DNA from: Candidatus Saccharimonadia bacterium
GTDB lineage: Bacteria > Patescibacteriota > Saccharimonadia > UBA4664
Direction: 5' to 3'
Assembly: GCA_035479295.1 (NCBI GenBank)
Contig: DATIIV010000012.1
Location: forward strand, 65,010-129,009
Length of the DNA stretch: 64,000 nt
A program made the position numbers and the translations under genes. Below are positions 1 to 64,000 of this stretch, in pieces (within the stretch, counting starts at the first letter, position 1; every line of letters starts with the position of its first letter). The notes under the pieces are model-generated. The model made no database searches. It was not told the origin of the DNA and saw only the letters and a list, made by a program, of their open reading frames with translations.

Positions 1-177
1 AGCCACCAAAAGTTGCAACTGGGCGTACTGGCACTGTTCCCGTTTACCTGGCCGCTCTTCTATTTCTTGGTCTGGGTCGAGTACGTCGTGCTGCTCAAGA
101 GCCTGGCCATGATTCTGCGCGGCGGCGAGATCGAGTGGCAGAGCTGGGAGCGTCGCGGCGTGGAGGAGGGGGCATGA
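1..177 (+). CDS. 3' end of a family-2 glycosyltransferase-like membrane protein (partial, start outside window)
   Basis: Frame 1 is open from base 1 to TGA at 175-177. The translation ...LFPFTWPLFYFLVWVEYVVLLKSLAMILRGGEIEWQSWERRGVEEGA is a TM helix followed by a W..W.ERRG tail, typical of C-termini of processive GT2 synthases. The stop overlaps the next start (ATGA). Confidence 0.4.
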   Translation, partial: SHQKLQLGVLALFPFTWPLFYFLVWVEYVVLLKSLAMILRGGEIEWQSWERRGVEEGA

Positions 178-1352
178 AACGCCACGAGATCATCATTTGC
201 TCCATCATCTTTTTGGCCTGCTCGCTGTTTGCGGCCGATACCGCCTCGGTAGGCTTGCGTGGGACGCACCTAGTTAATTTGCCCAAGCTCATTTGGGATC
301 AGCCCAAGGCCTATGCCGTCACCAGCCATTGTTCAAGTAAACCGGCCATCGCCGGCCTAGCCCAGGCCCAAGACGCCAGTCTGCGCAAGCTAGCCACCTA
401 CCAGACGGCCTGCGGCTCGTTTGCCAGCTCCACGCTGATGGTCTTTACCGACATGCCCAAGGACAGCAAAGAGGCCGTCACCATGGCCGACCAGATGGCT
501 ACCACGCTCAAGGAGTACCAAAAGTACCGTGTCACGCCGCTGGTGATCGTGGAGCCGGTGGCCAGTTGGGGGTTTGTGGACTTTAGCGACTTTCGCAGTG
601 GCCTGTACGATCCCTGGATCATGGCCTACTTTGCCGAGCTCAAGCACGACGGCATCACCGACAGTGCCATGGGTACCTGGGTGCCGTTTCCCGAGGCCAA
701 CCTGCCGTACTGGAACAGCCAGAGTGTTAAGCCCGAGGACTTTGGCTACCTCATCAACGATTACGTTGGCATGCAAAAACACTACTTTCCGGACTCCAAG
801 TCCAGCATTATGCTCAACTCGGCCACCTACAGTAGCACTGATTTTAACTGGGCCAACGGCGAATATATCAGCCTGATTCCGTACGTCAAGAATATTCAGC
901 ACGGTCTGGTCGATAGCTTTGGTCTGCAGGGCTTCCCTTGGGCGCCGCGAGCCAGTCAGAGCGGCAATGGCATCTATGACGCCGGCGAGTACCTCGATCC
1001 TAATCTAGCCAAAGAGGCGGCCGACTACCTGGGCGTCAAGCAAATCTGGCTCAACACCGGCTCGTTTGCGCGCAAGTACACTCTGGACGACAAAGACACC
1101 ATCACCGTTTCGCCGGAGAAGCGTAAAGATATCCTGGGCGGCGCCATCGACCAGGCTATCAAGCTCCAAAAGCAGGGCTACCAGGTCTCGATCAACCTGT
1201 TTGCCCAAGACAAGAGCACGGTCGACGAGGCCACCGACTGGTCCTACTGGGGTCCCGACGGCCCGCTGCACTCGCCGGCCGCCACCGTCTTTAACGAGTT
1301 TGCCACCAAGCTCAATCAGGCCAAGATCGGGCTGTGGATCTTTGATATTTAG
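174..1352 (+). CDS. secreted/membrane-anchored hypothetical protein, possibly a TIM-barrel glycoside-hydrolase-like enzyme
   Basis: ATG at 174 is preceded by GGAGGAGGGGG. N-terminal hydrophobic signal MKRHEIIICSIIFLACSLFAA. Long ORF with coding-like composition. PFPEAN and GFPW motifs are only suggestive of a glycosidase. Translationally coupled to the upstream GT2-like gene. Confidence 0.6.
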   Translation: MKRHEIIICSIIFLACSLFAADTASVGLRGTHLVNLPKLIWDQPKAYAVTSHCSSKPAIAGLAQAQDASLRKLATYQTACGSFASSTLMVFTDMPKDSKEAVTMADQMATTLKEYQKYRVTPLVIVEPVASWGFVDFSDFRSGLYDPWIMAYFAELKHDGITDSAMGTWVPFPEANLPYWNSQSVKPEDFGYLINDYVGMQKHYFPDSKSSIMLNSATYSSTDFNWANGEYISLIPYVKNIQHGLVDSFGLQGFPWAPRASQSGNGIYDAGEYLDPNLAKEAADYLGVKQIWLNTGSFARKYTLDDKDTITVSPEKRKDILGGAIDQAIKLQKQGYQVSINLFAQDKSTVDEATDWSYWGPDGPLHSPAATVFNEFATKLNQAKIGLWIFDI

Positions 1353-1428
1353 AGTCGACCGGCAAAAGCTCTAGCCAAGGCCCAGGTTTTGTGCTATAAA
1401 AGTTAGAGCCCGAGCCGCACCTCCACGG

Positions 1429-1504
1429 GCGCTCGTAGCTCAGTGGATAGAGCACTTGGCTTCGGACCAAGGTGTCGGGGGTTCGAGTCCCTCCGAGCGC
1501 ACCA
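1429..1504 (+). tRNA. tRNA-Arg (anticodon TCG), CCA encoded
   Basis: Hand-folded cloverleaf. Acceptor GCGCTCG/CGAGCGC, D arm GCTC-AGTGGATA-GAGC, anticodon arm CTTGG-CTTCGGA-CCAAG, T arm GGGGG-TTCGAGT-CCCTC, discriminator A plus CCA. 76 nt. Confidence 0.9.
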
Positions 1505-1537
1505 GGTATCATTTACAATTATTCGTTCCGCACACGC

Positions 1538-1614
1538 GGGCCATTAGCTCAGTTGGTTAGAGCAGGAGACTCTTAATCTCCGTGTCCAGGGTTCGAGTCC
1601 CTGATGGCCCTCCA
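1538..1614 (+). tRNA. tRNA-Lys (anticodon CTT), CCA encoded
   Basis: Acceptor GGGCCAT/ATGGCCC, D arm GCTC-AGTTGGTTA-GAGC, anticodon arm GGAGA-CTCTTAA-TCTCC, T arm CAGGG-TTCGAGT-CCCTG, then T plus CCA. 77 nt. Confidence 0.9.
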
Positions 1615-1624
1615 GGAATTATAT

Positions 1625-1650
1625 AAAAACGACTGCAAGGTCGTTTTTTT
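1625..1650 (+). terminator. intrinsic terminator after the tRNA pair
   Basis: AAAACGAC-TGCAAG-GTCGTTTTTTT: an 8-bp stem that includes an A/T tract, followed by a T run. Confidence 0.6.
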
Positions 1651-1664
1651 GTTAGGATGGAACT

Positions 1665-1934
1665 ATGTGTAGAAATATCAAACAGCTTTATAATTTTGAA
1701 CCGCACGCTACAAGCGACGAAGTACGAGCCGCGGCCACGCAGTTTGTTAGAAAGATCTCGGGCTTTCAAAAGCCGTCGGCCGCTAACGAGGCCGTCTTTA
1801 ATCGTGCCATCGATGACATCGCTCATGTTAGCCACCATCTTCTCGAAGAGCTTGTAACTCAAGCTGCGCCTCGCAACCGGGAGGTTGAGGCGGCCAAGGC
1901 TCGAGCTCGCTCTGCTCAGCGTTTTGGCACGTAA
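1665..1934 (+). CDS. DUF2277-family small protein
   Basis: The N-terminus MCRNIKQLYNFEPHATSDEVRAAATQFVRKISGFQKPSAANEAVF matches my recollection of the conserved MCRNI...PPAT..E...A..Q(F/Y)VRK.SG..KPS pattern of DUF2277. Confidence 0.75.
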   Translation: MCRNIKQLYNFEPHATSDEVRAAATQFVRKISGFQKPSAANEAVFNRAIDDIAHVSHHLLEELVTQAAPRNREVEAAKARARSAQRFGT

Positions 1935-2016
1935 TCTTGGGCGATATAGGAAGCCTCGTCTGTGGCCGTCGCTGGGCTATGACGGCGAGGTGGCGTAGTG
2001 CAGTAGCGCGCCCGAT

Positions 2017-2538
2017 TTATGGCCTGGTGCCGCTTAGCTGAGATACCCTTACGGCGCCAGAGGTGCCGTTGTGGAGTGCCAGGGCGATGCCATTGTCCTC
2101 GCACTTCACCTGGACTGCTCCGCCGTAGGCGATCGTGGCGATAACGGTGCCGCCGGTGTAGGCTGCCGTGTAATTTTGGTAGTATGGTGTGCCGGTGGAC
2201 AGGGCGCCATAGGCCGTAATATAGCCACTGCAGCCGGAGGCATCAACGGCTGTGATATTAGGCGTGCTCGGTCTGGGGGTCGGCGTGGCCGCAGCCGGCT
2301 TTGGCGTGGGAGTGGGCTGCGAAGCGGCCGGCGTGGGCGTGGGTGTCGCCGTAGCAGCTGGCGAGGATTGAGTCGGTTTCTTGTTACTCGTCTGACCGCT
2401 TGTCACAGCCACCGCATTTTTCTTTTGAGACTGAGCGACCTGAAAGGCCACAATTACCACGCCGCTTATGGCTACAACCAGGAGAATGATGAGTAACGTA
2501 CCAAAACCGGATTGATTGCTTCTGAGAGTCTTCGGCAT
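2017..2538 (-). CDS. membrane-anchored protein with Pro/Thr/Ala-rich linker and small C-terminal globular domain
   Basis: N-terminal TM GFGTLLIILLVVAISGVVIVAF, then linker PTQSSPAATATPTPTPAASQPTPTPKPAAATPTPRPSTP, then a Cys-containing C-terminal beta-rich domain. Confidence 0.65.
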   Translation of the reverse strand: MPKTLRSNQSGFGTLLIILLVVAISGVVIVAFQVAQSQKKNAVAVTSGQTSNKKPTQSSPAATATPTPTPAASQPTPTPKPAAATPTPRPSTPNITAVDASGCSGYITAYGALSTGTPYYQNYTAAYTGGTVIATIAYGGAVQVKCEDNGIALALHNGTSGAVRVSQLSGTRP

Positions 2539-2880
2539 GCTTTCCTTATAATATGCTTATGCTAGTATTGGCTATAGCAAAAAGTGGCACCAAATACACT
2601 TTAGAAATGATGATGAGCAGCGGTGTCGTTATCTCTCGGCGATTTACGGCACCGCGGGTAAGACAATGATCGGCAGGGGTAGGCGGCGCCCACCCCTGCC
2701 GGCGGTACTTAAGCGTAGCACTCGGCTGCGCCAACGATGCGAATCGGCCTAAGGCTGATGCTCTGCCTAGGTATATCGACTTCCTGAACCAGTGACGCTT
2801 TCAGCGGCAGGCGGCCAATAGTGAGGTGTGGCTGGAAATCTAGCGCGTAGCTTAGGCCATTGCTCTGCGCTATAAACCTT

Positions 2881-3354
2881 TCAGGCATCATTGATGCCGC
2901 ATTGACGCAGGGCTTCTTTTAGTGCTCCGAGCATTGGCGTAAGGACGTTTAGCCACTCGGGGCAGAGAGCAAGGGCGAGCGCAAATGCCGGCTCCGGACT
3001 TGTGCCATATGGTTTGGCCGCGACGGTTGTCGTGGTAACCGACCGCAAGTTGCCACCTAGTGCGGCTGCGAAGACCGGCTGAAGCGCTAGCTGTAGTTGT
3101 TGCATGGAGAGCTTTGTGGCACTGGTATGACCCAGGTAGTCTCTAACCTCCTCAAGGAGCTCATCGGGGCGACCGATGTGCAAGAGCGTCACATGCAGGC
3201 GGCTTGCTTTTACTGGAGTGAGTGGCAGCCCACTGTCGATAAGCCAAGTCTGGACTGTCCTGATTGTCGGTAGGCTGGCTCGGTGAATGGGGTGCTCCAC
3301 TCTCACGTGGCTTGTTCGGTCTGGCCGAAATCGGTCAGGCATGAAGCTCAGCAT
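2881..3354 (-). CDS. hypothetical protein
   Basis: 157-aa ORF. ATG at 3354 is preceded by AAAGGA with a 6-nt spacer. Only one HxT(L) motif (LHVTLLHIG), so no family call is made. Confidence 0.45.
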   Translation of the reverse strand: MLSFMPDRFRPDRTSHVRVEHPIHRASLPTIRTVQTWLIDSGLPLTPVKASRLHVTLLHIGRPDELLEEVRDYLGHTSATKLSMQQLQLALQPVFAAALGGNLRSVTTTTVAAKPYGTSPEPAFALALALCPEWLNVLTPMLGALKEALRQCGINDA

Positions 3355-3639
3355 ATGTGGTCCTTTGATGGTGGGCTTAAAAGCGCATGGATACTGTAAT
3401 GCAGGGCAACAGCCAAGTAAATATCGACGAAAGAAGACTTCTCTAACGATGCTGATTATTAGAATAAACGTTACTACGACACGCGGACTTGCTCATCCAC
3501 CACGAAATACAGGTTGAGAGGGTACCCCATAGATCGCATCACTACCGCCGGCGCCAGCTACGGCGACGAGTTCATCGTCTGGGCCGCGCAGGTCCTTCCG
3601 CGCGGTATAGATGTATAATGAAGCCAAAGGAGCAGATTT

Positions 3640-4068
3640 ATGAGCAAAACGAACCCGGTCGTACATTTTGAGATGGGCTACAAGGACCAGGCCCGCATGG
3701 TGAAGTTTTATGAGACGGTCTTTGGCTGGACGACCAATGTGATGGGGCCGGACATGGGCAACTACGTGGTGGCCCATACCACCGAGACCGACGAGAACGG
3801 CATGATTCAGACCAAGGGCGCCATCAACGGCGGCTTCTACCAAAAGACCGACGACCCGCTGAGCCAGGCACCGTCGGTGGTAGTGTCGGTAGAGGACATT
3901 CACGCTGCGATGAAGGCGGTGGAGGAGGCCGGCGGTAAGATTCTAGGCGGCATGAACGCGCAGGGCGAGCACACCCTGGAGCCGCAGATGATTCCGGGCG
4001 TTGGGCTGTGGATCTCGGTTATGGACACCGAGGACAATCGGTTCTCCCTGCTGCAAGCCAAGTCGTAG
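3640..4068 (+). CDS. VOC (glyoxalase/bleomycin-resistance/dioxygenase) family protein
   Basis: RBS AAAGGAG lies upstream. The N-terminus PVVHFEMGYKDQARMVKFYETVFGW and the C-terminal GVGLWISVMDTEDNRFSLLQ are typical VOC beta-alpha-beta modules. Confidence 0.85.
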   Translation: MSKTNPVVHFEMGYKDQARMVKFYETVFGWTTNVMGPDMGNYVVAHTTETDENGMIQTKGAINGGFYQKTDDPLSQAPSVVVSVEDIHAAMKAVEEAGGKILGGMNAQGEHTLEPQMIPGVGLWISVMDTEDNRFSLLQAKS

Positions 4069-4071
4069 CCT

Positions 4072-6300
4072 ATGCCAGAATATATCGAAATCCGAGGTGC
4101 CCGCGAAAACAACCTTAAGAACGTGTCGGTGCGCATTCCCAAGCGCCAGATCACGGTCTTTACCGGTGTGTCCGGCTCGGGTAAGTCGTCGCTGGTGTTT
4201 GATACCGTGGCGGCCGAGGCGCAGCGGTTGCTGAACGAGAACTTCAGTATGTTTGTGCGCAATTTTTTGCCGCACCTCACGCAGCCCGAGGCCGACGAGA
4301 TCAAGAATTTGAGCATGGCGGTGATCGTGGATCAGAAGCGGCTGGGTGGTGGCTCGCACTCCACCGTGGGCACGGTCACGGATATCGCGACGGCGCTGCG
4401 GCTGCTATTTTCGCGCGTGGGTAAGCCCTACATTGGCTATGCCAACCTATTTTCTTTTAACGATCCGGCCGGCATGTGCCCGGCTTGCAACGGTATGGGC
4501 CAGATGATGGCCCTGGACCGTGAGCTGGCGCTTGATACCTCTAAATCCATCGATGACGGCGCCATCAGGTTGCCGGGCTACGATGGGGGTAATGTGTGGA
4601 CCTACGGCGCCATGAAAGCCGCAGGCGTGGACACTACTAAAAAGCTCAAAGACTTCACAGCCGCCGAGATGGAAGAATTCCTGCACGGCGAGCCCCGCAA
4701 GGTCAAGGTTAACGGCATCAACCTCACCTATGAGGGTCTGGAAGGGGTCTTTACTAAAAAATACATTTTGCGCGACCTCAAAACTATGTCCGAGCGCACG
4801 CAGAAGCAGTTTGGGCCGTTCATTACCATGGGTGCCTGTAATCTCTGCCGCGGCGGGCGCCTCAGCCAAAAAGCCCTGTCAGTCAAAGTCGGCGGTCACA
4901 ATATCGCTGAGCTGGCTGCCATGCAGGTGGATGCGCTACTGGAGGTCATCAAATCGATTAAGGCGCCCGAGGCTCAGGCTATTGTGACCACGGTGCACAA
5001 CCGGCTGAGCAACCTCGTCGATATCGGTCTGGGCTACCTCAGTCTTGACCGCACCACCGATACGCTGTCGGGTGGCGAGTCGCAGCGGGTCAAGATGGTG
5101 AAGCATCTCAACGGCTCCCTGGTCGACGTCATGTACATCTTCGACGAGCCGAGTGTGGGCCTGCATCCGCGCGACGTGCATCGCCTCAACGAGCTGCTGG
5201 CCAAGCTGCGCGACGCCGGCAACACCGTCATCGTGGTGGAGCACGACCCCGACGTCATTCAGGCCGCCGACCACATCGTCGACGTCGGCCCGAAAGCCGG
5301 CAGCCAGGGCGGGGAAGTCGTGTTTGAGGGCAGCTACCACGACCTGCTCAAGGCCGATACCCTGACGGCGCGCCACCTGGGCGACCAATCGCCCATTAAG
5401 GCCACCTTCCGTCAATCCACCGGCCAGCTCGAGATCCGCGACGCCCACGCCAACAACCTGCGTCATCTCAACGTCGACATCCCCACCGGCGTCTTCACCG
5501 TCATCACCGGTGTGGCCGGCTCGGGCAAGAGCTCGCTCATCAACCAGGTATTTCTGCGCCAGCACCCCGAGGCCATCGTGGTCGACCAATCGCCCATCGG
5601 CGTCTCCACCCGCTCCAATCCGGCCACCTACACCGGCATCATGGACGTCATCCGCAAAGCCTTTGCTACGGCCAATAAGGCTGATATCGCGCTCTTTAGC
5701 TTCAATTCCAAAGGCGCCTGCGACAATTGCAAAGGCGCCGGCTTCGTCACCACCGACCTGGCCTTTCTCGACGACGCCAAACTGCCCTGCGACGTCTGCG
5801 AGGGCAAGCGCTTCAAGGCCGAGGTGCTTGAGTATAAATATCAGGGTAAGAATATCACCGAAGTGCTCGATCTCACGGTGGCCCAGGCCAACGAGTTCTT
5901 CGACCTCAAGGAAATCGCCCAAAAGCTCCAGGCCCTCAGCGACGTCGGCCTCGACTACCTGTCGCTCGGCCAACCCTTGAGCTCGCTGTCCGGCGGCGAA
6001 TGCCAGCGCCTCAAGCTGGCCTCCGAACTCCACAAACAAGGCAGCATCTACGTGCTCGACGAGCCCACTACCGGCCTGCATATGTCTGACATCGCGCGCC
6101 TCCACACCATCATCGACCGCCTCGTCGACGCTGGCAACACGGTCATCACCATCGAGCACAACCAAGAAGTCATCCGCCGCGCCGATCACATCATCGACCT
6201 CGGCCCCGAAGGCGGCAACGCCGGCGGCCAGATCATGTTTGAGGGCACGCCCGCGGAGTTGGTGAAGAGCAAGGCGGCGCTGATAGGGCGCTATCTGTGA
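4072..6300 (+). CDS. UvrA-like ABC ATPase, short class (UvrA2/DrrC-like, about 740 aa)
   Basis: Two Walker A boxes ([18 protein letters not shown]). Two signature motifs ([16 protein letters not shown]). Zinc modules CPACNGMG...CNLCRGG and CDNCKGAG...CDVCEG. At 742 aa it is too short for canonical UvrA with its UvrB-binding domain. Confidence 0.9.
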
Positions 6301-6409
6301 TCCATCTAAGATGGACCGAAAGAAGGTTCCCCATTCTAGCCAACCCCCTTACGCTTATTGACGGGCTCGCTTAATGCAGCTACTCTTAAACTAAGAAAAG
6401 GTTTGGGGG

Positions 6410-6643
6410 ATGGCAAAAAAGACTAGTTTTAAGTTTCAACTCCGTGATGTTCTTATGGCTGTCGTGCTCATTGCCCTCGCTGTTACTAACTTTGTCTGGT
6501 ACCAGACCACTCAAGGCCTGTCTATTAGCGCGGAAAATGCCGTTAAAGGCTGGGTATACTCGGAGACGCAGATCTCTAAATTAAAGCTCTGCATCGACCA
6601 GGGCACCAAGCCCTGCGATATATCGACTACGACCCAGCCGTAG
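6410..6643 (+). CDS. small single-pass membrane protein, hypothetical
   Basis: ATG is preceded by GGGGGA. TM segment VLMAVVLIALAVTNFVWY. 77 aa. Confidence 0.45.
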   Translation: MAKKTSFKFQLRDVLMAVVLIALAVTNFVWYQTTQGLSISAENAVKGWVYSETQISKLKLCIDQGTKPCDISTTTQP

Positions 6644-6690
6644 AGAGCCAGGCCGCAAAAAAAAGGCCGATGGACCTTACGGGATGAGAC

Positions 6691-8667
6691 TTACTCATCC
6701 CTCATATCGCTAATCGGACTGCGCCGCACGTTACGCAGGAGCGGCGGCAGGATGGCCACGAGGCTAATGCCGATGATGCTAGCCACGAGCCAGATGAGCT
6801 GGGCGGGGTCGAAGCCGATAAAGCTAAAGCTTTGACCGCGGTCGAACACGCCGAACGTCACCTTGGCGTAGTCGGTTACTTGAGCACTGTAGAGGGCCTG
6901 CACGGTAAACGCAATGCCAAGCCCCAAAATCAAACTGAAGGCGACAATCCGGGCCGCCACAATCAGGCTGTAGAGCAAATATACCGCCATGATGTCGCGC
7001 CGCTTGGCGCCAATAGCTCGGAACACGGCGGTTTCGCGGCGGCTATCGATGATGACTCGCGCCATGGTGGCCCAAATGATGATGCCGGCAATGAGAATGG
7101 CAAACGGCAGGGCGGTGCGCAGGGCTTTGGTTACGGTGGTGTCGATGTCGTCGGCCAGCAGGTAGTTGGATCCGTAGGGCTCGAGGGTGAAGGGCTTGCC
7201 GCAGGAGTTGGTGTCGGGCGGGCAGCCTTGCTGGTGAATAAACGACCGAGCCGCGCCCACCGAGGGGAAGCTCACAATAGCCTCGCCGATGCCGGCAGCG
7301 GTAAGCGTACTGGAGCTGAATTTGCTGGAAGCGAGCAGCACATCTTTGTGCTGGGCTGCCGCGGGGAGTTGGCCAAATAGCTGTTGCGGTATCATGGCGC
7401 CAGCGCCGTACTGCGCCCCCAGCAGCGACGACATGAAGTTGGGCAGGCTCGTTAAGGCATTGGTCTGCGGCGACACCGGCATAACGCCCACAATCATAAA
7501 GGTGAGCAGCTGGTGCTGGGGTGCCTCATAGGCGCCTAGGGCTTGGCTTAGCGCTATCTGGTCCTGCGCCGCCTTTTTCTCATCGGCCGAGCGCTTATCT
7601 TGTTTAACGGTGATATCGCCGCACGGTGCGGTGGGCGGGCTGTAGCTAAGGGCCGGAGGCACGTAGGTTTTATCGTCTTTGTGCTCGGCGGCTGCAGCTG
7701 CTGCTTGGCTCATAGTGGTGAGCTCGCTAATTTCGGCCTCGTTACGGTAGCAAGCGGTGTAGGTGGTGCCATTGAGCTTCTGCTGGAGTGCCTTCATCCA
7801 GGCAATCTGTTGGCTGGCCGAGACTGGTGGCTGCGAGATATTGTAAGACTGACCAAACAAAGTCATGGCTTCGGTCGTCGTAATCACGACGGGAATAGCG
7901 GCCAGGTTAGCTCGACGCTTATCGTTGACCGGCAGAATAAACCGTTTAATGAGGGCATCATCCACCAGCGAGTAAGACGAATTACGCACGCTGGCCGTGA
8001 GGTAGCCGTAGGTGGTTTGATCGGAGCCTTGCGGCCGGGCATTCGGCCCAAGCTTGCTTAAGTCTTCTTTGCCCCCGGCGAGGTAGCTGGTGTTGGCATA
8101 GTTGAGCGCGACGCTCTGGTTTTGGTGAAAAGCGGTGGCTCCATAGGGCGCGGCCGCGGTCTTTAAGTCCGCCAGTTTATTTTTGGCGGTGGCCACATAT
8201 TCGGTTTGGAGTTTCTGAGTGTAGAGCGGATAAACTGGTGAGTCAAAGTTAATGCGCACGCGCCGATCGGCCGGCACCGACGCCTCGGCATAAGGATTAG
8301 GCAGAAGAATCGGCGCTACACTCTGGGGGTCAAATGAGAGCTTAAGCTTCTTGGCCAGATCCTTTTGCTGGGAGATGTAAGTGGCTTGTAGAGTGGTTAA
8401 AGTGGCGATAGTAGCGGCCGACGGGCCGCCTGAGCTAAAGCCAAACACCTCGGGCGGAATGATAGGCTGAGACTTGACTAAGTATTGGCCATCTAGAGCG
8501 GTACGGGTGTAGGCGTGGGCGCTTTTGGAGATGCCGGTGGCCAGCAGGCCCGCCGCGCACAGAATACCAAACGACAGCCCCGATACCACAATGGTAATGG
8601 CGAGCATTATCCGCTTGGTGTGAAGCTTGGCCCGGGCCAGAGTGATCGTGTCGCGCAGGCTGATCAT
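6691..8667 (-). CDS. ABC transporter permease, FtsX/MacB-type with large extracytoplasmic domain
   Basis: N-terminal TM, an extracellular region of about 480 aa, then three C-terminal TM helices with an FtsX-like segment (RETAVFRAIGAKRRDIMAVYLLYSLIVAA). The start overlaps the stop of the upstream ATPase by 4 nt. Confidence 0.85.
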   Translation of the reverse strand: MISLRDTITLARAKLHTKRIMLAITIVVSGLSFGILCAAGLLATGISKSAHAYTRTALDGQYLVKSQPIIPPEVFGFSSGGPSAATIATLTTLQATYISQQKDLAKKLKLSFDPQSVAPILLPNPYAEASVPADRRVRINFDSPVYPLYTQKLQTEYVATAKNKLADLKTAAAPYGATAFHQNQSVALNYANTSYLAGGKEDLSKLGPNARPQGSDQTTYGYLTASVRNSSYSLVDDALIKRFILPVNDKRRANLAAIPVVITTTEAMTLFGQSYNISQPPVSASQQIAWMKALQQKLNGTTYTACYRNEAEISELTTMSQAAAAAAEHKDDKTYVPPALSYSPPTAPCGDITVKQDKRSADEKKAAQDQIALSQALGAYEAPQHQLLTFMIVGVMPVSPQTNALTSLPNFMSSLLGAQYGAGAMIPQQLFGQLPAAAQHKDVLLASSKFSSSTLTAAGIGEAIVSFPSVGAARSFIHQQGCPPDTNSCGKPFTLEPYGSNYLLADDIDTTVTKALRTALPFAILIAGIIIWATMARVIIDSRRETAVFRAIGAKRRDIMAVYLLYSLIVAARIVAFSLILGLGIAFTVQALYSAQVTDYAKVTFGVFDRGQSFSFIGFDPAQLIWLVASIIGISLVAILPPLLRNVRRSPISDMRDE

Positions 8668-9458
8668 ACCAGGACTCCATCGCTGAGCCGGATTTCCCGG
8701 TCGGCTTGGGCGGCAATGTCGGGGTTGTGAGTCACGATCACCACCGTGGTGCCCGCAGTGGCCCGGATATGCTTGAAGAGCTCGATGATGGCCGCGCTGT
8801 TGGTGCTATCCAAGTTGCCGGTGGGCTCGTCGGCCAGCAGGATACGGGGTTTATTAAGCAGGGCCCGGGCCACGGCCGCTCGTTGAATCTGGCCGCCCGA
8901 GAGCTGTTTGGGCAATTGCTGAGCCTGCTCCGATAACCCCACGATTTGGAGCAGCTCGCGGACTCGGGCCTGCCGGTCCGCTGGCTTAACGTGGCCAAAC
9001 ATACCCGGCACCTCCACGTTTTTGCCCAGCGGCAGAAACGGCTGCAGGTAAAAGAATTGAAACACAAAGCCAATGGTTTGATTGCGAAACTCAGCTAAAG
9101 CGGTGTCTTTGAGCCGGCTGAGGTCGTGTCCTTCAATCGTGATTTCGCCGCTGGTGGGCTTATCGAGGCCGCCCATCAGCTGCAGCAGCGTGCTTTTGCC
9201 GCTACCGCTCGCCCCGGTGAGCGCCACAAACTCACCTTCATGGATATCCAGTGACACGCCGTTGAGAGCATTCACTACTTGCTTGCCTCGCTTATATCGC
9301 TTGGCTACATCTTTTACAGACAACACCACTGGTCCGCTCGGAGCCTCCTGAGGCTTGGGCAAGGTAGCGGCTGGAGCTTGCAGTGATTGAGCCGCCAGCA
9401 CGGCATCGCCGTTAAATAACTCCAAGAAATCCCGAATTTGTTGCGGAGTGGCGGTCAT
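8664..9458 (-). CDS. ABC transporter ATP-binding protein (MacB/LolD-like)
   Basis: Walker A GASGSGKST, Q-loop, signature LSGGQIQR, Walker B ILLADEPTGNLD, H-loop VIVTHN. Confidence 0.9.
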   Translation of the reverse strand: MTATPQQIRDFLELFNGDAVLAAQSLQAPAATLPKPQEAPSGPVVLSVKDVAKRYKRGKQVVNALNGVSLDIHEGEFVALTGASGSGKSTLLQLMGGLDKPTSGEITIEGHDLSRLKDTALAEFRNQTIGFVFQFFYLQPFLPLGKNVEVPGMFGHVKPADRQARVRELLQIVGLSEQAQQLPKQLSGGQIQRAAVARALLNKPRILLADEPTGNLDSTNSAAIIELFKHIRATAGTTVVIVTHNPDIAAQADREIRLSDGVLV

Positions 9459-9522
9459 ACCGTTAAAGCCAGTTCTTCATAGCTGGTCTTATTGTAACAA
9501 GCTTACGCTTAGTTGGCTTGGG

Positions 9523-9855
9523 TTATTTAGCTGCCTGCCGCAGTCCTAGCACGCTCCCATTGGCATCCTTAATCTGCGCGATCAGTAGGCCGCCACCCAC
9601 GTCCTTGGGCTCTTGCAGCAGGGTGGCGCCGGCGTCGATCAGGGTCTGCAGGCTGGCCTTGATGTCCTCCACCTCGGCGTAGGCGATGATGGCTTGGCCG
9701 TGCGGATCGAGGCCGATCTCGAGCTCGCCGACGCGATAGCCGACGTAGTAGGGGCTGTCGGCGTAGGGCTCGGTGCCCAAAAAGGTGGTGAAGAATGCCT
9801 TGGTAGCGGCCAGATCCTGGGCGGGGTAGACGAGTACGTTAACGTTTTGAGCCAT
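9523..9855 (-). CDS. VOC/glyoxalase family protein
   Basis: 110 aa with a single VOC module: VLVYPAQDLAATKAFFTTFLG...GGGLLIAQIKDANGSVLGL. Confidence 0.8.
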   Translation of the reverse strand: MAQNVNVLVYPAQDLAATKAFFTTFLGTEPYADSPYYVGYRVGELEIGLDPHGQAIIAYAEVEDIKASLQTLIDAGATLLQEPKDVGGGLLIAQIKDANGSVLGLRQAAK

Positions 9856-9918
9856 GAGGGCCTCCTTATTACTAGTAAGTATAGCTGAGTGGGCGAGTAT
9901 TTTTGCTATACTTCACCC

Positions 9919-10872
9919 ATGAATCACGCACTTACCTCAAGAGACACAGTTGCGTCGGCTATTATTGACGTCAGTCTTCGCTCGGCTAGGGCCAAAAGCA
10001 TCTATATATTTGAGCTAGGCAATCTAAATGATCTGATGCCAAAACTCGAAGCCGAGAAGATCCGCCAAGAATTTGTGCGCCACAATACACCGATAAAACA
10101 GATAACTAATCTCCGCAGATTTACGGCGTGGACCGAAAATGCCGAGCTGACGCAGCAAAACTTGGCGGTAAAGTATGTGCCGGCGGAGAATTTTGCCATT
10201 ACGAGCGAGGTTCTAATATTTGATAATACGGTAGCGGTTTATCGCTTAGAGCCGGAGCCCTTCTACTTTGAACAGGATGACAAATCTTATGCTGACATGC
10301 TGCGCAGCTTGTTTATGAACCTCTGGCAAGTCGGTGATTCGCTTTTGCTGTCAGCTGATGGCAGTACACTAACCAAGCAATACTCACCGATCTCGTACCA
10401 GTTTAAAGAATTGCCCGTCATTCTTTACCCCGCCAAAGATGACGGACAGCTTGAAAAAGCCTTTTCTCGTAGTAAAAAAGGTGGTTTAGAAAAGTATGTA
10501 AACTCTATCTTGGAAAAAGATTACACCTACTATAAGGACGCCGACGTCATCTTGGCGTACGTCTGGAATCAGGAGAGCGTCCCGTATTGCGACATCTGGA
10601 AGATCAGTCGTAATACCATCAGTGACGACTCAGGGCTGCTCTATGATGTTAGAATCTATGCCGATCATGAGGTTACGCAGGACATGGGCGTGGCGAGCGG
10701 AAACTCCTCAATCGTGCTAACTGCCGAGGAGATGCTTCTGCGAGAATTGGTTATAAAAGATGGATTATCTTTCGTTGCGGCGGCTAACAGGGAGCTGTAT
10801 CCGGCGCGATTTCCGATTGGCTATGTGCCGGATGAGAGTTTTTACCGCGTCACGACAACTCCAGCCCAATGA
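9919..10872 (+). CDS. hypothetical protein (low-GC gene)
   Basis: Long ORF with clearly lower GC than its flanks, and no motif I recognise. The first ATG in the ORF is at 9919, while the ORF track starts at GTG 9889. Confidence 0.55.
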   Translation: MNHALTSRDTVASAIIDVSLRSARAKSIYIFELGNLNDLMPKLEAEKIRQEFVRHNTPIKQITNLRRFTAWTENAELTQQNLAVKYVPAENFAITSEVLIFDNTVAVYRLEPEPFYFEQDDKSYADMLRSLFMNLWQVGDSLLLSADGSTLTKQYSPISYQFKELPVILYPAKDDGQLEKAFSRSKKGGLEKYVNSILEKDYTYYKDADVILAYVWNQESVPYCDIWKISRNTISDDSGLLYDVRIYADHEVTQDMGVASGNSSIVLTAEEMLLRELVIKDGLSFVAAANRELYPARFPIGYVPDESFYRVTTTPAQ

Positions 10873-11123
10873 ACCAAGCACACCGAGACCGAGGAGATTT
10901 TGGCCGTCTATATTCCGTTGTGCGTTACTCCTGAGCATCGCGGCCTGCGCCTACAGGTACGGCCGCTCGATATGTTTATGGAGGAGGTTGAGGTTGATGG
11001 CCAGAAGCGGCCACGATTTCGGTACATTGGGCCGGGGCTGTAGCGCTTCGTTTATGGTTGTAGACTAGGCCTGTTTGTGGTATACAGGAGGGACTCTGTT
11101 CCGCATCTCGAGTGAGGAGAACC

Positions 11124-11348
11124 ATGGCACTTAGCAAGGGCGACCGTCTGACGACGGCACAGGCGCTGACTGGGAGCTTCGGCAACACTCTGGTTTCGGC
11201 GGGCGCGGAAGGCACTATCATCAACGTCTACGAAGCCCACTCCAATGACCCGCGCTACGTGGTCCAGTTTGACGCTGGACCGCTCATCAATGTCTACCAC
11301 CACGAGATCGTGTCGTCCGACACCTCCGACGACAAGGTGGCGGGATGA
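11124..11348 (+). CDS. small hypothetical protein
   Basis: ATG at 11124 is preceded by GAGGAG. The 74-aa product is followed by a strong hairpin terminator. Confidence 0.5.
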   Translation: MALSKGDRLTTAQALTGSFGNTLVSAGAEGTIINVYEAHSNDPRYVVQFDAGPLINVYHHEIVSSDTSDDKVAG

Positions 11349-11386
11349 TTGTTGGGCTGCGGTTGCAGTCGGTCTTTCGCATTCTG

Positions 11387-11418
11387 CTCCCGGACCAGGG
11401 TTATACCTGGTCCGGGAG
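11387..11418 (+). terminator. intrinsic terminator
   Basis: CTCCCGGACCAGG-GTTATA-CCTGGTCCGGGAG: a 13-bp perfect stem followed by TCTTTG. Confidence 0.65.
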
Positions 11419-11478
11419 TCTTTGCGCTAGGGCCGGTAAGGTGCATGATAAAGCCCCAAAGGACTGCCGCGCTGGATC

Positions 11479-11961
11479 TTGCCCCCGGTAAATCATGTTA
11501 TACTTGCCAGCGTGTCAAATTCACCTCAATCTCAGGCGCAAGAATTGGCTGACTTGCGCAATCAGTACCTGGCCAGCATGACCACGGACGACAAGCTGGC
11601 GATTATCCGCAGGAAGCGAGCTACGATTTGGCGCATCCTGCTGATAGCGGCCGTCTTTATGGTGGCGGGCGTGTTGTTCCAGGTGTTCTACGATAGTGTG
11701 CTGGCGGCCCAGCTGCCGGATACGAAGTGGGCGCACCTGGGCGGAGCCGTGGCGTTTGGTGCCACCATTTTCCTGTGGGGCTGTCTGCCGGGCTTGATTC
11801 GGCCCGATTGGTTGGTGCGCGAAGCGGCCACCAAGGCGGTGATCGCCAAACGGCATGACCTGAAAGCGGTGCATGAGGGTCGACAGAAGCGCCTGGGCTG
11901 CCTCGTCGGCTTCCCAGTTCTATTGGTCTACGCGGTGATCATCATCCATTTCTTCTTCTAG
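11479..11961 (+). CDS. hypothetical membrane protein (start uncertain)
   Basis: Four hydrophobic helices (ILLIAAVFMVAGVLFQVFY, AVAFGATIFLWGCLPGL, LGCLVGFPVLLVYAVIIIHFFF). An alternative ATG lies at 11578. Confidence 0.5.
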   Translation: MPPVNHVILASVSNSPQSQAQELADLRNQYLASMTTDDKLAIIRRKRATIWRILLIAAVFMVAGVLFQVFYDSVLAAQLPDTKWAHLGGAVAFGATIFLWGCLPGLIRPDWLVREAATKAVIAKRHDLKAVHEGRQKRLGCLVGFPVLLVYAVIIIHFFF

Positions 11962-11982
11962 CGAGAGGAACACAATAACGTA

Positions 11983-12015
11983 AGGCCGCCCGGCAGATTG
12001 TCGGGCGGCCTCTTT
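11983..12015 (+). terminator. intrinsic terminator
   Basis: AGGCCGCCCG-GCAGATTGT-CGGGCGGCCT followed by CTTTG. It overlaps the first ~50 nt of the ORF-track model 11998..13263. Confidence 0.6.
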
Positions 12016-12048
12016 GCGCCGGCTACGTCTGCCGTTACACTACCCACA

Positions 12049-13263
12049 GTGGGCAGCCTCTTTACTCTTTTTCATAGCCTAATTTTGTCGCTACATATAG
12101 CGGCTTTTCCGGTATCGCCGTTTGTTTTTTCGACCCCGCAGGTGCCCTCGACGGCCGAGAATCCCCAGCCGCTGCGGGTGGTGACGCGCGTGATCGAGCC
12201 GTTTGTGATCGATGAGGGCAACGGTAAATATAGCGGCTACAGCATGGAGCTGCTCGACCTCATCCACCAGGAGCTCAAAGAGCCGAGCCTGCCGGCGGGG
12301 CAAGATTATGCCCTGTCGCCTCAGCAAAAAGCCGTTATTAATCTGCCCTTTGCTATCGAATCCCAGCCGGCCGCTAACGCCGAGGCGCTTGTTAAAACCG
12401 TTCAGGACAACGGCGCCGATCTCGGCATCGCCAGCATCTCCATCACGCAGGATCGCGAGGCTCGGGTCGACTTTAGCCTGCCCATGTACAGCTCGGGTTT
12501 GCAGGTGATGCAAACCACCGACAAGGCGCCCGGCCCAAACATCATGACGGCGCTCGGACATATCTTGAGCCGCCCCAAAACGCCGGCGGTTCTGTGGCTA
12601 GGATTCATCGGCATGGCGACGCTAGCCACTCTTATTTACCTGTTTGAGCAGCGTCACAGCAAGAGCTTTCTGTTTGGTGAGCCGCCGCTGGTGGGCATTG
12701 GCAACGCTTTTTGGTGGGGGCTAACCGTGTTGGTGGGCCAAGAAGAAGCGCACCCGCGGTCGAGTGTGAGTCGGCTGGCGGCTACCTTAATTATGGCTAC
12801 CGGTGTAATTGTTGTAGCGCTCTTTACGGCCTCGGTGGCCTCGGACTTAACGTTGCAGCAGCTGGACGATCCCGAGCGCGGCATCGATAGTCTAAACGGC
12901 CATGTAGTGGTGACGCTCGACGGCACAACCTCCGAATCCTACCTGGACCAGAAGCGGGTTGAGCTCAAGATTAAAGCCATCAAAACAGTTGGCACCTTGG
13001 ATGACGCCTACGCTATGCTCAAGAACGGCCAGGCCGACTCGCTGGTGTACGACGCACCTGTGTTGCAGTATTATGCTAGCCACCAGGGCCGTGGCAAGTT
13101 TACGACGGTGGGGCGGCCGTTTCACTCGGAGTATTACGGCATTGTCCTGCCTCAGGGCAGCCCCTGGCGCGAGCCGATTAGTCGAGCATTGCTGACGTTG
13201 TCCGAGGACGGCACGCTCGACCACTTGGCGCAAACGTACTTGGGCGATGCTAGCAACAATTAG
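12049..13263 (+). CDS. GluR0/iGluR-like ligand-gated ion channel (periplasmic-binding-protein lobes split by a 2-TM + pore-loop module)
   Basis: SBP type-3 lobe 1 (VVTRVIEPFVIDE...GIASISITQDREARVDFSLPMYSSGLQVM). TM VLWLGFIGMATLATLIYLF. Pore-loop IGNAFWWGLTVLVGQEE. TM LAATLIMATGVIVVALFTASVASDLT. Lobe 2 (VVTLDGTTSESYL...DSLVYDAPVLQYY...YYGIVLPQGSPWREPISRALLTL). The start is uncertain: GTG 12049 is the first candidate past the terminator hairpin. Confidence 0.8.
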   Translation: MGSLFTLFHSLILSLHIAAFPVSPFVFSTPQVPSTAENPQPLRVVTRVIEPFVIDEGNGKYSGYSMELLDLIHQELKEPSLPAGQDYALSPQQKAVINLPFAIESQPAANAEALVKTVQDNGADLGIASISITQDREARVDFSLPMYSSGLQVMQTTDKAPGPNIMTALGHILSRPKTPAVLWLGFIGMATLATLIYLFEQRHSKSFLFGEPPLVGIGNAFWWGLTVLVGQEEAHPRSSVSRLAATLIMATGVIVVALFTASVASDLTLQQLDDPERGIDSLNGHVVVTLDGTTSESYLDQKRVELKIKAIKTVGTLDDAYAMLKNGQADSLVYDAPVLQYYASHQGRGKFTTVGRPFHSEYYGIVLPQGSPWREPISRALLTLSEDGTLDHLAQTYLGDASNN

Positions 13264-13286
13264 CCATAAGGAGTCTAGTCATAGCC

Positions 13287-13631
13287 ATGTCAGTGATCGA
13301 TGATTATCTACAGCAGGTGGAGCCGCCTCAACGCGCCGAGCTTGAGCGCGTGCGCCGCATCATCCAGCAGGTCGCGCCCGAGGCCGTCGAGACCATTAGC
13401 TATGCCATGCCGGCGTTTAAATATCGGGGCAAATATCTGGCGGCGTTTGCGGCCTTTAAGGACCACTTGAGTCTGTTCCCAACGGCCGAGCCGGTGGCGG
13501 CGCTGCAGACTAGGCTGGGCGACTTTGCGACCTCCAAGGGTACGATTCAATTTACGATCGATAAACCGCTGCCTGAGCCCCTGATTCGCGACCTCATGGC
13601 CCACCGCCTTCGCGCCATCGAGCAGGAGTAG
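13287..13631 (+). CDS. DUF1801 (YdhG-like) domain protein
   Basis: RBS AAGGAG. IDDYLQQVEPPQRAELERVRRIIQQVAPEAVETISYAMPAFKYRGKYLAAFAAFKDHLSLFP matches the DUF1801 pattern. Confidence 0.8.
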   Translation: MSVIDDYLQQVEPPQRAELERVRRIIQQVAPEAVETISYAMPAFKYRGKYLAAFAAFKDHLSLFPTAEPVAALQTRLGDFATSKGTIQFTIDKPLPEPLIRDLMAHRLRAIEQE

Positions 13632-13638
13632 CTGAGGT

Positions 13639-14163
13639 ATGATGAGCGCTGATCGACCCAGTCATACCCTCACCGACGACCACGGCCGCCGTATTACTAT
13701 TACCTGGATTCCGACCGATCGGCTGGAGCAGTATCGGCCGTACTTTCAGGTTTACGGCATCGTCTTTAACGCGGCCGGGCAGATCCTGCTCATCCAGGAG
13801 CACGGCGACTGGAAGATTCCTGGCGGCACGCCCGAGCCCGGCGAGACGGCCGAGCAGACGCTCTGCCGCGAGCTGCTCGAGGAGGCCGATGTGACGATTA
13901 AGCAGTGGGTGCCGGTGGGCGTGCAGCAGGTGCATTATCCGCACAATCCGCAGACGCACCAGGGCGAATTATTTTATCAGTATCGCTACGCCTGCCTGCT
14001 CGATGAGCAGTTACCCTCCACGCCCGACCCCGACGACGACGTGACGCATCCGCGGCGCTGGGTGCCGGCGGCCGAGGTGACTCGCTACGTGCAATGGGGC
14101 GAGACGGGTGCGGCACTATTCGCGGCAGCAATCGAGGTCTATCGGGCGCGATTGCAGGGTTAG
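13639..14163 (+). CDS. NUDIX hydrolase
   Basis: Nudix box GGTPEPGETAEQTLCRELLEEADV (GX5EX7REUXEEXGU). Confidence 0.9.
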   Translation: MMSADRPSHTLTDDHGRRITITWIPTDRLEQYRPYFQVYGIVFNAAGQILLIQEHGDWKIPGGTPEPGETAEQTLCRELLEEADVTIKQWVPVGVQQVHYPHNPQTHQGELFYQYRYACLLDEQLPSTPDPDDDVTHPRRWVPAAEVTRYVQWGETGAALFAAAIEVYRARLQG

Positions 14164-14229
14164 CCGTCTCTTTGCTGTGGTGCCGGCGGTGGTACACTGG
14201 GGGTAATTGAGGAGTGGACGACATTAATT

Positions 14230-14637
14230 ATGGATACAGCCAAAAACCCTAAATCGCTCAAGCAACAGGCTCTCGGCCTCATCGTTGGTCTGGCTGCACA
14301 ATACCTGCTGGGCATGGCGGCTGCCATGTTTGCGCCCTTTCCCGAGGGCCAGACCGGCGATAGCCTGTGGCCGTTTGCCTGGCAGCAGCCGATTATCGCG
14401 CTGCACATCGTGTTGGGCTTGGCGCTGCTGGCGGGTGCGGTCTATCTGGTGCTGCAGGCGCGTCGCCAGCGCGTGTGGTTGGTGCCGGCTGGCACGGGTT
14501 TGGTGGCCATTGTGGTGGCTATTATGGCTGGCTCAAGCTTTATTTCCAGCCAATCCGAGGCTTATTCGTACGTGATGGCCGTTGGCTTTTTGGCCGCTAT
14601 CTTGGCCTACGCTTGGGGCCTGTATCGGGCTAAATAG
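14230..14637 (+). CDS. hypothetical 4-TM membrane protein
   Basis: 135-aa ORF with four hydrophobic segments. The overlapping alternative-frame ORFs look like GC artefacts. Confidence 0.6.
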   Translation: MDTAKNPKSLKQQALGLIVGLAAQYLLGMAAAMFAPFPEGQTGDSLWPFAWQQPIIALHIVLGLALLAGAVYLVLQARRQRVWLVPAGTGLVAIVVAIMAGSSFISSQSEAYSYVMAVGFLAAILAYAWGLYRAK

Positions 14638-14707
14638 GCGACGCCCTGCAACCTTCTGTTTAGTCCGGCATTATACGAGTATAAGGTTGGCCTAACTCGA
14701 TGGTGGC

Positions 14708-15331
14708 ATGCTAAACGAACAAGAACTGATAGCCCGCGCCCAGGCCGATCCGCCGGCCTTTGGCGAACTATACGATCAGACCTATCCCAAGATCTCCAAC
14801 TACATTCTGCGCCGGGTGGGCGAGGTAGCGGTGGCTCAGGACCTGACGGCTGAGGTTTACATTAAGGCCATGCGCGGACTGCCGCGATACCAGTGGCGTG
14901 GGCTGCCGTTTACGGCTTGGCTCTATCGCATTGCGGCCAACGAGATTGCCGGCTACTTTCGGCGACAGCATCATGGCCTATTGTCGCTGGAGGCGTTGTA
15001 CGAGGAGCACCAGTTTGAGCCGGCCGCCGAGCTTGATCTGGAGCGCGAGCTGATCGAGAGGCAGCAGCAGGCCGAGCGCTACGCCGATTTCCGGCTGGTG
15101 CGCGATCTGCTGCAGCGGCTGCCGGCCAAGTACCAGGAAGTGCTGGCATTGCGCTACTTTGAACAGCAGCCGCTGGCCGATATCGTCATTATTACCGGCA
15201 AGAATCTTAATACCGTCAAGTCACTACTGATGCGTGGCCTGCAGCGCCTACGAACAGAGTATAATACCGCCAAAACTGCTACCCAGACGCAACCTCTGGC
15301 CCCGTCCCGCGTTATAGAGGCAGAGGAATAA
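14708..15331 (+). CDS. ECF-type RNA polymerase sigma-70 family factor
   Basis: Region 2 (AQDLTAEVYIKAMRGLPRYQWRGLPFTAWLYRIAANEIAGYFRR) and region 4 HTH (LPAKYQEVLALRYFEQQPLADIVIITGKNLNTVKSLLMRGLQRLR). Confidence 0.9.
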   Translation: MLNEQELIARAQADPPAFGELYDQTYPKISNYILRRVGEVAVAQDLTAEVYIKAMRGLPRYQWRGLPFTAWLYRIAANEIAGYFRRQHHGLLSLEALYEEHQFEPAAELDLERELIERQQQAERYADFRLVRDLLQRLPAKYQEVLALRYFEQQPLADIVIITGKNLNTVKSLLMRGLQRLRTEYNTAKTATQTQPLAPSRVIEAEE

Positions 15332-15336
15332 ATCGT

Positions 15337-15981
15337 ATGAAGAAGATATTATCCAACCCAGAGCTTACCCGGCTAACGGTGCCGACGGCGGCCATGAAGC
15401 ATCACCAAATGCATCTGAAGTATGTGCTCCTTTCCTCTGCTCAACACCAATCGACCAAACCAAACATCATTAAAACAGGATGGAACACGATCATGACCAA
15501 GAAACCACTCGTAATAGGTGGCCTCACGTTCGCTGTGGCGGCGCTAGCTCTAACGGCCGCTACCTTTATTAACCCGACTAGCTCGACGGCCTCGGCCCAG
15601 GGCGAGGCGCGCGCTAGCGTGCAGGCGCTGACTAGGCTGTCGCCAGACGACCAAGCCAAGGTAAAACAGCAGACTAGCGGCGGCATTCAGGCTGAGCTGC
15701 AAGCGGCCGAGCGGGCCCACGATGTGCAGACGTTTACGTATGACCAACTTCTGGCCCGGGATGGCGACGCCTCTGGCTTGACTCACCGTGCGGTGCCGGC
15801 TGGCTATCCCGCGCCCGATCTGCGTAGCCTTAAGTACCTGCGCTTTACCCGAACCGACGGTGGCGTGGTTACTATTGGCCTAGACGCTCAGAGCCTCCCG
15901 GTCTTTGAGTCGCTGAACGATCCAAATGCCGGTAGCGCTGATAGCGCTGTTGGCCCGAATGGTCAGGCGCCTCAGCCCTAG
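15337..15981 (+). CDS. single-pass membrane protein, putative anti-sigma factor
   Basis: Starts 5 nt after the sigma gene. Cytoplasmic N-terminus, one TM (LVIGGLTFAVAALALTAATFI), then an extracytoplasmic domain. The function is inferred from position only. Confidence 0.45.
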   Translation: MKKILSNPELTRLTVPTAAMKHHQMHLKYVLLSSAQHQSTKPNIIKTGWNTIMTKKPLVIGGLTFAVAALALTAATFINPTSSTASAQGEARASVQALTRLSPDDQAKVKQQTSGGIQAELQAAERAHDVQTFTYDQLLARDGDASGLTHRAVPAGYPAPDLRSLKYLRFTRTDGGVVTIGLDAQSLPVFESLNDPNAGSADSAVGPNGQAPQP

Positions 15982-16000
15982 CCAGCCACCAGCTTCGTAT

Positions 16001-16027
16001 AAAAGACCGGCCTCGGGCCGGTCTTTT
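16001..16027 (+). terminator. intrinsic terminator
   Basis: AAAAGACCGGCC-TCG-GGCCGGTCTTTT: a 12-bp stem with a T tract. Confidence 0.75.
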
Positions 16028-16119
16028 GCTGGGGGCGAAGGAGAGCAGAATTATTGACTTATGTCGCTCAAAGTGTTAATGTATGTAGCGCACCCGAACA
16101 AGAGAGATTGGAGCCGACC

Positions 16120-16680
16120 ATGTCAGGCAATGAGGCACTGCAGCTCTCGCCCGCAACCAGACAGCAGTGTGTCGACTGGTTGCGCGAGGTAGTCGAAGAG
16201 GCCATTCTGGCCTATCGTGCGACCCAGAACGTTTCCCCGAGTCTCAACCTCTATGCCCGCTGCCGGCAGACGGCGCATGACCGGGCGCATTACTACGGCC
16301 GGATCGCGCTGCTCCACCAGTTGGCCTACGGCAATCCAGCCGAAGACCTGGCCCAGCCGCTGAACCTGCGGCTGGACGGCAGGGCGCCCCGCGAAGGGGC
16401 GCCGGACCTCCAGCAGCTCGAGGTCATCGTCCGGCACTGGGGCGAGATGCCTCAGGTGACCGATGGGCAGTGGCCGTTATTCCAGCGGGCTGTGTTGGCC
16501 GCGGAGGCCAAGAAGCCTGAGGAGGTCGAAGAGCTGGTGTGCCAGGTGGCCGACGGCTCCAGCTCCGACAAGATCGCCCGCCGGGTGGCCTGCGTCTGGA
16601 GCTACACCCAGAACCTCCTGCCGTACTGGCGGGTCTGGACCAACAAGTACGGCGTGGACGCTCCGCTGCCGCGCATCTAG
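16120..16680 (+). CDS. hypothetical cytoplasmic protein
   Basis: ATG at 16120 follows AGAGAGATTGGAG. 186 aa with no recognised motif. Confidence 0.5.
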   Translation: MSGNEALQLSPATRQQCVDWLREVVEEAILAYRATQNVSPSLNLYARCRQTAHDRAHYYGRIALLHQLAYGNPAEDLAQPLNLRLDGRAPREGAPDLQQLEVIVRHWGEMPQVTDGQWPLFQRAVLAAEAKKPEEVEELVCQVADGSSSDKIARRVACVWSYTQNLLPYWRVWTNKYGVDAPLPRI

Positions 16681-16853
16681 CACCGGCCGCTGCCGGACCA
16701 TCTCCAACAATCTCTACACCGGCGTGCATCGAGGCGTTCCCGTTCGCGGGATCGCCTCTTTGCTTTGGCCGCCATTTACAATGTCGGCAAAAGGCCGTAG
16801 AGTATTCATCGCGTCACGCCAAGGAGGCGGGCGTCAACCAACCGTGTCGAACG

Positions 16854-17492
16854 ATGGGAGGGGTCGTGACCGGCCTCATGGTATTACTGATCATTGTGAA
16901 CGGCGCTATCAGCACCTTCAACGCCTGGTATGTCGGCAACGTCTGGCCTGAGCGCCAGGAGATGCCGTGGCCGTTGCGCTGGGTGGTTTATGCCAGCGTC
17001 ACCATGTCGGCCTGCGGCTTTACCTGGTGCTACCTGATGGCAGTAGGGCTGGCGACCGAAGCGCTCCGAAGCAATCAGCTGCCGGTACTGCACTATGTCA
17101 ACGACATTCCGCCGTCGGCCATCAATGCCCTGATGTCGTTGGGCTATCTGGCCATCATCCTGCCGGTGATCGGCTCGGGCCTAGTGATCACGGCACACGC
17201 CTGGTCGGTAGCCTGGCGCCGCCGTAGCTTTAGCAACGTGGCCGTAGCCGGCTGGGACAGCTTCGCCCAGATCTACAATGTGATCGAGGCGGTGGAGTTC
17301 ATTCCTGAGGCGCTCAGTTCGGTCGTCAACTTCTTTCGCAGCGACGACGAGGAAGACTGGGGCTACTGGGTGCTCGTAGCTCTGCTGGTCCTACTCATCG
17401 GGGGCGTCCTGACCACCTCGCTGATCGTCCGGCTCTCGGCGCGTGGCCACGTCAGGCGGGTCCAGGCGCGTTATCAGTCTCGATTTGCCTAA
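16854..17492 (+). CDS. hypothetical multi-pass membrane protein
   Basis: The first in-frame ATG of ORF 16539..17492 is at 16854. The upstream part is Arg/Pro-rich and overlaps the previous gene. There are five or so hydrophobic helices (GLMVLLIIVNGAIS, VVYASVTMSACGFTWCYLMAVGL, and others). Confidence 0.55.
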   Translation: MGGVVTGLMVLLIIVNGAISTFNAWYVGNVWPERQEMPWPLRWVVYASVTMSACGFTWCYLMAVGLATEALRSNQLPVLHYVNDIPPSAINALMSLGYLAIILPVIGSGLVITAHAWSVAWRRRSFSNVAVAGWDSFAQIYNVIEAVEFIPEALSSVVNFFRSDDEEDWGYWVLVALLVLLIGGVLTTSLIVRLSARGHVRRVQARYQSRFA

Positions 17493-17526
17493 GCGTTACG
17501 CCTGCTCGGCCGCAGTTGAACCAATG

Positions 17527-17567
17527 ATCCCGGTCGCCCCTTTGCTAAGTGGGGTGACCGGGATTTT
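17527..17567 (+). terminator. intrinsic terminator
   Basis: ATCCCGGTCGCCCC-TTTGCTAAGT-GGGGTGACCGGGAT: a 14-bp stem with one G-T pair, followed by TTT. Confidence 0.65.
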
Positions 17568-17594
17568 AGCGTTGCGGAGGGATAGCATCGCGAC

Positions 17595-17623
17595 TTGATT
17601 TATACGCAATTATATAGTATGAT
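17595..17623 (+). promoter_or_regulatory. sigma-70-like promoter
   Basis: TTGATT, a 17-nt spacer, then TATGAT, about 45 nt upstream of the 17665/17674 start codons. Confidence 0.45.
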
Positions 17624-17673
17624 ATGGCGCGGACGTTTTACGCCCCCAACTTGACAGAGAGAGGATGAGCCCG

Positions 17674-18273
17674 ATGTCCAAACGGCTCAAACTACGCCGA
17701 CGCAAGCCCAGCTCCACGCCGAGGTCCGCGTCTCGCCACCCGTTCGTACTCCGGCCCTACAAACCCACCAAGACCAAGGAACAGATCGGGGCTGAGGCCA
17801 AGGAGATAGCGGATAATAATCCCGGTCGTACCGAGCTGGCCTCGCAAGGCCTGAAGCAGCGGATGGAAGACCGGGGTCGTAGCTTTAACGCGACGCAGTT
17901 CGTCATGGGTCTGACGGCCGCGGCCGAAGTGGCGCTGTTCACGGTGTTACTTACGCTGGGTCTGACGCTCAAGCTCCAGCTGCTGGCCGCCTCGTCGATG
18001 CCGGCTCTGGTGGGGTTTATCGCCATCATGGTCGGTCTTGCGTTCAAGTGGAAGGAGATCAGCCCCAACCCCGAGCACTGCGGCAGTGAGCTGCTCAACG
18101 CCATGGGGAAGGAGGACCAGCTCGCCTGGGTCGTAGAGCAGTCTCGCCGTAGCGAGGCTCAGCGCACTGGGCTGCTCGTGATGCGCCGCTGGTTCATGCT
18201 CTCGCTCGGCTGGATCATGATCTCAGCCATCATGGCCGTTGTGGCCATCTGTCGGATCATCGCGACGATGTAG
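17674..18273 (+). CDS. hypothetical membrane protein with basic N-terminal tail
   Basis: The spacing of the AGAGAGAGG RBS favours ATG 17674 over 17665. Lys/Arg-rich N-terminus, then three or four TM helices. Confidence 0.55.
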   Translation: MSKRLKLRRRKPSSTPRSASRHPFVLRPYKPTKTKEQIGAEAKEIADNNPGRTELASQGLKQRMEDRGRSFNATQFVMGLTAAAEVALFTVLLTLGLTLKLQLLAASSMPALVGFIAIMVGLAFKWKEISPNPEHCGSELLNAMGKEDQLAWVVEQSRRSEAQRTGLLVMRRWFMLSLGWIMISAIMAVVAICRIIATM

Positions 18274-18510
18274 ATCGCGCCAAAACGCCCCTGGGGGCCG
18301 CTCTCGCAGCACTGACGCGGGAGCGGCCTGACCGCTGCAATTATTTGACCTTGGCTAAAATTAGGCAAAACCGCCGAAAGCGTGTATAATAGCCTCAATC
18401 TAGAAACAAGCCTTGTCTTGTCGATTTCGCTGAGCCACCTCACCCGTTCGTGGCACATCTCAATCTTATTCCGGAGCATATTAAAGGAAGCTTCGGGTAA
18501 GGAGATATTT

Positions 18511-18813
18511 GTGGCAGTAAAATTATTTGTAGGCTCACTGAGCTTTAGCATCGACGACGACCAGCTCAAGGAGCTGTTTGTTCCCTTTGGTACGGTGGTG
18601 AGCGCGACCATTATCATGGACCGCGACACCAACCGTTCCAAGGGTTTTGGCTTTGTCGAGATGAGCACCGACGACGAGGCTCAGGCGGCTATTAAGTCGC
18701 TGAACGGCCAGACCGTGGGCGGCCGCGCCATCGCGGTTAACATCGCCAAGCCCAAGAAGGACTTTGGCGACCGCGGCGACCGTCCGGCCTATGGTCGCGA
18801 CCGCCGCTATTAG
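18511..18813 (+). CDS. RRM-type (RNP-1) RNA-binding protein with Arg/Gly/Asp-rich tail
   Basis: GTG start at 18511 is preceded by AAGGAG. RNP2 is KLFVGSL and RNP1 is KGFGFVEM. The C-terminal tail is GDRGDRPAYGRDRRY. The upstream part of the ORF-track model is low-GC leader. Confidence 0.9.
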   Translation: MAVKLFVGSLSFSIDDDQLKELFVPFGTVVSATIIMDRDTNRSKGFGFVEMSTDDEAQAAIKSLNGQTVGGRAIAVNIAKPKKDFGDRGDRPAYGRDRRY

Positions 18814-18835
18814 TAGCCAGGCCGTTGAGCAACTA

Positions 18836-19147
18836 ATGCAGTTCTTTCTCCCTCACGCCGGCAGCGAGCCCGAGGTGGCCTACCAGCGCATCGTGGCGAT
18901 ACTCAAGAGCCAGTTTCGGCTGCCGATCATGGAACGCCGCATCTTTAGCCTGCGCTATACCAATAGCAAGCGGCGTTGGCGAGCCGAGGTGGGAGAGCTG
19001 GAGCAGCAAGAAGGATTGTACGAGATTTTGGCGATTTTTGAGTCCAAATCGTACATTATTTACACTCGCACCCGCGGTGGCAACGCCGGACCCATCATTA
19101 TGGTGGCCAAGGACGAGGTGACCGCGGTGGAGGAGTTTACCGACTAG
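18836..19147 (+). CDS. hypothetical protein
   Basis: ATG at 18836 lies 23 nt after the RRM gene stop. The 103-aa product is followed by a 14-bp hairpin. Confidence 0.5.
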   Translation: MQFFLPHAGSEPEVAYQRIVAILKSQFRLPIMERRIFSLRYTNSKRRWRAEVGELEQQEGLYEILAIFESKSYIIYTRTRGGNAGPIIMVAKDEVTAVEEFTD

Positions 19148-19167
19148 CTTGCAAGGCTGATTGTGTG

Positions 19168-19200
19168 CAGAAAATGCCGTCGAAGAGACGGCATTTTCTG
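19168..19200 (+). terminator. hairpin terminator
   Basis: CAGAAAATGCCGTC-GAAGA-GACGGCATTTTCTG: a perfect 14-bp stem. Confidence 0.6.
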
Positions 19201-19316
19201 TGTGTAATCTGTTGAGCTTGGTGTGGCGGGCCGTCATGATGGGCGATGTGAGGGGCAGCCGAGAACGAGGCGGCTTCTCATGCTCCCTAACTGTCCGACC
19301 GGCCGAAAGGCGAGGC

Positions 19317-21008
19317 ATGCGTAAGCAAATCTGGATGGCTCTGGGGGTGGCAGCAGTGTTGCTACTGCCAACCTGGGCGCCGGCGGCCGCGGCGGCCGAA
19401 CCACCACCGGCTTCGTCGATCGTGTGGCACAACTGCGCGCCGCCACCACTCGACATTCCCGATGGCGGCCAGAAGTGCGGCGAGATCGATGTGCCGCTGA
19501 ACTACCAGGACCCTCGCGGGACTCACATCGAGGTAGCGGTCTCGCGCATCGCGGCGGCCAACCCAACCAAGCGGCGCGGCGTGTTGCTGGTGAATCCGGG
19601 CGGCCCCGGCGGCTCGGGCCTGGATCTGCCGCGCGAGCTGAGTCTGTTGATGGACTCAGCGGTGCTCGATGCTTACGACATCGTGGGCTTCGATCCGCGC
19701 GGAGTGGGGCAGAGTACCCCGCTCACCTGTGGACTGACGGCGCTGCAAGCCAACCAAGCGCTGCCGCCGCTGATGCAGGATCACCGCTTTAGTGCCACCG
19801 CCACCTTTGTGCACCAGGTGGCCGACCAGTGCGCGGTGGACGGCGGCCAGATCATGCCGTACATGAACACGGCTAACACGGCCCGCGACATGGACCAGAT
19901 TCGGCGAGCGCTGGGTGAGCCCAAGATTAGTTACCTGGGGTACTCGTACGGCACGTATCTGGGCATGGTGTACGCGATGCTCTTTTCGCAGCACACCGAC
20001 CGCATGGTGATCGACAGCAACGTGGATCCAGACTGGACCTGGCGGGAGCAGTTTAACCAGTGGGGTCCAGCCGGCGCCGCGCGGTTCCCGGACTTTGCCC
20101 GGTTTGCGGCTGCCAATGATGCCACCCTACATTTGGGAGCCACGCCGGCCGCGGTGACCAACAAGTACTATCAGCTGTCGAATCAGTTGGCGGCCCATCC
20201 TCTGATGCTGCCAGATGGCACTATTCTGAACGACGCCTTCTTTTGCGAAGTTGTGTTTAGCTCTCTCTACAGCGATAGCTCATTCCCGTTCCTAGCTATG
20301 CTGTGGCAGGAGCTGAGCCAGCCGGTACTGCCGGGCGGGGCGGCGATTCAGAATACGTTGGGCGGGCTCGTGGGGCCAAGGCCGCTGGCCGGTGGACCCA
20401 CTCCGCCGCTCGTGCCGGTGGACAATCCGGTGGCCTCGGGTCTGGCGGTACTATGCAACGATGTGGCTTGGCCGCGCAATACGGCTGGGCTGCCGGATCC
20501 GGCGCATAACGTCGCCAGCTACGAGTTGGACCTGGGGCTCAGCATGGCTGCTTATCCCATGTTCGGGGCGCTCGGTCGCAACATTTGGCCCTGCGCCTAC
20601 TGGAAGAGTCCGCCAGTGGAGCCGTCGGTGCAGATTTCGGGTACCGGGCCACGCAACATTCTGATGATCCAGAATGTGCGCGACCCTGCCACGGCTTACA
20701 GCGGCGCCGTGGAGGCGCGCCAACTGCTCGGCCACCGCGCCAGCCTGGTAACGGTGCAGCAGGGCGGCCACGGTGCGGCCTACCTTACGCTCAGTCAGTG
20801 CGCTAGCGATGCCGCTACGCGCTGGCTAGTCAACGGCCTGATGCCGCCACCCAGCGGCCAGACCTGTCCGCCGCCGGGGCTCACCGCCTCGCCGCACGCC
20901 GCGCTCAGCTCTGAGGCCCCCACGCGTGGTGCAGTTGGTCCTGCCGCGACCAGCGCCCGCACCACGGCCATCCGACTCATTCAGGAGGTGATGCGACCAA
21001 GGTTCTAA
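19317..21008 (+). CDS. secreted alpha/beta hydrolase, tripeptidyl-aminopeptidase (S33, TAP-like) family
   Basis: Signal peptide MRKQIWMALGVAAVLLLPTWAPAAAAA. Oxyanion region VNPGGPGGSG. Nucleophile elbow GYSYGTYLG. The C-terminal NVRDPATAY...GGHG region is typical of TAP-like C-terminal domains. Confidence 0.8.
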   Translation: MRKQIWMALGVAAVLLLPTWAPAAAAAEPPPASSIVWHNCAPPPLDIPDGGQKCGEIDVPLNYQDPRGTHIEVAVSRIAAANPTKRRGVLLVNPGGPGGSGLDLPRELSLLMDSAVLDAYDIVGFDPRGVGQSTPLTCGLTALQANQALPPLMQDHRFSATATFVHQVADQCAVDGGQIMPYMNTANTARDMDQIRRALGEPKISYLGYSYGTYLGMVYAMLFSQHTDRMVIDSNVDPDWTWREQFNQWGPAGAARFPDFARFAAANDATLHLGATPAAVTNKYYQLSNQLAAHPLMLPDGTILNDAFFCEVVFSSLYSDSSFPFLAMLWQELSQPVLPGGAAIQNTLGGLVGPRPLAGGPTPPLVPVDNPVASGLAVLCNDVAWPRNTAGLPDPAHNVASYELDLGLSMAAYPMFGALGRNIWPCAYWKSPPVEPSVQISGTGPRNILMIQNVRDPATAYSGAVEARQLLGHRASLVTVQQGGHGAAYLTLSQCASDAATRWLVNGLMPPPSGQTCPPPGLTASPHAALSSEAPTRGAVGPAATSARTTAIRLIQEVMRPRF

Positions 21009-21043
21009 GCCAGTAGTTCAATACGCAGACAGTGCAAACACAG

Positions 21044-21076
21044 CCCTGCTGGGACTTCGGTTCCAGCAGGGTCTTT
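21044..21076 (+). terminator. intrinsic terminator
   Basis: CCCTGCTGGGA-CTTCGG-TTCCAGCAGGG followed by TCTTTG. Confidence 0.6.
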
Positions 21077-21252
21077 GCTTGGCCATAGTAACAGCACCAT
21101 TCTTTTCATTTGGAAATATTGACAGCTTCTTGATAGCATTCTACGAGCCAACAAATTTTACTCAAGAACGGAGCGCAATTTTGGGAATAGTCTCCTAACA
21201 TACAACTTATGCTTATAAGTATGATGCTCCCGTACTAACCAGGAGACCGTTC

Positions 21253-22347
21253 ATGAAAAAACTGACCATAAAATTAATGCTGGCCCAGCTGCTAGCCATC
21301 GGTTCGCTGATGGTGGCCGGTCTTGGCACCGCCTCGGCCGCCACGCCCAATGCAGCGGCTGCGCTTAAGGCTACGCCCAGCGCCCCCGCGGCCGACCGCA
21401 ATGCGCTGCTCGCCCCCAGCCTAGCCAAGCCCCACGCGGTGGCCTCGCCGGCTATCACCTACACCGTGAGTCTAACTGCCAGCTCGACCTCGCTCTGGCC
21501 CACGCAGTACACCACGCTAACTGCCACCACCAACTCCAACGTCGGCCCGACGCCGTACTACCTGGAGATCTTCGACGCCAGCACCGGCGGCTCGGTGGCC
21601 ATCTGTGGCACCGGCACTACCTGTAGCGCCTCGGTAACGCAGACGGCTGCCACCACCCACTACTACCGGGCGTATGTGGCGTACTACTCGACCACCAATC
21701 CGCCGACCGGCATTCAGGCCGCCAGCGGCTACGTGGGTGTCACTTGGAAGAGCGTGGGCGTTACGCTGAGCGTTAATCCCAGCACCGTCAACGTGGGCGC
21801 CAGCAGCACGCTGAGCACCGTGACCACGGCCGACATCGGCCCCAGCCCGTTCTGGACTCAGATCTTTGACCTCAACACCGGCGCTCGTGTGGGCGTGTGT
21901 GGCTTTGGCACCACTTGCTCGGCTACGGTGAGCCAATCGGTGGCCACCACGCACAAGTTCGTGGCCTACGTGGCCAGCTACGGCACCAGCCTGCCGCTAG
22001 CTAATGTGCAAGCTACCTCGCTGGCCAACTATGTGACCTGGTCGAACGCCGGCTACCGCCTAAGCCTCACGACCACGCGCACCAGCGTTGGCCACGACAC
22101 CGTGACGGCTACGAGCAACATCAACGTTGGCCCGACGCCTTGGTACATCGAGATTTTTAACGTCAACACCGGCGCCCGCATCGCGGTCTGTGGCTTTGGT
22201 ACCACCTGCTCGGCCAATGTGGCGTTGAACTACGGTGCCAACAACTTCGTGGCCTTCACCTCGTCGTACGACACGGCGCTGCCGCCGGCCAACATCCAGG
22301 CCAGCTCCAAGGTAGTGACGGACAACTACTTCATCTTCATTCCGTAA
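21253..22347 (+). CDS. secreted protein made of three ~98-aa tandem repeat domains
   Basis: RBS AGGAGA. Signal peptide ending ASA|ATP. Three repeats each contain GP(T/S)P(Y/F/W)(Y/W).(E/Q)IF(D/N)..TG....(I/V)CG.GTTCSA. Confidence 0.8.
   Translation: MKKLTIKLMLAQLLAIGSLMVAGLGTASAATPNAAAALKATPSAPAADRNALLAPSLAKPHAVASPAITYTVSLTASSTSLWPTQYTTLTATTNSNVGPTPYYLEIFDASTGGSVAICGTGTTCSASVTQTAATTHYYRAYVAYYSTTNPPTGIQAASGYVGVTWKSVGVTLSVNPSTVNVGASSTLSTVTTADIGPSPFWTQIFDLNTGARVGVCGFGTTCSATVSQSVATTHKFVAYVASYGTSLPLANVQATSLANYVTWSNAGYRLSLTTTRTSVGHDTVTATSNINVGPTPWYIEIFNVNTGARIAVCGFGTTCSANVALNYGANNFVAFTSSYDTALPPANIQASSKVVTDNYFIFIP
21454..22323 (+). repeat. 3 x ~294-nt in-frame tandem coding repeat
   Basis: The repeat landmarks GPTPYYLEIFD (aa 98), GPSPFWTQIFD (aa 196) and GPTPWYIEIFN (aa 293) give a 97-98 aa period. 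Each unit has a CG.GTTCS pair of cysteines. Confidence 0.75.
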
Positions 22348-22372
22348 GCTGATCTTGGCTTCGTAATGTAGC

Positions 22373-22398
22373 AAGGCTCCCCTGACGAGGGGAGCCTT
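22373..22398 (+). terminator. hairpin terminator
   Basis: AAGGCTCCCC-TGACGA-GGGGAGCCTT, then CGCGTTTGCG. Confidence 0.55.
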
Positions 22399-22457
22399 CG
22401 CGTTTGCGTGAGGCTGAGGTGGTTGTTAGGATAGGAAGAACTAAGAGGGTCAAGGTA

Positions 22458-23480
22458 ATGCCGATAATGCCACGAGTAAGCCAAGCACACATCGGCATGG
22501 TCGATGCTGGCGGCACCCACACGCGGGTGGTGGTAGCGACCGAGTCTGGCCGCGAGGTGTACGCCGAGGTGTTTGCGAGTCATGAGTATGCCGGCCTGGA
22601 TGAGGTACTGACGACGGCGTTTGAGGCGGCGGGTGTGGTGCCGGGGCGAATGGCCTTTGGTCTGGCTGGGCCGTACAATAGTGAGCGTGGCCGGCTGCGG
22701 TTTGGTAACCGGCCCGAGTGGCCCGACTTTGATCTGGCCGCCACTGAGCAGCGCTGGGGCTGCCGCGGCCGGGTCTGCAACGATGTGGAGTTGCAGGCGG
22801 CGGCCGCGGCTGCTACGGCGCCGGAACATTTGGTTACCCTCAAGCCGGGCCGCCTCTGGCCAGCCGGTCGCACCGTGGTGCTAACGCTTAGCACCGGGCT
22901 AGGCGTGGCCTTGGCCGAGGCCGGGCACACCATCGCCACTGAGTTTGGCTCCGAGGGCGTGGTGCCGCTGACCGACGACGAGGCCGACCTTGCTCGGTTC
23001 GTGGCGGCCGACGGCGGCACACCGTATGCACCCATCGGCGGCATTCTCGATGGCGGCAGCGGTTTTGGCCGGGCGCACGCCTGGCTGCTGGCTCGCGGCG
23101 AGCACCCGGCCGCAGCTACCCGGGCCCAGCTGGACAAGCTGCGGGCGGCCGGCGCCGATCCCGGTCCCGCCATTACCGCCGCGGCCGCCCACGATCCCTT
23201 TGCCGGCCGCATTATGCGCACCATGGGCGGCTTGTACGGCACCTACCTGCGCCAGCTCATGAACGCGCTGCAGCCCACCGCCGGCCTGCACCTAGTGGGT
23301 GCCGTCAATCAAGCAGCGGCCGAGTTCTGGGCCGATCCAGCGCATTCGCCGCTCCTCGAGCGCCTAACCGACCCTCGCCTTGATTATGCCGACGAAGTAG
23401 CCGGCTTCACCCTCATCCTTAATCGTGATCCCCAATTGGCTCGCCGCGGTGGTTTGGCGCTAGCTCGGTCTATTACGTAG
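22458..23480 (+). CDS. glk: glucokinase-family (Glk-like, ASKHA fold) sugar kinase
   Basis: Phosphate-1 motif MVDAGGTHTRV (compare E. coli GDVGGTNAR), then NDVELQA (NDF.A), STGLGVA (GTGLGV), and the C-terminal LVGAVN. Start is ATG 22458 or 22467. Confidence 0.6.
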   Translation: MPIMPRVSQAHIGMVDAGGTHTRVVVATESGREVYAEVFASHEYAGLDEVLTTAFEAAGVVPGRMAFGLAGPYNSERGRLRFGNRPEWPDFDLAATEQRWGCRGRVCNDVELQAAAAAATAPEHLVTLKPGRLWPAGRTVVLTLSTGLGVALAEAGHTIATEFGSEGVVPLTDDEADLARFVAADGGTPYAPIGGILDGGSGFGRAHAWLLARGEHPAAATRAQLDKLRAAGADPGPAITAAAAHDPFAGRIMRTMGGLYGTYLRQLMNALQPTAGLHLVGAVNQAAAEFWADPAHSPLLERLTDPRLDYADEVAGFTLILNRDPQLARRGGLALARSIT

Positions 23481-23530
23481 CTTCGGTGCGTCCGCCAAAC
23501 CACTTACGCAAGTAGTGCTATACTTTAGGC

Positions 23531-24283
23531 ATGGCCATTCCAATTCCTCTTACCGGAATCTCTCAGCTTCTCGACTGCATCTTTCTGTTTGTAGCCTGGA
23601 GTTTAGTGGGTCAGCGCCTTAAGCAGGCCGGCGACCAAGCTATCATCACGGTTGGCCATATTTACCGCTACTTTGGCTATTTTGTTCTTTTTAATATCTT
23701 CATGACACTACCATACGCGGTGCTCTACCTTCGCCCGGACTGGTTTCCGGCCGCTATGGGCTGGGGGTATGTGGTGGCTAATATATTCTTGGTTATCTCG
23801 CTCTCTCATTTGTCGCGAATGGTGGCGCAAATGGTGCCGCAGTGGAGCAGCAAAGAACCCCTCATTCATGGTCTTTGGGTGGTGATTAATGTGGTCCTGA
23901 CCGGCCTTAATGTGGTGTATGTGGCTATTCTGGCCCAGCCGGGCTACGATAACGCCAGCGGCGTGACGCGGTTCCACATCCCCGGCGGCCTGGGCGCCAC
24001 GCTGGGCATGATTAGCCTCTTGGCTTACTTGCCGGCGCTCGTGCTCTTCGTTATGAACGCCGTTAAGGGCCACGGTGATCAGCGCCGTCGATCGATCTTG
24101 CTGGCGGCCGGTATGCTGCTTATTATGGTGGTGGGGCCGCTGCACGCGGTAGCCGCTAACTGGGAGGTATTTTTGCTAGCCGACGCCCTCAATGTCGTCA
24201 GCTTGGTGCTATTAGCCGGCGGCGTGCTGTATCGTATTGGCTCCAGCCTGGCCGCTTCGCCCCAGCCGGCTTCGGTCCGCTAG
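23531..24283 (+). CDS. 7-TM membrane protein, unknown family (paralog 1)
   Basis: Seven hydrophobic helices in 250 aa. Colinear similarity to the next gene: W..GQR(L/M)(K/R)Q, (A/M)(M/A)(G)WGYVV..IFL, F(V/I)(M/V)NA(V/F)K..G..R.RS..L, GPLH.VA.NW, L.AD.....S.....G.G(V)(L/V)YR(I/L). Confidence 0.75.
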   Translation: MAIPIPLTGISQLLDCIFLFVAWSLVGQRLKQAGDQAIITVGHIYRYFGYFVLFNIFMTLPYAVLYLRPDWFPAAMGWGYVVANIFLVISLSHLSRMVAQMVPQWSSKEPLIHGLWVVINVVLTGLNVVYVAILAQPGYDNASGVTRFHIPGGLGATLGMISLLAYLPALVLFVMNAVKGHGDQRRRSILLAAGMLLIMVVGPLHAVAANWEVFLLADALNVVSLVLLAGGVLYRIGSSLAASPQPASVR

Positions 24284-24347
24284 CTTTTTCTAGCTTTGGG
24301 TCGCTTCATCCATTAGAATAAGCGTAATAAGACAGGAAAAAGGCTTC

Positions 24348-25106
24348 ATGGACATCCCATTAACCGCCATAACAACCGCCATCGGCGTCCTCGTCATGTT
24401 TGGCGCCTGGTTCTTTGTGGGGCAGCGCATGAGGCAGAGCCACGTCGCCGTTCTGCGCCCCGTGCAGCTGTTCAACCAATTCTTTTTGAGCATGGCCGTC
24501 TTCTTTACCATCATGGCCGTGCCGCATATCTGGCTGTTCATCGACCCGAGCCAGTTCCCGATCTGGATGGCCTGGGGTTATGTGGTTGGCCACATTTTCT
24601 TGTACCTGGCCTTCATTAATATCATCCGCATGACCTTTACCATCGTGCCCAAGCTGACGCCCAAGGCGCCGTTGGCCGTAGGGGCCGCTATCGTCGTTAC
24701 CGTGGCGGTCACCATCATTAATGCCGTTACTATGATCTTTGGCACGCGCCCCAGCTACGACTACGTGCAGCATGTCACCCAGTTTAACGCCTCGCCGATT
24801 GTGGGCGCTTCCATTGGGATCTTTGCGGCGCTGGCGGTCTTTCCGCCGGCCATCTTATTTATTGTTAACGCCTTTAAGGCGCAGGGCAATCGGCGGGTGC
24901 GGTCGCTCATTCTGGGCATTGGGCTCATTTTGCTTATGACGGCTGGCCCACTGCACGATGTGGCCAAGAACTGGCAGACTTACATGCTGGCTGATATCTT
25001 CTCGATCTTGAGCATCATCGTCACCGGCACCGGCGTCGTCTACCGCCTGGAGCAGAGCCTCACCGTGGAGCCGCAGCCCGTGCCCGCCCCTACAGCTGGT
25101 CGATGA
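24348..25106 (+). CDS. 7-TM membrane protein, unknown family (paralog 2)
   Basis: 252 aa with the same helix pattern and motifs as 23531..24283. The 3' end overlaps the convergent histidine kinase gene by 17 nt. Confidence 0.75.
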   Translation: MDIPLTAITTAIGVLVMFGAWFFVGQRMRQSHVAVLRPVQLFNQFFLSMAVFFTIMAVPHIWLFIDPSQFPIWMAWGYVVGHIFLYLAFINIIRMTFTIVPKLTPKAPLAVGAAIVVTVAVTIINAVTMIFGTRPSYDYVQHVTQFNASPIVGASIGIFAALAVFPPAILFIVNAFKAQGNRRVRSLILGIGLILLMTAGPLHDVAKNWQTYMLADIFSILSIIVTGTGVVYRLEQSLTVEPQPVPAPTAGR

Positions 25107-26754
25107 GCGTCGACACCTCGGCCTCGACTACCTTGGCGTGGTCGCGCTGCAGCTGGCTAAACGGTGGCACTTCTAGGTAAAAGGTCGAGCCATGGTTGAG
25201 CGTACTCTTGCACCAGACCTTGGCGTTGAGTCGCTCGGCCAGCTCGAGGCAGAGGTACAGGCCGAGGCCGGTGCCGCCGGTCTCGCGAGTCCGGTAGTCC
25301 TCTGAGCGGTAGAATTTGGTGAATAAGTGGCGCTGGTCGCTGGCCGAGATGCCGATGCCGCTATCTTGCACGGCAAAGAGTACGCCGCCGTTTTGGCTTG
25401 GTGCAGCCTTAACAATGATGCCGCCCTCCTGGGTGTACTTCATGGCGTTGGTCAGGTAGTTCTGTAGCACCTCATGAATGTGGTGCTCGGTGGAGAGTAT
25501 GGAGGGTGTGTTGGGCAGCAACACGAGCTTGAGCGACAGGTTCTTCTCCTTGGCCTGGGGCATAAAGTCGTTGACCAACTGTTCGAGCAACAGCTTGGGA
25601 TTAACTGGCCGCAGCTGAATCGGAATAGTATCGTCTTGGGCCTGCGACAGGGTGGTGAGGTCGCGCACGATGCTGCCCAAAAAGACCGTATTGCGGTGCG
25701 CCTGCTCGAGCAAGAGGGTCAGCTGTGACGATAGCTGAGGCTTGGCTAGTAGGGCCGTTGATAGTGCGGCTTCCACAATAGTGAGCGGCGTGCGCAGTTC
25801 GTGCGAGGCCACGGCGATAAACTCTTCGCGCTGCTGATCGAGCGACTTCTCCTTGGTAATATCGCGGCCCACGATAATGTAGTTGATGGCGCCGGCCGCC
25901 CCCAACCGCACAGGCGTAATACTAATATCTAGGTCGGTGATGCTGCCGTCGGGGGCCGCATAGCCCAGATCGCGGCGCTGTTGAGGATCGGTGTTGCCTT
26001 GGGCGAGCTCTACCAGGGAGACGGCCTGCTTGGAGCGGCGCTGGAGCGGCAGTACCTTGGTGAGGTCGCGGCCGCGCAGCTCACCTTTGGCGCTCACGAG
26101 CGCTTGGGCGGCTCCATTGTGCAGAATAATCCGGCCGCGGTCATCAATCATAAAGATGGCGTCGTTGAGGCTATTAACCAGATTGAGCAATCGCTCGCGC
26201 TCGGTCTGGTTGTCGCGACTCAGCGCCTCTAGCTCGTGGCGCTCTTGGCGCTCGGCCCGCGTGAGCCGCTCCACAAATACTCCAATGATCAGCAGTACGA
26301 GCAGACTAATGGCGATGGTGCGCGGTTCGCTTAAGCTTAGGGGTTTGAAGGGCGCCCACATGGCGGTCGGAATCAGGGCTAAGGCTTGGCCGGCAATAAC
26401 GCCGAGTGAGCCGCGCAGACCATACCAATACGCCGCCGAGATAATCATAAAGACCAGAAAGGCCGAGTAGGGGGTGGAGATGCTCCCCACCAGGAGCAGC
26501 AGTGCCGCCACAAACAAGTTATCGAGCACGAGCATGGTAATGCGCGACGAGAGCAGGCGCAATCGGCCAAAGTTGGGCAGATAGTGCAGCATGTTGTAGG
26601 CCGCCGACACGCACATGAGGCCGTATAAGAACAGGCTCTGGGGCTGATCTGGCGGTATCGTAATGAGCGCCGTGCCGATGGTGAGCCAACGCACCTGGCG
26701 CGTTACGCGCTCGTAGTTGGCGGCTTTGTGGAGGGCTCGACCGTGGTTGTCCAT
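25090..26754 (-). CDS. sensor histidine kinase (multi-TM N-terminus, PAS-like, HisKA, HATPase_c)
   Basis: H-box FIAVASHELRTPLT, N-box LQNYLTNAMKYT, G1 VQDSGIGI, G2 GGTGLGLYLC. Five or six N-terminal TM helices. A PAS-like segment (IFMIDDRGRIILHNGAAQ). Confidence 0.9.
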   Translation of the reverse strand: MDNHGRALHKAANYERVTRQVRWLTIGTALITIPPDQPQSLFLYGLMCVSAAYNMLHYLPNFGRLRLLSSRITMLVLDNLFVAALLLLVGSISTPYSAFLVFMIISAAYWYGLRGSLGVIAGQALALIPTAMWAPFKPLSLSEPRTIAISLLVLLIIGVFVERLTRAERQERHELEALSRDNQTERERLLNLVNSLNDAIFMIDDRGRIILHNGAAQALVSAKGELRGRDLTKVLPLQRRSKQAVSLVELAQGNTDPQQRRDLGYAAPDGSITDLDISITPVRLGAAGAINYIIVGRDITKEKSLDQQREEFIAVASHELRTPLTIVEAALSTALLAKPQLSSQLTLLLEQAHRNTVFLGSIVRDLTTLSQAQDDTIPIQLRPVNPKLLLEQLVNDFMPQAKEKNLSLKLVLLPNTPSILSTEHHIHEVLQNYLTNAMKYTQEGGIIVKAAPSQNGGVLFAVQDSGIGISASDQRHLFTKFYRSEDYRTRETGGTGLGLYLCLELAERLNAKVWCKSTLNHGSTFYLEVPPFSQLQRDHAKVVEAEVSTLIDQL

Positions 26755-26757
26755 GGG

Positions 26758-27165
26758 CTACTCAGACTCGAGCGTCGGCGCCTCTTTGGCCGGCAGGTTC
26801 AGGTGCTGGCGCAGGCGAGCCATGACATCGGCAATAACGACCTGCGACTTCACCAGATAATCGTCGGCACCCAGCTCTTTGGCCCGGGCCTGATCGTTGG
26901 CTTGACCCAGCGCCGACAGAATCACGATCTTAATGCGGCTCGTCTCGGGCGTATGGCGCAGAATATCCAGCACGTCAAAGCCGTTGAGGCGCGGCATCAT
27001 AATATCGAGCAGGATCAGATTGGGCTTAAAGTCGCGGGCAGCCTGCAGCGCCTCTTCGCCATTACTGCAATGCTTTACCTCGAAGCCCTCGGCCTCCATG
27101 CGCATTTGGTAGAGGCTGGCTAGGGTGAGGTCGTCTTCGACCAGTAGGATGCGGGGTTGACTCAT
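26758..27165 (-). CDS. receiver-only (CheY-like) response regulator
   Basis: ILLVEDD, phospho-acceptor context LILLDIMMPRLNGFDVL, IVILSAL, and DDYLVKS (conserved Lys). At 135 aa there is no output domain. Confidence 0.9.
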   Translation of the reverse strand: MSQPRILLVEDDLTLASLYQMRMEAEGFEVKHCSNGEEALQAARDFKPNLILLDIMMPRLNGFDVLDILRHTPETSRIKIVILSALGQANDQARAKELGADDYLVKSQVVIADVMARLRQHLNLPAKEAPTLESE

Positions 27166-27259
27166 AGGTTCCTCTTAATCGTGGCCGGCCTCAAGCCGGT
27201 AACGCTTTCTGAAATTATTTTACCATGCCGAAGCCATGGGGCAATTGGGTGATTGGCGA

Positions 27260-29263
27260 TTATCGGAGTGAGGTTGGCGGTTTGGGTCGGCGCCATAGCC
27301 AGTGGTGCAGGGTTAGGCTGATGCCGCCGAGCAGGCCCAGGCTGAGGCCAATCAGCGAGGCGTTGACGGCCGTCTTGTTGCCCTTAAGCGGCGCAAAGAG
27401 TAGGTTGCGAATGGTCTGGAGGGGCGACAGGTTGTTCTGTACGTCGACGCGCCGGCTGGCTATTTGGGTCTGGCCGCTGGGCGTGGTGGTGACGGCCGTG
27501 ACGGTGTGCTGGCCGTTGGTGAGGTAGGTAGTGTCGAGCTGATTGCCAGTGGTAACGGGCGTGCCGTCGACTTTAATGATGGTGTGGCCGCGGCTGCCCG
27601 GCGTGCCCAGGCTGATGGTGCCGCCCACCACGGGCTGGGCACCGGCCGGAATGGGTACCGGCGTGCTGGTGCCGGGCGGCGTAATGGTAATGGGGTTGCC
27701 GCTGCCCGGCGCCGGGCTGGGCGAGGGGCTGGGGTTGGGCGGTGCCTGGGTCTGTACGGTGAGGTTGGCCCGGGCCGAGGCGTTGCCGGCGGCGTCGTAG
27801 GCCTCCACCTGAAAGGTGTAGTTGGTGGAGGCCGCCAGATTCTGGGCGAGGTAGCTGGTGCCGGCCTGGTCGGCCACGCGGCTGCCGCCCTGGTACACGC
27901 GGTAGCCGCGCACACCCACATTGTCGCTGGCGGCGTTCCAGGCCAGGCTAATCTGGGCGTTGGTAATGAGCGTGGCGCGCAGGCTGCCCGGCACCGACGG
28001 CGCCTGGGTGTCGCCGGGATTGGGCGTCGCGGTGGGCGGAGTCGTGGGCGTGGGAGTGTGGGTGGGCACCGGAGTTGGCGTGGGGGTATGAGTGGGGACG
28101 GGCGTGGGCGCTGTGGTTGGGGGAGGCGTTGGTGCGGGAGTGGTCGCGGCCAGGCTGTGGGCATAGTTCCAAATCAGCTGCCCCAGCGCATCGATGTTCG
28201 TGGGGTTGCCCGAGCTATTAACGGCCACATTGTAGAATGGCCCGCCGCCGTTCACAAACTCAAATCCGCTCAGGCCGTTGCCGTGCCAGGGCAGAATGCC
28301 CACGCCCAACCCCGGTGCCACGCTAAAGGCCGCCTGGGTGCCGGCCTGCAGCAGCGGGTTGTCGCCGGAGCTATCGCCATCGATCCAGCCGGTCTCGCCA
28401 ATCATCAGCGGCAGGTTTTGGCCGTGCATGGCCTGAATAAAGCTGCTTAGCTGGCTGCTCTTATTGGCCCAATTGCCATACACATGCACCGAGAACGCTA
28501 CATTACCGTAACTATTTTTTAACCCCGGTCCATACTGCAAAAAGGCGCTCTGACTATGCCAATCGCCGCCGTAACTCTGCTCCTGGCCGCAGTTTGAGCC
28601 ATCGTACACAATCATATTTTGGGCGCCGGTGGCTCGAATAGCACTCGAGTAATCGTTCATCATGTTGGTCCAGGTGCTGTCGGCATTGCCACTGCCAGGC
28701 TCATTATATAAGTTGAACCAGACGTAAGGATTCGTCTTGTAACGATTAGCTTTGTCGATCCACCAGGTCTTAATGGCGGCGTAGTCGGTGCCATTAACGT
28801 AACCGCAATCGGCACGGGGGTGCATGTCTATCATCACCACCATATGGCGGTTGGTGTACTCGGTGACGATGCCGTCCAGGTCGTTATTAACGCCCGAGAT
28901 GCCGGGGGTGACGCCGGCGTTGTACTGCGACGGATTCTCGGGGCCGCTGTCGAGCTCGCTGTTGAGGCGGATGATGTTCCACTTCCAGGCGGCCTGGGCC
29001 GGCCCGCTCTCGCCCAGGGTGGGGTTACCCCACACAAAGTGCGGCCCGTCCAAGTTGGTCCCCACCGGCGTAAAGACGGCGCCATTGGGGTCGATAATTT
29101 GCCAGCCGCTGAGGTGAAAAGTGCCGGCCGCGAGGCTGTGGCGCACCACGTACAGGCCCGCGACGACGGTGAGCGCCACCACCGCCGCCATGGCCACTAA
29201 GCTCCAGCGGCTGGTTAGTCGAAGACGCCCGAGAGCGATTTTGGAGCGGCGCTTACGCCTCAT
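27260..29263 (-). CDS. glycoside hydrolase family 5 enzyme with PT-linker, FN3 domain, second beta domain and C-terminal TM anchor
   Basis: Start is ATG 29263 (MRRKRRSKIALG...) with an N-terminal signal anchor. GH5 motifs are FNLYNEPG (acid/base), SVHVYG and MIGETGW (nucleophile). FN3 is PSVPGSLRATLITNAQISLAWNAASDNVGVRGYRVY...YTFQVEAYDAAGN. The C-terminal segment is LIGLSLGLLGGISLTLHHWLWRRPK. Confidence 0.85.
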   Translation of the reverse strand: MRRKRRSKIALGRLRLTSRWSLVAMAAVVALTVVAGLYVVRHSLAAGTFHLSGWQIIDPNGAVFTPVGTNLDGPHFVWGNPTLGESGPAQAAWKWNIIRLNSELDSGPENPSQYNAGVTPGISGVNNDLDGIVTEYTNRHMVVMIDMHPRADCGYVNGTDYAAIKTWWIDKANRYKTNPYVWFNLYNEPGSGNADSTWTNMMNDYSSAIRATGAQNMIVYDGSNCGQEQSYGGDWHSQSAFLQYGPGLKNSYGNVAFSVHVYGNWANKSSQLSSFIQAMHGQNLPLMIGETGWIDGDSSGDNPLLQAGTQAAFSVAPGLGVGILPWHGNGLSGFEFVNGGGPFYNVAVNSSGNPTNIDALGQLIWNYAHSLAATTPAPTPPPTTAPTPVPTHTPTPTPVPTHTPTPTTPPTATPNPGDTQAPSVPGSLRATLITNAQISLAWNAASDNVGVRGYRVYQGGSRVADQAGTSYLAQNLAASTNYTFQVEAYDAAGNASARANLTVQTQAPPNPSPSPSPAPGSGNPITITPPGTSTPVPIPAGAQPVVGGTISLGTPGSRGHTIIKVDGTPVTTGNQLDTTYLTNGQHTVTAVTTTPSGQTQIASRRVDVQNNLSPLQTIRNLLFAPLKGNKTAVNASLIGLSLGLLGGISLTLHHWLWRRPKPPTSLR
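28017..28150 (-). repeat. Pro/Thr-rich linker-coding low-complexity repeat
   Basis: Encodes TPAPTPPPTTAPTPVPTHTPTPTPVPTHTPTPTTPPTATP, with the unit TPTPVPTHTP duplicated. Confidence 0.7.
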
Positions 29264-29379
29264 TGTGGTCCCTATTAATGTGCTTATGATTATATACTGC
29301 CTGCCCAGCAGTTGACGAATGCGGTTAAATGGGGGATTATGGGCGGTGCCTTGTACCGAATGTACGGGAGTAATTAGAC

Positions 29380-30366
29380 GTGACAGCTTACGCAGAAGTG
29401 GCCGATGGCCACTGGGTCCGTCCCTCATTTAGCGCCTATGAACTTGAGGTGGCGGAGCGAATTCTAGCCGGCTATTCTCACAAGGTGTTGGCGCAGTGGC
29501 GTGCCCAATGCGTGGGCGCGGAACGAACGGATACGTCGATCACTTCGGTGCTGACTCGCTTGGGCCGGTTGGTTGCACGAGGCGATTCGATTCGCCTGAC
29601 GGTCATCATGGCGGAGCTGAGCTTAATTAAGCTGCCGAATGTGCAGCCCTGGGAAACTGATGCCTTGATGGAATCGGGCCTCAGTTTTGCCTGGGAACAG
29701 ATCCTGGAGCTGGCCATGAATGGCTGCAGCGCTCAACAGATCGCGACGAGGCTAAACCTCAGCTTCTCGCAGGTTCGAGGGCGGATCAGAATGTTACGCT
29801 ACTCCGGCGCGTTTAGGCAGTCTAGACTAATCCGACAGGTGGCAGTTTGGCTGACAACGAGATCTTTCATTCCGGACCGGCTTTCGAAGCGGCCGGTGGT
29901 TCAGGGGCCTCTGCTCTGGCATTACCTGATGGGCTACGATGAAGTGGAGACTCAGAGGCGACTTAACTGCGTCCCGTGGGTGGTGCCAACTTGGACAGCT
30001 CAAATGTTGACGCGCCTGAGAGAGACCTCGCTACTCAGAAGTTGTTTGGACGGCGTGAATAGCGGTAGGCTGCGGCTACCCTATCCACTGCGAGGATCCG
30101 TGGAGGCGCTGACTAAGCAGCCGCTTAGCTCTCGGTGCGTGGAGGAGCTGCGCGATCACGTGATGCGCGCTCGGAATATGACCCTTCAGCAGCAGGCTGC
30201 ACTACGTCAGCCTCAGCCTGATTGGCACGACATCTGTCGTGAGGTGCGCGTCGATACGCCCTGGCAGGCCCTGATGGTTGGGGCGGGTTATGTGTCTAGG
30301 CTAGATCAGTGTGGTGCTTTGGCGCCTCCGAACGCCTACAAGGGAGACGCACAGAATGGCAGCTAG
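29380..30366 (+). CDS. protein of about four tandem LuxR/GerE-type HTH-like modules (paralog 1)
   Basis: GTG start after GGGAG. The best module is LSFAWEQILELAMNGCSAQQIATRLNLSFSQVRGRIRMLR. Three more degenerate modules are colinear with the next gene, for example GPLLWHYLMGYDEVETQRRL and TPWQALMVGAGYVSRL. Confidence 0.6.
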   Translation: MTAYAEVADGHWVRPSFSAYELEVAERILAGYSHKVLAQWRAQCVGAERTDTSITSVLTRLGRLVARGDSIRLTVIMAELSLIKLPNVQPWETDALMESGLSFAWEQILELAMNGCSAQQIATRLNLSFSQVRGRIRMLRYSGAFRQSRLIRQVAVWLTTRSFIPDRLSKRPVVQGPLLWHYLMGYDEVETQRRLNCVPWVVPTWTAQMLTRLRETSLLRSCLDGVNSGRLRLPYPLRGSVEALTKQPLSSRCVEELRDHVMRARNMTLQQQAALRQPQPDWHDICREVRVDTPWQALMVGAGYVSRLDQCGALAPPNAYKGDAQNGS

Positions 30367-31258
30367 CGATCTCGCTTGGGAGAATCCCTCGGAGCGACAG
30401 ATCTGCCAGCTTGTACTGGAGGGGAACAGCATACTTGGCATTGCCGAGCAGCTGGGACTGAGCCCCGGTGGCGTCAGAAGCAAGCTCAACCGAGTTCATA
30501 CCAGAACTGGCATTCACGGCCGGTCAGCGATGATCTTAGCGCTGACCGAAGCGGGCGTTCTAACCGTGCCGATCAGCCGAGCCCAGCAGCTAAAGACCTC
30601 TCCGGCGGTAATTCAATCTGACCCTTTCTGGTTGTTGCTAGCGGAGATATCGATGCTGGACGTCAGTCTCGGCTGGCTCAACAGTGCCTCTGGTCGCTCG
30701 GTTAAGCAGATTGACAAGCTGTGTGGCCGAGTTACTCGATTAATGCATAAGGCACACCCGGGTAGGTCCGTGCTTAACCAGATGGCAATCGATCGTGCTA
30801 TCCTGGGATCGATCCAACTGCCGCAGGCATCTCAACTGCAGCTGGTTTGGGGGCCGCTGCTATGGTACCTGCTGATGGGCTATGCGCCGCAGGAAATAGC
30901 CCTTGCTCTTTGCAAGAAAGGTTGGGTGATACCGGCGAAGAGATTAGTGGATCAATGGCTGGTGCGTTTGTGGAAGCAATGCGGCAGCGCTGGTGTGGCC
31001 CCGACACTCGTGCGGCTCGTGCGGCAGCGTCAGGTGCAGCTGCCCTATGTGCTGCAGCGGGCCACTGATCGGCTGAAGTTCATGGTGCCGGATGCTGCGC
31101 TGAGCGAGCAGTTAGATCAATGTTACGATACACTGGTGCGGCGGAGTCTGCCGCTGGGCGTTAACCTTAAAGACCAGTTTGGGCTCTGCGACCGCCTGGG
31201 AGTGGCCAATCCCTGGCAGGCTATGTTGGTGGCCGCCTATTTGGGGCGGCTGCGGTAA
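30356..31258 (+). CDS. protein of about four tandem LuxR/GerE-type HTH-like modules (paralog 2)
   Basis: ATG at 30356 follows AGGGAG and overlaps the upstream stop by 11 nt. The canonical module is PSERQICQLVLEGNSILGIAEQLGLSPGGVRSKLNRVHTRTGIHGRSAMILALTEAGVL. Further modules are GPLLWYLLMGYAPQEIALAL... and ...LCDRLGVANPWQAMLVAAYLGRL. Confidence 0.7.
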   Translation: MAASDLAWENPSERQICQLVLEGNSILGIAEQLGLSPGGVRSKLNRVHTRTGIHGRSAMILALTEAGVLTVPISRAQQLKTSPAVIQSDPFWLLLAEISMLDVSLGWLNSASGRSVKQIDKLCGRVTRLMHKAHPGRSVLNQMAIDRAILGSIQLPQASQLQLVWGPLLWYLLMGYAPQEIALALCKKGWVIPAKRLVDQWLVRLWKQCGSAGVAPTLVRLVRQRQVQLPYVLQRATDRLKFMVPDAALSEQLDQCYDTLVRRSLPLGVNLKDQFGLCDRLGVANPWQAMLVAAYLGRLR

Positions 31259-31260
31259 CT

Positions 31261-31292
31261 AGGGCGGGGAGGCATTCGTGCCTCCCCGCCCT
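31261..31292. terminator. bidirectional hairpin terminator between convergent genes
   Basis: AGGGCGGGGAGGCA-TTCG-TGCCTCCCCGCCCT: a 14-bp perfect stem with a TTCG tetraloop, followed by TAACCATTTTT. Confidence 0.75.
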
Positions 31293-31315
31293 TAACCATT
31301 TTTAGGCGTCGCTTG

Positions 31316-32113
31316 CTACACCTCCACCGTCTTTATCGTCCACATATCCCAGGCCAGGCCGCGATTGCCCAGGTAGGCGAACGGCAGGTAAAAATACCCC
31401 TTATCGCCCCAACCGGTGCCCCAAGAGTTGCGGCCAATGAACTGCTGCTTGGTCTGGTCGTAGCCCACAATCAGTACGGCGTGGCCGCCCAGCAGTTTCT
31501 CGCTCTTGTGGGGCAGAGGAATGACGCCGGTCGTATTAGCGGCTGGGCTCTCAAAGCTCTCATACACTGAGATACCGGTAATGAACGGGTAGCCGCTAGC
31601 TAGGCAGGCCAGCATATCGCCGAAGGGATTGAGGTGATGGGTGACGATGCGCTGATAGGTAAGGGCTTGATTTTTTTCGGCTTCATCAAAGCACTTTTTG
31701 GTAGGCTTAACGGTAAACTTGGTAATGTCGTAAGGCCAATCCGTCTCGGGTGCGCTCCCAATCTTAACGAGAACTTTAACACCATCGCGCAGCCGGGCGC
31801 CGGCATCGCTGTTAACCGTGCCTTCCACATCGCGCTCGTTCCAGTAAATAAAAAGACGGCTCGGTGTCATAAAGGCCTTGCCCTCTTGGTGGCGGTCAAA
31901 GTCGAAAGCGGCGGCCAGCGCGTTAGCGGTGCAGCTGCCCAAGTGGCCTTGGTTGTAAATGGGCGGACATTTGTGGCGCAGATCGGCCTGGGGCGGCAGG
32001 GGAGCGGCTACTTGGGCTAGGGCGGCCGTGCCGTCAAAGATGTGGTCCCGTTGGTCGGGTAGGTCGGGTAGCCAGCCGAGGCCGTGGTTTTGAGGAGTAA
32101 CGTTGTGTGCCAT
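31316..32113 (-). CDS. papain-like (C1 family) cysteine peptidase, no signal peptide (paralog 1)
   Basis: Catalytic context NQGHLGSCTANAL (Gln/Cys), GGHAVLIVGYD (His) and GRNSWGTGWGDKGYFYLP (Asn-Ser-Trp). The N-terminus has no hydrophobic signal. Confidence 0.9.
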   Translation of the reverse strand: MAHNVTPQNHGLGWLPDLPDQRDHIFDGTAALAQVAAPLPPQADLRHKCPPIYNQGHLGSCTANALAAAFDFDRHQEGKAFMTPSRLFIYWNERDVEGTVNSDAGARLRDGVKVLVKIGSAPETDWPYDITKFTVKPTKKCFDEAEKNQALTYQRIVTHHLNPFGDMLACLASGYPFITGISVYESFESPAANTTGVIPLPHKSEKLLGGHAVLIVGYDQTKQQFIGRNSWGTGWGDKGYFYLPFAYLGNRGLAWDMWTIKTVEV

Positions 32114-32283
32114 AATGAGCCCTCATTTACGATGCTTGAATTATTTATTCTAGGCCTCAGCAGCGGTGGCGGGATTGGGCACATTGGCGATTAAATAGGC
32201 TTAAGCCGCCGAACAATTGGGCAAACCGGCTCTGGCGCGAGGGCGGGGTTAGGTCTAGGCTAAGGCCTAATCAAGCGACGTTT

Positions 32284-32679
32284 ATGGCATTGCGAATTCT
32301 GATTGTCGAAGATTCGGTTAGCATTCGTATGTTGTACCAGGAGGTGCTACACAAGGCGGGCTATGAGGTCGAGGTGGCGACGGACGGCCAGGTAGCCTTG
32401 AGGCTGGCTCAGGCGCAGCCGTTCGACTGTATTGTGGTTGACATGTTGATGCCAAACCTTGATGGGCTGGCCTTTCTTAAGGCCTTTGATTGTCGACGTC
32501 ATCCCAAGACGCGCGTGATCATGGCCAGCAACTTGGACGATCCGCAGAAACGCGAGCAGGCGCTGGCGCTGGGTGCGGCCGCCTACATCATCAAGGCCGA
32601 GGTGTCGTTGCCGGAGTTATTGCGCAAGATTGATCCGACGCGGCCTGCTCCCGGAGCTTCGGCCGAGGGCGTGCATTAA
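32284..32679 (+). CDS. receiver-only response regulator
   Basis: ILIVEDS, CIVVDMLMPNLDGLAFL, VIMASNL, AAYIIKAE. 131 aa, ending 30 nt before zwf. Confidence 0.9.
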   Translation: MALRILIVEDSVSIRMLYQEVLHKAGYEVEVATDGQVALRLAQAQPFDCIVVDMLMPNLDGLAFLKAFDCRRHPKTRVIMASNLDDPQKREQALALGAAAYIIKAEVSLPELLRKIDPTRPAPGASAEGVH

Positions 32680-32709
32680 CCTCGTCCGCATGGTAATCTG
32701 GGCGATAGA

Positions 32710-34035
32710 ATGGATGATATTCAGTCTCAGCCTATCTTTTTGATTATTGTTGGCATCTCGGGCGATTTGGCGCGTCGCAAGCTCTTGCCGGCTCTGCGCC
32801 AGATTGCGGCGGCGGGTGAGTTGCCACGCGAGTTTCGGGTTATCGGCATCACCCGCCGGCAGCTCAATGTGGCCAGCCTAACGGCCGGCGATGCCTTTTT
32901 GGCCGCGCACCTGGAGCTCTACCAAATGGATCTGGCCGAAGTCGCGGCCTACGACGGCCTTAAGCGACATCTGGCACAGCTCGAGCAGCAGTTGGGCGGC
33001 GCGGCTCAGCGGCTGTATTATCTCTCGGTGCCGCCGCAGGTGTCTGGGCCAATCGTGCAATTATTGGGCGAGTCTGGCTTAGCGGCTATGCCAGACAGTA
33101 AGTTGCTGCTCGAGAAGCCGTTTGGCACCGATCTCGCTTCGGCTGAGGACTTTATTGCCCACACCCAGCGCCACTTTACCGAGGACCAAATCTACCGCAT
33201 CGACCACTACTTGGCCAAAGAGATGGCTCAGAATCTGCTGGTATTTCGGGGCGGCAATGCGCTGTTTCGGCGCACCTGGAACCATGAGTTTATCGAGCGC
33301 ATCGAGCTGCTGGCCAGCGAAGAGATCGGCATTGAGGGTCGCTCGGCCTTTTACGAGCAGACCGGCGCGCTGCGCGATTTGGTGCAGAGCCACCTGCTGC
33401 AGCTGGCGGCTCTCACGCTCATGGAGGTCCCGCCGGCCGGCGACGAGACCCAGCTGCGGGCGGCCCGGCTCGCCGCCTTGCAGGCGCTGCAGCCGCCGGT
33501 CGATAGTACGCGGGATGTGCGCCGCGGCCAGTATATTGGCTACCGGGCCGAGGTGGCCAACCCCGCTAGTGCCACCGAGACGTTTGTATCGCTGACGCTC
33601 CGATCGCACGATCCGCGCTGGCAGGGTGTGCCCATTACGCTCACAACCGGCAAAGGCCTGGCGCGCAAAACCACCGAAATTCGAATTCATTATCGTCAGA
33701 GCGAGGCCGACGAAGCCAATGAGCTGGTGCTGCGCGTGCAGCCGCGCGAGGGCATCGAGCTTGATCTGTGGGCCAAGCGACCCGGCTACGACCATCGGCT
33801 CGAACGCGTGCCGCTCGAGTTTGCCTACAGCCGTCACTTCGACTCGCTGCCGGAGGCCTACGAGCGCGTGCTGGTCGACGCCATGCGGTCGCGCCGCAGT
33901 CTGTTTGCTTCGAGCGAGGAGGTACTGGCCTCGTGGCGCATCCTGGCGCCGGTGCAGCGGGCTTGGGGCATGAGCGATAAAGACTTAATCCTCTATCCGC
34001 TTGGCAGTGAGCCGGCCGCCGTCATTGGTCGGTAA
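32710..34035 (+). CDS. zwf: glucose-6-phosphate 1-dehydrogenase
   Basis: Dinucleotide-binding IVGISGDLARRKLLPAL, active-site RIDHYLAKE, and EKPFG. At 441 aa it is shorter than typical Zwf. Confidence 0.9.
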   Translation: MDDIQSQPIFLIIVGISGDLARRKLLPALRQIAAAGELPREFRVIGITRRQLNVASLTAGDAFLAAHLELYQMDLAEVAAYDGLKRHLAQLEQQLGGAAQRLYYLSVPPQVSGPIVQLLGESGLAAMPDSKLLLEKPFGTDLASAEDFIAHTQRHFTEDQIYRIDHYLAKEMAQNLLVFRGGNALFRRTWNHEFIERIELLASEEIGIEGRSAFYEQTGALRDLVQSHLLQLAALTLMEVPPAGDETQLRAARLAALQALQPPVDSTRDVRRGQYIGYRAEVANPASATETFVSLTLRSHDPRWQGVPITLTTGKGLARKTTEIRIHYRQSEADEANELVLRVQPREGIELDLWAKRPGYDHRLERVPLEFAYSRHFDSLPEAYERVLVDAMRSRRSLFASSEEVLASWRILAPVQRAWGMSDKDLILYPLGSEPAAVIGR

Positions 34036-34750
34036 TCGCTGCCATAAAGGCCGCTGCAATCGCTGCATAACCTCGCTCGTTGGGATGGAATCGGTCGGCG
34101 GCTAGCTTGCCCGTCCAGGGCAGGGCAAAGGCCGGCCCCATATCTGCTATTTTGAGTCCACGCTGCTGAGCCTGTCGATGCAGAAGCCGGCTGGCCGCTC
34201 GGTAGCGCAACACCGGTGCTAGCAGCGGCGGAATGTTAGGTCGGGCAAAGATATCGGCTACCACGGCGCCGTGTGGCAGCTGCATGAGCAAATGGTCGAG
34301 CCGCCGGAGCAGATGGCGGCGACCGCCGGGCTGAACCAAATCGTTGGAGCCGATCATAACGGTGATCAGATCGGGCCGGAGGCCCAGCTGATCCAGCACC
34401 GGCAGTTGATGATCGATCACGTCCTGAATTCGCCCACCACTAACCGATAGATTGATGAGTCGGTAGCTCCGACCGACCGCAGCTAGCCGTGCGTGGGCCT
34501 GGCCGACCCAGCCGCGGTCGTAGGCCGGGGCGCCAATGCCCTGCGACATCGAGTCGCCGAGTACCACCCACAGCCGGCCCGACCCACCAAGGGCTTGCTC
34601 ATTGGCTTGGTGCCAGGCCGCCGCATACGGCTCTGCTTGGTCTTGCACGGCTCGAAGCGACGGCCACAACTGCCGCAGTAACCGCCGTCCCAAGGCCAAG
34701 CTTGGGTGTAGGGGAGTGCGCCGCTGATAGGAGTTGGTCGCCAAAGCCAC
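34022..34750 (-). CDS. SGNH/GDSL-family hydrolase (esterase/lipase-like)
   Basis: Block I VVLGDSMSQGIG, block III IGSNDL, block V DRFHPNERGY. The GTG start is 8 nt downstream of the histidine kinase stop, suggesting the same operon. Confidence 0.8.
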   Translation of the reverse strand: MALATNSYQRRTPLHPSLALGRRLLRQLWPSLRAVQDQAEPYAAAWHQANEQALGGSGRLWVVLGDSMSQGIGAPAYDRGWVGQAHARLAAVGRSYRLINLSVSGGRIQDVIDHQLPVLDQLGLRPDLITVMIGSNDLVQPGGRRHLLRRLDHLLMQLPHGAVVADIFARPNIPPLLAPVLRYRAASRLLHRQAQQRGLKIADMGPAFALPWTGKLAADRFHPNERGYAAIAAAFMAAITDQ

Positions 34751-34758
34751 GGGCCGGT

Positions 34759-36987
34759 TTAGCTCTGGGCGGCGGCGCCAGACTCAGCCGTTTTGGCTCT
34801 AGCCTTAGCTTCGGCCGCTGCTCCGTTGGGTTGCGGCAGCACAATTACCGAAGTGGTCTTAAGCGGCAGCGCGAAGCCAAAGATGCTACCCTTGCCCTCC
34901 TCGGACTTAAAAATAATCGAGCCACCTTGGTCCTCGATCACGCGCTTAGCTAGGTACAAGCCCAAGCCGGTGCCGTCCGGCCGCTCGGCCTTGGCGTTCT
35001 CGGCCCGGTAAAACTTGGAGAACAGGTGACGCTTCTCGTTCTCTGGCACGCCAATGCCGCTATCGATTACCAGCACCTCGGCAGCGCCCTCAGACTCGCG
35101 CACCTCCACCGTGACGCTGCCCTTGGGCGTGTAGTAAATGGCATTATCGATAAAATTCATAATCACCTGGCGCGTCTTGCTCTCGTCGATCGACAGCATG
35201 GGCAGCGGCTTGTCGGGCTGCTTAAAGATGAGTTCCAGCTTCTTGCGCTCGGCGCTCGGCCGCAGCTGCTGCACCTCCTGCTGGGCCAGCTCGCTCAAGT
35301 CCACCGGCTGGCGCTGAATCATAAACCGCCCCGAGCTCAGTCGCGACACATTCAGCAGATCGCTCGACATCGACACCATCCGCTCGGCCGCCTCTAGCGC
35401 GTAGTTAACATACTCGCGCTGCTTCACCGTCATGTTGGCCTGGTCGTCATCGAGCGCCATCGACAAGTAGCCGGTAATGGCGGTCAGCGGCGTGCCCAGC
35501 TGGTGCGACGCCATCGAGATGAAGTCGTCTTTGGTCTTATCCAGCACCTGCAAGTTGCGGTTGGCGGTGCGCAGTCGGTGCGTCGCATTGCGAATCCGCT
35601 CCTGCAGCGTGGCGTTAAAGTGGGCGATCTCTTCGTAGGATTTAGCGTTCTCAATCGCTACGGCTAGTTCTTTGCGGACGATATCGAGCAGCGTCAGATC
35701 CTGGCCCGAATACATTTCGCCACTCATCTTGTAGCCCAGGAAGAGATAGCCCACTAGCTCTTTCTCGGTGCTTAACCTAATAATGACGCCTAGGCCATGC
35801 TCCTCTAGGAATGATTTGGTTGCACCGGGCTCAAGCTCATCTGCTACCAAGGTGCTAGCGTTAATGTGCTCTAAATCCTTGTAGGTAAGTTTATAACGGG
35901 GCTCGTCACCAATGAATGTACGACTATAAATACTGTTGTTCTCGACAATGATGATTTGACCAGTAGCGATGCGCAATGACCAACAGAGCGTGCGCAATGA
36001 CTTCTTGAGGAGCGGTTCAAGTAAGAGCTCTGAAGTCAGAATCTCGCTTAAATCATCGAGCACGATCTGACTGTCGTAGCGATCTCGAAAGAATATGCTG
36101 TCGGTGACCTTCTCGAACAGTCGGCGTAAAGGCTGAAAGGTAATGGCTAGAAATAGCGCCAGGGCAACAAAGACACCAGTTTGGGCTAGCGGGATATTAT
36201 TCTGAAAGAGAATGTTGCTTGCCGCTAGGATGGTAATTCCATACAGGCCAATAAAAGTTGTAAGAAGCAAAAGATAGGCAACTGATCGGGCGACGGCTAG
36301 CCTGATACTAAAGAGTCGATGCTTAACGATAGCGTACGAGACCGACCCCACCAAGAAAACGGTTAGCAATGGGCCGATGCGCGATATGTCCCAGTTGCCG
36401 ACGATAGCCGGAATGACAATGTTTGTGAGCACAGCCAAGATAATAAAACCCGCTATTCCCAGCATAATAAGACGAGTTTGAGCGCGAAGCCGCAAGTCGA
36501 TTCCAGTGTTCCGGTACAGCTTCCAGAGGTAGTAGCAAGATAGTCCAAACATCACCAAGATGAAAATGGGGTAGAGAGTATAAAGGCTGCCGAGAGCAAC
36601 GTTGGTTCCTCCGTCGGGCCGCTTTGAGACGGGACCAACCACGAAATCGCTTAAAGAGAAGATGGTGCCAGCAATAATAATGACGGCACTAACAAGCTGT
36701 CTCCGCTTGCTGGCGCTTTGTTTGCCGCCAAAGTAAAACGCAAACAACGTTATGGTGGCTAACACGAGAAAACCGGCGCCAAAGTCAAGGCGAGCAAAGA
36801 ACTGATCAAGGCCAAGCGTGGGAGCTCGGTCGGTAAGATAATTGAAGATCGTCCAGGCGGTGATTGACAGGGAGATGCCAAAAAACGCCCGACTCTCGGC
36901 TCGCTGAGGGTTACGCATAAACACGAGCGAGCCGAGAGCCAAATTGCTTACTGAGGCGAGTATGAGGATGGCGAGGTCAAATATCAT
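34759..36987 (-). CDS. multi-TM + GAF sensor histidine kinase (HisKA_7TM/PrsK-like architecture), paralog A
   Basis: About nine N-terminal TM helices (MIFDLAILILASVSNLALGSLVFMRNP...). GAF-like block (LVGYLFLGYKMSGEMYSGQDLTLLDIVRKELAVAIENAKSYEEI). H-box FISMASHQLGTPLT, N-box NFIDNAIYYT, DSGIGV, GTGLGLYLAK. ATGA overlap with the upstream gene. Confidence 0.9.
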   Translation of the reverse strand: MIFDLAILILASVSNLALGSLVFMRNPQRAESRAFFGISLSITAWTIFNYLTDRAPTLGLDQFFARLDFGAGFLVLATITLFAFYFGGKQSASKRRQLVSAVIIIAGTIFSLSDFVVGPVSKRPDGGTNVALGSLYTLYPIFILVMFGLSCYYLWKLYRNTGIDLRLRAQTRLIMLGIAGFIILAVLTNIVIPAIVGNWDISRIGPLLTVFLVGSVSYAIVKHRLFSIRLAVARSVAYLLLLTTFIGLYGITILAASNILFQNNIPLAQTGVFVALALFLAITFQPLRRLFEKVTDSIFFRDRYDSQIVLDDLSEILTSELLLEPLLKKSLRTLCWSLRIATGQIIIVENNSIYSRTFIGDEPRYKLTYKDLEHINASTLVADELEPGATKSFLEEHGLGVIIRLSTEKELVGYLFLGYKMSGEMYSGQDLTLLDIVRKELAVAIENAKSYEEIAHFNATLQERIRNATHRLRTANRNLQVLDKTKDDFISMASHQLGTPLTAITGYLSMALDDDQANMTVKQREYVNYALEAAERMVSMSSDLLNVSRLSSGRFMIQRQPVDLSELAQQEVQQLRPSAERKKLELIFKQPDKPLPMLSIDESKTRQVIMNFIDNAIYYTPKGSVTVEVRESEGAAEVLVIDSGIGVPENEKRHLFSKFYRAENAKAERPDGTGLGLYLAKRVIEDQGGSIIFKSEEGKGSIFGFALPLKTTSVIVLPQPNGAAAEAKARAKTAESGAAAQS

Positions 36988-37796
36988 GCGGGCGTAGGTC
37001 CTGTAAATGCTGGAAACTTGAAGACTTCTTGAAGACCCTCGCCCCGGAACAGCCAGCCAAATCGCTTTGGGTCATTAACGCAAAGGCGCGCCATCCAGTC
37101 CTCGATATCCACCCAAACGGGCAGGCTCAGACTTGAACCAAGGTAAGGCTTCCAACCTATCCCCTCGTAGTAGCTAAAGGGTTCACCAAGTCTGCGCTTG
37201 AAGCTGTTGTGAGCGGACTCATCAACTATTGTAACCCAATAGCGAGCAGCTTGCTCTAGTGTATACTTACATGCCATGTGGTAGATCGCCTTGGCGATCC
37301 GGCCCGAGTATGCGTGGCGATGGTAGGCCGGGACTACCCCCATTGTCACCATGTCTAGCGTAGTTTTGGGGCCAAAGTCGACAGCAGCGGCTTGTAGCGC
37401 CTGAGTTAGCGGTAGGTTCCAGTACCGACCAGGCTCGCTTGACTCGATGTCGGTGAGGCTTTTAAAGCCGAGGGGCGACCGTCTGATCACTCGCAACATT
37501 CCGGCTGGTAGACCGTTTGCATGGTCGATAAGGATAAAGAATGTGCTGTAGGGATCATATGGCCCATACTCTCTCTCTAGATCCTCTGGCGTGTCCCCGT
37601 AGAAAGCGAATACGTCCGCCTCCGCCAACCGCGCGACTGGCAATGCCCAGTGCGGTGTGCCGGTTTGGGGCTCGATGCGATAGACGCCAAATGGCTGCGA
37701 TGGCGCGGCATTACCCTGGTCCATGAGGCGGCGAATCAGGTCCTTAGAGCGAATCGTCTCTTCCCACTGTTCTCGCACTAGCCCCGTAGCGACCAC
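36984..37796 (-). CDS. GNAT/LuxI-fold N-acyltransferase-like protein (tentative), cassette A
   Basis: ARLAEADVFAFYGDTPEDLEREYGPYDPYSTFFILIDHANGLPAGMLRVI parallels the LuxI/NAS block (R..VF....W....E.D.YD..S.H....G...G..R). A later segment is DMVTMGVVPAYHR...IAKAIYHMACKYTLEQAARYWVTIVD...FKRRLGEPF. The GTG start shares one base with the upstream stop (TAGTG). Confidence 0.5.
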   Translation of the reverse strand: MVATGLVREQWEETIRSKDLIRRLMDQGNAAPSQPFGVYRIEPQTGTPHWALPVARLAEADVFAFYGDTPEDLEREYGPYDPYSTFFILIDHANGLPAGMLRVIRRSPLGFKSLTDIESSEPGRYWNLPLTQALQAAAVDFGPKTTLDMVTMGVVPAYHRHAYSGRIAKAIYHMACKYTLEQAARYWVTIVDESAHNSFKRRLGEPFSYYEGIGWKPYLGSSLSLPVWVDIEDWMARLCVNDPKRFGWLFRGEGLQEVFKFPAFTGPTPA

Positions 37797-38137
37797 TAGG
37801 TCTCCTTAAACTCGATGTGTGAAGCCTTGAAATAACGCTGAGTAAACTCCACAGCGTTATTCACATTGAAAGCCTTGCAGGTATATATGTCAACGCTAAA
37901 GAAGAGGCGCGGTTGCTCCCAGGCGTATAGGTGAGCCCCCGATGTTTCCCAGTGAATCCAGCCAGCCCAGCCGTAGAGGTCTGAGCGGTGTGTCACCGGT
38001 TTGATGAGTGCTGTCATGCCTGTTACGACAGAGAGCTGTTCAAGGTAGTCTTTAATTTGGGCATCATCAATAGGTTGGGCGCAATAGCCCTCAATAATAA
38101 GCCGCTGCCGGTATATCTCCGGCGCTAGATCCCTCAC
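37796..38137 (-). CDS. S-adenosylmethionine-decarboxylase-like (AdoMet_dc fold) small protein
   Basis: GTG start after AAGGAG with an 8-nt spacer. At 113 aa it is colinear with small bacterial SpeD/SpeH: RLIIEGYCAQPID aligns with ELYGC, WIHWETSGAHLYAWEQ aligns with the (L)AESHISIHTWPE processing/active-site strand, and FFSVDIYTCKAF aligns with AALDVFTCG. Confidence 0.55.
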   Translation of the reverse strand: MRDLAPEIYRQRLIIEGYCAQPIDDAQIKDYLEQLSVVTGMTALIKPVTHRSDLYGWAGWIHWETSGAHLYAWEQPRLFFSVDIYTCKAFNVNNAVEFTQRYFKASHIEFKET

Positions 38138-38215
38138 CCCATAGCTCCTTGTTCAGGCCCATCATACTCTTCTTAGGACCGCTAAGTCTACGTAAAAAGA
38201 TGAAATTAAAGCGTT

Positions 38216-38623
38216 TTACGCCGCCCCAGCTGCTCCCGGAATCTCGTCCTTGGTATAGCCCGCCAAGATGCCGCGGACGATCTCCTCGACCTGCTTGGGC
38301 TTGTGCTCGCTCTTGATGATGTAGCGGACGGCGCCGAGCTCGAGGGCGGTCTGGACGTCGCTGTTGCCGGCCAGGTTGGTGAGCACCACCACCGGAAGAT
38401 TGGCCACGGCCGGATCGGCCTTGAGCTGCTTGAGCACCTCCATGCCGTTAAGCTTGGGCATCATGATGTCGAGCAGAATGAGCGTGGGGTTAACCGAGCG
38501 TGCTTTGTCGAGGCCCTCTTGGCCGTCGGTGGCCAGTTCAACCTCGTAATTATTCGAGGCAAAGATCGTCTGATACATCCGCGAGAGTAAGGCGTCATCT
38601 TCGATGATTAGAATCTTAGGCAC
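38216..38623 (-). CDS. receiver-only response regulator (cassette A)
   Basis: ILIIEDD, LILLDIMMPKLNGMEVL, VVVLTNL, VRYIIKSE. The preferred start is GTG 38623 with GAGG 8 nt upstream. Alternative ATG starts lie at 38650 and 38734. Confidence 0.85.
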   Translation of the reverse strand: MPKILIIEDDALLSRMYQTIFASNNYEVELATDGQEGLDKARSVNPTLILLDIMMPKLNGMEVLKQLKADPAVANLPVVVLTNLAGNSDVQTALELGAVRYIIKSEHKPKQVEEIVRGILAGYTKDEIPGAAGAA

Positions 38624-38737
38624 ACTGAAAACCTCATTTACGCCCATCATACACGAGGCAAGCGAGAAGCGGAAGCCCTTAAGCATAAGCTTTATCAAAG
38701 GACAAATTTCGCGGTTGAGCCGATGGAGCGGCAAATG

Positions 38738-39106
38738 TTAGGACAGGAACGTGAGCGCGCAGGCCGCAAAGATGATGGCAATATCGCGAAAGGTGATGTC
38801 GAGCGAGCCGAGGTTGACTACCATAATGGCCACGGTGGTGGCGGCCGTCACGATGGCGGCGTACTGGCCGCGCCAGCCGGTGAGCAGCCAGATGGCCAGC
38901 GCCGCCTGGAAGGCCGAGAAGCCAGCCAACAGCAGGCTAGCCGGCGCCAGGTGTCGCAGCATGAGGGGCAGGTAGCCGATCCAGTTGTTGGGGTAGAGCG
39001 TGGCGGCCACGGCGGCGTAGGCAAACACGGCTGCGAGACCCAGCCGCAGCAAAAATCGGGCTCGCAGCACCTGGCGGGCGGTGGGCAGGGGGCGTAGTTG
39101 CTTCAT
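38738..39106 (-). CDS. small 4-TM membrane protein (possibly DoxX-like)
   Basis: 122 aa with four hydrophobic helices. The family assignment is tentative. Confidence 0.55.
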   Translation of the reverse strand: MKQLRPLPTARQVLRARFLLRLGLAAVFAYAAVAATLYPNNWIGYLPLMLRHLAPASLLLAGFSAFQAALAIWLLTGWRGQYAAIVTAATTVAIMVVNLGSLDITFRDIAIIFAACALTFLS

Positions 39107-39180
39107 GGCTGCATTATACTGCTTATGCTCAATAAGAGTTAGTGTTATGATGGCCGTACGGGGCTAATAAGAGGACGATT

Positions 39181-39603
39181 ATGAAGAATAAGAACGTTAT
39201 TATAACGCTCGTGGTAGCGATTATTATCGTGGTAGCGGTAGCAATTTATCTGGCTATGGCCGGAGGCAAAACCACCGGTAGCCCAATGGCTTCGGCCTCG
39301 CCGACGCCGCAAGCGGTGCCGAGTAGTCAGGCCGTGTCCACTATTAAGTACAATGTCTCGGGCGGCTTTAGTCCTAGCTCGGTCACTATTAAGTCGGGCC
39401 AGGCTATCACCTTTACGAATGATTCGGCCGACGAGATTCAGGTCGACTCCGATCCGCACCCCACGCACACCGATAATCCCGAGCTGAATGTGGGCACCAT
39501 TGCGGCTGGGCAGAGCCAGACCATTAAGCTAACCACCGCCGGCAGCTGGGGCTACCACAACCACCTCAACCCGAGCGACAAGGGGCGCGTGATCGTACAG
39601 TAG
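39181..39603 (+). CDS. membrane-anchored cupredoxin-fold-like protein lacking the Cys ligand
   Basis: N-terminal TM. A beta-sandwich-like C-terminus with FSPSSVTIKSGQAITFTNDS, DSDPHPTH and GSWGYHNHLNPSDKG. His-rich motifs are present but there is no Cys. Confidence 0.5.
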   Translation: MKNKNVIITLVVAIIIVVAVAIYLAMAGGKTTGSPMASASPTPQAVPSSQAVSTIKYNVSGGFSPSSVTIKSGQAITFTNDSADEIQVDSDPHPTHTDNPELNVGTIAAGQSQTIKLTTAGSWGYHNHLNPSDKGRVIVQ

Positions 39604-39607
39604 GCGA

Positions 39608-39638
39608 GGCCGGCCGGGCAAGAGACGCCCGGCCGGCC
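39608..39638. terminator. bidirectional hairpin terminator
   Basis: GGCCGGCCGGGC-AAGAGAC-GCCCGGCCGGCC: a 12-bp stem between convergent genes. Confidence 0.7.
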
Positions 39639-39658
39639 ATAATTTGGTGGTTACGCTT

Positions 39659-40444
39659 CTATGCCTCCACGAGCTTGATGGTCCACAGATCGGAGGTCAG
39701 CTCGCGATCGGTGAGGTAGGCGAGCGGCAGGTAAAAGTAGCCGGCGTCGCCCCAGCGCTTGCCCCACGAGTTGCGGCAGATGAAGTAGCCAGCGGCCATG
39801 TCGTAGCCCACCACCAGGATGGCGTGGCCACCCAGGAGCTCCTCGTTGGGCTTCGGCACGGGAATGACGCCGGTGCGGTTGGCCTCGTCGCTCTCAAAGC
39901 TGGCGTAGACCGCGATGCCGGCCACGAACGGGCGGCCGGCCGCCAAGCAGCTGCGCATGTTGGTGTCGTCGCTCGTTACCTTGATGCGAGCGTACGACAG
40001 CACCTGGTTGGAGAGCGCGTCAGCGTAGCACTGGGCGGACGGCTTGACGGTGAAGCGGCTGATGTCGTACAGCCACTCGCTCTCGGGCGGCACGCCCAGC
40101 TTGGCCAGAACCTTCATGCCGTCGCGAAGGTAGGCGCCGGCGTCGGTGTCGACGGTGCCCTCGCGTGCGCGCTCATTGTAGTAAATGAACAGCCGGCTCG
40201 GGCCGATGGGCTCCTGACCCTGCCGGCGACGCTCCATGTCGTAGGCCGCCGCCAGCGCGTTGGCGGTGCAGCTGCCCAGCTGGCCCTGGTCGTACACGTC
40301 CGGGCAGTCCGGGCGCAGGTCGATGCTATTGGGCAGCTGCGAGGGGCGGATGTCTAGGCCGGCGCGGTCGAACTTGTGGTCGCGGGGGTCGCGCGGATCG
40401 GGGATATTCCCGAGGCCGTGGCCGCGGGGCGTTACGAGCGCCAT
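39659..40444 (-). CDS. papain-like (C1 family) cysteine peptidase, no signal peptide (paralog 2)
   Basis: DQGQLGSCTANAL, GGHAILVVGYD, CRNSWGKRWGDAGYFYLP. Colinear with 31316..32113 and roughly two-thirds identical by eye. Confidence 0.9.
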   Translation of the reverse strand: MALVTPRGHGLGNIPDPRDPRDHKFDRAGLDIRPSQLPNSIDLRPDCPDVYDQGQLGSCTANALAAAYDMERRRQGQEPIGPSRLFIYYNERAREGTVDTDAGAYLRDGMKVLAKLGVPPESEWLYDISRFTVKPSAQCYADALSNQVLSYARIKVTSDDTNMRSCLAAGRPFVAGIAVYASFESDEANRTGVIPVPKPNEELLGGHAILVVGYDMAAGYFICRNSWGKRWGDAGYFYLPLAYLTDRELTSDLWTIKLVEA

Positions 40445-40617
40445 AGAGGCTCCTCGATGTGGGACGGATGGGTGGCGGCGCCAAGGGCACCGTGGTTGTT
40501 ACATTACGATCTTAATTATGGCTTAGGGTAGGACAATTAATGCAAAATCCACAGATCTCTACCAGCTCAAGTTTGGGCGGAATTATCTTGCGCTACTGGG
40601 GCTGCTAATGATAGGGC

Positions 40618-40646
40618 TCGACAGCCATAAATCGATCCGCTATAGT
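40618..40646 (+). promoter_or_regulatory. sigma-70-like promoter
   Basis: TCGACA, a 17-nt spacer, then TATAGT, about 58 nt upstream of ATG 40704. Confidence 0.4.
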
Positions 40647-40703
40647 ATCAGGCGCCTTACTTTTGGCGTGGCATTCGCGCAGCATTACCGGTATGCTACA
40701 ACC

Positions 40704-42362
40704 ATGAACATAGCGGATGAACTCAAAAAGATACTCCAAGGCGAGGTTGACGATGCGCCGGCCACACTGCAAACCTATAGCCACGATGCCAGCCTCTTTG
40801 AGGTGAAGCCTCAGGTGGTGGCCTACCCCAAGGTGGCGGCCGATGTCGAGGCGCTGGTTAAGTTTGTGGCTGAGCACAAGGCCGAGCAGCCGAATCTGTC
40901 CATTACCGCTCGCAGCGCCGGCACCGATATGAGCGGTGGCGCCATCAACGACAGCATCATCGCCGACTTTAACCGCCACTTTACGGCCATCGAGGATGTC
41001 TCGGCCGACGAAGGCCACGCGCAGCCGGGCGTATTTTACCGCGACTTCGAGAAGGCCACGCTGGCCCAGGGCGCACTCATGCCCAGCTACCCGGCGAGCC
41101 GCGAGCTCTGCACCATCGGTGGCATGGTTAATAACGACTCGGGCGGCGAGAAGTCGCTCGAGTACGGCAAGACGCAAAACTTCATCAACGAGCTTAAATT
41201 CGTCTTTGCCGACGGCAAGGAGCGAGTGGTGCGGCCGCTCAACCGTGCCGAACTCGATGCCAAGATGAAGCAAGATGACTTTGAGGGCGAGGTCTACCGC
41301 AAGACCTTCGCGCTGGTGGACGGCCACTACGACCAGCTTAAGGCCGCTAAGCCGCACGTCACCAAGAATTCCACCGGCTACCATATTTGGGACGTTTGGG
41401 ATCGCGAGACTGGCATCTTTGACCTCACCAAAGTCATCGCCGGCGCCCAGGGCACGCTCGGCTTCGTTACCGATATTAAGTTCCGGCTGGTGCCGGCCCG
41501 GCCGCACTCTGGTCTGCTGGTGATGTTCTTGCACGACATCGACCGGCTGGGCGAGATTGTGCCTAAAGTGCTTGAATACAAGCCGGCCACCTTCGAGTCG
41601 TTCGACGATGTGACGCTGTGGCTGTCGATCAAGTTTATGCCGTCGTTCCTCAAGGTGCTCGGGCCGCTGCGTTTCATTAAGCTTCTCATTAGCCTCATTC
41701 CGGATGGCTTTATGCTCCTCAATGGCGTTCCCAAGCTCATTTTAATGGTTGAGTTTAACGGCGAGACTCGCGACGAAGTGCGGACCAGGATTAAAGCCTT
41801 ACACAAAGAGCTCCATCTCAAACACAGTTACTACGAGATCACCGCCACCGAAGAAGATCCCACCGAAGAGTCGTCCGAGAAGTACTGGCTGATGCGCCGC
41901 CAGAGCTTTCAATTACTGCGCAGCAAAGTCAAAGATAAGCATACGGCGCCGTTTATCGACGACCTGGTGGTGCCGCCGGAGCACCTCACGGAGTTCTTGC
42001 CCAAGATGCGGGCCATCATTAAAAAGTACGAGCTGTTTGCCACCATCGCCGGCCACATGGGCGACGGCAACTTCCACATTATTCCGCTTATGAAGCTCGA
42101 AGATCCCAAGGAGCGGGCCAAGCTGCAGCCGGCCATGAAGGAGACCAACGAGCTGGTGCTGAGCTTTGGCGGTGTGTTAAGCGGCGAGCACAACGACGGC
42201 ATGATTCGCGGGCCGTGGCTGCAGCAGGCCTATGGCGATGAAATTTACGAGATTTTTCGCCAGACCAAAGCCATCTTTGATCCGCAGGGCATCTTTAATC
42301 CCCATAAAAAGGCTACGGCCGACTGGGATTGGAGCATGAGCCACGTGCGGCAGTCGTTTTAG
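40704..42362 (+). CDS. FAD-linked oxidase (GlcD/D-lactate dehydrogenase-like)
   Basis: FAD_binding_4 region (ITARSAGTDMSGGAI, ELCTIGGMVNNDSGGEKSLEYG). C-terminal FAD-oxidase_C region (ATIAGHMGDGNFH, SGEHNDGMIR, IFDPQGIFNPHK). The first plausible ATG is at 40704. Confidence 0.9.
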   Translation: MNIADELKKILQGEVDDAPATLQTYSHDASLFEVKPQVVAYPKVAADVEALVKFVAEHKAEQPNLSITARSAGTDMSGGAINDSIIADFNRHFTAIEDVSADEGHAQPGVFYRDFEKATLAQGALMPSYPASRELCTIGGMVNNDSGGEKSLEYGKTQNFINELKFVFADGKERVVRPLNRAELDAKMKQDDFEGEVYRKTFALVDGHYDQLKAAKPHVTKNSTGYHIWDVWDRETGIFDLTKVIAGAQGTLGFVTDIKFRLVPARPHSGLLVMFLHDIDRLGEIVPKVLEYKPATFESFDDVTLWLSIKFMPSFLKVLGPLRFIKLLISLIPDGFMLLNGVPKLILMVEFNGETRDEVRTRIKALHKELHLKHSYYEITATEEDPTEESSEKYWLMRRQSFQLLRSKVKDKHTAPFIDDLVVPPEHLTEFLPKMRAIIKKYELFATIAGHMGDGNFHIIPLMKLEDPKERAKLQPAMKETNELVLSFGGVLSGEHNDGMIRGPWLQQAYGDEIYEIFRQTKAIFDPQGIFNPHKKATADWDWSMSHVRQSF

Positions 42363-42373
42363 CTTAAGCTAAT

Positions 42374-42403
42374 GGGGGATCTGGAATTGGGTCCAGATCC
42401 CCC
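42374..42403. terminator. bidirectional hairpin terminator
   Basis: GGGGGATCTGGA-ATTGGG-TCCAGATCCCCC: a 12-bp perfect stem between convergent genes. Confidence 0.65.
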
Positions 42404-42418
42404 GGTTGGGTGAGTGGC

Positions 42419-42847
42419 TCAGGGCCATTTGGGTTTATCGTACAGCGGCAGGTCCAGCCTCACCACGTCGGCGTTGGGGTTGCGGCGGACGAAGCCAAAG
42501 CGCAGCCTTCCGGTGATCAGCCCCCGATTTGTCTGGACGGCCAAGCTGCAGCTCTGGCCACAGGTAGCGCAGTCTTGATCGGTCCGCGGGAAGTTATTCC
42601 AGAGCACACCCTCCTTGGGGCTAGGCTGAGGCGGTCGGTGGCTGAGTATTGCGGCGAGCTGGTTGAGCACAGCCTTGGCGGTGGCACATTCTGTGATGGG
42701 CTGGCCGCCGCCGCAGACGGCATAAGGGTCGCTGTTGTAGACGAGGGTAACACTGGATCCTGGTACCGATACCTCGCTCGAGTCGTTGTTCATGAGGCGG
42801 GGCTTGCCATCAATGGCGAACGTGGGGTCGGGGCCTGATTCGTCCAC
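42419..42847 (-). CDS. hypothetical Cys-containing protein
   Basis: The minus-strand 142-aa ORF has a balanced composition. The equal-length plus-strand ORF is G/A/V/R-rich, typical of an antisense shadow. No family is recognised. Confidence 0.45.
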   Translation of the reverse strand: MDESGPDPTFAIDGKPRLMNNDSSEVSVPGSSVTLVYNSDPYAVCGGGQPITECATAKAVLNQLAAILSHRPPQPSPKEGVLWNNFPRTDQDCATCGQSCSLAVQTNRGLITGRLRFGFVRRNPNADVVRLDLPLYDKPKWP

Positions 42848-42914
42848 GGGTCAGATTATACGGCCAATGGCGCCGGTTGGGTAAGAGCGAAAATATTTAT
42901 CTGTGTCATAACTA

Positions 42915-42966
42915 GTTGTATCCTACAACCATTTCGCTCCCGTGAAGGAGGTTGTATAGTACAACC
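42915..42966. promoter_or_regulatory. two copies of a GTTGTA-N3-TACAAC palindrome (putative operator pair)
   Basis: GTTGTATCCTACAAC at 42915-42929 and GTTGTATAGTACAAC at 42951-42965, with centres 36 bp apart. They sit in the divergent intergenic region between 42419..42847 (-) and ndh (+). Confidence 0.5.
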
Positions 42967-43052
42967 TTTTGGCAAACTAGGCTCGATAGTCTGGCCGCCT
43001 ACGCCGCAGCAACGGTAGACGCCGCCAGCTATACCGCCTATGATGGGACGTA

Positions 43053-44252
43053 ATGACAGACGCGAAGCCTAAAACGAATGTAGTGGTGGTGGGCGGCGGC
43101 TTTGGCGGCGTGCGGGCGGCCCGAGGCCTGGCGCGGCAGCCCGGGGTGAGCGTTACGCTCATTTCGAGCCATACTCATTTTGCCTACTACCCGCAGCTCT
43201 ACCATGCGGCCACCGGCGGTGTGCGCAGCGAGGCGGCTCTGCGCCTGGGCGAACTGCTAGCTGGAGTGCCGGTGCGATTGGTGCACGACACTGCCACCAC
43301 CTTTGATCCCGAGGCGCGTACGGTCACGACGGCCAGCGGCACGGTTTATCCCTACGATGAGCTAGTATTGGCTTTGGGTAGCGTTACTAATTACTTTGGC
43401 ATCGAGGGGCTCCAAGAATTTTCGTACGATATTAAGACGATCGACGGAGCCGAGCGATTTAAGCGCCACCTGCACGATCAATTGATTGCCGAGCAACGGC
43501 CGGAGCTGCACTACGTGATCGTGGGCGGCGGCCCTACCGGCATCGAGCTGGCGGCGGCGCTCAGCCAGTATGTTGGCCAGATTGTGGCGCAGCATGGGGT
43601 GCGGCGACCCAAGTACCAGGTGGATCTGGTGGAGGGCGCGCCGCGGTTGCTGCCGCGCCTGCCCGAGGCCTTTGCCCGGCGCATTCAGCGGCAGCTGGAG
43701 CGGCTGGGCGTGCGCGTCATGACCGGCGCGGTGGTGGAGGCCGAGACGGCCGAGACGCTGCGGCTCAAGGGTCAGTCCATTACCAGCCACACCGTGGTGT
43801 GGACGGCCGGGGTGAGCAATAATCCCTTCTTTGCCGACAATGCGGCGCACTTTAATCTGGCCAAGAACCATCGAGTGGAGGTGAACGAGCAGCTGGAGGC
43901 GCGGCCGCACGTGTATGTCATTGGCGATAATGCTAACACCCAGTACGCCGGCCTGGCCCAGACGGCGCTCGACAACGCCGACTTTGTGGTGGCTGATGTG
44001 GCGCGTAAGCGACGGCGGGTGGCGCGCTCAGCCTATCGCCCCAAGGCACCGATCACGGTGATCCCGGTGGGCACCGGCTGGGCGGCGGTGCAGTGGGGCG
44101 GCCTGCAATTATTTGGCTATGTCGGCTGGATCCTGCGCCGTTTGGCCGACCTGGTCGGTTACGCCGACGTGGAGAGCTGGCCGCGAGCCCTGGGCGTGTG
44201 GCTGCGTGACGGCCGCCACGAGGATCAGTGCGCCATCTGCGACCATACCTAG
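43053..44252 (+). CDS. ndh: type II NADH dehydrogenase (NDH-2) / FAD-dependent pyridine nucleotide-disulfide oxidoreductase
   Basis: First Rossmann motif VVVVGGGFGGVRAA, second VIVGGGPTGIELAA, and the C-terminal VIGDNA motif. Confidence 0.8.
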   Translation: MTDAKPKTNVVVVGGGFGGVRAARGLARQPGVSVTLISSHTHFAYYPQLYHAATGGVRSEAALRLGELLAGVPVRLVHDTATTFDPEARTVTTASGTVYPYDELVLALGSVTNYFGIEGLQEFSYDIKTIDGAERFKRHLHDQLIAEQRPELHYVIVGGGPTGIELAAALSQYVGQIVAQHGVRRPKYQVDLVEGAPRLLPRLPEAFARRIQRQLERLGVRVMTGAVVEAETAETLRLKGQSITSHTVVWTAGVSNNPFFADNAAHFNLAKNHRVEVNEQLEARPHVYVIGDNANTQYAGLAQTALDNADFVVADVARKRRRVARSAYRPKAPITVIPVGTGWAAVQWGGLQLFGYVGWILRRLADLVGYADVESWPRALGVWLRDGRHEDQCAICDHT

Positions 44253-44328
44253 GCGGGGCGACCACCCAAGAGTATAGTAATTGAGGCCTGCCGCCGGCAG
44301 GTTTTTCGGCTCGTCGAAAAGAGGTGGC

Positions 44329-44910
44329 ATGCAGGAGTTAGCGGTTAAGTGGCGCTGGCTATGGCGCAGCAAGGTAGCCTGGCGCGATCTGCCTTGGGCC
44401 AAGCTGGCTCGAGTTGTGGCGCAGGCCTGGTGGGACGGTCCGCGCGCCGACAGCCTCAAGGCCATCGGAGAGGCCGGCTGCGTGGCTGTGTTCTGCTCGT
44501 CGCAGCGAGCCAATCAGGGTATGGCGCAGTACATGACCCAGGCCGATCCAGACATCTTGCAGGCGCTCACCTGGTATGTGTCGCCGGAGGTGCTCTGGCT
44601 ATTTAGCCACTACGGCTCGGTTGAAGATACTGTTCCGTTGCTTGAGTCGCCCAGCCCAGGTACGCATGAGGGAACGGCCTGGGTAACCGAGCGTATGCGA
44701 GAGCAGGATGAAGTGATCGTGGCAGTAGTAGCTGCGCCGTGCCACCTGCCACGCATTCGGGCCTGTTTCGAGACGCTGGGGGTACGGGTGGTGGTGCCGC
44801 GCGGCCTACGCTCTATCGGCTGGTCCGACTACCCGCTGCACTGGCTGAAATGGCGACTGCGCGAGATCGTGGTGGTCCTGGCCTACGCTCGGCAGGGCTA
44901 CATTCGCTAG
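44329..44910 (+). CDS. DUF218 (YdcF/ElyC/SanA-like) domain protein
   Basis: ATG at 44329 follows AGAGGTGG. The segment VIVAVVAAPCHLPRIRACFETLGVRVV resembles the DUF218 (V)T...H..R....F...G pattern. Confidence 0.5.
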   Translation: MQELAVKWRWLWRSKVAWRDLPWAKLARVVAQAWWDGPRADSLKAIGEAGCVAVFCSSQRANQGMAQYMTQADPDILQALTWYVSPEVLWLFSHYGSVEDTVPLLESPSPGTHEGTAWVTERMREQDEVIVAVVAAPCHLPRIRACFETLGVRVVVPRGLRSIGWSDYPLHWLKWRLREIVVVLAYARQGYIR

Positions 44911-44979
44911 ATATTTACGGCAGTGGAACGGCCAGATTGCTGGGCCGTTCCACTGCTTAGCTCGCTAAAGCGCGCCAAA

Positions 44980-46242
44980 ATGCGATTAATCAGGCATAAT
45001 CATATAATGAACAATCCCGCTATCTCGCGTCTCACCTGGCTCGTTTATCTACAGCAGTTCACTAGCGAGTGCATGCCGATCTACCCGTTCTACGCCATTA
45101 TGTTTGTGCAGCGTAGTGGGCTGAGTGTGGCGCAGGTGAGCGCGCTCTTTGCGATCTGGATTCTGGTGGCCCTGGTCAGCGAGATCCCGACCGGGTTGCT
45201 GGCCGATCGCTTCTCGCGGCGGTCGGTTCTAGTGGTCTCTAAATTAATGCAGGCCGCCGCCTTCTTGACCTGGTGGCTCTATCCTGGATTCACTGGTTAT
45301 GCAGTCGGTTTTGTGCTGTGGGGCGTGGGTTATGCCTTTAACTCGGGGGCGTTTCAGGCTTACGTTTACGAGGAGATGGCGGCGCTTGGGGCGATCAAGC
45401 AGTTTACCAAGGTCTTTAGCCGCTCGCAGAGTCTCGCTCTCGTAGGCATGGTAGTAGCCTACGCGGGCGCTAGCCTGGTTGGCTCGCGCAATTACGCGGT
45501 CTTGCTGATCTCGAGCCTGGTCATTAGTCTGTTGTCGGCGGCCGTGGCAGCGGCTTTTCCGGCCGAGACCAGGCGTCATACGCCCAGCGAGGCCAAGAAG
45601 CTGGCCGGCCTGCGCAGTACTCTGGCCGAGGTGGCGAGCTCACCACTGCTGCAGCGGCTGGTTATTAGTGTGGCCATCGTGGTGGCTATTGGCTCGGCGC
45701 TCGAGGAGTACGTGCCGCTGTATTACCAGACCATGGGCGCGGTCGATCGGTTTATTCCTGGGCTACTCATCATTGGTCTGGCGCTCTCGGCCTACCTGTC
45801 GTGGCGGGTCGATAAGCTGGAGCGGCTGGGTGCTCAGTGGCGGGCATTATTGGTAGTGGTAGCAGGTGCGGCCGTGCTGGTTACTAGCTATGCGGGCGGG
45901 GCACTGGCGATTATTGGTCTGTTTACCTTTATGCGCTTAATTAATGTTACGAAATTGCTTTACGAAGCGTCATTGCAGCATAGTGTGGCCGGTCCGAGCC
46001 GGGCTACGATTAGCTCACTGCCTACATTTATCGCTGAATGCTTGTCGTTGGCACTAGTGGCAGTGTATGGTTGGGCCTCGCGGTTTGGCGGTAATGTCGG
46101 CTCCATGCGAGTAATCGGCGGCATTGTGATCGGGCTGGGTGGAGTGATGGCGCTGGTGTGGTTACGGCGGAGCTTGCCTCAGCCGGGGCCAGCGGCGGCT
46201 CCTGTTGTGAGCGCCACCGATGAAATGCATGATAAGTTTTAG
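44980..46242 (+). CDS. MFS-type transporter
   Basis: About 12 hydrophobic helices. The loop 2-3 motif GLLADRFSRR is MFS-like. Start is ATG 44980 or 45007. Confidence 0.75.
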   Translation: MRLIRHNHIMNNPAISRLTWLVYLQQFTSECMPIYPFYAIMFVQRSGLSVAQVSALFAIWILVALVSEIPTGLLADRFSRRSVLVVSKLMQAAAFLTWWLYPGFTGYAVGFVLWGVGYAFNSGAFQAYVYEEMAALGAIKQFTKVFSRSQSLALVGMVVAYAGASLVGSRNYAVLLISSLVISLLSAAVAAAFPAETRRHTPSEAKKLAGLRSTLAEVASSPLLQRLVISVAIVVAIGSALEEYVPLYYQTMGAVDRFIPGLLIIGLALSAYLSWRVDKLERLGAQWRALLVVVAGAAVLVTSYAGGALAIIGLFTFMRLINVTKLLYEASLQHSVAGPSRATISSLPTFIAECLSLALVAVYGWASRFGGNVGSMRVIGGIVIGLGGVMALVWLRRSLPQPGPAAAPVVSATDEMHDKF

Positions 46243-46256
46243 GGTAGAATAGAGGT

Positions 46257-48107
46257 GTGTTGAAGCTAGCTTGGTCAGAGAATTATCGTCGATTAACAGG
46301 TGTGGCGCTGTATGCGCTGCTGGCCTTGGTGCTGTTTGTGGTAGGGCAGGGGGCAGCGGTTCAGGTTGTGTTGCTGGTGGGCTCACTGGTGGCGGTCAGT
46401 CCGCTCATCGTTGACATGATTAAAGAGGTTCGCGGCGGCAATTATGGCATTGATCTGCTAGCCGTAACGGCGATTCTGGCCTCGCTGGCGCTGCACGAAT
46501 TTTTGGTAGCTACGGTGATTTTGCTAATGCTGACCGGCGGTGAGGCGCTCGAGGCTTATGCGCAGGAGCACGCCAAAAAGGAATTGAGTGATCTGCTCGA
46601 TCGGGCGCCCAAGACGGCTCATCGCTACGACGGCGATGAGCTGCATGACGTGCCGGTGAACCAGGTGCGGGTGGGTGATCGGCTACTGATTAAGCCGGGC
46701 GAGACGGTGCCGGTGGACGCGGTGGTGATCGACGGCGCCTCGAGCTTTGACGAGGCGGCCATTACTGGCGAGAGCCTGCCGGTGGACAAGGCGGTGGGGC
46801 AGGACGTGGTGAGCGGGTCGGTGAATACCACTCGGCCGGTGACCGTGACGGCCAGCCACACGAGCGCCGAGAGCCAGTACCAGCAGATCGTACAGCTGGT
46901 GCGCCAGGCGGCCTCGAGCCGCAGCCCGCTGGTGCGCCTGGCCGATCGCTACAGCGTGCCGTTTACGATCATTAGCCTAGGGCTGGCGGGCGTGGCTTGG
47001 GCCTTAAGCGGCCAGGCCTTGCGGGCGCTAGAGGTGCTGGTTGTGGCGACGCCCTGCCCACTGCTGCTGGCGACGCCGGTGGCGATCGTCTCGGGCATGA
47101 GTCGGGCGGCGCGCCATGGCATTATCGTTAAGAGCGGTGCGGCGCTGGAGCAGTTGGCGCGGCTGCGGGCGGTGGCGTTTGACAAGACGGGCACATTGAC
47201 CAAGGGCGAGCCCAAAGTTGATCGAGTTAAGCCGGTGGCTGGCGGTGATGAAGCGGAGCTGCTAGCTACTCTGGCGGCGCTCGAGCAATCATCCAATCAC
47301 ATCTTGGCCCAAGCGGTGGTAGCGGCGGCTCAGGCGCGCGGCCTCAAGCTGCCAGCCAAGGTGGAGCAACTCAGGGAGGAGCCGGGCAGTGGCTTGGTGG
47401 CTACGGTGGATGGCCGCGTGGTGGTGGCCGGCCGGCCGCAGTGGCTGCAGAGCCATGGGGTAGAGTTGCCGGCCGGCCTGCCCACCGACCAGACGGTGGC
47501 GCACGTAGCCATCGCTGGCCGTTACGCCGGCTCGGTTAGCTTTGCCGACCAGGTGCGGCCGGAGACCAAGGCTACGCTGCGCGAGCTGGCCGACCTGGGC
47601 ATTCGCAAAACGCTCATGCTCACCGGCGACCAGGCCGGCGTCGCCCGGCGCATCGCTCACCAGGTCGGCCTCACCGACGTGCAGGCCGAGCTGCGGCCGG
47701 CGGCCAAACTGGCTGCCATTAAGGCGCTAGAGGCACACCACCAGCCGGCCGCCATGGTCGGCGACGGCGTCAACGACGCGCCCACCCTAGCCGCCGCCGA
47801 CGTCGGCATCGCCCTGGGTGCCCGCGGCTCCACCGCCGCCAGCGAGTCGGCCGACGTCGTCATCATGCTCGACGACCTGGCGCGCGTGCCGCTGGCCATC
47901 CACATCGCCCGCCGCGCTATCCTCATCGCCAACCAGAGTATCCTGGTCGGCATCGGCCTCAGCATTGTGCTTATGCTTATCGCCATGACCGGCGTTATCC
48001 CGCCGGTGTACGGCGCCCTGCTGCAAGAGGCGGTGGACGTGGCCGTCATCTTGAATGCGTTGCGGGCGCGGTCGGGGCGATTAGTGGGGCGAAAACAGGT
48101 CAGCTAG
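46257..48107 (+). CDS. P1B-type heavy-metal-translocating ATPase without N-terminal metal-binding domain
   Basis: TGES (AITGESLP), a TM6 PCP motif (VVATPCPLLLATP), phosphorylation site DKTGTLT, and hinge GDGVNDAP. There is no CxxC N-terminal domain. Start is GTG 46257 or TTG 46260. Confidence 0.9.
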   Translation: MLKLAWSENYRRLTGVALYALLALVLFVVGQGAAVQVVLLVGSLVAVSPLIVDMIKEVRGGNYGIDLLAVTAILASLALHEFLVATVILLMLTGGEALEAYAQEHAKKELSDLLDRAPKTAHRYDGDELHDVPVNQVRVGDRLLIKPGETVPVDAVVIDGASSFDEAAITGESLPVDKAVGQDVVSGSVNTTRPVTVTASHTSAESQYQQIVQLVRQAASSRSPLVRLADRYSVPFTIISLGLAGVAWALSGQALRALEVLVVATPCPLLLATPVAIVSGMSRAARHGIIVKSGAALEQLARLRAVAFDKTGTLTKGEPKVDRVKPVAGGDEAELLATLAALEQSSNHILAQAVVAAAQARGLKLPAKVEQLREEPGSGLVATVDGRVVVAGRPQWLQSHGVELPAGLPTDQTVAHVAIAGRYAGSVSFADQVRPETKATLRELADLGIRKTLMLTGDQAGVARRIAHQVGLTDVQAELRPAAKLAAIKALEAHHQPAAMVGDGVNDAPTLAAADVGIALGARGSTAASESADVVIMLDDLARVPLAIHIARRAILIANQSILVGIGLSIVLMLIAMTGVIPPVYGALLQEAVDVAVILNALRARSGRLVGRKQVS

Positions 48108-48268
48108 GCGTCGCGCTTCGTTAAAAACCCAGCAAGCTCTAACGTGCTCAATTATCTGTCTCCTTTGCCAATAAAATCATCATCCACAAACGCCTCAAGC
48201 CCATGATGGGTCTAGGCATATTGGCTGTGCGCTTGAGTTTAGCAAGCATAAGTACAAATTAATGGTTA

Positions 48269-48299
48269 GCGCACCGGCAGCAGATCGCCGCCGGTGCGC
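48269..48299 (-). terminator. hairpin terminator downstream of 48312..48695
   Basis: GCGCACCGGC-(11 nt)-GCCGGTGCGC: a 10-bp stem directly after the minus-strand stop, followed by AT-rich sequence. Confidence 0.55.
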
Positions 48300-48311
48300 G
48301 ACACCTCGGGT

Positions 48312-48695
48312 TTAGCCCAGAAGACGTTCCATCTGCGCCCGTGCCGAGTCGGACAACTTCAACTCCTCGACGACGATGTCCTCGTGGGTGGCAATCATCT
48401 CTCTGTCCGCTAGGAACTTCCCGGCGGGCCCGTGCTGATTGTGAGGGTACTCACAGGCCACGACGATGTAGTCGACACCGAAGGTCCCTACCCCTATGCG
48501 CGCCGTCATGGTGTAGACGGCGGGGCCGATGTCGACCGAGACGTAGTATCGATTGTCGTCTGTCTGGTTGTTGGGGCGCCAGGTGTAGTCGCAGAGAGCA
48601 ACCAGGCTCCCAACGCAGGGCGGCGGCAGTTGCTTCAGCCAGTCGTGCGCCAAGGGACGCGGGACGCGGGCAACGTAACCCCTGTACCTTTCCAT
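48312..48695 (-). CDS. hypothetical protein
   Basis: 127-aa ORF with balanced composition, followed by a terminator. No family is recognised. Confidence 0.5.
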   Translation of the reverse strand: MERYRGYVARVPRPLAHDWLKQLPPPCVGSLVALCDYTWRPNNQTDDNRYYVSVDIGPAVYTMTARIGVGTFGVDYIVVACEYPHNQHGPAGKFLADREMIATHEDIVVEELKLSDSARAQMERLLG

Positions 48696-48770
48696 TGAAT
48701 CTCCAAGAAACGAACGGCTTGGTGCCAGAGAGGACGATGACAGATTCTAATAAGTCTGTCAAGAATCAAG

Positions 48771-49340
48771 CTACGACGACGCCATCACCTTGCGGCGATG
48801 TGCCGCCACTCGCTCCCGAGTTGCACAGCGGGGCGAACAATAGTTGCGGCCACCGCCCTTGCCGAGATCAATGAACGGCCGCTCACATGTGGTAGCGGCG
48901 CATATGCCGCCAGGGCTACGCTGCTTGTCTGCCAGAAGTAGGGCCAGTGCTAAAGCCGAGGATGCTGCAAACCACTCCGCCCAGGGGGCATGATCATTGC
49001 TATCCACATGCAGGTGCCAGGCAGAAGTATTGTGTGCGCTAAGTCGTGGTATCGCGGCGTACTCACTAAGAATCGCATTTAGTAGAGCTGCGATAACGCC
49101 GACATCTTGCGCAGTGAATACCGCATATAGCTTGTCTGATGCAGCTTTTAGGTCAACTAAATCGGCAGCGGCGACCTTGCTTTGCTCGCCGTAGCCCTCC
49201 AGGACTTTATTCAACTGGTCGCTCAGCGCTTGGGGATCAAGTTGCGCTTTATTTTGCAAAACAAACAAAACATCAGCCGCACGCTTTGCAGCATGCGTTG
49301 CAGAACCGAGCGGCAACATTGATGTATTTGTCTTTTCCAC
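48771..49340 (-). CDS. CGNR zinc-finger (ABATE-domain) putative regulator
   Basis: The C-terminal CAATTCERPFIDLGKGGGRNYCSPRCATRERVAAHRRK matches the C..C...F.D.S....R.(W/Y)CS..C(G/A)(N/T)R pattern. Divergent from an MFS gene. Confidence 0.75.
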   Translation of the reverse strand: MEKTNTSMLPLGSATHAAKRAADVLFVLQNKAQLDPQALSDQLNKVLEGYGEQSKVAAADLVDLKAASDKLYAVFTAQDVGVIAALLNAILSEYAAIPRLSAHNTSAWHLHVDSNDHAPWAEWFAASSALALALLLADKQRSPGGICAATTCERPFIDLGKGGGRNYCSPRCATRERVAAHRRKVMASS

Positions 49341-49363
49341 ATGCGTAATATATCATACGTAAC

Positions 49364-50551
49364 GTGAATAATAAAGAAATACGTTACAACCTAACACGCT
49401 ACCTGTTTGGTGCGCTGCCAGCTCGGCTTGGTGACGAAATGTCTGGCCAGGCAATTTTACTTATGGGACTTGCTGCGACACAGACCGTATTCCTCGGTTC
49501 TACATTACTTGCTGGGCTAACATTTTCAGCTGCTCTTGGCGGTCCATTGCTTGGAGCTATTTTAGACCGCGCCCAACAGCCGGGCAGGGTTTTAGCCGGA
49601 GCATTGGGTCTCTATGCTGGGCTCATCGCGCTCATCGCACTTTCGCTAGGGCATGTGCCGGTATGGGCTTCCATAGTGATAGCGTTAGCAGCCGGGTTCT
49701 TTATGCCTGCCATCTCCGGCGGCTGGTCATCGCGCCTAAAGTCGTTCGTTGCCGATGAACAGATGACCCGGGCGAGCGCGATTGATGCTACAACCTTTAA
49801 CATCGCTGGTCTCGTCGGGCCGGCGCTTGCCGGGTTGGTTGCAGCGATGCTTGGCGCTCACTGGGCGATTGCCGTTTTGGTGACACTGCTGGTCGCGGCG
49901 CTGCCTATGGCATGGCTGCTGCCCAAGCGTCCCAAATCGACCAAACAGTCTCACAATACTTCATTGTGGCGAGACATGAGCGATGGATTCAAAGTAATTA
50001 TCACAAATAAGGCTCTGTTTAGGATTACGCTAACGTCCCTCATCTCGTATATGGGAATCGGCATGCTGTGGGTGATCTGTCCCTTAGTTGGCAAAGAGGT
50101 GTTTGGCAATGCCGGATATGGTGGCGTTTTGATGTCCGTACTATCCATCGGCGCGCTCGTTGCGACTGTTGCTTATGCTAAGTGGCCTATGCGTTACAGC
50201 CCAGATGCTGTCGCTTTTGGAGCCACCCTAGCATTAGGTATTGCGATGCTCGTGCTAGCATTTGCTGGCAACATCATCATTACCCTGATTGCTATGTTGA
50301 TAGCCGGGCTAGCCGACGGCCCTCAGCTTGCAGCTATCTTTGCGGTGCGGCATCGTGAAGCGCCTGAGCGCTCACGGAGCCAAGTATTTACAACGGGCGC
50401 AAGTTTGAAGATTACGATGGCTGCTCTGGGTGCGGTCTTGGCCGGGCAACTGGCTGGCATTTCGCTCTTGGTTATGGTCCTTATTGCGGCTTTCGTCCAG
50501 ATTATGGCGGCAATCTCATTCGTCCTTTCCTCGCGAAGTTCAGCTCGCTAG
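49364..50551 (+). CDS. MFS-type transporter
   Basis: About 12 hydrophobic helices in 395 aa, divergently paired with the CGNR regulator. Confidence 0.75.
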   Translation: MNNKEIRYNLTRYLFGALPARLGDEMSGQAILLMGLAATQTVFLGSTLLAGLTFSAALGGPLLGAILDRAQQPGRVLAGALGLYAGLIALIALSLGHVPVWASIVIALAAGFFMPAISGGWSSRLKSFVADEQMTRASAIDATTFNIAGLVGPALAGLVAAMLGAHWAIAVLVTLLVAALPMAWLLPKRPKSTKQSHNTSLWRDMSDGFKVIITNKALFRITLTSLISYMGIGMLWVICPLVGKEVFGNAGYGGVLMSVLSIGALVATVAYAKWPMRYSPDAVAFGATLALGIAMLVLAFAGNIIITLIAMLIAGLADGPQLAAIFAVRHREAPERSRSQVFTTGASLKITMAALGAVLAGQLAGISLLVMVLIAAFVQIMAAISFVLSSRSSAR

Positions 50552-50678
50552 GATTAGTTAGCGATGTTTCGGGCTAAGCCTCGCACCATGAAGTTCAGAC
50601 ATGTCTTTACACTTGTTGCCAAATTAGCCATTCTCCCCCAAACATGCGATAATACAGCGCTATGAGCGAGCGTAATTT

Positions 50679-51461
50679 ATGACGAAATTGTTGGCTGGCA
50701 AGGATGTGGCCGGATTCATTCAGGAGCGCCACGCCCAGACGGTGCGAGGCCTTCTGGTTGCGCCCAAATTGGCGATTGTGCGCCAGGGCGCCACGCCGGC
50801 TACCGATGCCTATCTGCGCGTTAAGAAGCAGTACGGCGCCGATATCGGTGTGATGGTTGATACTTACACCGAGGCGCCGGCCGATCTGATGGCCCGCATT
50901 GCCGCGCTCAACGCCGACCCCAGCGTCACCGGTATTATCGTGCAGCTGCCGTTTGCCGATCAGCCGGACCTGGCTGAGCAAGCGCTGGCGGCGGTGGCGC
51001 CGGCCAAAGATGTGGACGGCCTGAGCCCCCACTCACCATTTGAGGCCGCCACTCCCAAGGCTATTCTGTGGCTGCTGGCGGCCTACAACGTTGACCTGAG
51101 TGGCCGCCGCATCGCCGTGGTGGGGCAGGGCCGGCTGGTCGGCGCGCCACTGGCCGACCGCCTCGACGCCAGTGGCCATGACGTGGCGCGCCTCGACGAG
51201 CACACACCCAACCTGGCCGCCGCCCTGCACGACGCCGGCGCTATTATCACCGCCACCGGCCAGCCCGGCCTCATCACCTCGGCCATGGTAGCCGACGGCG
51301 CCATCGTGGTCGACGCCGCCTCGCCCCGCAGCGACCTGGCCCGCGACCTCTTCGACCGCGCCGACCTCATCATCACGCCCAATCCCGGCGGCGTCGGCCC
51401 CATGACCGTGGCGTCATTATTCGACAATTTACTGATTGCGGCGCAGACTCGTCATCCCTAA
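50679..51461 (+). CDS. folD: bifunctional methylenetetrahydrofolate dehydrogenase/cyclohydrolase
   Basis: LLAGKDVA, YLRVKKQ...GI, GIIVQLPF, DVDGL, VVGQGRLVGAPLA, PGGVGPMT. Confidence 0.8.
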   Translation: MTKLLAGKDVAGFIQERHAQTVRGLLVAPKLAIVRQGATPATDAYLRVKKQYGADIGVMVDTYTEAPADLMARIAALNADPSVTGIIVQLPFADQPDLAEQALAAVAPAKDVDGLSPHSPFEAATPKAILWLLAAYNVDLSGRRIAVVGQGRLVGAPLADRLDASGHDVARLDEHTPNLAAALHDAGAIITATGQPGLITSAMVADGAIVVDAASPRSDLARDLFDRADLIITPNPGGVGPMTVASLFDNLLIAAQTRHP

Positions 51462-51912
51462 GCTATCTGTCTCTAGCTAAGGCAGCGCTCATATTGTAGT
51501 ATCGTTTCGGGCCAGGACCGCTAGGTTTTGGCCGCCATCTCCTAACTTACTCAGAGATGAGGTTAGTGTGTCGCGCCCTCGTTGGCCCTGAACCGCCACC
51601 CCCGCCCGAAACAGCTCAAGACTTGGAGGTAGAACTAGAGCCGGACCCCGATACGCTCTCGGCTCTCGACGGTCTGCCGCCGGGCGATCACGTCGCCTGG
51701 CTCGATGCCCATGATCCCAACGCTAGATAGGATCGAGATGTCGCATACCAAGGCACGCGGAACGGCCAACAATCCCCGACCGGGAAGTGAGAGGGGTGTG
51801 GGCTCCAGCCAGACCTCCACCTCCACTACCTCCTCCTCGGTCACCAAATAACAAGCATTCGCCTAGCGATTCTTCTCGCTGGTTGCCCGTCGGGCCTGGT
51901 GGCTCGGCCGGT

Positions 51913-52299
51913 CTAAACCTTCTTGGCTAGTAGCGCCTTTACCCGCTCCGTCACCTCTTTGGGCGTCATCTCGGCCTTCACAATGTAGTCGTCGGCGGCC
52001 ATTTTGTAGACGCGCGTGGCCGTCTCGGTGTCGCCCATGTTGGTTAGCACGACCACTTTAGCGTCGCGCCCATTGGCCTGAGAACGCAGCTTTTGCAGCA
52101 TCTCCAAGCCATTCATATTGGGCATCATCAAATCGAGCAAAATAATATCAGGTGCAAACGACTCAATTAATTCCAGTCCACCGGCGCCATCGCCGGCCGT
52201 GGCCACCTCGTAGCCCTCATTCTCAAACTTCACCCGATACATCTGCACGATCGCCATGTCGTCCTCGATGATCGCCACTTTGACTTTTTGGTCACTCAT
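51913..52299 (-). CDS. receiver-only response regulator
   Basis: VAIIEDD, IILLDLMMPNMNGLEML, VVVLTNM, DDYIVKAE. 128 aa. Confidence 0.9.
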   Translation of the reverse strand: MSDQKVKVAIIEDDMAIVQMYRVKFENEGYEVATAGDGAGGLELIESFAPDIILLDLMMPNMNGLEMLQKLRSQANGRDAKVVVLTNMGDTETATRVYKMAADDYIVKAEMTPKEVTERVKALLAKKV

Positions 52300-52362
52300 A
52301 TCTGTAGTTTATAACGCGATTTAACCATAAGCAATTATTTCTCAGCTAATTTGTAGCTGCTG

Positions 52363-53010
52363 CTACTCGATAGGCAGACGATAGATGCGGTTAAGAATCT
52401 GGAGAGCAGTAAGCTTCTCTGCTGCCTCCAGCGGCTTGCCCACCGTAATGGCATAAGAAGGCCATAGCCATCGGCCGCGGCACCACTCGATGTGCACTGG
52501 AATTATCTTTACTTGAGGAGTCTTGGCTAGAACTTCAATGCCGCTTCGGGGCCGAATCTTATGCGGTGTGCGCTTGCCCTCAGGAAAGATCATGATAGAT
52601 TGGTGGTGTTTCAGAAACAGCTGGGCTGCAGTGAGGCCATAAATGTAAGAGGCATTGGCGCTAGCCGGGAAAGCTCCAAACGCAAAGAGGAAGTGACGTA
52701 GGAACTTGTCGAAGAGGGCGTTATGGGCAAAAAAGCGGAGAGGTGCTAGGCCGGCAAGGATGCCTGGTGGAAGTGCGACGCAAATTATAAACGGGTCAAA
52801 CATGCTCTGGTGATTTGCTGCAACTATATAGCAATGATCAGGACTAATATCACCAGGCTGGAGGTTGACTCTAGTCCGATGCGGTAGCAAGTGGGTAATG
52901 AGGCGAATTGGCCAGTAAAGGACGCGCTGACTGAGTAAGATCACGCGAAGACGGCCAGGCGATAAAAGCGAGTCAAGGGACGCAAAAGATTTTACTTGAG
53001 TAGCCGACAT
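52363..53010 (-). CDS. PlsC-family (lysophospholipid/1-acyl-glycerol-3-phosphate-type) acyltransferase
   Basis: HX4D motif in VAANHQSMFDPFI and motif III IFPEGKRT. 215 aa. Confidence 0.75.
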   Translation of the reverse strand: MSATQVKSFASLDSLLSPGRLRVILLSQRVLYWPIRLITHLLPHRTRVNLQPGDISPDHCYIVAANHQSMFDPFIICVALPPGILAGLAPLRFFAHNALFDKFLRHFLFAFGAFPASANASYIYGLTAAQLFLKHHQSIMIFPEGKRTPHKIRPRSGIEVLAKTPQVKIIPVHIEWCRGRWLWPSYAITVGKPLEAAEKLTALQILNRIYRLPIE

Positions 53011-53018
53011 CGGTAAAA

Positions 53019-53049
53019 TTGATGATATGTAATTGCGTAATTATATAAT
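53019..53049 (+). promoter_or_regulatory. sigma-70-like promoter in an AT-rich divergent intergenic region
   Basis: TTGATG, a 17-nt spacer, then TATATA (or TATAAT with 19 nt). The 83-bp intergenic region has very low GC, unlike the rest of the window. Confidence 0.45.
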
Positions 53050-53093
53050 AATATTAAAGGCAATGCAAGATGCAAAATGAGGAGTAATAGATA

Positions 53094-53807
53094 GTGACAA
53101 ACAGGCAGGAGGGGGCGGCTGAGTCGGGGAAAGGGGGACTTGGCTCGAGGCATTTGCATTTTGAGGAGCATGGACTGGTCTTTCGCGAGTTAACAGCAGA
53201 GGCCGATTTTAGGGCCGCTTATCGGCTGCGTTATAAAATCTGTGTAGAGCAGCTGCATTGGGTGCAGGGGGTTCCCGAAGAGCAGCTTGAGTACGATGAT
53301 TATGATAAGTACTCGTACCACTTTGGCTGTTTTAGGGAGAGTAAGCTTATAGGGTATATGCGTATGACGCCAGAAGATAATTCCGTGGGCACCATGAGCC
53401 GCGACCACTTTGGCCATCTCTGGCAAATTGACCCTCAGTACCCTACCCACGAAACGGCTGACCTATCCCGACTCTTGGTGGATCGGCCCTATCTGCATAA
53501 ACCCTTGCTGCTGCGGCGAATTCTGATTGGTTTATACCGACTGGCCTACGGAAGGGCAGAATTGAGTCGGCCGCGCATTCGGTATTGGTATTTTATTACC
53601 ACGGGACGCTTGCTTAAGGCTTTAAGATGGCAGTTAGGCTTACCCGTCAAAGTGTTTGGCCACGATCAGACCTCAGATGGCAAAACCACCTATGCAGTCG
53701 GCCTCGATTTACAGCGGGGTCGCCGGAGACTCGCTATCCTCGCACCTTGGCGTCTTATCTACTTTGCCAGGGCTAAGCGGCTTCAACGCGATAATGAGCG
53801 TCCATAG
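53094..53807 (+). CDS. LuxI/N-acyl-amino-acid-synthase-fold acyltransferase (OlsB-like / exosortase-associated-acyltransferase-like), cassette B
   Basis: GTG start 9 nt after GAGGAG. FRELTAEADFRAAYRLRYKICVEQLHWVQGVPEEQLEYDDYDKYSYHFGCFRESKLIGYMRM reproduces the conserved block of autoinducer-synthase/NAS families. A later segment is ETADLSRLLVDRPY...WYFITTGRLLKALRWQLGLP. Confidence 0.65.
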   Translation: MTNRQEGAAESGKGGLGSRHLHFEEHGLVFRELTAEADFRAAYRLRYKICVEQLHWVQGVPEEQLEYDDYDKYSYHFGCFRESKLIGYMRMTPEDNSVGTMSRDHFGHLWQIDPQYPTHETADLSRLLVDRPYLHKPLLLRRILIGLYRLAYGRAELSRPRIRYWYFITTGRLLKALRWQLGLPVKVFGHDQTSDGKTTYAVGLDLQRGRRRLAILAPWRLIYFARAKRLQRDNERP

Positions 53808-53844
53808 TATCAACTTAAGCAAAAGAGCTATAGAATAAAGATTA

Positions 53845-56013
53845 ATGGATTATCGGGCATTACTTCTATTTTTAGTAACGGCTGCGAATCTTTTCCTGGG
53901 TCTTGCCGTTTACTTTCGCAATCCTCGCAATCGCCAGTATATCTATTATTTTGCTTTTGCCTCATCGATAGCGCTCTGGACCTTAACCAACGGGCTCTAT
54001 CAGATTTTCCCGCCGCGCCTCCTTTTATCGATGGCGCTTTTGAGCTATGCCAGTGCCATCCTTATGGCCACCTTTTTCCTGCTGTTTAACCGTGAGTTTA
54101 CCAAAATTAAGCTAGGTCCTGACTGGCTGATCCTGCTTGTGGGCGGCCTAATGGCCTTAGTCGCGCTCAAACCTGGCGTACTAGCCTCCTCGATCGCTGC
54201 TGATCGCTCCATTGTTACTACTCCGGGAATCGCTGTTATGGCCATCTTGCTGGTTGGGTTTCTGTCGTGGGGCTTATTACTGTTGGTTGCATCGTTGCGC
54301 CGAGCTCGAGGCTTAGTCCGCACTCAGCTGCAGTTTATGTTGGCTGGTATGACAACTGCCGCCTTAATGGGGGTGCTATTTAACTTAGCACTACCGGTAA
54401 TGGGCCATATTTATACCTATGTTTATCTCGGCCCCGACTTCACGACTTTTTACGTCGCTGCCATTGCCTACAGCGTTATTCGGCAGCGTCTCTTTAACTT
54501 ACGGGTAGCTATTGCTCGGACGATAGCGTATCTTTTGGTCTTAACGGCTATGGCTGGCATGTACATTGCGGCTATTTTAAGTATAACTTCATACTTCTTG
54601 CCGTCGGGTCGGATCTCTGGCAGCCAAAATCTGATCTCGACCGTCGTAGCGATTGTACTGGTTTTCACCTTCCAACCCCTCCGCCGCTTCTTTGAGCGCG
54701 TTACCGACAGTGTGTTTTATCGTGATCGGTACGATTCGCAGGTGGTGTTGAATGAGTTCAGCAAGGTGCTGGTGTCGGAGCTGGATCTGGATCGGATTCT
54801 GCGCCGCAGCCTCAGTCAGCTGTGCCGCGACGTGCACATTCAGTTTGGGCAGCTGGTGATCTTTAATCAGGACCGAGTGTACCGGGTGGAGCACTTTGGG
54901 CCGCTGCCCAAGCGGCTGATGGTGGCGCCGGAGCTGCGGCGGCTGGATGAGTCGCTGCTGGTGGCCGATGAGCTTGAGGCCGGCGAGCGCAAGACCATCA
55001 TGGACGAGCACGCCGTGCGTGTATCGGTGCGGCTGGCCACCCGCGATGAGTTCGTGGGCTACCTGCTGCTGGGCGATAAGCTGTCGGGCGATATTTACTC
55101 CAACCAAGACATTGAGCTGCTGGAGATTATCGGTAAGGAGCTGGCCGTGGCGATTCTGAATGCCAAGGCCTATGCCGAGATCGAGGCTTTTAACCGCACA
55201 CTGCAGGAGCGGGTCGATCACGCCACCAATCGACTGCGCGTGGCTAACCGCCACCTCAAAGAGCTTGATAAAGCCAAAGATGAGTTTATTAGCATGGCCT
55301 CGCACCAGCTGCGCACGCCGCTCACTACCATTAAGGGCTATCTGAGCATGATGCTGGAGGGCGATGCCGGGCGTCTCACCGCCGCCCAGAAGCAGTTTGC
55401 CGGCTACGCTTTTAGCTCGTCGGAGCGCATGGTTAACCTCATCTCCGACCTGCTTAATGTAAGCCGCCTAAGTGCCGGCCGTTTTCTGATTCAAACCAAG
55501 CCCACCGATATGGTGGCGATGGTGGCCGACGAGGTGCGTCAGCTGCAGAGCCATGCCGCGGCTAAGCACATTAGCCTCATCTTTGAGCAGCCACCAGCTG
55601 ACTTTCCGCTGGTGGAGATCGATGAGAACAAGACGCGCCAAGTCATCATGAACTTTATCGACAACGCCATTTACTACACCCAGACCGGCAGCGTGCGGGT
55701 GCGGCTTACCTTGGCCGGGCCGATCGTGCGGCTCGAGGTCATCGACACTGGCATTGGCGTGCCAGCAGCCGAGAAGCGCCACCTGTTCACCAAATTTTAC
55801 CGGGCCGAGAATGCCCAGGTGGTGCGGCCAGACGGTACCGGTCTAGGTCTGTATTTGGCCAAACGAGTGGTGGAAGATCAAGATGGTACAATACTATTTA
55901 GTAGCACCGAAGGCAAGGGTTCGGTGTTTGGATTTGAGCTACCGATTAAGCCCCGCCACAAGTCGGCGCCCAAATCGGCCAACGATAAGCAGAAGGAAAA
56001 CCAGCATGGCTAA
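53845..56013 (+). CDS. multi-TM + GAF sensor histidine kinase (HisKA_7TM/PrsK-like architecture), paralog B
   Basis: About nine TM helices (MDYRALLLFLVTAANLFLGLAVYFRNP...). GAF-like block (FVGYLLLGDKLSGDIYSNQDIELLEIIGKELAVAILNAKAYAEI). H-box FISMASHQLRTPLT, NFIDNAIYYT, DTGIGV, GTGLGLYLAK. Colinear with 34759..36987. Confidence 0.9.
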   Translation: MDYRALLLFLVTAANLFLGLAVYFRNPRNRQYIYYFAFASSIALWTLTNGLYQIFPPRLLLSMALLSYASAILMATFFLLFNREFTKIKLGPDWLILLVGGLMALVALKPGVLASSIAADRSIVTTPGIAVMAILLVGFLSWGLLLLVASLRRARGLVRTQLQFMLAGMTTAALMGVLFNLALPVMGHIYTYVYLGPDFTTFYVAAIAYSVIRQRLFNLRVAIARTIAYLLVLTAMAGMYIAAILSITSYFLPSGRISGSQNLISTVVAIVLVFTFQPLRRFFERVTDSVFYRDRYDSQVVLNEFSKVLVSELDLDRILRRSLSQLCRDVHIQFGQLVIFNQDRVYRVEHFGPLPKRLMVAPELRRLDESLLVADELEAGERKTIMDEHAVRVSVRLATRDEFVGYLLLGDKLSGDIYSNQDIELLEIIGKELAVAILNAKAYAEIEAFNRTLQERVDHATNRLRVANRHLKELDKAKDEFISMASHQLRTPLTTIKGYLSMMLEGDAGRLTAAQKQFAGYAFSSSERMVNLISDLLNVSRLSAGRFLIQTKPTDMVAMVADEVRQLQSHAAAKHISLIFEQPPADFPLVEIDENKTRQVIMNFIDNAIYYTQTGSVRVRLTLAGPIVRLEVIDTGIGVPAAEKRHLFTKFYRAENAQVVRPDGTGLGLYLAKRVVEDQDGTILFSSTEGKGSVFGFELPIKPRHKSAPKSANDKQKENQHG

Positions 56014-56455
56014 CACTGATACCGCCCATCAACCGGCCCAGCTGGGGGCCGGCAAGATCATCTTAATCGCCGAGGACGATCCGTTTATTTCGCGCATGTA
56101 CGAGATCAAACTGCAGGGCGCTGGCTTTACGGTTATCGTTAAGAATAATGGTCGCGACGCCTTTGAGGCTATTAAGTCTGAGCATCCGAGCCTGGCCGTC
56201 CTCGACATTAATATGCCCGAGCTGAGCGGTCTTGAGGTATTATCGGCACTACAGAGCGACGGCTTTGATCTGACGACCATGCCGGTAATCGTGCTAACCA
56301 ATTCGTCGGAGCTGTCGGATCGCAAAAAGGCGCTCAGCTACGGCGCCGAGTACCTGGTAAAGGCCGAGCTCACGCCGCGCGAGGTGCTTAATATGATCGA
56401 CGCCAAGCTCGGCCTCGACCCTGGCGACAGCGAGGCTAAGCCGGCCGATGCTTAG
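56006..56455 (+). CDS. receiver-only response regulator (cassette B)
   Basis: ATG at 56006 overlaps the kinase stop by 8 nt. ILIAEDD, LAVLDINMPELSGLEVL, VIVLTNS, EYLVKAE. Confidence 0.9.
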   Translation: MANTDTAHQPAQLGAGKIILIAEDDPFISRMYEIKLQGAGFTVIVKNNGRDAFEAIKSEHPSLAVLDINMPELSGLEVLSALQSDGFDLTTMPVIVLTNSSELSDRKKALSYGAEYLVKAELTPREVLNMIDAKLGLDPGDSEAKPADA

Positions 56456-56627
56456 CGCACTGCTCTTGGCGGTGGTGGTCTTCGCGGCCAGTTTTGTAGC
56501 CTTAATGGCCGTCGAAAAGCTGATTCACCGCTGGACCTACAACCCCGACCGGAGTTATCGCTGGGGCGTGTGGCTGTTCTCGAGTTTATTCGCAGTTTAT
56601 GCGTTTGTGACGGCGTTAGGCCGGTAA
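56448..56627 (+). CDS. 59-aa two-TM membrane peptide (not in ORF track because it is under 60 aa)
   Basis: The ATG overlaps the response-regulator stop (ATGCTTAG). Translation is MLSALLLAVVVFAASFVALMAVEKLIHRWTYNPDRSYRWGVWLFSSLFAVYAFVTALGR. This gives two hydrophobic helices flanking a basic/aromatic loop. Confidence 0.45.
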   Translation: MLSALLLAVVVFAASFVALMAVEKLIHRWTYNPDRSYRWGVWLFSSLFAVYAFVTALGR

Positions 56628-56678
56628 GGTTAACTCCGTTTTATAGCTAGCAGCCTGAATCTCAAAACCCCTCGTCTC

Positions 56679-56765
56679 GGCGCTTCCTGCCTTATAGTTC
56701 TCCCGTGAGGACTGTCTGAGCAAAGCGAGTTTCCGCAACGGGAGAACTATAAGGCAGGAAGCGCC
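56679..56765. repeat. perfect 28-bp inverted repeat with 31-nt spacer
   Basis: GGCGCTTCCTGCCTTATAGTTCTCCCGT (56679-56706) pairs with ACGGGAGAACTATAAGGCAGGAAGCGCC (56738-56765). Imperfect outer arms (CTGAATCTCAAAACC / GGTTTGAGGCTCAG) extend the structure. Confidence 0.85.
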
Positions 56766-56807
56766 TGGAACTAGGCAGAAGTGGTTTGAGGCTCAGATCT
56801 AGCAGTA

Positions 56808-56842
56808 TTGACTTAAGCATACATTAAACATACAATGTATGT
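56808..56842 (+). promoter_or_regulatory. strong sigma-70 promoter with overlapping palindromic operator for the TA operon
   Basis: TTGACT (56808-13), a 17-nt spacer, then TACAAT (56831-36). The palindrome ACATAC-AAT-GTATGT (56828-42) overlaps the -10. The ATG is only 9 nt after the -10 hexamer. Confidence 0.6.
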
Positions 56843-56845
56843 ATT

Positions 56846-57130
56846 ATGAGTAATGTTCTATTAACCATCAAAACCGATCCAGATACTAAAGAGCAGCTCA
56901 AGGCCTTTGCGGCAGAGCTGGGCGTATCAAGTACGGCTTTTGTAAATATGGTTGTAAAGCAGGCGCTTCGTGATCGTCGCGTGGTGCTAAGCACCGACCT
57001 GGAGCCAACAGCCTACTTAGAAGACATCATGCGCCAGGCCGAGGCAGATTACCTGGTTGACCGCGACATCACCCACACCAAGGGGAACCGAGACACTCTA
57101 TCGCATTTAGATAGTCTTATGAGCAAGTAG
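56846..57130 (+). CDS. RelB/DinJ-type (ribbon-helix-helix) antitoxin
   Basis: LLTIKTDPDTKEQLKAFAAELGVSSTAFVNMVVKQAL is a typical RHH N-terminus. It ends 1 nt before the toxin gene, in low-GC sequence. Confidence 0.75.
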   Translation: MSNVLLTIKTDPDTKEQLKAFAAELGVSSTAFVNMVVKQALRDRRVVLSTDLEPTAYLEDIMRQAEADYLVDRDITHTKGNRDTLSHLDSLMSK

Positions 57131-57131
57131 C

Positions 57132-57392
57132 TTGAAGGTCGATTTTACTAAGTCGTTCGATAAGCAATTTACAAAGCTGACGCATAAGCGCCAAGAACAG
57201 GCCAAAGCGGCCGTCGCATTGTTTTTGCACGATGCCCTGCACCCGGTATTGCGCAATCACGCCCTAAGAGGCGAGTGGAAAGGCTACCACAGTATTAGTG
57301 CTGGTGGTGATCTACGCTTGCATTTTAAGATGGTCGACGAGAATACGGCGTTATTTGTGGCAGCAGGAAGCCATAGTCAACTTTATAAATAG
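57132..57392 (+). CDS. RelE/YafQ-family mRNA-interferase toxin
   Basis: TTG start. FDKQFTKL...LRNHALRGEWKGYHSISAGGDLRLHF...VAAGSHSQLY matches the RelE/YafQ pattern. Confidence 0.75.
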   Translation: MKVDFTKSFDKQFTKLTHKRQEQAKAAVALFLHDALHPVLRNHALRGEWKGYHSISAGGDLRLHFKMVDENTALFVAAGSHSQLYK

Positions 57393-57419
57393 CAGGTCTA
57401 CCTTATACTTATTTAGAGC

Positions 57420-58505
57420 TTACGGCAGACTAAGCGTGTCGCGAAGGCGCCGCAAGGTGTAGGGCTGGCCGGGCAGCTGATATTGGCCTGGTGCGGTAGT
57501 AACGGCCGTAGCGTAGCCGGCCTCTTGCACGATCTGGATGGTGGTGGCGTTGTAGTTGCCGTAGGGGTAGGCAAAGTCGCGGATGGGGTGGCCGAGCTCT
57601 TGCTCGAGCTGAGTCTTGGAGTCGATAATCTCGTGGCGCTGGTCGTCGGCGCTGAGGCTCGCCAGATTGGGGTGGTCCAGGGTGTGGCCGCCAATGGTAA
57701 TGAGCCCCGAGCGATCGAGCGTACGTACCTGATCCCAGCTCAGGTAGGCGTCGCCACAGCCACCCGGCGGTTGGACGGGATCGTTGTAGCGGCGGCCCGC
57801 GCCGATACACCAATTGCTCTTAGCGCCTCCATTAATGATGTAGTAAGTGGCCCTCATATGGTGCTGCTGCAACAAGGTAAAGGCTTGCATCTGGTTGGCA
57901 AAGCCATCGTCGAAGGTTAGGACGACGGGCTTGGCCGGCAGCAAATTGTTGCCAGCCAGCGCCGCTGCCACCTGGTCGAGGCCAATGGTGGTGTAGCCGT
58001 GCTGCTCCAGGTACTCCAGCTGCTGCTCGAAGTTGGGCGGGGTATAGTGATAGAGCACGATGGGGATGAAGAGCTCGCCGGCTACCGCGGATGCAGACGA
58101 GTTCGGGATGGGCCCCTTAACGGCTTCGTTAGCGGCATCGGTGAGCCGGTTGTTCCACTGCGTGAGCGAAGCTCGTAGCGAAGCAATGGATTGCTGAGCA
58201 GCGGTAAATCGACCTTGCGCAAGGTCTAATTGAATGCTGGCCAGGGTGCTACTAAGAGTTTTGGGACTTACGAGTTCCAGATGAGCCTTGGTCTGGCGGG
58301 CCTCGAAGTCTTTGACCGCTCGAGTAGCGGCGCCGAGCGAGACCCGCAGCGCATGCGGCGCCTGTGATGGGCCGGCGACTGCATCGGGGGCGGGCAGCGT
58401 TAGCGCCACCATGGCGCCACTACCCAGCAGGGCCAACCCGACTAAGCTAAAACATATCATTTTTTTGGCCCGCCCTAAGCTAAGGCCGCGCAACGAAAAG
58501 CCCAT
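57420..58505 (-). CDS. membrane-anchored polysaccharide deacetylase (NodB homology domain)
   Basis: N-terminal TM. NodB motifs VVLTFDDGF, ATYYIING and GGHTLDHPNL. Confidence 0.85.
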   Translation of the reverse strand: MGFSLRGLSLGRAKKMICFSLVGLALLGSGAMVALTLPAPDAVAGPSQAPHALRVSLGAATRAVKDFEARQTKAHLELVSPKTLSSTLASIQLDLAQGRFTAAQQSIASLRASLTQWNNRLTDAANEAVKGPIPNSSASAVAGELFIPIVLYHYTPPNFEQQLEYLEQHGYTTIGLDQVAAALAGNNLLPAKPVVLTFDDGFANQMQAFTLLQQHHMRATYYIINGGAKSNWCIGAGRRYNDPVQPPGGCGDAYLSWDQVRTLDRSGLITIGGHTLDHPNLASLSADDQRHEIIDSKTQLEQELGHPIRDFAYPYGNYNATTIQIVQEAGYATAVTTAPGQYQLPGQPYTLRRLRDTLSLP

Positions 58506-58514
58506 TGAATTCCA

Positions 58515-59069
58515 TTATAGGGCGTGCGAGCTAGGCGTGGCAACGCTTGGTGCGGTACTAATGGCCTGCAGGTGCCGCCGCCACTCCAGGTAAACCAGCC
58601 AGGCCACGATGGCGTCAAAGCCGGTTAGCAGGGCTAGCCCCAGCGAGTGGTCGTAGCCGACCCGGTAGGCCTGATAGGCAATAAAGAGCAGCAGAAAGCC
58701 AATCGCCCAAGGATACAGATGATAATGCTGGCGCAATAGCGCAATGGCCAGGCCGAGCTTTATGGCGCCGTGGCCCAGTAGGTACAGGGCCGCTAGCAGC
58801 GCAAAACCCGGCGTCAAATGATTGTCGAGCGCCGTAATAGCCTGAGCGATAAAAGCGTGGTGGTCGTCGGCCAGCTCGTAAATGGCCAGCCCAGCCCAGC
58901 CGTGCAGCTTGCTAATGGGCACGATGAGCAGAAACAGGCCACCCATCATCTCGATGAGGCCGTCGAAGCCCTTGATGGCTACCGCGATGCGGAAGAGCCA
59001 GTCGAGCACGGGTTGTGGTATCAGGCGTTTCACAGCTAATAGCTTAGCGGTTGTTGCCGGATTACTCAA
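58515..59069 (-). CDS. DUF2127-like membrane protein
   Basis: Four TM helices with RIAVAIKGFDGLIEMMGGLFLL and YLLGHGAIKLGLAIALL, resembling DUF2127. Confidence 0.6.
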   Translation of the reverse strand: MSNPATTAKLLAVKRLIPQPVLDWLFRIAVAIKGFDGLIEMMGGLFLLIVPISKLHGWAGLAIYELADDHHAFIAQAITALDNHLTPGFALLAALYLLGHGAIKLGLAIALLRQHYHLYPWAIGFLLLFIAYQAYRVGYDHSLGLALLTGFDAIVAWLVYLEWRRHLQAISTAPSVATPSSHAL

Positions 59070-59150
59070 GGCGGAGTAGACTAGAGGGCGTCCTTTGCGA
59101 CTGCGCAGAGGGCTTTCGTTCCCTTACGTTCGCCAAAGTTGGGATGAATT

Positions 59151-59342
59151 GTGGGTTTAGGTGAGTTCATCACGGGAGCCAGAAAGGTCGTTCAGGCAGT
59201 GAACGGCGGGACTGGCGGCGGTGATGCTAAGGACGAATGTGTCGTCTGCGGCAAGCAGATTCGCAAGCACCGTAAGATGACCGGCGAAGGCCGCGTCTGC
59301 TCTGTGGCCTGCGCGCACTTTTGGGTTGAGAACATGAGCTAA
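59151..59342 (+). CDS. small putative zinc-ribbon protein
   Basis: 63 aa with a GTG start. CVVCGKQIRKHRKMTGEGRVCSVACAHF supplies four cysteines. The coding status is uncertain. Confidence 0.35.
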   Translation: MGLGEFITGARKVVQAVNGGTGGGDAKDECVVCGKQIRKHRKMTGEGRVCSVACAHFWVENMS

Positions 59343-59450
59343 CCTTTGCCGGGCGCTTCGCCGCGCAGCCTCATAGCCGCTCGCTCCACCGGCTTCGCCC
59401 TAGTATCAGATTCTGATTCGATATTGAGGCGAGGTCGATCGAGTTCTAAG

Positions 59451-59864
59451 CTATCGACTGCGGTGGTGCCGCTTGAGCCGGGCGACGCCCAGACGGACTT
59501 CCTGGCGGTCGATGAGCTCCTCGGCGCGCTGCAGGGCGTGCTTGTCTTTGGCCTTGGCCTTGAGGTCGCGCGCCTTGGTGAGTGCGGCTTGGATCTCTGA
59601 CTCGATCAGCTCATCGGCGTGCTCGGCTTCGTCGGCCAGCAGGCGCACACGGTCGGGGTTGACCTCCAACAGGCCGCCAAAAATGGCAAACAGCTCGGCC
59701 TGGCCGTGCCGCGGGCGAATAATAACGGGGCCCGCCAGCACTATGCTGGTGAGCGGTTCGTGGTGGGGCAGCACGCCGATCTGGCCGGCGGCCGTGCGCA
59801 GACTCACCTCGGCAATCTCGCCGTGGTACTTGGCGCCGGTGAGCGTGAGTAGCTCGAACTGCAC
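59451..59864 (-). CDS. atpC: F0F1 ATP synthase subunit epsilon
   Basis: Lies directly downstream of atpD. The N-terminal beta-sandwich (AEVSLRTAAGQIGVLPHHEPL) and C-terminal helical hairpin are present. Confidence 0.9.
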   Translation of the reverse strand: MQFELLTLTGAKYHGEIAEVSLRTAAGQIGVLPHHEPLTSIVLAGPVIIRPRHGQAELFAIFGGLLEVNPDRVRLLADEAEHADELIESEIQAALTKARDLKAKAKDKHALQRAEELIDRQEVRLGVARLKRHHRSR

Positions 59865-59865
59865 G

Positions 59866-62126
<2,261 letters not shown>

Positions 62127-62128
62127 GG

Positions 62129-63672
<1,544 letters not shown>

Positions 63673-63676
<4 letters not shown>

Positions 63677-64000
63677 GCGTCAACTCCTTCAACTAACTTT
63701 GCCAGCCGGTGACGTACCGTAGCGTCGAGTTCGGCGGTGGGGATTTCGAGACGGACGCCACCGATGACGGCCGGCTCCACTAAGGCCTCGAGCTCGAGCT
63801 CGCGAGCGCCGGTGGCCTGACGCAAAAACGCCTCCACGGAGCCGCGCACCGTGGTCGAGAGCGGCCGGGCCGTGGTAACGCGAGCGTAAACGTAGCCGCG
63901 CTCCGCCAGCACTTTGGCGACATCGCGGGCCAGGTAGCTAGCCTGGCGCGGCCGGCCGCAGCTCACCAACCAAGCAGCCGCCGACTGTACGGCGGCCGGC
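63673..64000 (-). CDS. atpH: F0F1 ATP synthase subunit delta (OSCP), 5' end outside window
   Basis: The frame is open to the window edge. C-terminal OSCP-like [28 protein letters not shown] overlap with atpA. Confidence 0.8.

Follow-up and report, generated by a model that had tools for sequence, protein, structure and literature searches.

The open reading frame (ORF) at positions 11998-13263 of the window (the whole 64,000-nucleotide stretch of DNA analysed here) encodes a prokaryote-type homologue of the ionotropic glutamate receptors (iGluRs), a member of the GluR0 / GIC family. On sequence grounds the product is probably an amino-acid-gated cation channel of the short-loop class that is not selective for K+. 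It has the architecture and fold of these receptors, retains their binding residues, lacks the K+ signature, falls into a defined bacterial class of pore loops, and resembles AMPA, kainate and delta receptors at the level of the loop.

Gene model and upstream region

The maximal ORF is located on the + strand, starts at TTG and encodes 421 amino acids, and translation confirmed that IGNAFWWGLTVLVGQEEAHPRS is encoded at 12697-12762 and ALFTASVASDLT at 12817-12852; the ORF and the two peptides quoted in the preliminary description are real, except for the 5' end, which needed correction. The TTG at 11998 is an unlikely start codon, because it sits within a 13-bp GC-rich hairpin (11984-12010, followed by CTCTTTG) right after the end of the upstream ORF 11479-11961, whose stop at 11961 lies shortly 5' of the hairpin. 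This hairpin is probably the terminator of the upstream ORF. Folding of the region as RNA gave -44.5 kcal/mol (z = -3.7), with none of 200 shuffled sequences equally stable; a simple terminator scan did not include it among its terminators, since its T-run is short. The NCBI model (HSX02218.1) starts at TTG 12085, comprises 392 amino acids and leaves no signal peptide. The signal peptides of the relatives end in AxA, with cleavage directly before a conserved (A/M)FP, and because the query matches this pattern with HIAA followed by FPVSP, GTG 12049 is favoured as the probable true start, rather than either of the two TTG codons. The body of the gene is unaffected by the choice of start codon. 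Residue numbers below refer to the 421-aa ORF unless the 392-aa numbering is indicated, and the features are collected in Table 1.

The signal peptide of the query is weak and uncharged, and its start codon is uncertain; that of the closest relative, P0002, is likewise uncharged.

Table 1. Positions in the window of the features of the iGluR homologue and of the hairpin upstream of it.
Feature	Position	Strand	Basis
GC-rich hairpin, 13-bp stem and 3-nt loop, followed by CTCTTTG	11984..12016	+	Sequence read, RNA fold
Probable start GTG 12049 and signal peptide (M)GSLFTLFHSLILSLHIAA, cleavage before FPVSP	12049..12105	+	Translation, clade relatives
S1 ligand-binding half (lobe 1)	12172..12516	+	Pfam Lig_chan-Glu_bd, alignment to 2pyy
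M1 TM helix, residues 194-217	12577..12648	+	AF2 helix 165-188 (392-aa numbering), pLDDT >90; Pfam Lig_chan
Re-entrant pore helix PLVGIGNAFWWGLTVLV, residues 230-246	12685..12735	+	AF2 helix 201-217 (392-aa numbering); one Trp invariant in alignment A2
Extended pore-loop limb GQEEAHPRS, residues 247-255	12736..12762	+	Loop alignments; non-helical in AF2
Second TM helix (= eukaryotic M3), residues 256-290	12763..12867	+	AF2 helix 227-261 (392-aa numbering)
S2 ligand-binding half (lobe 2), through stop	12868..13263	+	Aligned to 2pyy residues 104-219, AF2

Domain architecture, fold and ligand-binding site

The Pfam family SBP_bac_3 matched the protein as a split domain (residues 61-416, 8.5e-16), Lig_chan-Glu_bd matched residues 59-173 (6e-11), and Lig_chan was placed between the SBP_bac_3 halves (residues 199-303, 4.4e-9); in both the Pfam matches and the AF2 model, a pore module some 100 residues long divides the binding fold. 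The best match of the query in the PDB was the ligand-binding domain (LBD) of Nostoc GluR0 (2pyy, 4e-39), and the eukaryotic iGluRs of the PDB aligned over S1-pore-S2 at approximately 1e-18. The AF2 monomer model (pLDDT 90.8, pTM 0.81) displays M1, a pore helix, the nine-residue non-helical limb GQEEAHPRS, and a single long second TM helix that terminates in the gate motif ALFTASVASDLT. The top Foldseek matches of this model were LBD-TMD chains of AMPA receptors (E around 1e-22, about 395 columns). No membrane-spanning helix follows S2 in the model (no M4), and both an N-terminal and a C-terminal domain are absent from the 392-421 aa protein, which has only the signal region in front of S1. 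Pfam, PDB, AF2 and Foldseek agree on the GluR0 layout that had been read from the sequence (S1, M1, re-entrant loop, M2 and S2, with no later TM), and the structure prediction that had been proposed as a check yielded a confident model with the GluR0 topology.

S1 carries an insertion of approximately 24 residues compared with Nostoc GluR0. An equivalence with loop 1 of the eukaryotic receptors was considered and rejected by inspection of the alignment, as the insertion precedes the strand and loop 1 of GluA2 follows it.

The binding residues of the query align with the binding core of 2pyy, with Thr150 and Arg153 at the alpha-carboxylate-binding positions in S1, and Thr311 and Asp352, the latter being the alpha-amino-binding Asp, in S2. 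Across 63 relatives (alignment A1, 392-aa numbering) R124 is invariant, and T121, T282 and D323 are near-invariant; the Arg/Asp pair is totally conserved in prokaryotic iGluRs (Ger et al. 2010, PMC2950845).

A bacterial class of short pore loops

The T-V-G-Y-G signature of K+ channels is absent from the query, whose loop reads LVGQEEAHP, and the Pfam family Ion_trans_2 reached 13.9 bits on the query, below its cutoff of 22.5 bits, compared with 47.8-61.8 bits on the K-type relatives; the missing filter noticed at first reading is borne out. In the limb GQEEAHPRS, Gln248 and Pro253 are invariant and the Glu249-Glu250 pair lies between them; compared with TVGYGDxxP, whose position it occupies, the limb has two residues fewer. 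Because of this shortening, loops of the class cannot form the five-residue carbonyl filter for K+.

By sequence comparison, the query loop belongs to a large bacterial class of short, Gln-bearing loops that comprises 79 of the 259 relatives collected. These share one loop length and have the Gln at a fixed site after the pore helix, a Pro four residues on and then K/R; an acidic residue is found at Q+2 in 64 of 78 short-loop sequences. The query fits the class with its Q, the E at Q+2 and P-R-S. The Glu-Glu pair (VGQEE[AS]HP) occurs in only 17 sequences, which form a rare sub-clade including the query. Relatives with 47-62% identity to the query carry the same loop, identity to the main TQAD(Q/E)MP group is only 35-40%, and the query is a singleton at the 50% identity level; a scan of genome contigs for close relatives returned only stretches of 22-23% identity, in Methylacidiphilum. 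When the loop columns were removed from the tree, the short-loop class still held together. In an alignment of 36 non-redundant short-loop bacterial pores (A2, 23-63% identity), the invariant positions are the Gln, a single Trp and the Pro, together with Ala and Thr of FTA..T, and such invariance across divergent sequences points to a pore under constraint.

Bacterial iGluRs without a K+ filter have already been catalogued as Group 2 (Ger et al. 2010, PLoS One 5:e12827), of which the short-loop class seems to constitute at least a part, a correspondence set by organism and annotation. The preliminary description had named, as an outcome that would count against it, a degenerate K+-channel filter typical of catalogued bacterial homologues, and the prior cataloguing of Group 2 goes part of the way to that outcome.

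It is extremely improbable that the query is a decaying or mis-assembled gene of a metagenome bin, not expressed as a functional protein, as might be read from its singleton position, the uncertain start, the weak and uncharged signal peptide, and a maximal ORF that begins inside a hairpin: the reading frame is intact over the full family-length span, all family-invariant residues are kept, the AF2 model is confident, the same loop is retained by the relatives at 47-62% identity, and P0002 has a similarly uncharged signal peptide. Very unlikely, too, is that the protein is no ion channel, acting as a membrane-anchored amino-acid sensor or binding protein in which the former pore module is only an anchor or signalling element. 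Such a role would make the database annotation partly correct, in which NCBI and JGI label the query and related proteins as transporter or polar-amino-acid substrate-binding proteins, and would fit the existence of some prokaryotic iGluR members without signal peptides (Ger et al. 2010), and a literature search that gave no demonstrated function for any Group 2 member. However, the (near-)invariance of the pore-lining Trp, Gln, Pro and FTA..T in the 36 divergent sequences is hard to explain for an anchor, the complete M1-loop-M2 module is modelled with high confidence, no amino-acid ABC permease is adjacent, and no ABC-transporter domains were found in the prokaryotic iGluR proteins (Ger et al. 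2010). The only nearby ABC genes (6691-9458) are located on the opposite, minus strand and are of a different type, encoding an FtsX-type permease and its ATPase and not an amino-acid importer. A substrate-binding protein of an ABC transporter was rejected, as the fold is interrupted by the pore module and no cognate permease and ATPase are adjacent.

Relationship to eukaryotic iGluR pores and to K+ filters

When the pore profiles were compared with the PDB using HMMER, the 60 best matches of the short-loop (A2) profile were all AMPA receptors, and the 60 best of the K-type profile were all K+ channels. The short-loop profile gifealwWalstlagQa.eemPrs was aligned to GIFNSLWFSLGAFMQQGcDISPRS of GluA1, reproducing the alignment to the AMPA/kainate M2 loop that had previously been made by eye. 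It places Gly247 on the Q/R site, Gln248 on Q587 of GluA and Glu250 on the +4 Asp, and brings the two PRS motifs together, with a register certain to plus or minus one residue. Relative to the K-type profile, the short-loop profile scored 7-12 bits higher on GluA1, GluK2, GluD2 and GluN2A, showed no gain on GluN1, and scored 22-25 bits lower on K+ channels.

This likeness to eukaryotes is, on the sequence comparisons, modest and confined to about 14 loop columns. Searched as a single sequence, the pore segment of the query matched a KcsA analogue at 6.5e-4, GluN1 at 6e-3 and GluA2 at 9e-3, and by this measure it is equidistant from K+ channels and iGluRs. LBD-only profiles of the short-loop and K-type classes scored 90.6 versus 90.4 bits on the S1S2 core of GluA2, on which ground a closer relationship of the whole protein to eukaryotic iGluRs was rejected. 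The Pfam Lig_chan score was dropped as a measure of eukaryote likeness, as the ranges of short-loop (36.7-73.7 bits) and K-type members (52.0-67.7 bits) overlap and do not discriminate. In the pore tree, retaining the loop columns is required for the eukaryotes to group with the short-loop class, and without these columns the signal fades. The early reading of a pore resembling eukaryotic receptors rather than K+ channels therefore stands for the loop profile, but not for the single sequence, nor for the LBD and Lig_chan scores, which do not differ between the classes; the phylogenetic placement it had proposed puts eukaryotes with the short-loop class under the same dependence on the loop columns. 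The related statement on the gating motif holds insofar as LFTASVASDLT aligns with SYTANLAAFL(T/V) of GluA and GluN1. FTA..T is, however, conserved across all bacterial classes, and both PRS and FTAS..LT, two of the three anchors of the early reading, also occur in bacterial members that bear TVGYG; being family-wide, neither discriminates the query from GluR0.

The same data bear on whether VGQEE is a degenerate K+-channel filter derived from VGYGD, through which mainly K+ or other monovalent ions would pass as in NaK and CNG channels, with a convergent or trivial likeness to the AMPA/kainate loop. This is possible, but we do not favour it. In the single-sequence comparison HMMER sets VGQEE directly on the VGYGD of Lmo2059 and of the KcsA analogue, and the scores of these K+ channels are no lower than those of eukaryotic iGluRs; some clade members reach 21-25 bits with Ion_trans_2; the acidic residue matches the Asp after GYG that is found in 111 of 114 K-type members; the eukaryotic pores lose their preference for the short-loop class once the loop columns are removed, and the LBDs of both classes are equidistant from GluA2; and an equally valid reading of the loop is a K+ filter that has lost a stretch the size of YG (T-V-G-Y-G-D to G-Q-E-E). 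On the other hand, the query loop has neither the Tyr nor the second Gly, and a K+ filter would need two more residues; AMPA receptors come before any K+ channel in the ranking by the class profile, and the Gln is invariant across the short-loop class, which is not expected of mere decay. Moreover, the pore helix of the AF2 model ends in ...TVLV, placing G-Q where K+ channels have T-V, so that a VG-on-VG register needs a shortened helix; sister groups read T-L-A-T-Q and keep the K-type Thr positions in register. Because of both observations, the register VGQEE = VGYGD, with a deletion inside the pore helix, is the less likely one.

A stronger version of the preferred reading, that of a channel not selective for K+, would hold that the non-K+ loop is homologous, not convergent, with the eukaryotic M2 loop, that this pore arose in bacteria and was then inherited by the eukaryotic iGluRs, and that the protein is a minimal amino-acid-gated, Ca2+-permeable channel; this we regard as unlikely.

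Proposed mechanism and significance

Tetramer formation, gating, ligand identity, ion selectivity and physiological role are inferred here by homology with GluR0 and the eukaryotic iGluRs. The predicted protein would consist of a signal peptide and a clamshell resembling periplasmic binding proteins (S1 and S2), split by an inverted two-TM pore module, and four subunits would form the pore. An alpha-amino acid may be held between S1 and S2 by Arg153, Thr150, Thr311 and Asp352; closure of the clamshell would pull on the M2-S2 linker and open the helix-bundle gate at LFTASVASDLT. Since the limb of the sub-clade reads G-Q-E-E, a tetramer would show a ring of Gln and up to eight carboxylates, and the channel possibly passes, or is blocked by, divalent cations and polyamines. 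In this way the cell could convert the supply of amino acids outside it into a flux of cations and a shift in membrane potential. GluR0 itself is a channel gated by amino acids and has a role in the ionic-stress response (PMC13099474). A literature search found no functional work on any short-loop or non-K+ bacterial iGluR. Gene context gives no functional clue, because no conserved neighbours are common to the P0016 locus, the P0009 locus and the query window.

Reviews up to 2025 present iGluR evolution as the turning of a K+-selective GluR0 into the non-selective eukaryotic receptors. Among the relatives collected, a large share of the bacterial iGluR homologues has no K+ filter, and in one coherent bacterial class an invariant Gln of the pore, together with an acidic residue close by, lines up with the AMPA/kainate/delta loop. 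Demonstration that one of these proteins is a ligand-gated channel, non-selective or Ca2+-permeable, would provide a small prokaryotic model of approximately 390 residues in which permeation, the region of the Q/R site and block by polyamines could be studied, and would allow a test of whether pores of the eukaryotic type are older than eukaryotes. A bacterial origin of the non-K+ pore, if true, would contradict the textbook account of a K+-selective, GluR0-like ancestor, and homology of the loops, if true, would make the query protein a tractable model of the eukaryotic pore. The query, from an uncultured bacterium, contributes a rare variant with the Glu-Glu pair and is, on its own, not a new kind of system; the automatic annotation "transporter substrate-binding domain-containing protein" conceals these putative channels.

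Comparison with known systems

CNG and NaK channels have pores of the K+-channel type with a shortened filter and an acidic residue (TIGET in CNG), and are non-selective and either permeable to Ca2+ or blocked by it. The query loop likewise resembles a T-V-G-Y-G-D shortened by two residues and bearing acidic side chains; this is an analogy only, as CNG and NaK channels differ from the query in their opposite membrane orientation and gating domain, with no detectable specific sequence relationship. The likeness is one of presumed function and not of family membership.

With Synechocystis GluR0 (slr1257; Chen et al. 1999) and the K-type Group 1, the query shares the domain order, the absence of an ATD and of M4, the ligand-binding residues, the FTAS..LT gate, and P-[KR]-[ST] after the filter. 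GluR0-type members carry TTVGYGD and have K+ channels as their best matches (KvAP, 1.9e-14), whereas the query has no such motif and a loop that is shorter by two residues; neither the T-x-V-G-Y-G nor the Ion_trans_2 match that defines the K+-selective GluR0 group is found in it.

In comparison with the eukaryotic AMPA/kainate/delta pore, G-Q-E-(gap)-E-A-H-P-R-S of the query is aligned to Q-Q-G-C-D-I-S-P-R-S, and the loop of GluD2 equals the bacterial short-loop class in length, according to an ungapped HMMER alignment with a verified GluD2 sequence. The invariant bacterial Gln falls on Q587, which is position +1 of the Q/R site and not the Q/R site itself, with an alignment uncertainty of one residue. 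Over its full length, the AF2 model finds its best superposition on LBD-TMD chains of AMPA receptors; however, the query differs from the eukaryotic iGluRs in lacking the ATD, M4 and the C-terminal domain, sequence identity is about 20%, and any similarity to the eukaryotic pore beyond that of the K-type bacterial members is limited to the loop.

The closest known counterparts are the Group 2 proteins, which include NP_486951.1 and ABA20613.1 of Nostoc/Anabaena (Ger et al. 2010, PLoS One 5:e12827) and have in common with the query the S1-M1-loop-M2-S2 order, the missing K+ signature and the Arg/Asp ligand pair. The GluR0 homologue of Nostoc punctiforme, whose LBD is PDB 2pyy, appears from profile scores to belong near the short-loop class: its S2 scored 174.5 bits with the short-loop profile versus 155.9 bits with the K-type profile, and the Nostocales relative P0035 carries the short loop TLATQADEMPKG. 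Unlike the main TQAD(Q/E)MP group, the query has G-Q-E-E-[AS]-H-P, with two acidic residues and one His, and the S1 insertion of about 24 residues; judged by its sequence, it is a new, divergent member of the already catalogued non-K+ bacterial iGluRs.

Gene architecture and start codon

Translation reproduces the reading frame of the query gene and the loop and gate peptides quoted in the preliminary description. The GluR0-type layout (S1-M1-loop-M2-S2) proposed there, with no C-terminal transmembrane segment, is confirmed by Pfam, solved structures, AlphaFold2 and Foldseek. The product matches SBP_bac_3 (bacterial solute-binding fold; split over residues 61-416, 8.5e-16), Lig_chan-Glu_bd (iGluR ligand-binding signature; residues 59-173, 6e-11) and Lig_chan (iGluR channel domain; residues 199-303, 4.4e-9) in Pfam, and its top NCBIfam matches are glutamine-binding proteins, all far under their cutoffs. 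The best solved structure is 2pyy (4e-39), which comprises the ligand-binding core of a GluR0 homologue from Nostoc punctiforme and was reportedly solved with L-glutamate bound; chains of NMDA, AMPA, kainate and plant GLR3.4 receptors align over the entire S1-pore-S2 (1e-18 to 1e-16). Among the relatives, the ligand residue Arg is invariant, and Thr, Thr and Asp are nearly so. From an alignment of 63 relatives, AlphaFold2 produced a confident model (mean pLDDT 90.8, pTM 0.81) that contains no transmembrane segment C-terminal to S2; in a Foldseek comparison with the PDB, AMPA-receptor LBD-TMD chains rank first (E about 1e-22, ~395 aligned columns, 20% identity).

Compared with the Nostoc GluR0 core, S1 carries an insertion of about 24 residues, which is modelled confidently as a short helix and a strand; clade relatives carry different insertions at this site. 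Its equivalence to eukaryotic loop 1 was rejected, as the positions differ.

Coordinates of the query gene, its structural elements and other features of the window (residues in the numbering of the 392-aa NCBI model; add 29 for the 421-aa reading frame)
Feature	Position	Strand	Remark
Query gene	11998..13263	+	421 aa, TTG start
Loop peptide IGNAFWWGLTVLVGQEEAHPRS	12697-12762	+	translation
Gate peptide ALFTASVASDLT	12817-12852	+	translation
Hairpin	11984-12010		whole element 11984-12016
S1 insertion	12178-12300		residues about 61-100
M1	residues 165-188		AlphaFold2
Pore helix	residues 201-217		AlphaFold2; ends ...TVLV
Non-helical limb GQEEAHPRS	between pore helix and second TM helix		AlphaFold2; 9 residues
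Second TM helix	residues 227-261		AlphaFold2; single and long
Ser-Asp in gate motif ...VASDLT	12832-12843		acidic residue
tRNA-Arg(TCG) and tRNA-Lys(CTT)	1429-1614		adjoining; near window start
Histidine kinase	25090-26754		contains PAS
Histidine kinase	34759-36987	-	742 aa, HisKA_7TM
Histidine kinase	53845-56013	+	722 aa, HisKA_7TM
F-type ATP synthase alpha and beta genes	59866-63676		near window end

The annotated start is in need of revision, because TTG 11998 falls within the loop and 3' arm of a hairpin that is likely the terminator of the upstream gene. This element, a 13-bp GC-rich stem with a 3-nt loop followed by CTCTTTG, begins 23 nt past the stop of the upstream ORF (11961) and is very stable (-44.5 kcal/mol for the region, z = -3.7); a simple terminator scan did not pick it up. 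The NCBI model HSX02218.1, an identical protein of 392 aa, begins at TTG 12085, which leaves the product with no signal peptide. Since the clear signal peptides of clade relatives end directly ahead of a conserved (A/M)FP, for which the query has the counterpart HIAA/FPVSP (cleavage at the slash), we infer that GTG 12049 is the favoured start, which would give (M)GSLFTLFHSLILSLHIAA/FP. The database entry HSX02218.1 bears a misleading functional name, 'transporter substrate-binding domain-containing protein'.

Genomic context

The query gene stands alone among unrelated neighbours: an FtsX permease and an ABC ATPase on the opposite strand, a glyoxalase-fold protein, three unknown ORFs, a DUF1801 protein, a NUDIX protein, a small membrane protein and an ECF sigma factor. 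No neighbour is common to this locus and those of two clade relatives. The remaining window is ordinary chromosome with two tRNAs, histidine kinases, a P-type ATPase and an F-type ATP synthase, the 285-aa ORF between the alpha and beta genes of the latter presumably encoding the gamma subunit. Two of the histidine kinases are paralogues with a common N-terminal 7TM sensor. The GC content of the window is 52-65%, and its genes include a GH5 cellulase alongside several histidine kinases and ECF sigma factors; the source MAG of HSX02218.1 is labelled Candidatus Saccharimonadia by NCBI.

Loop classes in the family

A search of 5.8 billion proteins returned 162 relatives at E < 1e-5. When 1.84 billion cluster representatives were scanned exhaustively with HMMER, 4416 matched at E ≤ 1e-3, 242 of them at E ≤ 1e-30. 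In clusters at 50% identity the query stands as a singleton, the nearest other cluster being 47% identical. When 259 relatives were aligned and their pore loops classified in register, 114 carried the classic TVGYG (K type), 62 a short loop with a fixed Gln such as TLATQADQMPKS, 17 the query's variant of it ([LMI][VF]GQE[ED]xHP), 17 PQNDLG, 9 GEYG, 5 GGDA and 35 assorted others; non-K+ loops are therefore common rather than exceptional.

All 79 short-loop sequences share one loop length, two residues under that of the K type. The Gln is preceded by Gly, Thr or Ala, an acidic residue occupies Q+2 (64/78), and Pro is followed by Lys or Arg (66/78); within the class, an acidic pair at Q+1 and Q+2 is confined to a 17-member sub-clade. 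Five residues do not vary among 36 non-redundant short-loop pores whose identity to the query ranges from 23 to 63%: the Gln, one pore-helix Trp, the Pro, and two residues of FTA..T (Ala and Thr). Such invariance among divergent pores argues that the pore is functional and under constraint. In a distance tree computed without the loop columns, the GQEE sequences fall together with the other short-loop ones, apart from K-type members, so the class is a lineage and not merely a common motif.

The gate motif of the query and several short-loop relatives contains an acidic residue (SDLT or SELT) at the Phe position of SYTANLAAFLT, which is taken by S, N or A in most other bacterial members; the acidic side chain could make the gate's outer mouth more negative. 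Two relatives contain several iGluR-like units in tandem within one chain and could be concatenated pseudo-oligomeric channels: P0122 (2362 aa), with five matched stretches (533-868, 866-1136, 1266-1543, 1672-1949 and 2080-2301), and P0174 (1315 aa), with two long ones (61-353 and 472-805) and a short fragment at the N-terminus. Several K-type relatives of about 700 aa (P0046, P0048, P0051, P0074 and others) carry a fused N-terminal PF04069 (OpuAC) glycine-betaine-type binding domain, a second binding-protein domain before the LBD that is reminiscent of the gain of an N-terminal domain by eukaryotic iGluRs.

Resemblance of the pore to eukaryotic receptors

As first described, the query lacks T-V-G-Y-G: its loop reads GQEEAHPRS, and the K+-channel model Ion_trans_2 scores 13.9 bits, under the 22.5-bit cutoff. 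Whether the pore is nearer to the eukaryotic type, as was also proposed, was examined in five tests. Taken alone, the query pore segment is about equally close to a KcsA analogue (6.5e-4), GluN1 (6e-3), Lmo2059 (7e-3) and GluA2 (9e-3), HMMER placing VGQEE on VGYGD for K+ channels and GQEEAHPRS on GLGEGAPRS for GluN1. For a profile built from those 36 short-loop sequences, the best 60 PDB matches are all AMPA receptors (top 2.7e-10, 43.5 bits), whereas those of a profile of 35 bacterial K-type pores are all K+ channels (KvAP 1.9e-14). The short-loop profile reproduces the original by-eye alignment with the AMPA/kainate M2 loop against GluA1 (gifealwWalstlagQa.eemPrs over GIFNSLWFSLGAFMQQGcDISPRS). 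This alignment pairs the invariant Gln with GluA Q587 and the residue ahead of it with the Q/R site; the acidic residue matches the +4 Asp, and the two PRS motifs coincide.

Both profiles were scored reciprocally on the same targets, the fragments used being 100% identical to PDB chains. The short-loop versus K-type scores were 46.6 and 39.5 bits for GluA1, 37.6 and 28.6 for GluK2, 27.7 and 16.2 for GluD2, 25.8 and 13.9 for GluN2A, 36.0 and 35.7 for GluN1, and 23.8-34.0 and 46.3-59.0 for three K+ channels; the short-loop profile thus loses 22-25 bits on K+ channels and gains 7-12 bits on AMPA, kainate, delta and GluN2 pores. No gain in eukaryote likeness was found beyond the loop, either by Lig_chan (short-loop 36.7-73.7, K-type 52.0-67.7 bits, overlapping) or by LBD-only profiles on the GluA2 S1S2 core (90.6 and 90.4 bits). 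The PRS and FTAS..LT anchors cited in the preliminary description are present, but they also occur in TVGYG-bearing members and do not distinguish the query from GluR0.

A neighbour-joining tree of the pore module (71 sequences, 95 columns, K+ channels as root) recovered eukaryotic pores as monophyletic, with an exclusively short-loop bacterial sister in 33 of 40 bootstraps and the query within that immediate sister group. This signal faded when the 14 loop columns were removed, the sister then being all bacterial iGluRs (16/40), short-loop only (13/40) or K-type only (6/40). The resemblance to eukaryotic pores is real and reproducible but is located in the loop itself; it is compatible with shared ancestry and with convergence alike. 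The initial interpretation is partly supported.

In the homology frame that we infer, T-V-G-Y-G-D-x-x-P of the K type corresponds to [TGA]-Q-x-(two residues missing)-[DE]-x-x-P of the short loop and to Q-Q-G-C-(one residue missing)-D-I-S-P of GluA, and the acidic residue therefore occupies the same position in all three. The modelled pore helix ends 8 residues past the first Trp, a distance shared with the GluA and KcsA sequences, so that a deletion in the extended limb is favoured. CNG and K+ channels are separated by a YG-sized gap, which the short-loop deletion resembles. The residue after GYG is Asp in 111 of 114 K-type members, and according to a 2025 paper (PMC12226733) the +4 Asp has its counterpart in GluR0.

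Predicted function and comparison with known channels

By homology with GluR0 and eukaryotic iGluRs, the protein would assemble as a tetramer; an alpha-amino acid, once bound, would close the S1-S2 clamshell and open the M2 bundle crossing. The short loop is unable to form a K+ filter, and the tetramer would present a Gln ring plus up to eight carboxylates. The predicted channel would therefore conduct cations without K+ selectivity and may be permeable to, or blocked by, divalent cations and polyamines. By analogy with Synechocystis GluR0, which has a role in ionic-stress responses (PMC13099474), the channel would probably link the supply of amino acids outside the cell to cation flux and membrane potential.

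Ger et al. 2010 (PLoS One 5:e12827) listed 22 prokaryotic iGluR channels, 12 of them with a K+ filter (Group 1), judged Group 2, which lacks it, nearer to eukaryotic iGluRs and proposed its annotation as putative glutamate-sensitive ion channels; later reviews still show K+-selective GluR0 as the bacterial archetype. Given this catalogue, and as no functional study of a non-K+ bacterial iGluR was found in the literature searched, these proteins are a known but uncharacterised kind. No description of the invariant Gln or of the profile-level AMPA-pore match was found in that literature (Janovjak et al. 2011 lying outside it). The query is a divergent addition to this kind and carries a rare Glu-Glu variant; as a single gene it is unsurprising to a specialist, and it offers a reasonable entry to the question of the origin of the eukaryotic iGluR pore. 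Group 2 includes proteins of Nostoc and Anabaena, and a Nostocales relative found here has the short Gln loop.

Follow-up and report, generated by a model that had tools for sequence, protein, structure and literature searches.

Tandem LuxR/GerE-like modules in two adjacent sensor-less paralogs from a Saccharimonadia genome

Can a bacterial transcription regulator be built from the LuxR/GerE output domain alone, repeated along a single chain? The question is raised by two adjacent genes, here called p1 and p2, in a stretch of 64,000 nt from Candidatus Saccharimonadia bacterium (assembly GCA_035479295.1, contig DATIIV010000012.1, positions 65,010–129,009 of the forward strand), referred to below as the window. 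A first-pass annotation had described the products as paralogs made of about four GerE modules each, lacking any sensor domain, and had proposed them as the missing DNA-binding partners of five receiver (REC) proteins that lack an output domain. The reading that we favor, and hold with roughly even confidence, is that p1 and p2 are bicistronic, translationally coupled, sensor-less LuxR/GerE-type DNA-binding paralogs that act at a promoter region shared with a neighboring gene for a family 5 glycoside hydrolase (GH5). The features of the locus are listed in Table 1.

Table 1. Features of the p1–p2 locus, in window coordinates.
Feature	Position	Strand	Description
REC-only protein	26758-27165		adjacent
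GH5 protein	27260-29263	-	cellulase family GH5 + fn3, secreted/anchored; Pfam Cellulase 1.8e-29, fn3; divergent neighbor, candidate target
GH5/p1 intergenic region	29264-29379	.	116 bp; candidate operator; back-to-back sigma-70-like promoters (consensus scan)
GH5-side predicted promoter	TCGTCA 29318-29313 / TATAAT 29294-29289	-	consensus scan
p1-side predicted promoter	TTGACG 29312-29317 / GATTAT 29335-29340	+	consensus scan
p1	29380-30366	+	GTG start, 328 aa; NCBI "hypothetical protein" VLI05_02880; first of pair
p1 unit 1 (aa 1-86)	29380-29637	+	degenerate GerE-like; insertion before recognition helix
p1 unit 2 (aa 87-166)	29638-29877	+	best-preserved HTH of p1, LSFAWEQILELAMNGCSAQQIATRLNLSFSQVRGRIRML
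p1 unit 3 (aa 167-234)	29878-30081	+	conserved module containing GPLLWHYLMGY; GerE-like on comparing profiles
p1 unit 4 (aa 235-328)	30082-30363	+	helical C-terminal unit, ends ICREVRVDTPWQALMVGAGYVSRL + 20-aa tail
p2	30356-31258	+	ATG start, 300 aa; NCBI HSX02238.1
p2 unit 1 (aa 1-72)	30356-30571	+	near-canonical GerE/LuxR four-helix HTH domain
p2 unit 2 (aa 73-156)	30572-30823	+	degenerate HTH-like; collinear with p1 unit 2
p2 unit 3 (aa 157-230)	30824-31045	+	best conserved of the family's modules, WGPLLWYLLMGY...QWLVRLWKQCG...VQLP
p2 unit 4 (aa 231-300)	31046-31255	+	conserved helical C-terminal unit, ends FGLCDRLGVANPWQAMLVAAYLGRL; not demonstrably GerE
Hairpin	31261-31292	.	perfect 14-bp GC-rich stem, loop TTCG, then T-run; between convergent p2 and peptidase
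Papain-family (C1) peptidase	31316-32113	-	Pfam Peptidase_C1; convergent neighbor
REC-only protein	32284-32679

A pair of overlapping genes in a conserved neighborhood

The gene models are sound. The two reading frames of the first-pass annotation, in which the start of p2 overlaps the stop of p1 by 11 nt, were reproduced by an independent gene caller, p1 is identical to a MAG protein at NCBI, and a GGGAG Shine-Dalgarno sequence lies 9–10 nt upstream of both genes. The NCBI name of p2 is already "LuxR C-terminal-related transcriptional regulator". The proposed paralogy also holds: residues 8–308 of p1 align collinearly with residues 4–299 of p2 (23% identity, E 1.5e-14), and the quoted motifs GPLLW..LMGY and PWQA..V.A are common to both. 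Pfam and NCBIfam scans, in agreement with the earlier description, found neither a receiver nor an autoinducer-binding domain in either chain, nor a sensor domain of any other kind, and the autoinducer-binding domain PF03472 gave no match at E ≤ 10. Both proteins are strongly basic (pI 9.5 for p1 and 9.9 for p2), as are all members of the family (9.2–9.9).

Relatives are few. Among 1.84 billion representatives, one full-length homolog and one gene fragment were found and nothing further, and the family amounts to about five known sequences. Word-indexed searches recovered the query genome alone, whether started from p1, p2 or the family alignment; scanning contigs from metagenomes and genomes for degenerate patterns gave no confirmed relatives, and there is no third member within the 64-kb window. 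PHROGs and PADLOC returned generic HTH matches alone, with no phage or defence assignment. Both homolog loci, which are metagenomic, are syntenic with the window, having a GH5 gene upstream and a papain-like C1 peptidase gene downstream. At one of them (L001) the peptidase is 92.5% identical in amino acid sequence, and a gap of about 50 nt replaces the 11-nt overlap; at the other (L002), the N-terminus and start region of the GH5 gene are conserved upstream of the homolog. The family itself diverges fast, with 41% identity beside that 92.5%-identical neighbor. p1 and p2 belong to a tiny, lineage-specific family whose members are probably transcription regulators.

Between p2 and the convergent peptidase gene lies a hairpin with a predicted RNA folding energy of -36.6 kcal/mol (z -5), the stem of which is kept in L001. 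It is likely to be a bidirectional terminator that ends the p1–p2 operon.

How many GerE modules in each chain?

The first-pass annotation had counted about four. Per-domain Pfam scans, proposed as a check on that count, gave a single borderline GerE match per protein, none of them above the gathering score in the full-length chains, and in no chain of the family is more than one GerE domain significant by Pfam. In p2 the match covers residues 13–60 in unit 1, with a score of 22.0 bits from the whole protein that rises to 24.5 for the isolated unit (gathering score 23.5). In p1 it covers residues 107–129 in unit 2 (20.3 bits in the full protein, 17.7 alone); this unit also matches HTH_24, Sigma70_r4_2 and HTH_7 in Pfam, a PHROG transcriptional regulator (E 2e-5) and the GerE seed HMM (i-E 1.3e-4). 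The two units that had been quoted as canonical are, in other words, real HTH matches. Unit 1 of p1 gave no Pfam match on its own, and it aligns column for column with unit 1 of p2. In the family member P0003, units 1 and 2 gave weak HTH-type matches (E 0.005–0.03), so that the matches fall on differing units: unit 2 in p1, unit 1 in p2, both in P0003. For units 3 and 4 there was no Pfam match at E ≤ 10 in any of the four members scanned.

Profile comparison reaches further along the chain. Unit profiles (U1–U4) were built from four family members and compared by hhalign. U1 matches the GerE seed with 97.6% probability (E 5e-12), and unit 1 searched with the family profile reaches E 1e-5 against GerE in the PDB. 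U2 matches GerE at E 9e-5 and U3 at E 1.7e-3, with U1 and U3 matching each other at E 1.1e-4. Compared pairwise, these three profiles and GerE give six alignments that share a single register, with scores of 20–60 for U1–U3 against 16–17 for the best of 120 decoy segments; by this measure units 1–3 are consecutive GerE-homologous modules of constant period. U4 stays within the range of the reversed and decoy controls (E 0.11 against GerE, 0.26–0.51 against units 1–3). Just its last ~20 residues align with GerE, where they cover the end of helix 3 as well as helix 4 ("KLGV..R.qa"), and of this the unit retains just an "LGV..WQA" tail. A closing helix followed by hydrophobic-x-L-P ends units 1 and 3 in all four members as well as unit 2 of p2, and the other second units close with a degraded form of it. 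A search for internal repeats, also suggested at first pass, gave no clear separation: the self-alignment of the full-length profile (E 0.004–0.005) is little better than its reversed control (0.011). The claim of four modules thus stands for the first three units and falls short at the fourth. Judged from these comparisons, unit 1 is a GerE domain and units 2 and 3 are GerE-like, giving three recognisable, mostly degenerate LuxR/GerE modules per protein plus an unproven fourth.

AlphaFold2 models of p2 had a pLDDT of 46 from the single sequence and 54 from a four-row alignment, values too weak to judge units 2–4. Within these low-confidence models, units 1 and 2 have the GerE helix pattern (predicted helices 11-4-8-3-18-5-14 in unit 2 of p2), which is the part of the four-module proposal that modeling upholds; in unit 3 the third and fourth helices are merged. 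Unit 4 of p2, at a pLDDT of 70–83, has helices of 11-5-16-14-5-4-10, a pattern that is not HTH-like and goes against the proposal. Unit 1 has the four-helix fold with the HTH in helices 2–3, and fold searches returned a single module-sized match.

Would one HTH per chain suffice? The sole functional GerE domain could be unit 2 in p1 and unit 1 in p2, with the rest of each chain forming an all-alpha dimerisation or ligand-binding domain. This is a rather unlikely alternative, on which the weak GerE-likeness of the rest would reflect ancient duplication or helical bias rather than function. It accords with the single Pfam-level match per chain, with the statistically unsupported unit 4, with a repeat signal so close to its reversed control, and with the character of the C-terminal half, which is the most conserved (51% identity between the third units of p2 and P0003) and best predicted part, and in which the abundant residues are Trp and Leu, not those that typically contact DNA. 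On the other hand, units 2 and 3 beat all decoys and reversed controls in one register, the HTH matches sit on differing units among members, and units 1–3 are collinear with consecutive true GerE domains in another protein, P0006, described below.

The recognition helices raise a second alternative. A near-canonical helix is found in one module per paralog ("GGVRSKLNRV" in unit 1 of p2, "SQVRGRIRML" in unit 2 of p1), and the putative helices vary between orthologs, that of P0003 unit 1 being "SAAQALMQQAPY". Since most of them are degenerate as well as variable, and the proteins diverge so fast, the repeats might not bind DNA at all and might serve as a protein scaffold or decoy, for example by titrating RNA polymerase, sigma factors or regulators. 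Weak Sigma70_r4_2 matches (E 0.004–0.03) occur alongside the GerE matches, on the same HTH modules, and are the weaker of the two except in unit 2 of P0003, which has no GerE match. We consider this quite improbable: all members are strongly basic, the GerE-like "VR.(K/R)" residues of the recognition helix are kept in one module per paralog, and no Sigma70_r2 or anti-sigma domain was matched. Membership of the sigma-70 family itself was rejected, as there were no region 2 or region 3 matches.

Relation to known regulators and to the receivers nearby

Among the closest known counterparts are GerE of Bacillus subtilis and the C-terminal HTH domain of the LuxR/FixJ type (PF00196; PDB 1fse, 6jqs, NarL 1je8, TraR 1h0m), to which unit 1 is a full-length match in sequence and fold; the "GELEL" terminus of GerE corresponds to the "G.L.LP" of the family. 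Like p1 and p2, GerE has no sensor domain, but it is a single dimerising module of 74 aa, whereas p1 and p2 concatenate three to four such modules, mostly degenerate, in about 300 aa. In contrast to regulators of the LuxR/FixJ type, with their C-terminal HTH, the canonical module is found at or near the N-terminus.

The first-pass annotation knew of no regulator composed of four GerE modules. The literature search bears this out, in that no paper describing tandem GerE regulators was found, but the databases do hold the architecture, uncharacterised. P0006 is a protein of 323 aa with four Pfam-significant PF00196 domains, and P0005 and P0007 have two each. Proteins of the P0006 type share with p1 and p2 their size, module period and lack of a sensor domain, and in a global alignment units 1–3 of the family are collinear with domains 2–4 of P0006 (E 8.5e-6 and 1.3e-5 for units 1–2 and 1–3; reversed control 0.51). 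P0006 is nevertheless not a close homolog (whole-profile E 5e-4), and its domains are all canonical, totaling 196 bits, while one module per chain nears the Pfam threshold in p1 and p2. It was found in five metagenomic contigs, and in the three whose context was read there is no adjacent full-length paralog and no GH5 or peptidase synteny; its neighbor in one of them (L008) is a shorter GerE-domain protein of 205 aa.

Regulators with several HTH units in one chain exist elsewhere. AraC and MarA have two HTH per chain, and archaeal Cbp1 has three HTH repeats. In these proteins several units read an extended asymmetric site, which is an analogy only, as the HTH subfamilies differ. The NCBIfam model HTH_Cbp1 gave a weak match (E 0.006) far below its cutoff, so membership is unsupported.

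Are p1 and p2 the outputs of the stand-alone receivers? They resemble NarL/FixJ regulators (REC plus GerE) in the type of output domain and in lying among two-component genes, and differ in having no REC in the chain. The setting is suggestive: the window does contain five REC-only open reading frames without a detected output domain, as first described, and no GerE domain other than those of p1 and p2. Just past GH5, a REC gene shares an operon with one for a PAS histidine kinase, and 1 kb 3' of p2 there is another REC gene. Detached outputs of this kind would dock onto the phosphorylated receivers nearby. However, the REC next to the GH5 gene is closest to OmpR/PhoB-family receivers (RpaA, MtrA, CpxR) and the one beyond the peptidase gene to CheY/PleD; in neither case are NarL/FixJ receivers, the kind naturally fused to GerE, the closest, and neither a fused REC nor a NarL/FixJ-type partner was found for p1 and p2 or among their neighbors. 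Because the neighboring receivers are OmpR-like and CheY-like rather than NarL-like, the partnership gained nothing from the analysis and is very doubtful. A split NarL regulator was rejected on the same subfamily assignments.

A candidate operator and what it may mean

If p1 and p2 do bind DNA, where would they act? The most probable site is the 116-bp region between the divergent GH5 and p1 genes, parts of which are strongly conserved: the blocks TTAATGTGCTTATGATTATATAC, GTTGACGAA and GGGATTAT.GGCGGTGC are nearly identical in L002, while the adjacent proteins are just 20–30% identical. The -35 hexamers of the two predicted divergent promoters overlap, and bound p1 or p2 would therefore regulate their own pair together with the GH5 gene. 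No regulon motif emerged from this region within the window, where the conserved 23-mer and its 9-mers do not recur more often than chance predicts (56 observed vs 53 expected).

In the favored reading, each chain would be a head-to-tail series of four-helix modules, each about 75 aa long and derived from GerE, the fourth retaining only the terminal-helix signature. In canonical GerE domains the DNA-binding form is a dimer paired through helix 4, and concatenation would supply the partner in cis. The second paralog would add further modules, allowing p1, p2 or a p1:p2 heteromer to read an extended non-palindromic site. The first-pass annotation had conjectured that they bind extended or repeated operators. 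The Trp-rich units 3 and 4, the best-conserved half, are more likely to form a scaffold or oligomerisation surface. DNA binding, heteromer formation and the target are what we infer, beyond the observed gene structure, paralogy, GerE or GerE-like character of units 1–3, synteny and promoter conservation. A bolder version, in which p1 and p2 represent an undescribed class of multi-HTH regulators, single-chain and sensor-less, with the competent helix at differing units, and a heteromer that would read a long asymmetric operator and could also serve the stand-alone receivers, is a long shot.

Practical value is modest, because about five sequences are known and we infer their function. If correct, the favored reading would mean that the commonest bacterial output domain has been copied several times over and has decayed into a repeat protein. 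One chain, or a heteromer, would then read asymmetric DNA sites in a lineage of the candidate phyla radiation that has a reduced genome and whose regulators are, to our knowledge, poorly understood. As a lineage-restricted, fast-evolving pair beside genes for secreted hydrolases (GH5 and papain-like peptidase), p1 and p2 may bear on an epibiotic or scavenging lifestyle.

Domain content of p1 and p2

The neighbouring paralog genes p1 and p2 lie on one strand and share 11 nt at their junction; both have a GGGAG Shine-Dalgarno sequence upstream. An independent gene caller produced identical models for both, on a contig of GCA_964451975.1, a MAG labelled Candidatus Saccharimonadia. The proteins are collinear paralogs along their whole length (p1 residues 8–308 against p2 residues 4–299; 23% identity, E 1.5e-14), with the greatest similarity in the C-terminal halves (E 1e-9). 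Pfam and NCBIfam scans found no receiver, autoinducer-binding or other sensor domain in either, bearing out the first-pass annotation.

Features of the window discussed in the text
Feature	Position	Strand	Remarks
REC-only ORF	26758-27165	-
GH5 cellulase-family protein	27260-29263	-	Pro/Thr-rich linker, fn3 domain, hydrophobic C-terminal segment
GH5 and p1 promoter-like sites	29289-29340		overlapping -35 hexamers TTGACGA / TCGTCAA
p1	29380-30366	+	GTG start, 328 aa; NCBI: hypothetical protein
p2	30356-31258	+	ATG start, 300 aa; NCBI: LuxR C-terminal-related transcriptional regulator
Papain-family (C1) peptidase, copy 1	31316-32113	-
REC-only ORF	32284-32679	+
Histidine kinase	34759-36987	-	N-terminal 7TM (HisKA_7TM)
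REC-only ORF	38216-38734	-
Papain-family (C1) peptidase, copy 2	39659-40444	-	paralog of copy 1
REC-only ORF	51913-52299	-
REC-only ORF	55883-56455	+

How many GerE modules (LuxR/FixJ-type HTH domains, PF00196) do these proteins contain? The same annotation had counted about four. Per-domain Pfam scans gave a single borderline GerE/HTH match per protein (gathering score, 23.5 bits), at p2 residues 13–60 (22 bits; 24.5 bits when the unit was scanned by itself) and p1 residues 107–129 (20 bits), and no match at E ≤ 10 in units 3 and 4 of any member. The two matches do not coincide in the collinear alignment: that of p2 lies in unit 1 and that of p1 in unit 2, which implies that both units are HTH-derived.

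More was seen by profile-profile comparison with hhalign, in which an alignment of p1, p2, the full-length homolog P0003 and the reconstructed frameshifted gene of locus L002 was divided into four units and compared with a GerE seed of 10 sequences. Unit 1 matched the full domain (97.6% probability, E 5e-12), and units 2 and 3 matched at E 9e-5 and 1.7e-3; the units also matched one another (1 and 3, E 1.1e-4 over 54 columns; 1 and 2, E 2.4e-3; 2 and 3, E 4.7e-3), while reversed-sequence controls gave E 0.04–0.8. All six pairwise alignments among these units and GerE share a single, mutually consistent register. Scores for units 1–3 were 20–60, against a maximum of 16–17 for 120 decoys (74-aa stretches of the window's other long ORFs). 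The family profile is also collinear with consecutive domains of P0006, a metagenomic four-GerE protein, over units 1 and 2 locally (E 8.5e-6) and units 1–3 globally (E 1.3e-5; reversed control, 0.51). Whole-protein self-alignment gave off-diagonals at one- and two-unit shifts (E 0.004–0.005; reversed control, 0.011). Unit 4, however, was not distinguishable from controls (E 0.11–0.5), and only its final ~20 residues ("LC.rLGV.npWQA.lVa.y.G.L") match up with the GerE "KLGV..R.qa" segment. The proposal of four modules is thus supported for units 1–3, with unit 4 a putative module at most.

In every one of the four members, units 1 and 3 finish with a closing helix and then hydrophobic-x-L-P, as does unit 2 of p2; in the other members the end of unit 2 is a degraded form of this, and unit 4 runs to the C-terminus. 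AF2 models were weak (pLDDT 46 from single sequence, 54 from the four-row alignment) and entirely helical. In these low-confidence models, units 1 (helix/loop lengths 11-4-8-3-15-4-10) and 2 (11-4-8-3-18-5-14) follow the GerE pattern, unit 3 begins like GerE with its final two helices fused, and unit 4 (pLDDT 70–83; 11-5-16-14-5-4-10) has a non-HTH pattern. Among PDB sequences, the family profile matched only LuxR/FixJ-type domains, via unit 1 only. Unit 1 belongs to the LuxR/GerE HTH superfamily.

Relatives and divergence of the family

When 1.84 billion representative proteins were scanned exhaustively with HMMER, P0003 (302 aa, E 9e-43; locus L001) was the only full-length relative besides p1 and p2; marginal matches were canonical multi-GerE proteins. 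The scan also found P0004, a 118-aa fragment that is the C-terminal half of the L002 gene. At about position 850, the loss of one base in a G-run (TGGGCCC versus TGGGGCCC) causes this gene to be called as two; at 1.9x coverage this is probably an assembly error rather than a pseudogene. The family comprises about five known sequences.

Both relatives are syntenic with the window. In L001 the C-terminal end of a p1-like gene precedes P0003, after which comes the same convergent papain-family peptidase, whose gene there has 82.5% and 68% nucleotide identity to copies 1 and 2; L002 shares with the window the start of the divergent GH5 gene and the intergenic region. The L002 gene (361–1262) occupies the position of p1, yet is closer to p2 (30%) than to p1 (20%). 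Since p2 and P0003 (L001 234–1142) are 41% identical and the peptidase 92.5%, and since window and L002 have near-identical promoter blocks but adjoining proteins of only 20–30% identity, these genes diverge much faster than their flanks.

The closest whole-protein analogues are P0006 and similar tandem multi-GerE proteins, apparently uncharacterised. P0006 (323 aa; L006 4001–4972) has four canonical, Pfam-significant GerE domains and no other, with a length and period like those of p1 and p2. It is present in five contigs, with context read in three; in one (L008), a 205-aa GerE-domain protein is encoded directly downstream. The four-module architecture, of which the first-pass annotation knew no described regulator, is therefore already in databases, although no description was found in the literature searched. 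Unlike these analogues, p1 and p2 have mostly degenerate modules and an unrecognisable fourth, form an adjacent pair, and belong to a very small family.

Neighbourhood and possible mode of action

Nearby genes encode the GH5+fn3 protein, a REC plus PAS-histidine-kinase operon, peptidase C1, a second REC, G6PD, a GDSL lipase and the 7TM histidine kinase. After the kinase come a 270-aa protein that has no Pfam matches and an AdoMet decarboxylase-like ORF. The GH5 ORF reaches 29428; conservation in L002 favours 29263 as the start (MRRKRRSK...) over the 29191 chosen by the gene caller.

Could p1 and p2 serve the receiver proteins as DNA-binding partners, as had been suggested? The window does contain five short ORFs that are essentially a receiver domain (REC) alone, without output domain, and no GerE domain besides those of p1 and p2; none of the five was recognised as a conventional DNA-binding response regulator. 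The receivers naturally fused to GerE domains are of the NarL/FixJ type, and neither REC examined resembles these: the one adjacent to the pair is most similar to OmpR/PhoB-type receivers, the other to CheY/PleD. A partner role is possible but unsupported.

The 116-bp intergenic region holds two back-to-back sigma-70-like promoters, every element of which is conserved in L002. Because their -35 hexamers overlap, RNA polymerase at one promoter might exclude it from the other. With promoters in this region and, behind p2, a conserved hairpin of 14 perfectly paired bp that runs into a T-run, p1-p2 is taken to be a discrete bicistronic operon. No recurring operator motif was found within the window.

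All family members are basic (pI 9.2–9.9), and one module per paralog keeps GerE-like recognition-helix residues ("VR.K" or "VR.R"), so p1 and p2 are regarded as putative DNA-binding regulators. Their concatenated GerE-derived modules would take the place of a helix-4 homodimer, the usual arrangement, and the C-terminal half, conserved and rich in Trp, could provide a scaffold or oligomerisation surface, perhaps within a p1:p2 heteromer. The site of action would probably be the divergent promoter between p1 and the GH5 gene.

Follow-up and report, generated by a model that had tools for sequence, protein, structure and literature searches.

A 113-aa protein with the fold of AdoMet decarboxylase (AdoMetDC), hereafter AMD-like, and a LuxI-fold acyltransferase are encoded by adjoining genes in the genome analyzed here, and the pair recurs in species genomes of two phyla, nearly always next to a membrane sensor. 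Its conservation, occasional fusion and sensor linkage suggest a module for lipid-amide signalling or envelope sensing that has not been described before. The most likely explanation, which we put forward tentatively, is that it forms a two-protein N-acyl-amine synthase functionally coupled to the membrane sensor in an autoinducer-like circuit. The stretch of DNA analyzed (64,000 nt; the window) comes from a Candidatus Saccharimonadia MAG and carries the pair in a minus-strand gene group, cassette A, together with a second, related group, cassette B.

Gene organization of cassette A

All five minus-strand ORFs that an earlier sequence-only reading had assigned to cassette A were found where it had placed them, with the overlaps it had described. 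They encode a REC-only response regulator (38216..38734; Pfam Response_reg, E=3e-24), whose likely start is 38647 or 38623 (the latter the GTG chosen in that reading), the AMD-like protein (37796..38137; AdoMet_dc PF02675, E=2e-11), a 270-aa LuxI/FeeM-fold GNAT acyltransferase (36984..37796; no Pfam family), a 742-aa membrane histidine kinase termed kinase A (34759..36987; HisKA_7TM, HisKA and HATPase_c) and a 242-aa SGNH/GDSL hydrolase (34022..34750; Lipase_GDSL_2, E=3e-22). Direct reading of the junctions showed that a TAGTG overlap, with AAGGAG 6 nt upstream, joins the 113-aa and 270-aa genes, and the latter is translationally coupled to the former through it; the kinase A start overlaps the acyltransferase stop (ATGA), and the SGNH GTG lies 8 nt past the kinase A stop.

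The response regulator stop is set apart from the GTG of the 113-aa gene by 78 nt in which consensus scanning and direct reading (38161..38228, minus strand) located a terminator-like hairpin at 38228..38207 and a promoter-like TAGACT-18-TATGAT at 38190..38161, followed by AAGGAG and the GTG at 38137, the hairpin and promoter being pattern matches only. Since these signals lie within the gap and the regulator is divergently oriented in most relatives, it probably has a transcription unit of its own, apart from the AMD-like gene. Of the 23 loci with a kinase, 21 have a REC-only gene beside the module, in most cases divergent, and the regulator is the probable partner of kinase A.

At the other end, the SGNH gene is convergent with zwf and overlaps it. 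A single-sequence HMM, which very distant SGNH genes could escape, gave no SGNH match in any of the 80 related loci, and none is annotated beside the closest orthologue (62% identical; L001), where a Mem_trans gene lies on the opposite strand. The esterase, previously counted as part of the cassette, is a lineage-specific neighbour and not a conserved module member.

Conservation of the AMD-like/LuxI-fold pair

The survey set consisted of 80 species genomes carrying the AMD-like subfamily. A LuxI-fold gene lies directly downstream of the AMD-like gene in 72 of them, and at least two further loci (L034, L060) have divergent homologues in this position. In loci with clear ORF starts, the genes either overlap or lie within about 12 nt of each other, and one natural fusion (P0138, 381 aa) joins an N-terminal AMD-like part to a C-terminal LuxI-fold part. 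The pairing noticed in the window is therefore real, and the adjacency, the overlaps or short gaps and the fusion mark the two genes as one unit.

Pairs of this layout call to mind GNAT-type toxin-antitoxin systems, in which the small upstream gene would encode the antitoxin and the downstream acetyltransferase the toxin. Such a role is disfavoured to the point of being scarcely credible: unlike antitoxins, the small partner adopts an enzyme fold and keeps about 70% identity across phyla, its more than 2500 clusters being that similar to one another. Its fusion to the acyltransferase also speaks against this role, as does the position of the AMD-like/LuxI-fold/kinase module in several Saccharibacteria-type loci, where it is syntenic in the FolD-REC slot. 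Across Saccharibacteria-type loci, pairwise identities average 0.69 in the AMD-like protein, 0.41 in the kinase and 0.31 in the acyltransferase, and they correlate between acyltransferase and kinase (r=0.78) and between AMD-like protein and kinase (r=0.60), both values being confounded by shared phylogeny. The evolutionary rates would fit a specificity-determining synthase, with the same confounding of the rate correlation.

The AMD-like protein

The AMD-like protein scores 44.6 bits against AdoMet_dc PF02675 (cut-off 25), and its AF2 model (pLDDT 95.7) has T. maritima AdoMetDC as best Foldseek match (1tmi/1vr7, TM 0.78-0.81). The family carries the invariant motif YGWAGWIHWETSGAH.YAW...FFSVDIYTC, and in an alignment of 28 diverse members from two phyla Ser66, Cys87, Glu16 and the ETSGAH motif are all invariant, which indicates an active site under selection. 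Compared with the T. maritima sequence (verified against 1TLU), Ser66 aligns with the pyruvoyl Ser63 and Cys87 with Cys83, both of which are stated to be essential (PMC10407285). Judged by these residues, the protein is probably a pyruvoyl-type proenzyme. The T. maritima residue H68 is likewise named as essential, for processing as well as catalysis (PMC10407285). Its position is taken by an invariant Tyr71 in the AMD-like family, with an invariant His69 two residues earlier, so that self-processing would hinge on His69 standing in.

The lack of His68 at the aligned position would also suit a non-catalytic subunit of the acyltransferase, acting as a scaffold, a substrate-binding or an allosteric partner. 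Such roles have precedents in the trypanosome AdoMetDC prozyme and in spermine synthase, whose N-terminal domain is AdoMetDC-like, and Foldseek searches with the AMD-like model also returned this domain as well as the heterodimer of the prozyme. An interaction surface could account for the extreme conservation, and the fusion with the acyltransferase in P0138 would agree with such a subunit. Invariance of Ser66, Cys87, Glu16 and the processing-turn residues across two phyla is, however, hard to explain without chemistry at this site, and we regard a non-catalytic role as improbable.

Automatic annotation labels these proteins SAM decarboxylase. Against the SAM-decarboxylase equivalog TIGR03330, however, the AMD-like protein reaches only 20.4 bits (cut-off 75.65), and no spermidine-synthase or homospermidine-synthase family occurs in the Pfam-annotated neighbourhoods of AMD-like genes. 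A proline (W-P-E) separates bona fide AdoMetDC from arginine decarboxylases (PMC10407285); at the corresponding position, inferred to be T. maritima P71 as the sole proline of the central region, the window protein reads W73-E74-Q75. As precedent, arginine or ornithine decarboxylases have evolved repeatedly among SpeD homologues, and the ornithine-decarboxylase clade has an E-T-S processing site (PMC10407285). The SpeDC-type ornithine decarboxylase has four diagnostic residues, Gln, Thr, Phe and Tyr (PMC10407285), and comparison by OCR of Fig. S5 of that study indicated that the Thr before the Ser is common to the AMD-like family, that the Phe after the His is present in most members (Leu in the window protein) and that the Gln and Tyr are apparently absent. 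The subfamily is about equally distant (10-13 bits) from one bacterial SpeD, one SpeD1 domain and two ODC-type SpeD2 domains; within these few sequences, similarity to ODC-type SpeD2 is no higher than to SpeD.

The acyltransferase and cassette B

Structure searches gave a LuxI/FeeM-type GNAT fold for the 270-aa protein, with LuxI-type synthases as joint best matches, in agreement with the acyltransferase fold that had been suspected. It has no PF00765 match even at E<=10, matches Acetyltransf_5 (PF13444) only at E=0.24 over residues 72-108 and TIGR03694 only at E=0.13, and the family reaches none of the N-acyl amino acid synthase models (FeeM PF21926, PF13444, TIGR03694; best E=0.13-0.24); it shares profile-level homology and the same fold with bona fide PF13444/PF21926 (FeeM) members, and hhalign against LuxI gave a probability of 63%. 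The signature residues of LuxI are, in LasI numbering, R23, F27, W33, D44, D47, R70, E101, S103 and R104. By hhalign mapping, D47 and R70 are kept in the 270-aa family, as are E42 and Y46, D44 is replaced by G78, S103 by V/A150, R104 by T151 and E101 by D148, and the N-terminal R23-W33 segment (the SAM-binding region) does not align.

In a version built on the sequence-only reading, the small partner would be a true SAM decarboxylase supplying SAM or decarboxylated SAM, from which the LuxI-fold enzyme would form an acyl signal, either AHL-like or derived from an aminopropyl group; the SGNH esterase would then mature this signal or break it down. The place of LuxI-type synthases among the joint best structural matches, the Pfam AdoMet_dc score and annotation of the partner and the SGNH start 8 nt past the kinase stop would agree with this proposal. 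It has to contend, on the other hand, with the low TIGR03330 score, with Tyr71 and Glu74 in place of His68 and the diagnostic proline, with the missing spermidine-synthase families in annotated neighbourhoods, with the loss of LuxI D44, S103 and R104 beside an unalignable SAM-binding region, and with an SGNH gene that has no match in the 80 related loci or beside the closest orthologue. Neither SAM nor decarboxylated SAM is supported as the substrate, and we consider this version very unlikely.

In cassette B, a plus-strand GNAT of the Acetyltransf_5/FeeM/LuxI-like type (53094..53807; PF13444, E=2e-7) matches Autoind_synth at E=3e-4 and TIGR03694 at E=2e-11, with an hhalign probability of 96.9% against LuxI sequences; its PF00765 score (20.9 bits) is below the curated cut-off of 24. 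It is accompanied by a 7TM histidine kinase, kinase B, that is a paralogue of kinase A (53845..56013, plus strand), a divergent PlsC-type acyltransferase (52363..53010, minus strand; PF01553), a REC-only regulator beside FolD (51913..52299, minus strand) and a second REC-only regulator overlapping the kinase B stop (56006..56455, plus strand). This arrangement of the second regulator is also seen in L102 and L104. The FolD-REC site of cassette B is the slot that, in other loci of the Saccharibacteria type, is occupied by the AMD-like/LuxI-fold/kinase module.

Kinases A and B are colinear, as had been noted, and 44% identical over 741 columns. The motifs quoted as common to both are present, with the one exception that kinase B alone matches 'ENKTRQVIMNF...' exactly, the sequence in kinase A being 'ESKTRQ...'. 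For the two acyltransferases, the shared block does not reach significance in BLASTP (E=0.16) and is recovered by hhalign (93.8%, E=1.7e-7, 162 columns); the two proteins are remote homologues by profile comparison, and not recent duplicates.

Linked membrane sensors and the proposed circuit

The adjacency of synthase and membrane sensor is conserved across genomes and the type of sensor changes. In 23 of the 80 loci, by their record titles mostly from Saccharibacteria, a 7TM-GAF histidine kinase of the kinase A family is directly downstream, whereas 44 have an adjacent multi-TM GGDEF-EAL protein instead, nearly all Actinomycetota among the named ones; the other 13 are for the most part short contigs or loci without the acyltransferase. 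The pairing of synthase and kinase thus extends beyond this genome, and cassette-B-type pairs recur as well. Kinase A consists of an N-terminal 7TM region, a GAF-like linker, HisKA (E=1e-14; H-box SMASHQLGTP, His495) and HATPase_c (E=1e-23), with REC-only genes adjacent. The window kinases give only a weak signal for the GAF domain (GAF_2 E=0.049 for kinase B), which reaches significance in orthologues (3.9e-8). No homology was detectable between the TM sensor domains of the kinase and GGDEF-EAL proteins (hhalign probability 1%), which weighs against inferring a shared ligand-binding module.

Under the N-acyl-amine reading, the AdoMetDC-fold subunit would most likely self-process at Thr65-Ser66 to a pyruvoyl enzyme and form an amine by decarboxylation of an amino-acid-type substrate that is probably not SAM; this amine the LuxI/FeeM-fold GNAT would N-acylate from acyl-ACP or acyl-CoA to give a lipid-like N-acyl amine. 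The transducer in Saccharibacteria would be the co-transcribed 7TM-GAF histidine kinase, phosphorylating the adjacent REC-only regulator, and in Actinomycetota the multi-TM GGDEF-EAL protein, with c-di-GMP under its control. Such a circuit would most likely follow an autoinducer-like logic, the membrane sensor perceiving the amphiphilic product itself or the version made by a relative. To our knowledge, Saccharibacteria are without fatty-acid synthesis, which counts against this explanation as regards the acyl donor.

A serious rival, although we judge it rather unlikely, is membrane aminolipid biosynthesis, in which an OlsB-like GNAT would make an N-acyl amino-acid or amine lipid, the AdoMetDC-fold protein would decarboxylate the head group, as phosphatidylserine decarboxylase does for PE, and the kinase or GGDEF-EAL protein would be a sensor or regulator of envelope state instead of a receptor for a diffusible signal. 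The cassette-B GNAT matches Acetyltransf_5 and, weakly, the OlsB equivalog; cassette-B-type loci (L102-L104) conserve the divergent layout of the PlsC-type (OlsA-like) acyltransferase and the GNAT, and a Methyltransf_33 gene is also conserved in loci of this type; one AMD-like/LuxI-fold locus (L012) also has a divergent PlsC-REC pair beside it; and neither an export nor a LuxR-type component is linked. The resemblance of these PlsC-type and methyltransferase genes to membrane aminolipid biosynthesis counts against a signal, and the product could be a structural lipid. L012 is, however, the only one of the 80 loci with PlsC beside the pair, the acyltransferase evolves very fast (mean 31% identity in Saccharibacteria-type loci) with identities that correlate with those of the kinase, and sensor linkage kept across two phyla despite the change of sensor type would be unusual for housekeeping lipid genes.

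The N-acyl-amine reading can be taken further, to a new class of N-acyl-amine signal common to Saccharibacteria and Actinomycetota, which would amount to a cross-phylum chemical language behind the epibiotic lifestyle; we think this unlikely. If true, the epibiont would read the signal through its 7TM histidine kinase and the actinobacterium through the multi-TM GGDEF-EAL protein; as far as we know, all hosts recognized to date for Saccharibacteria in culture belong to the Actinomycetota.

Comparison with known systems

Class 1b AdoMetDC (SpeD/SpeH), SpeDA and SpeDC resemble the AMD-like protein in fold (TM about 0.8) and in length (about 113-130 aa), and both the processing-turn serine and the catalytic cysteine are conserved. 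The E-T-S site of the AMD-like protein resembles that of the ornithine-decarboxylase clade (SpeDC). In contrast to class 1b AdoMetDC, the histidine is at +3 from the serine instead of +5 and the diagnostic proline is missing from the subfamily; its gene context is an acyltransferase and a sensor, not speE, hss or casdh.

The 270-aa family differs from LuxI-type AHL synthases (PF00765; LasI, TofI, RpaI, BjaI) in lacking a Pfam match, D44, S103 and R104 and an alignable SAM-binding segment, in an extra N-terminal extension of about 45 aa, in the near-constant AdoMetDC-fold partner and in a linked candidate receptor that is a membrane kinase or GGDEF-EAL protein and not LuxR. It also falls below the models for FeeM (PF21926), Acetyltransf_5 (PF13444), including OlsB, and the TIGR03694 exosortase-associated acyltransferases, and no decarboxylase-fold partner for this group was found in the literature searched.

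Adjacency of LuxI-like and kinase genes in CPR is already known, 18 CPR LuxI homologues, some from Saccharibacteria, having been reported next to putative sensory kinases (Bernard et al., 2020, mSystems, PMC7567580). These pairs correspond to the cassette-B type, which does match PF00765; that survey worked from BLAST and PF00765-type matches, of which the 270-aa family yields none, and its main text contains no occurrence of an AdoMet decarboxylase homologue and no mention of the actinobacterial GGDEF-EAL linkage (PMC7567580). In the literature searched we found no earlier description of the AdoMetDC-fold partner or of the actinobacterial linkage.

Quorum-sensing pairs of a synthase and a membrane kinase include LuxM/LuxN and CqsA/CqsS of Vibrio and LqsA/LqsS/LqsR of Legionella. 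LuxM and the PLP-dependent CqsA are unrelated to the cassette A synthase, and the cassette A kinase is of the 7TM-GAF type. The gene order is nevertheless alike, as in each of these systems the genes for the signal synthase and for a polytopic histidine kinase adjoin and a response regulator is encoded close by, and in cassette A, as in the LuxM/N- and CqsA/S-type systems, the product is presumed to be lipophilic and may be sensed within the membrane.

Organization of cassette A

All five minus-strand ORFs that the sequence-only reading assigned to cassette A are present where it placed them, namely a REC-only response regulator (RR-A), a 113-aa AdoMet_dc protein (hereafter AMD-like; 37796..38137), a 270-aa protein (36984..37796), a 742-aa kinase (kinase A; HisKA_7TM, HisKA, HATPase_c) and an SGNH/GDSL hydrolase. 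Pfam bore out most of the families proposed for them. For the 270-aa protein, which is identical to a hypothetical protein encoded by a Candidatus Saccharimonadia MAG, neither Pfam nor NCBIfam searches gave a significant match. The junctions described earlier also proved accurate when the sequence was read directly: a 78-nt gap 3' of RR-A, a TAGTG overlap between the AMD-like gene and the 270-aa gene with AAGGAG upstream, an ATGA overlap between the latter and kinase A, and 8 nt from kinase A to the SGNH gene. Pattern matches place a promoter-like site and an AAGGAG 5' of the AMD-like gene and a terminator-like hairpin 3' of the RR-A gene, which suggests that the AMD-like, 270-aa and kinase genes, possibly with the SGNH gene, likely form one transcript and that RR-A is transcribed separately. 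No riboswitch or other Rfam family was found in 33500..39700.

Third-position GC is 0.59, 0.61 and 0.66 in the AMD-like, 270-aa and kinase A genes (34759..38137) and 0.53, 0.56 and 0.66 in the PlsC-type, GNAT and kinase genes of cassette B (52363..56013), with higher values in neighbouring genes (0.75-0.91; zwf, RR-A, a 122-aa gene, a C1 peptidase and FolD). The low values in both sets of core genes may stem from horizontal acquisition or from a difference in codon usage. The cassette A region is flanked by two paralogous papain-family (Peptidase_C1) proteases of ~260 aa (31316..32113 and 39659..40444, both minus strand), each shadowed by a long antisense ORF. Close to the signalling cassette, two adjacent overlapping plus-strand ORFs (29380..31258; 328 and 315 aa) have C-terminal motifs in common; their GerE/LuxR-type HTH matches all stay below threshold, and they may encode transcription regulators of an atypical kind. 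The window also holds a third two-component pair, made up of a PAS-HisKA kinase and a REC-only regulator (25090..27165, minus strand), and one more, orphan REC-only regulator that immediately precedes zwf (32284..32679, plus strand). None of the five receiver proteins detected there has an output domain. An FAD_binding_4 oxidase gene occurs a few kb from the module in the window (40608..42362, plus strand) and in other Saccharibacteria-type loci (L088, L091), and carries FAD-oxidase_C as well in the window and L091.

The AMD-like and LuxI-fold genes form a unit

An AdoMet_dc gene lies directly upstream in every contig with a homologue of the 270-aa protein. Scanning one genome per species for motifs conserved in the 113-aa protein yielded 378 genomes. 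The best 80 loci among these were analysed, mostly from Saccharibacteria and Actinomycetota (Blastococcus, Modestobacter, Geodermatophilus, Acidimicrobiia, Thermoleophilia and Actinomyces) with a few others. Gene content was taken from HMM-based detection and annotated contigs, simple ORF calling being unreliable in the high-GC actinobacterial loci. On this basis the gene for the 270-aa family, which has a LuxI fold (see below), directly follows the AMD-like gene in 72/80 of the best loci, and at least two more (L034, L060) have divergent homologues there. In loci with unambiguous ORF starts the two genes overlap slightly or stand up to ~12 nt apart, and in one protein (P0138, 381 aa) the two are naturally fused in the same order. 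A toxin-antitoxin pair was considered and rejected, because the small protein is conserved (about 70% identity over >2500 clusters; 0.69-0.72 within a phylum vs 0.65 between phyla), has an enzyme fold and occurs fused.

One Saccharibacteria locus (L045) without the LuxI-fold gene has a convergent LPG_synthase_C-like gene after the AMD-like gene (6345..7265, minus strand); judged by its similarity to aminoacyl-phosphatidylglycerol synthases, this putatively is another lipid-aminoacylation theme.

An AdoMetDC fold with an altered active site

The 113-aa protein matches PF02675 (44.6 bits), and its predicted model (pLDDT 95.7) has the AdoMetDC fold, overlaying the proenzyme from T. maritima with a TM-score of 0.78-0.81. 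By sequence, the protein alone found no match in the PDB and its family profile found chance matches only. In AdoMetDC, S63, H68 and C83 are essential, and a proline separates the true enzyme from its arginine-decarboxylase derivatives (PMC10407285). When aligned to the T. maritima sequence (checked against 1TLU), the AMD-like subfamily has invariant Ser66 and Cys87 at the positions of the pyruvoyl Ser63 and of Cys83. Tyr71, also invariant, takes the place of His68 and comes two residues after an invariant His69, and the proline of W-P-E is Glu74 in the 113-aa protein. The processing site resembles the E-T-S site of ornithine-decarboxylase domains (PMC10407285, Fig. S5), and SpeD homologues have repeatedly turned into arginine or ornithine decarboxylases (PMC10407285). 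The subfamily lies at about the same distance from each of the few sequences compared, SpeD and ODC-type alike. It is best seen as a distinct AdoMetDC-fold clade whose active site looks intact but altered.

The earlier scheme, in which the AMD-like protein would supply or modify a SAM-derived or amine substrate, draws on this fold, but a SAM substrate is unsupported: the subfamily falls far under the SAM-decarboxylase equivalog cut-off, the His68 and proline positions are replaced by Tyr71 and Glu74, and the annotated neighbourhoods hold no polyamine gene beside the AMD-like gene. The current 'S-adenosylmethionine decarboxylase' label on this partner is a mis-annotation. Less probably, the protein is a non-catalytic subunit, a reading to be weighed against the invariant Ser66 and Cys87.

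A new LuxI/FeeM-fold family

An exhaustive profile search found 964 representatives of the 270-aa family (50% clustering), 354 with E-values below 1e-30; a word-indexed search had returned only 7 relatives and so understated the family. BLASTP of the 270-aa protein against the cassette-B GNAT was not significant, and the proposed relationship between the two emerged from profile-profile comparison (hhalign probability 93.8%, E=1.7e-7, 162 columns). The cassette-B GNAT family in turn matches genuine LuxI sequences from the PDB (96.9%, E=1.3e-10), to which the 270-aa family is more weakly related (62.9%, E=7e-5). A search of the PDB by sequence with the 270-aa family profile gave chance matches only, fold comparison alone being informative. 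In LasI numbering, the LuxI residues E42, Y46, D47 and R70 are kept in the family, whereas D44 is Gly, S103 is Ala/Val and R104 is Thr, and the N-terminal SAM-binding segment of LuxI cannot be aligned. Profile, structure and residue-mapping evidence therefore identify the 270-aa protein as LuxI/FeeM-fold, in line with the earlier reading, but not demonstrably as an AHL synthase. This family, which has neither annotation nor a Pfam model, is new. One member (P0117, 670 aa) carries two tandem copies within one chain.

Two kinds of membrane sensor

The suggestion that such kinases are linked to LuxI-fold enzymes held: a kinase of the same 7TM-GAF family lies 0-60 nt downstream in 23/80 of the best loci (of 378), by record title mostly in Saccharibacteria, with one in Nomurabacteria and several in unclassified MAGs. 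A REC-only regulator, usually divergent, adjoins the module in 21/23 of these, and several annotated contigs share the order FolD-REC(-)-AMD-like-LuxI-fold-kinase. Another 44/80 loci, where named nearly all from Actinomycetota, have an adjoining GGDEF-EAL protein instead of the kinase (740-820 aa, with an unannotated N-terminal ~300 aa containing multiple TM segments), encoded either downstream in convergent orientation or, on the same strand, upstream. A sensor domain common to the kinase and GGDEF-EAL TM regions was rejected (hhalign probability 1%). Neither sensor was found in 13/80 loci, most of which are on short contigs or lack the acyltransferase. The SGNH esterase, previously counted as a cassette member, is linked to the pair in 0/80 of the best loci (of 378).

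In three CPR loci (L030, L059 and L061) two or three tandem 7TM kinase paralogues follow the pair, which suggests receptor expansion.

Cassette B and the proposed pathway

A motif search located cassette B at 53094..56013, in the FolD-REC slot of the window; 6691..9458 was also considered and rejected, as this region encodes an ABC transporter pair. As had been claimed, the two kinases are similar over their entire length (44% identity), and kinase B shares 31-47% identity with cassette-A-type kinases elsewhere, equal to the similarity among those. Cassette-B-type loci in other genomes conserve REC, Methyltransf_33, PlsC-type acyltransferase, FeeM-like GNAT, 7TM kinase and REC genes. The EgtD-like Methyltransf_33 gene lies between the PlsC-type and REC genes (L102, 3977..5209; L104, 807..2036; other Saccharimonadia) and the window's cassette B lacks it; where present, it hints at an N-methylated head group.

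Mean identity falls from 0.69 in the AMD-like protein through 0.41 in the kinase to 0.31 in the acyltransferase, and acyltransferase and kinase identities correlate (r=0.78). Because of the folds, the conserved Ser/Cys, the tight coupling, the fusion, the sensor link and these unequal rates, we infer a pathway in which the AMD-like protein, as a pyruvoyl-type decarboxylase, would provide an amine head group, the LuxI/FeeM-fold enzyme would N-acylate it, and the adjoining sensor would perceive the amphiphilic product within the membrane, with output through the REC-only regulator in Saccharibacteria and c-di-GMP in Actinomycetota. Its main rival, OlsB/OlsA-type aminolipid biosynthesis, is suggested by the related locus L012 and by the cassette-B-type loci with their PlsC and methyltransferase genes; the linkage of the pair to membrane sensors speaks against it.

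Implications and comparison with known systems

What these loci encode, a putative synthase-receptor module or putative N-acyl amide synthase that has a newly recognized near-constant partner, is well supported as a genomic entity. If the product is a signal, the module would represent new synthase chemistry for bacterial communication (a pyruvoyl-type decarboxylase with a GNAT) and a testable candidate for self- or host-sensing by ultra-small Saccharibacteria; if it is a structural lipid, the module would define a new pathway to aminolipids in organisms believed to rely on lipids from their hosts. In both cases a widespread annotation is put right, and the neofunctionalization already known for the AdoMetDC fold is extended. 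Geodermatophilaceae isolates (Blastococcus, Modestobacter and Geodermatophilus) carry the module in their genomes too, and experiments are therefore feasible.

Literature searches aimed at the AdoMetDC-fold/LuxI-fold pair found no description of it, nor was its linkage to GGDEF-EAL proteins in Actinomycetota described in the literature searched; a broader search (Saccharibacteria, kinases, acyltransferases, quorum sensing) gave only general quorum-sensing papers among the matches listed. LuxI homologues beside sensory kinases have already been reported in CPR, including Saccharibacteria (Bernard et al., PMC7567580), in a study whose main text never names an AdoMet decarboxylase. Those pairs correspond to the cassette-B type, and what is new here is the near-constant AdoMetDC-fold partner (>2500 clusters, 378 species genomes) and the wiring of the pair to membrane sensors of two output types.
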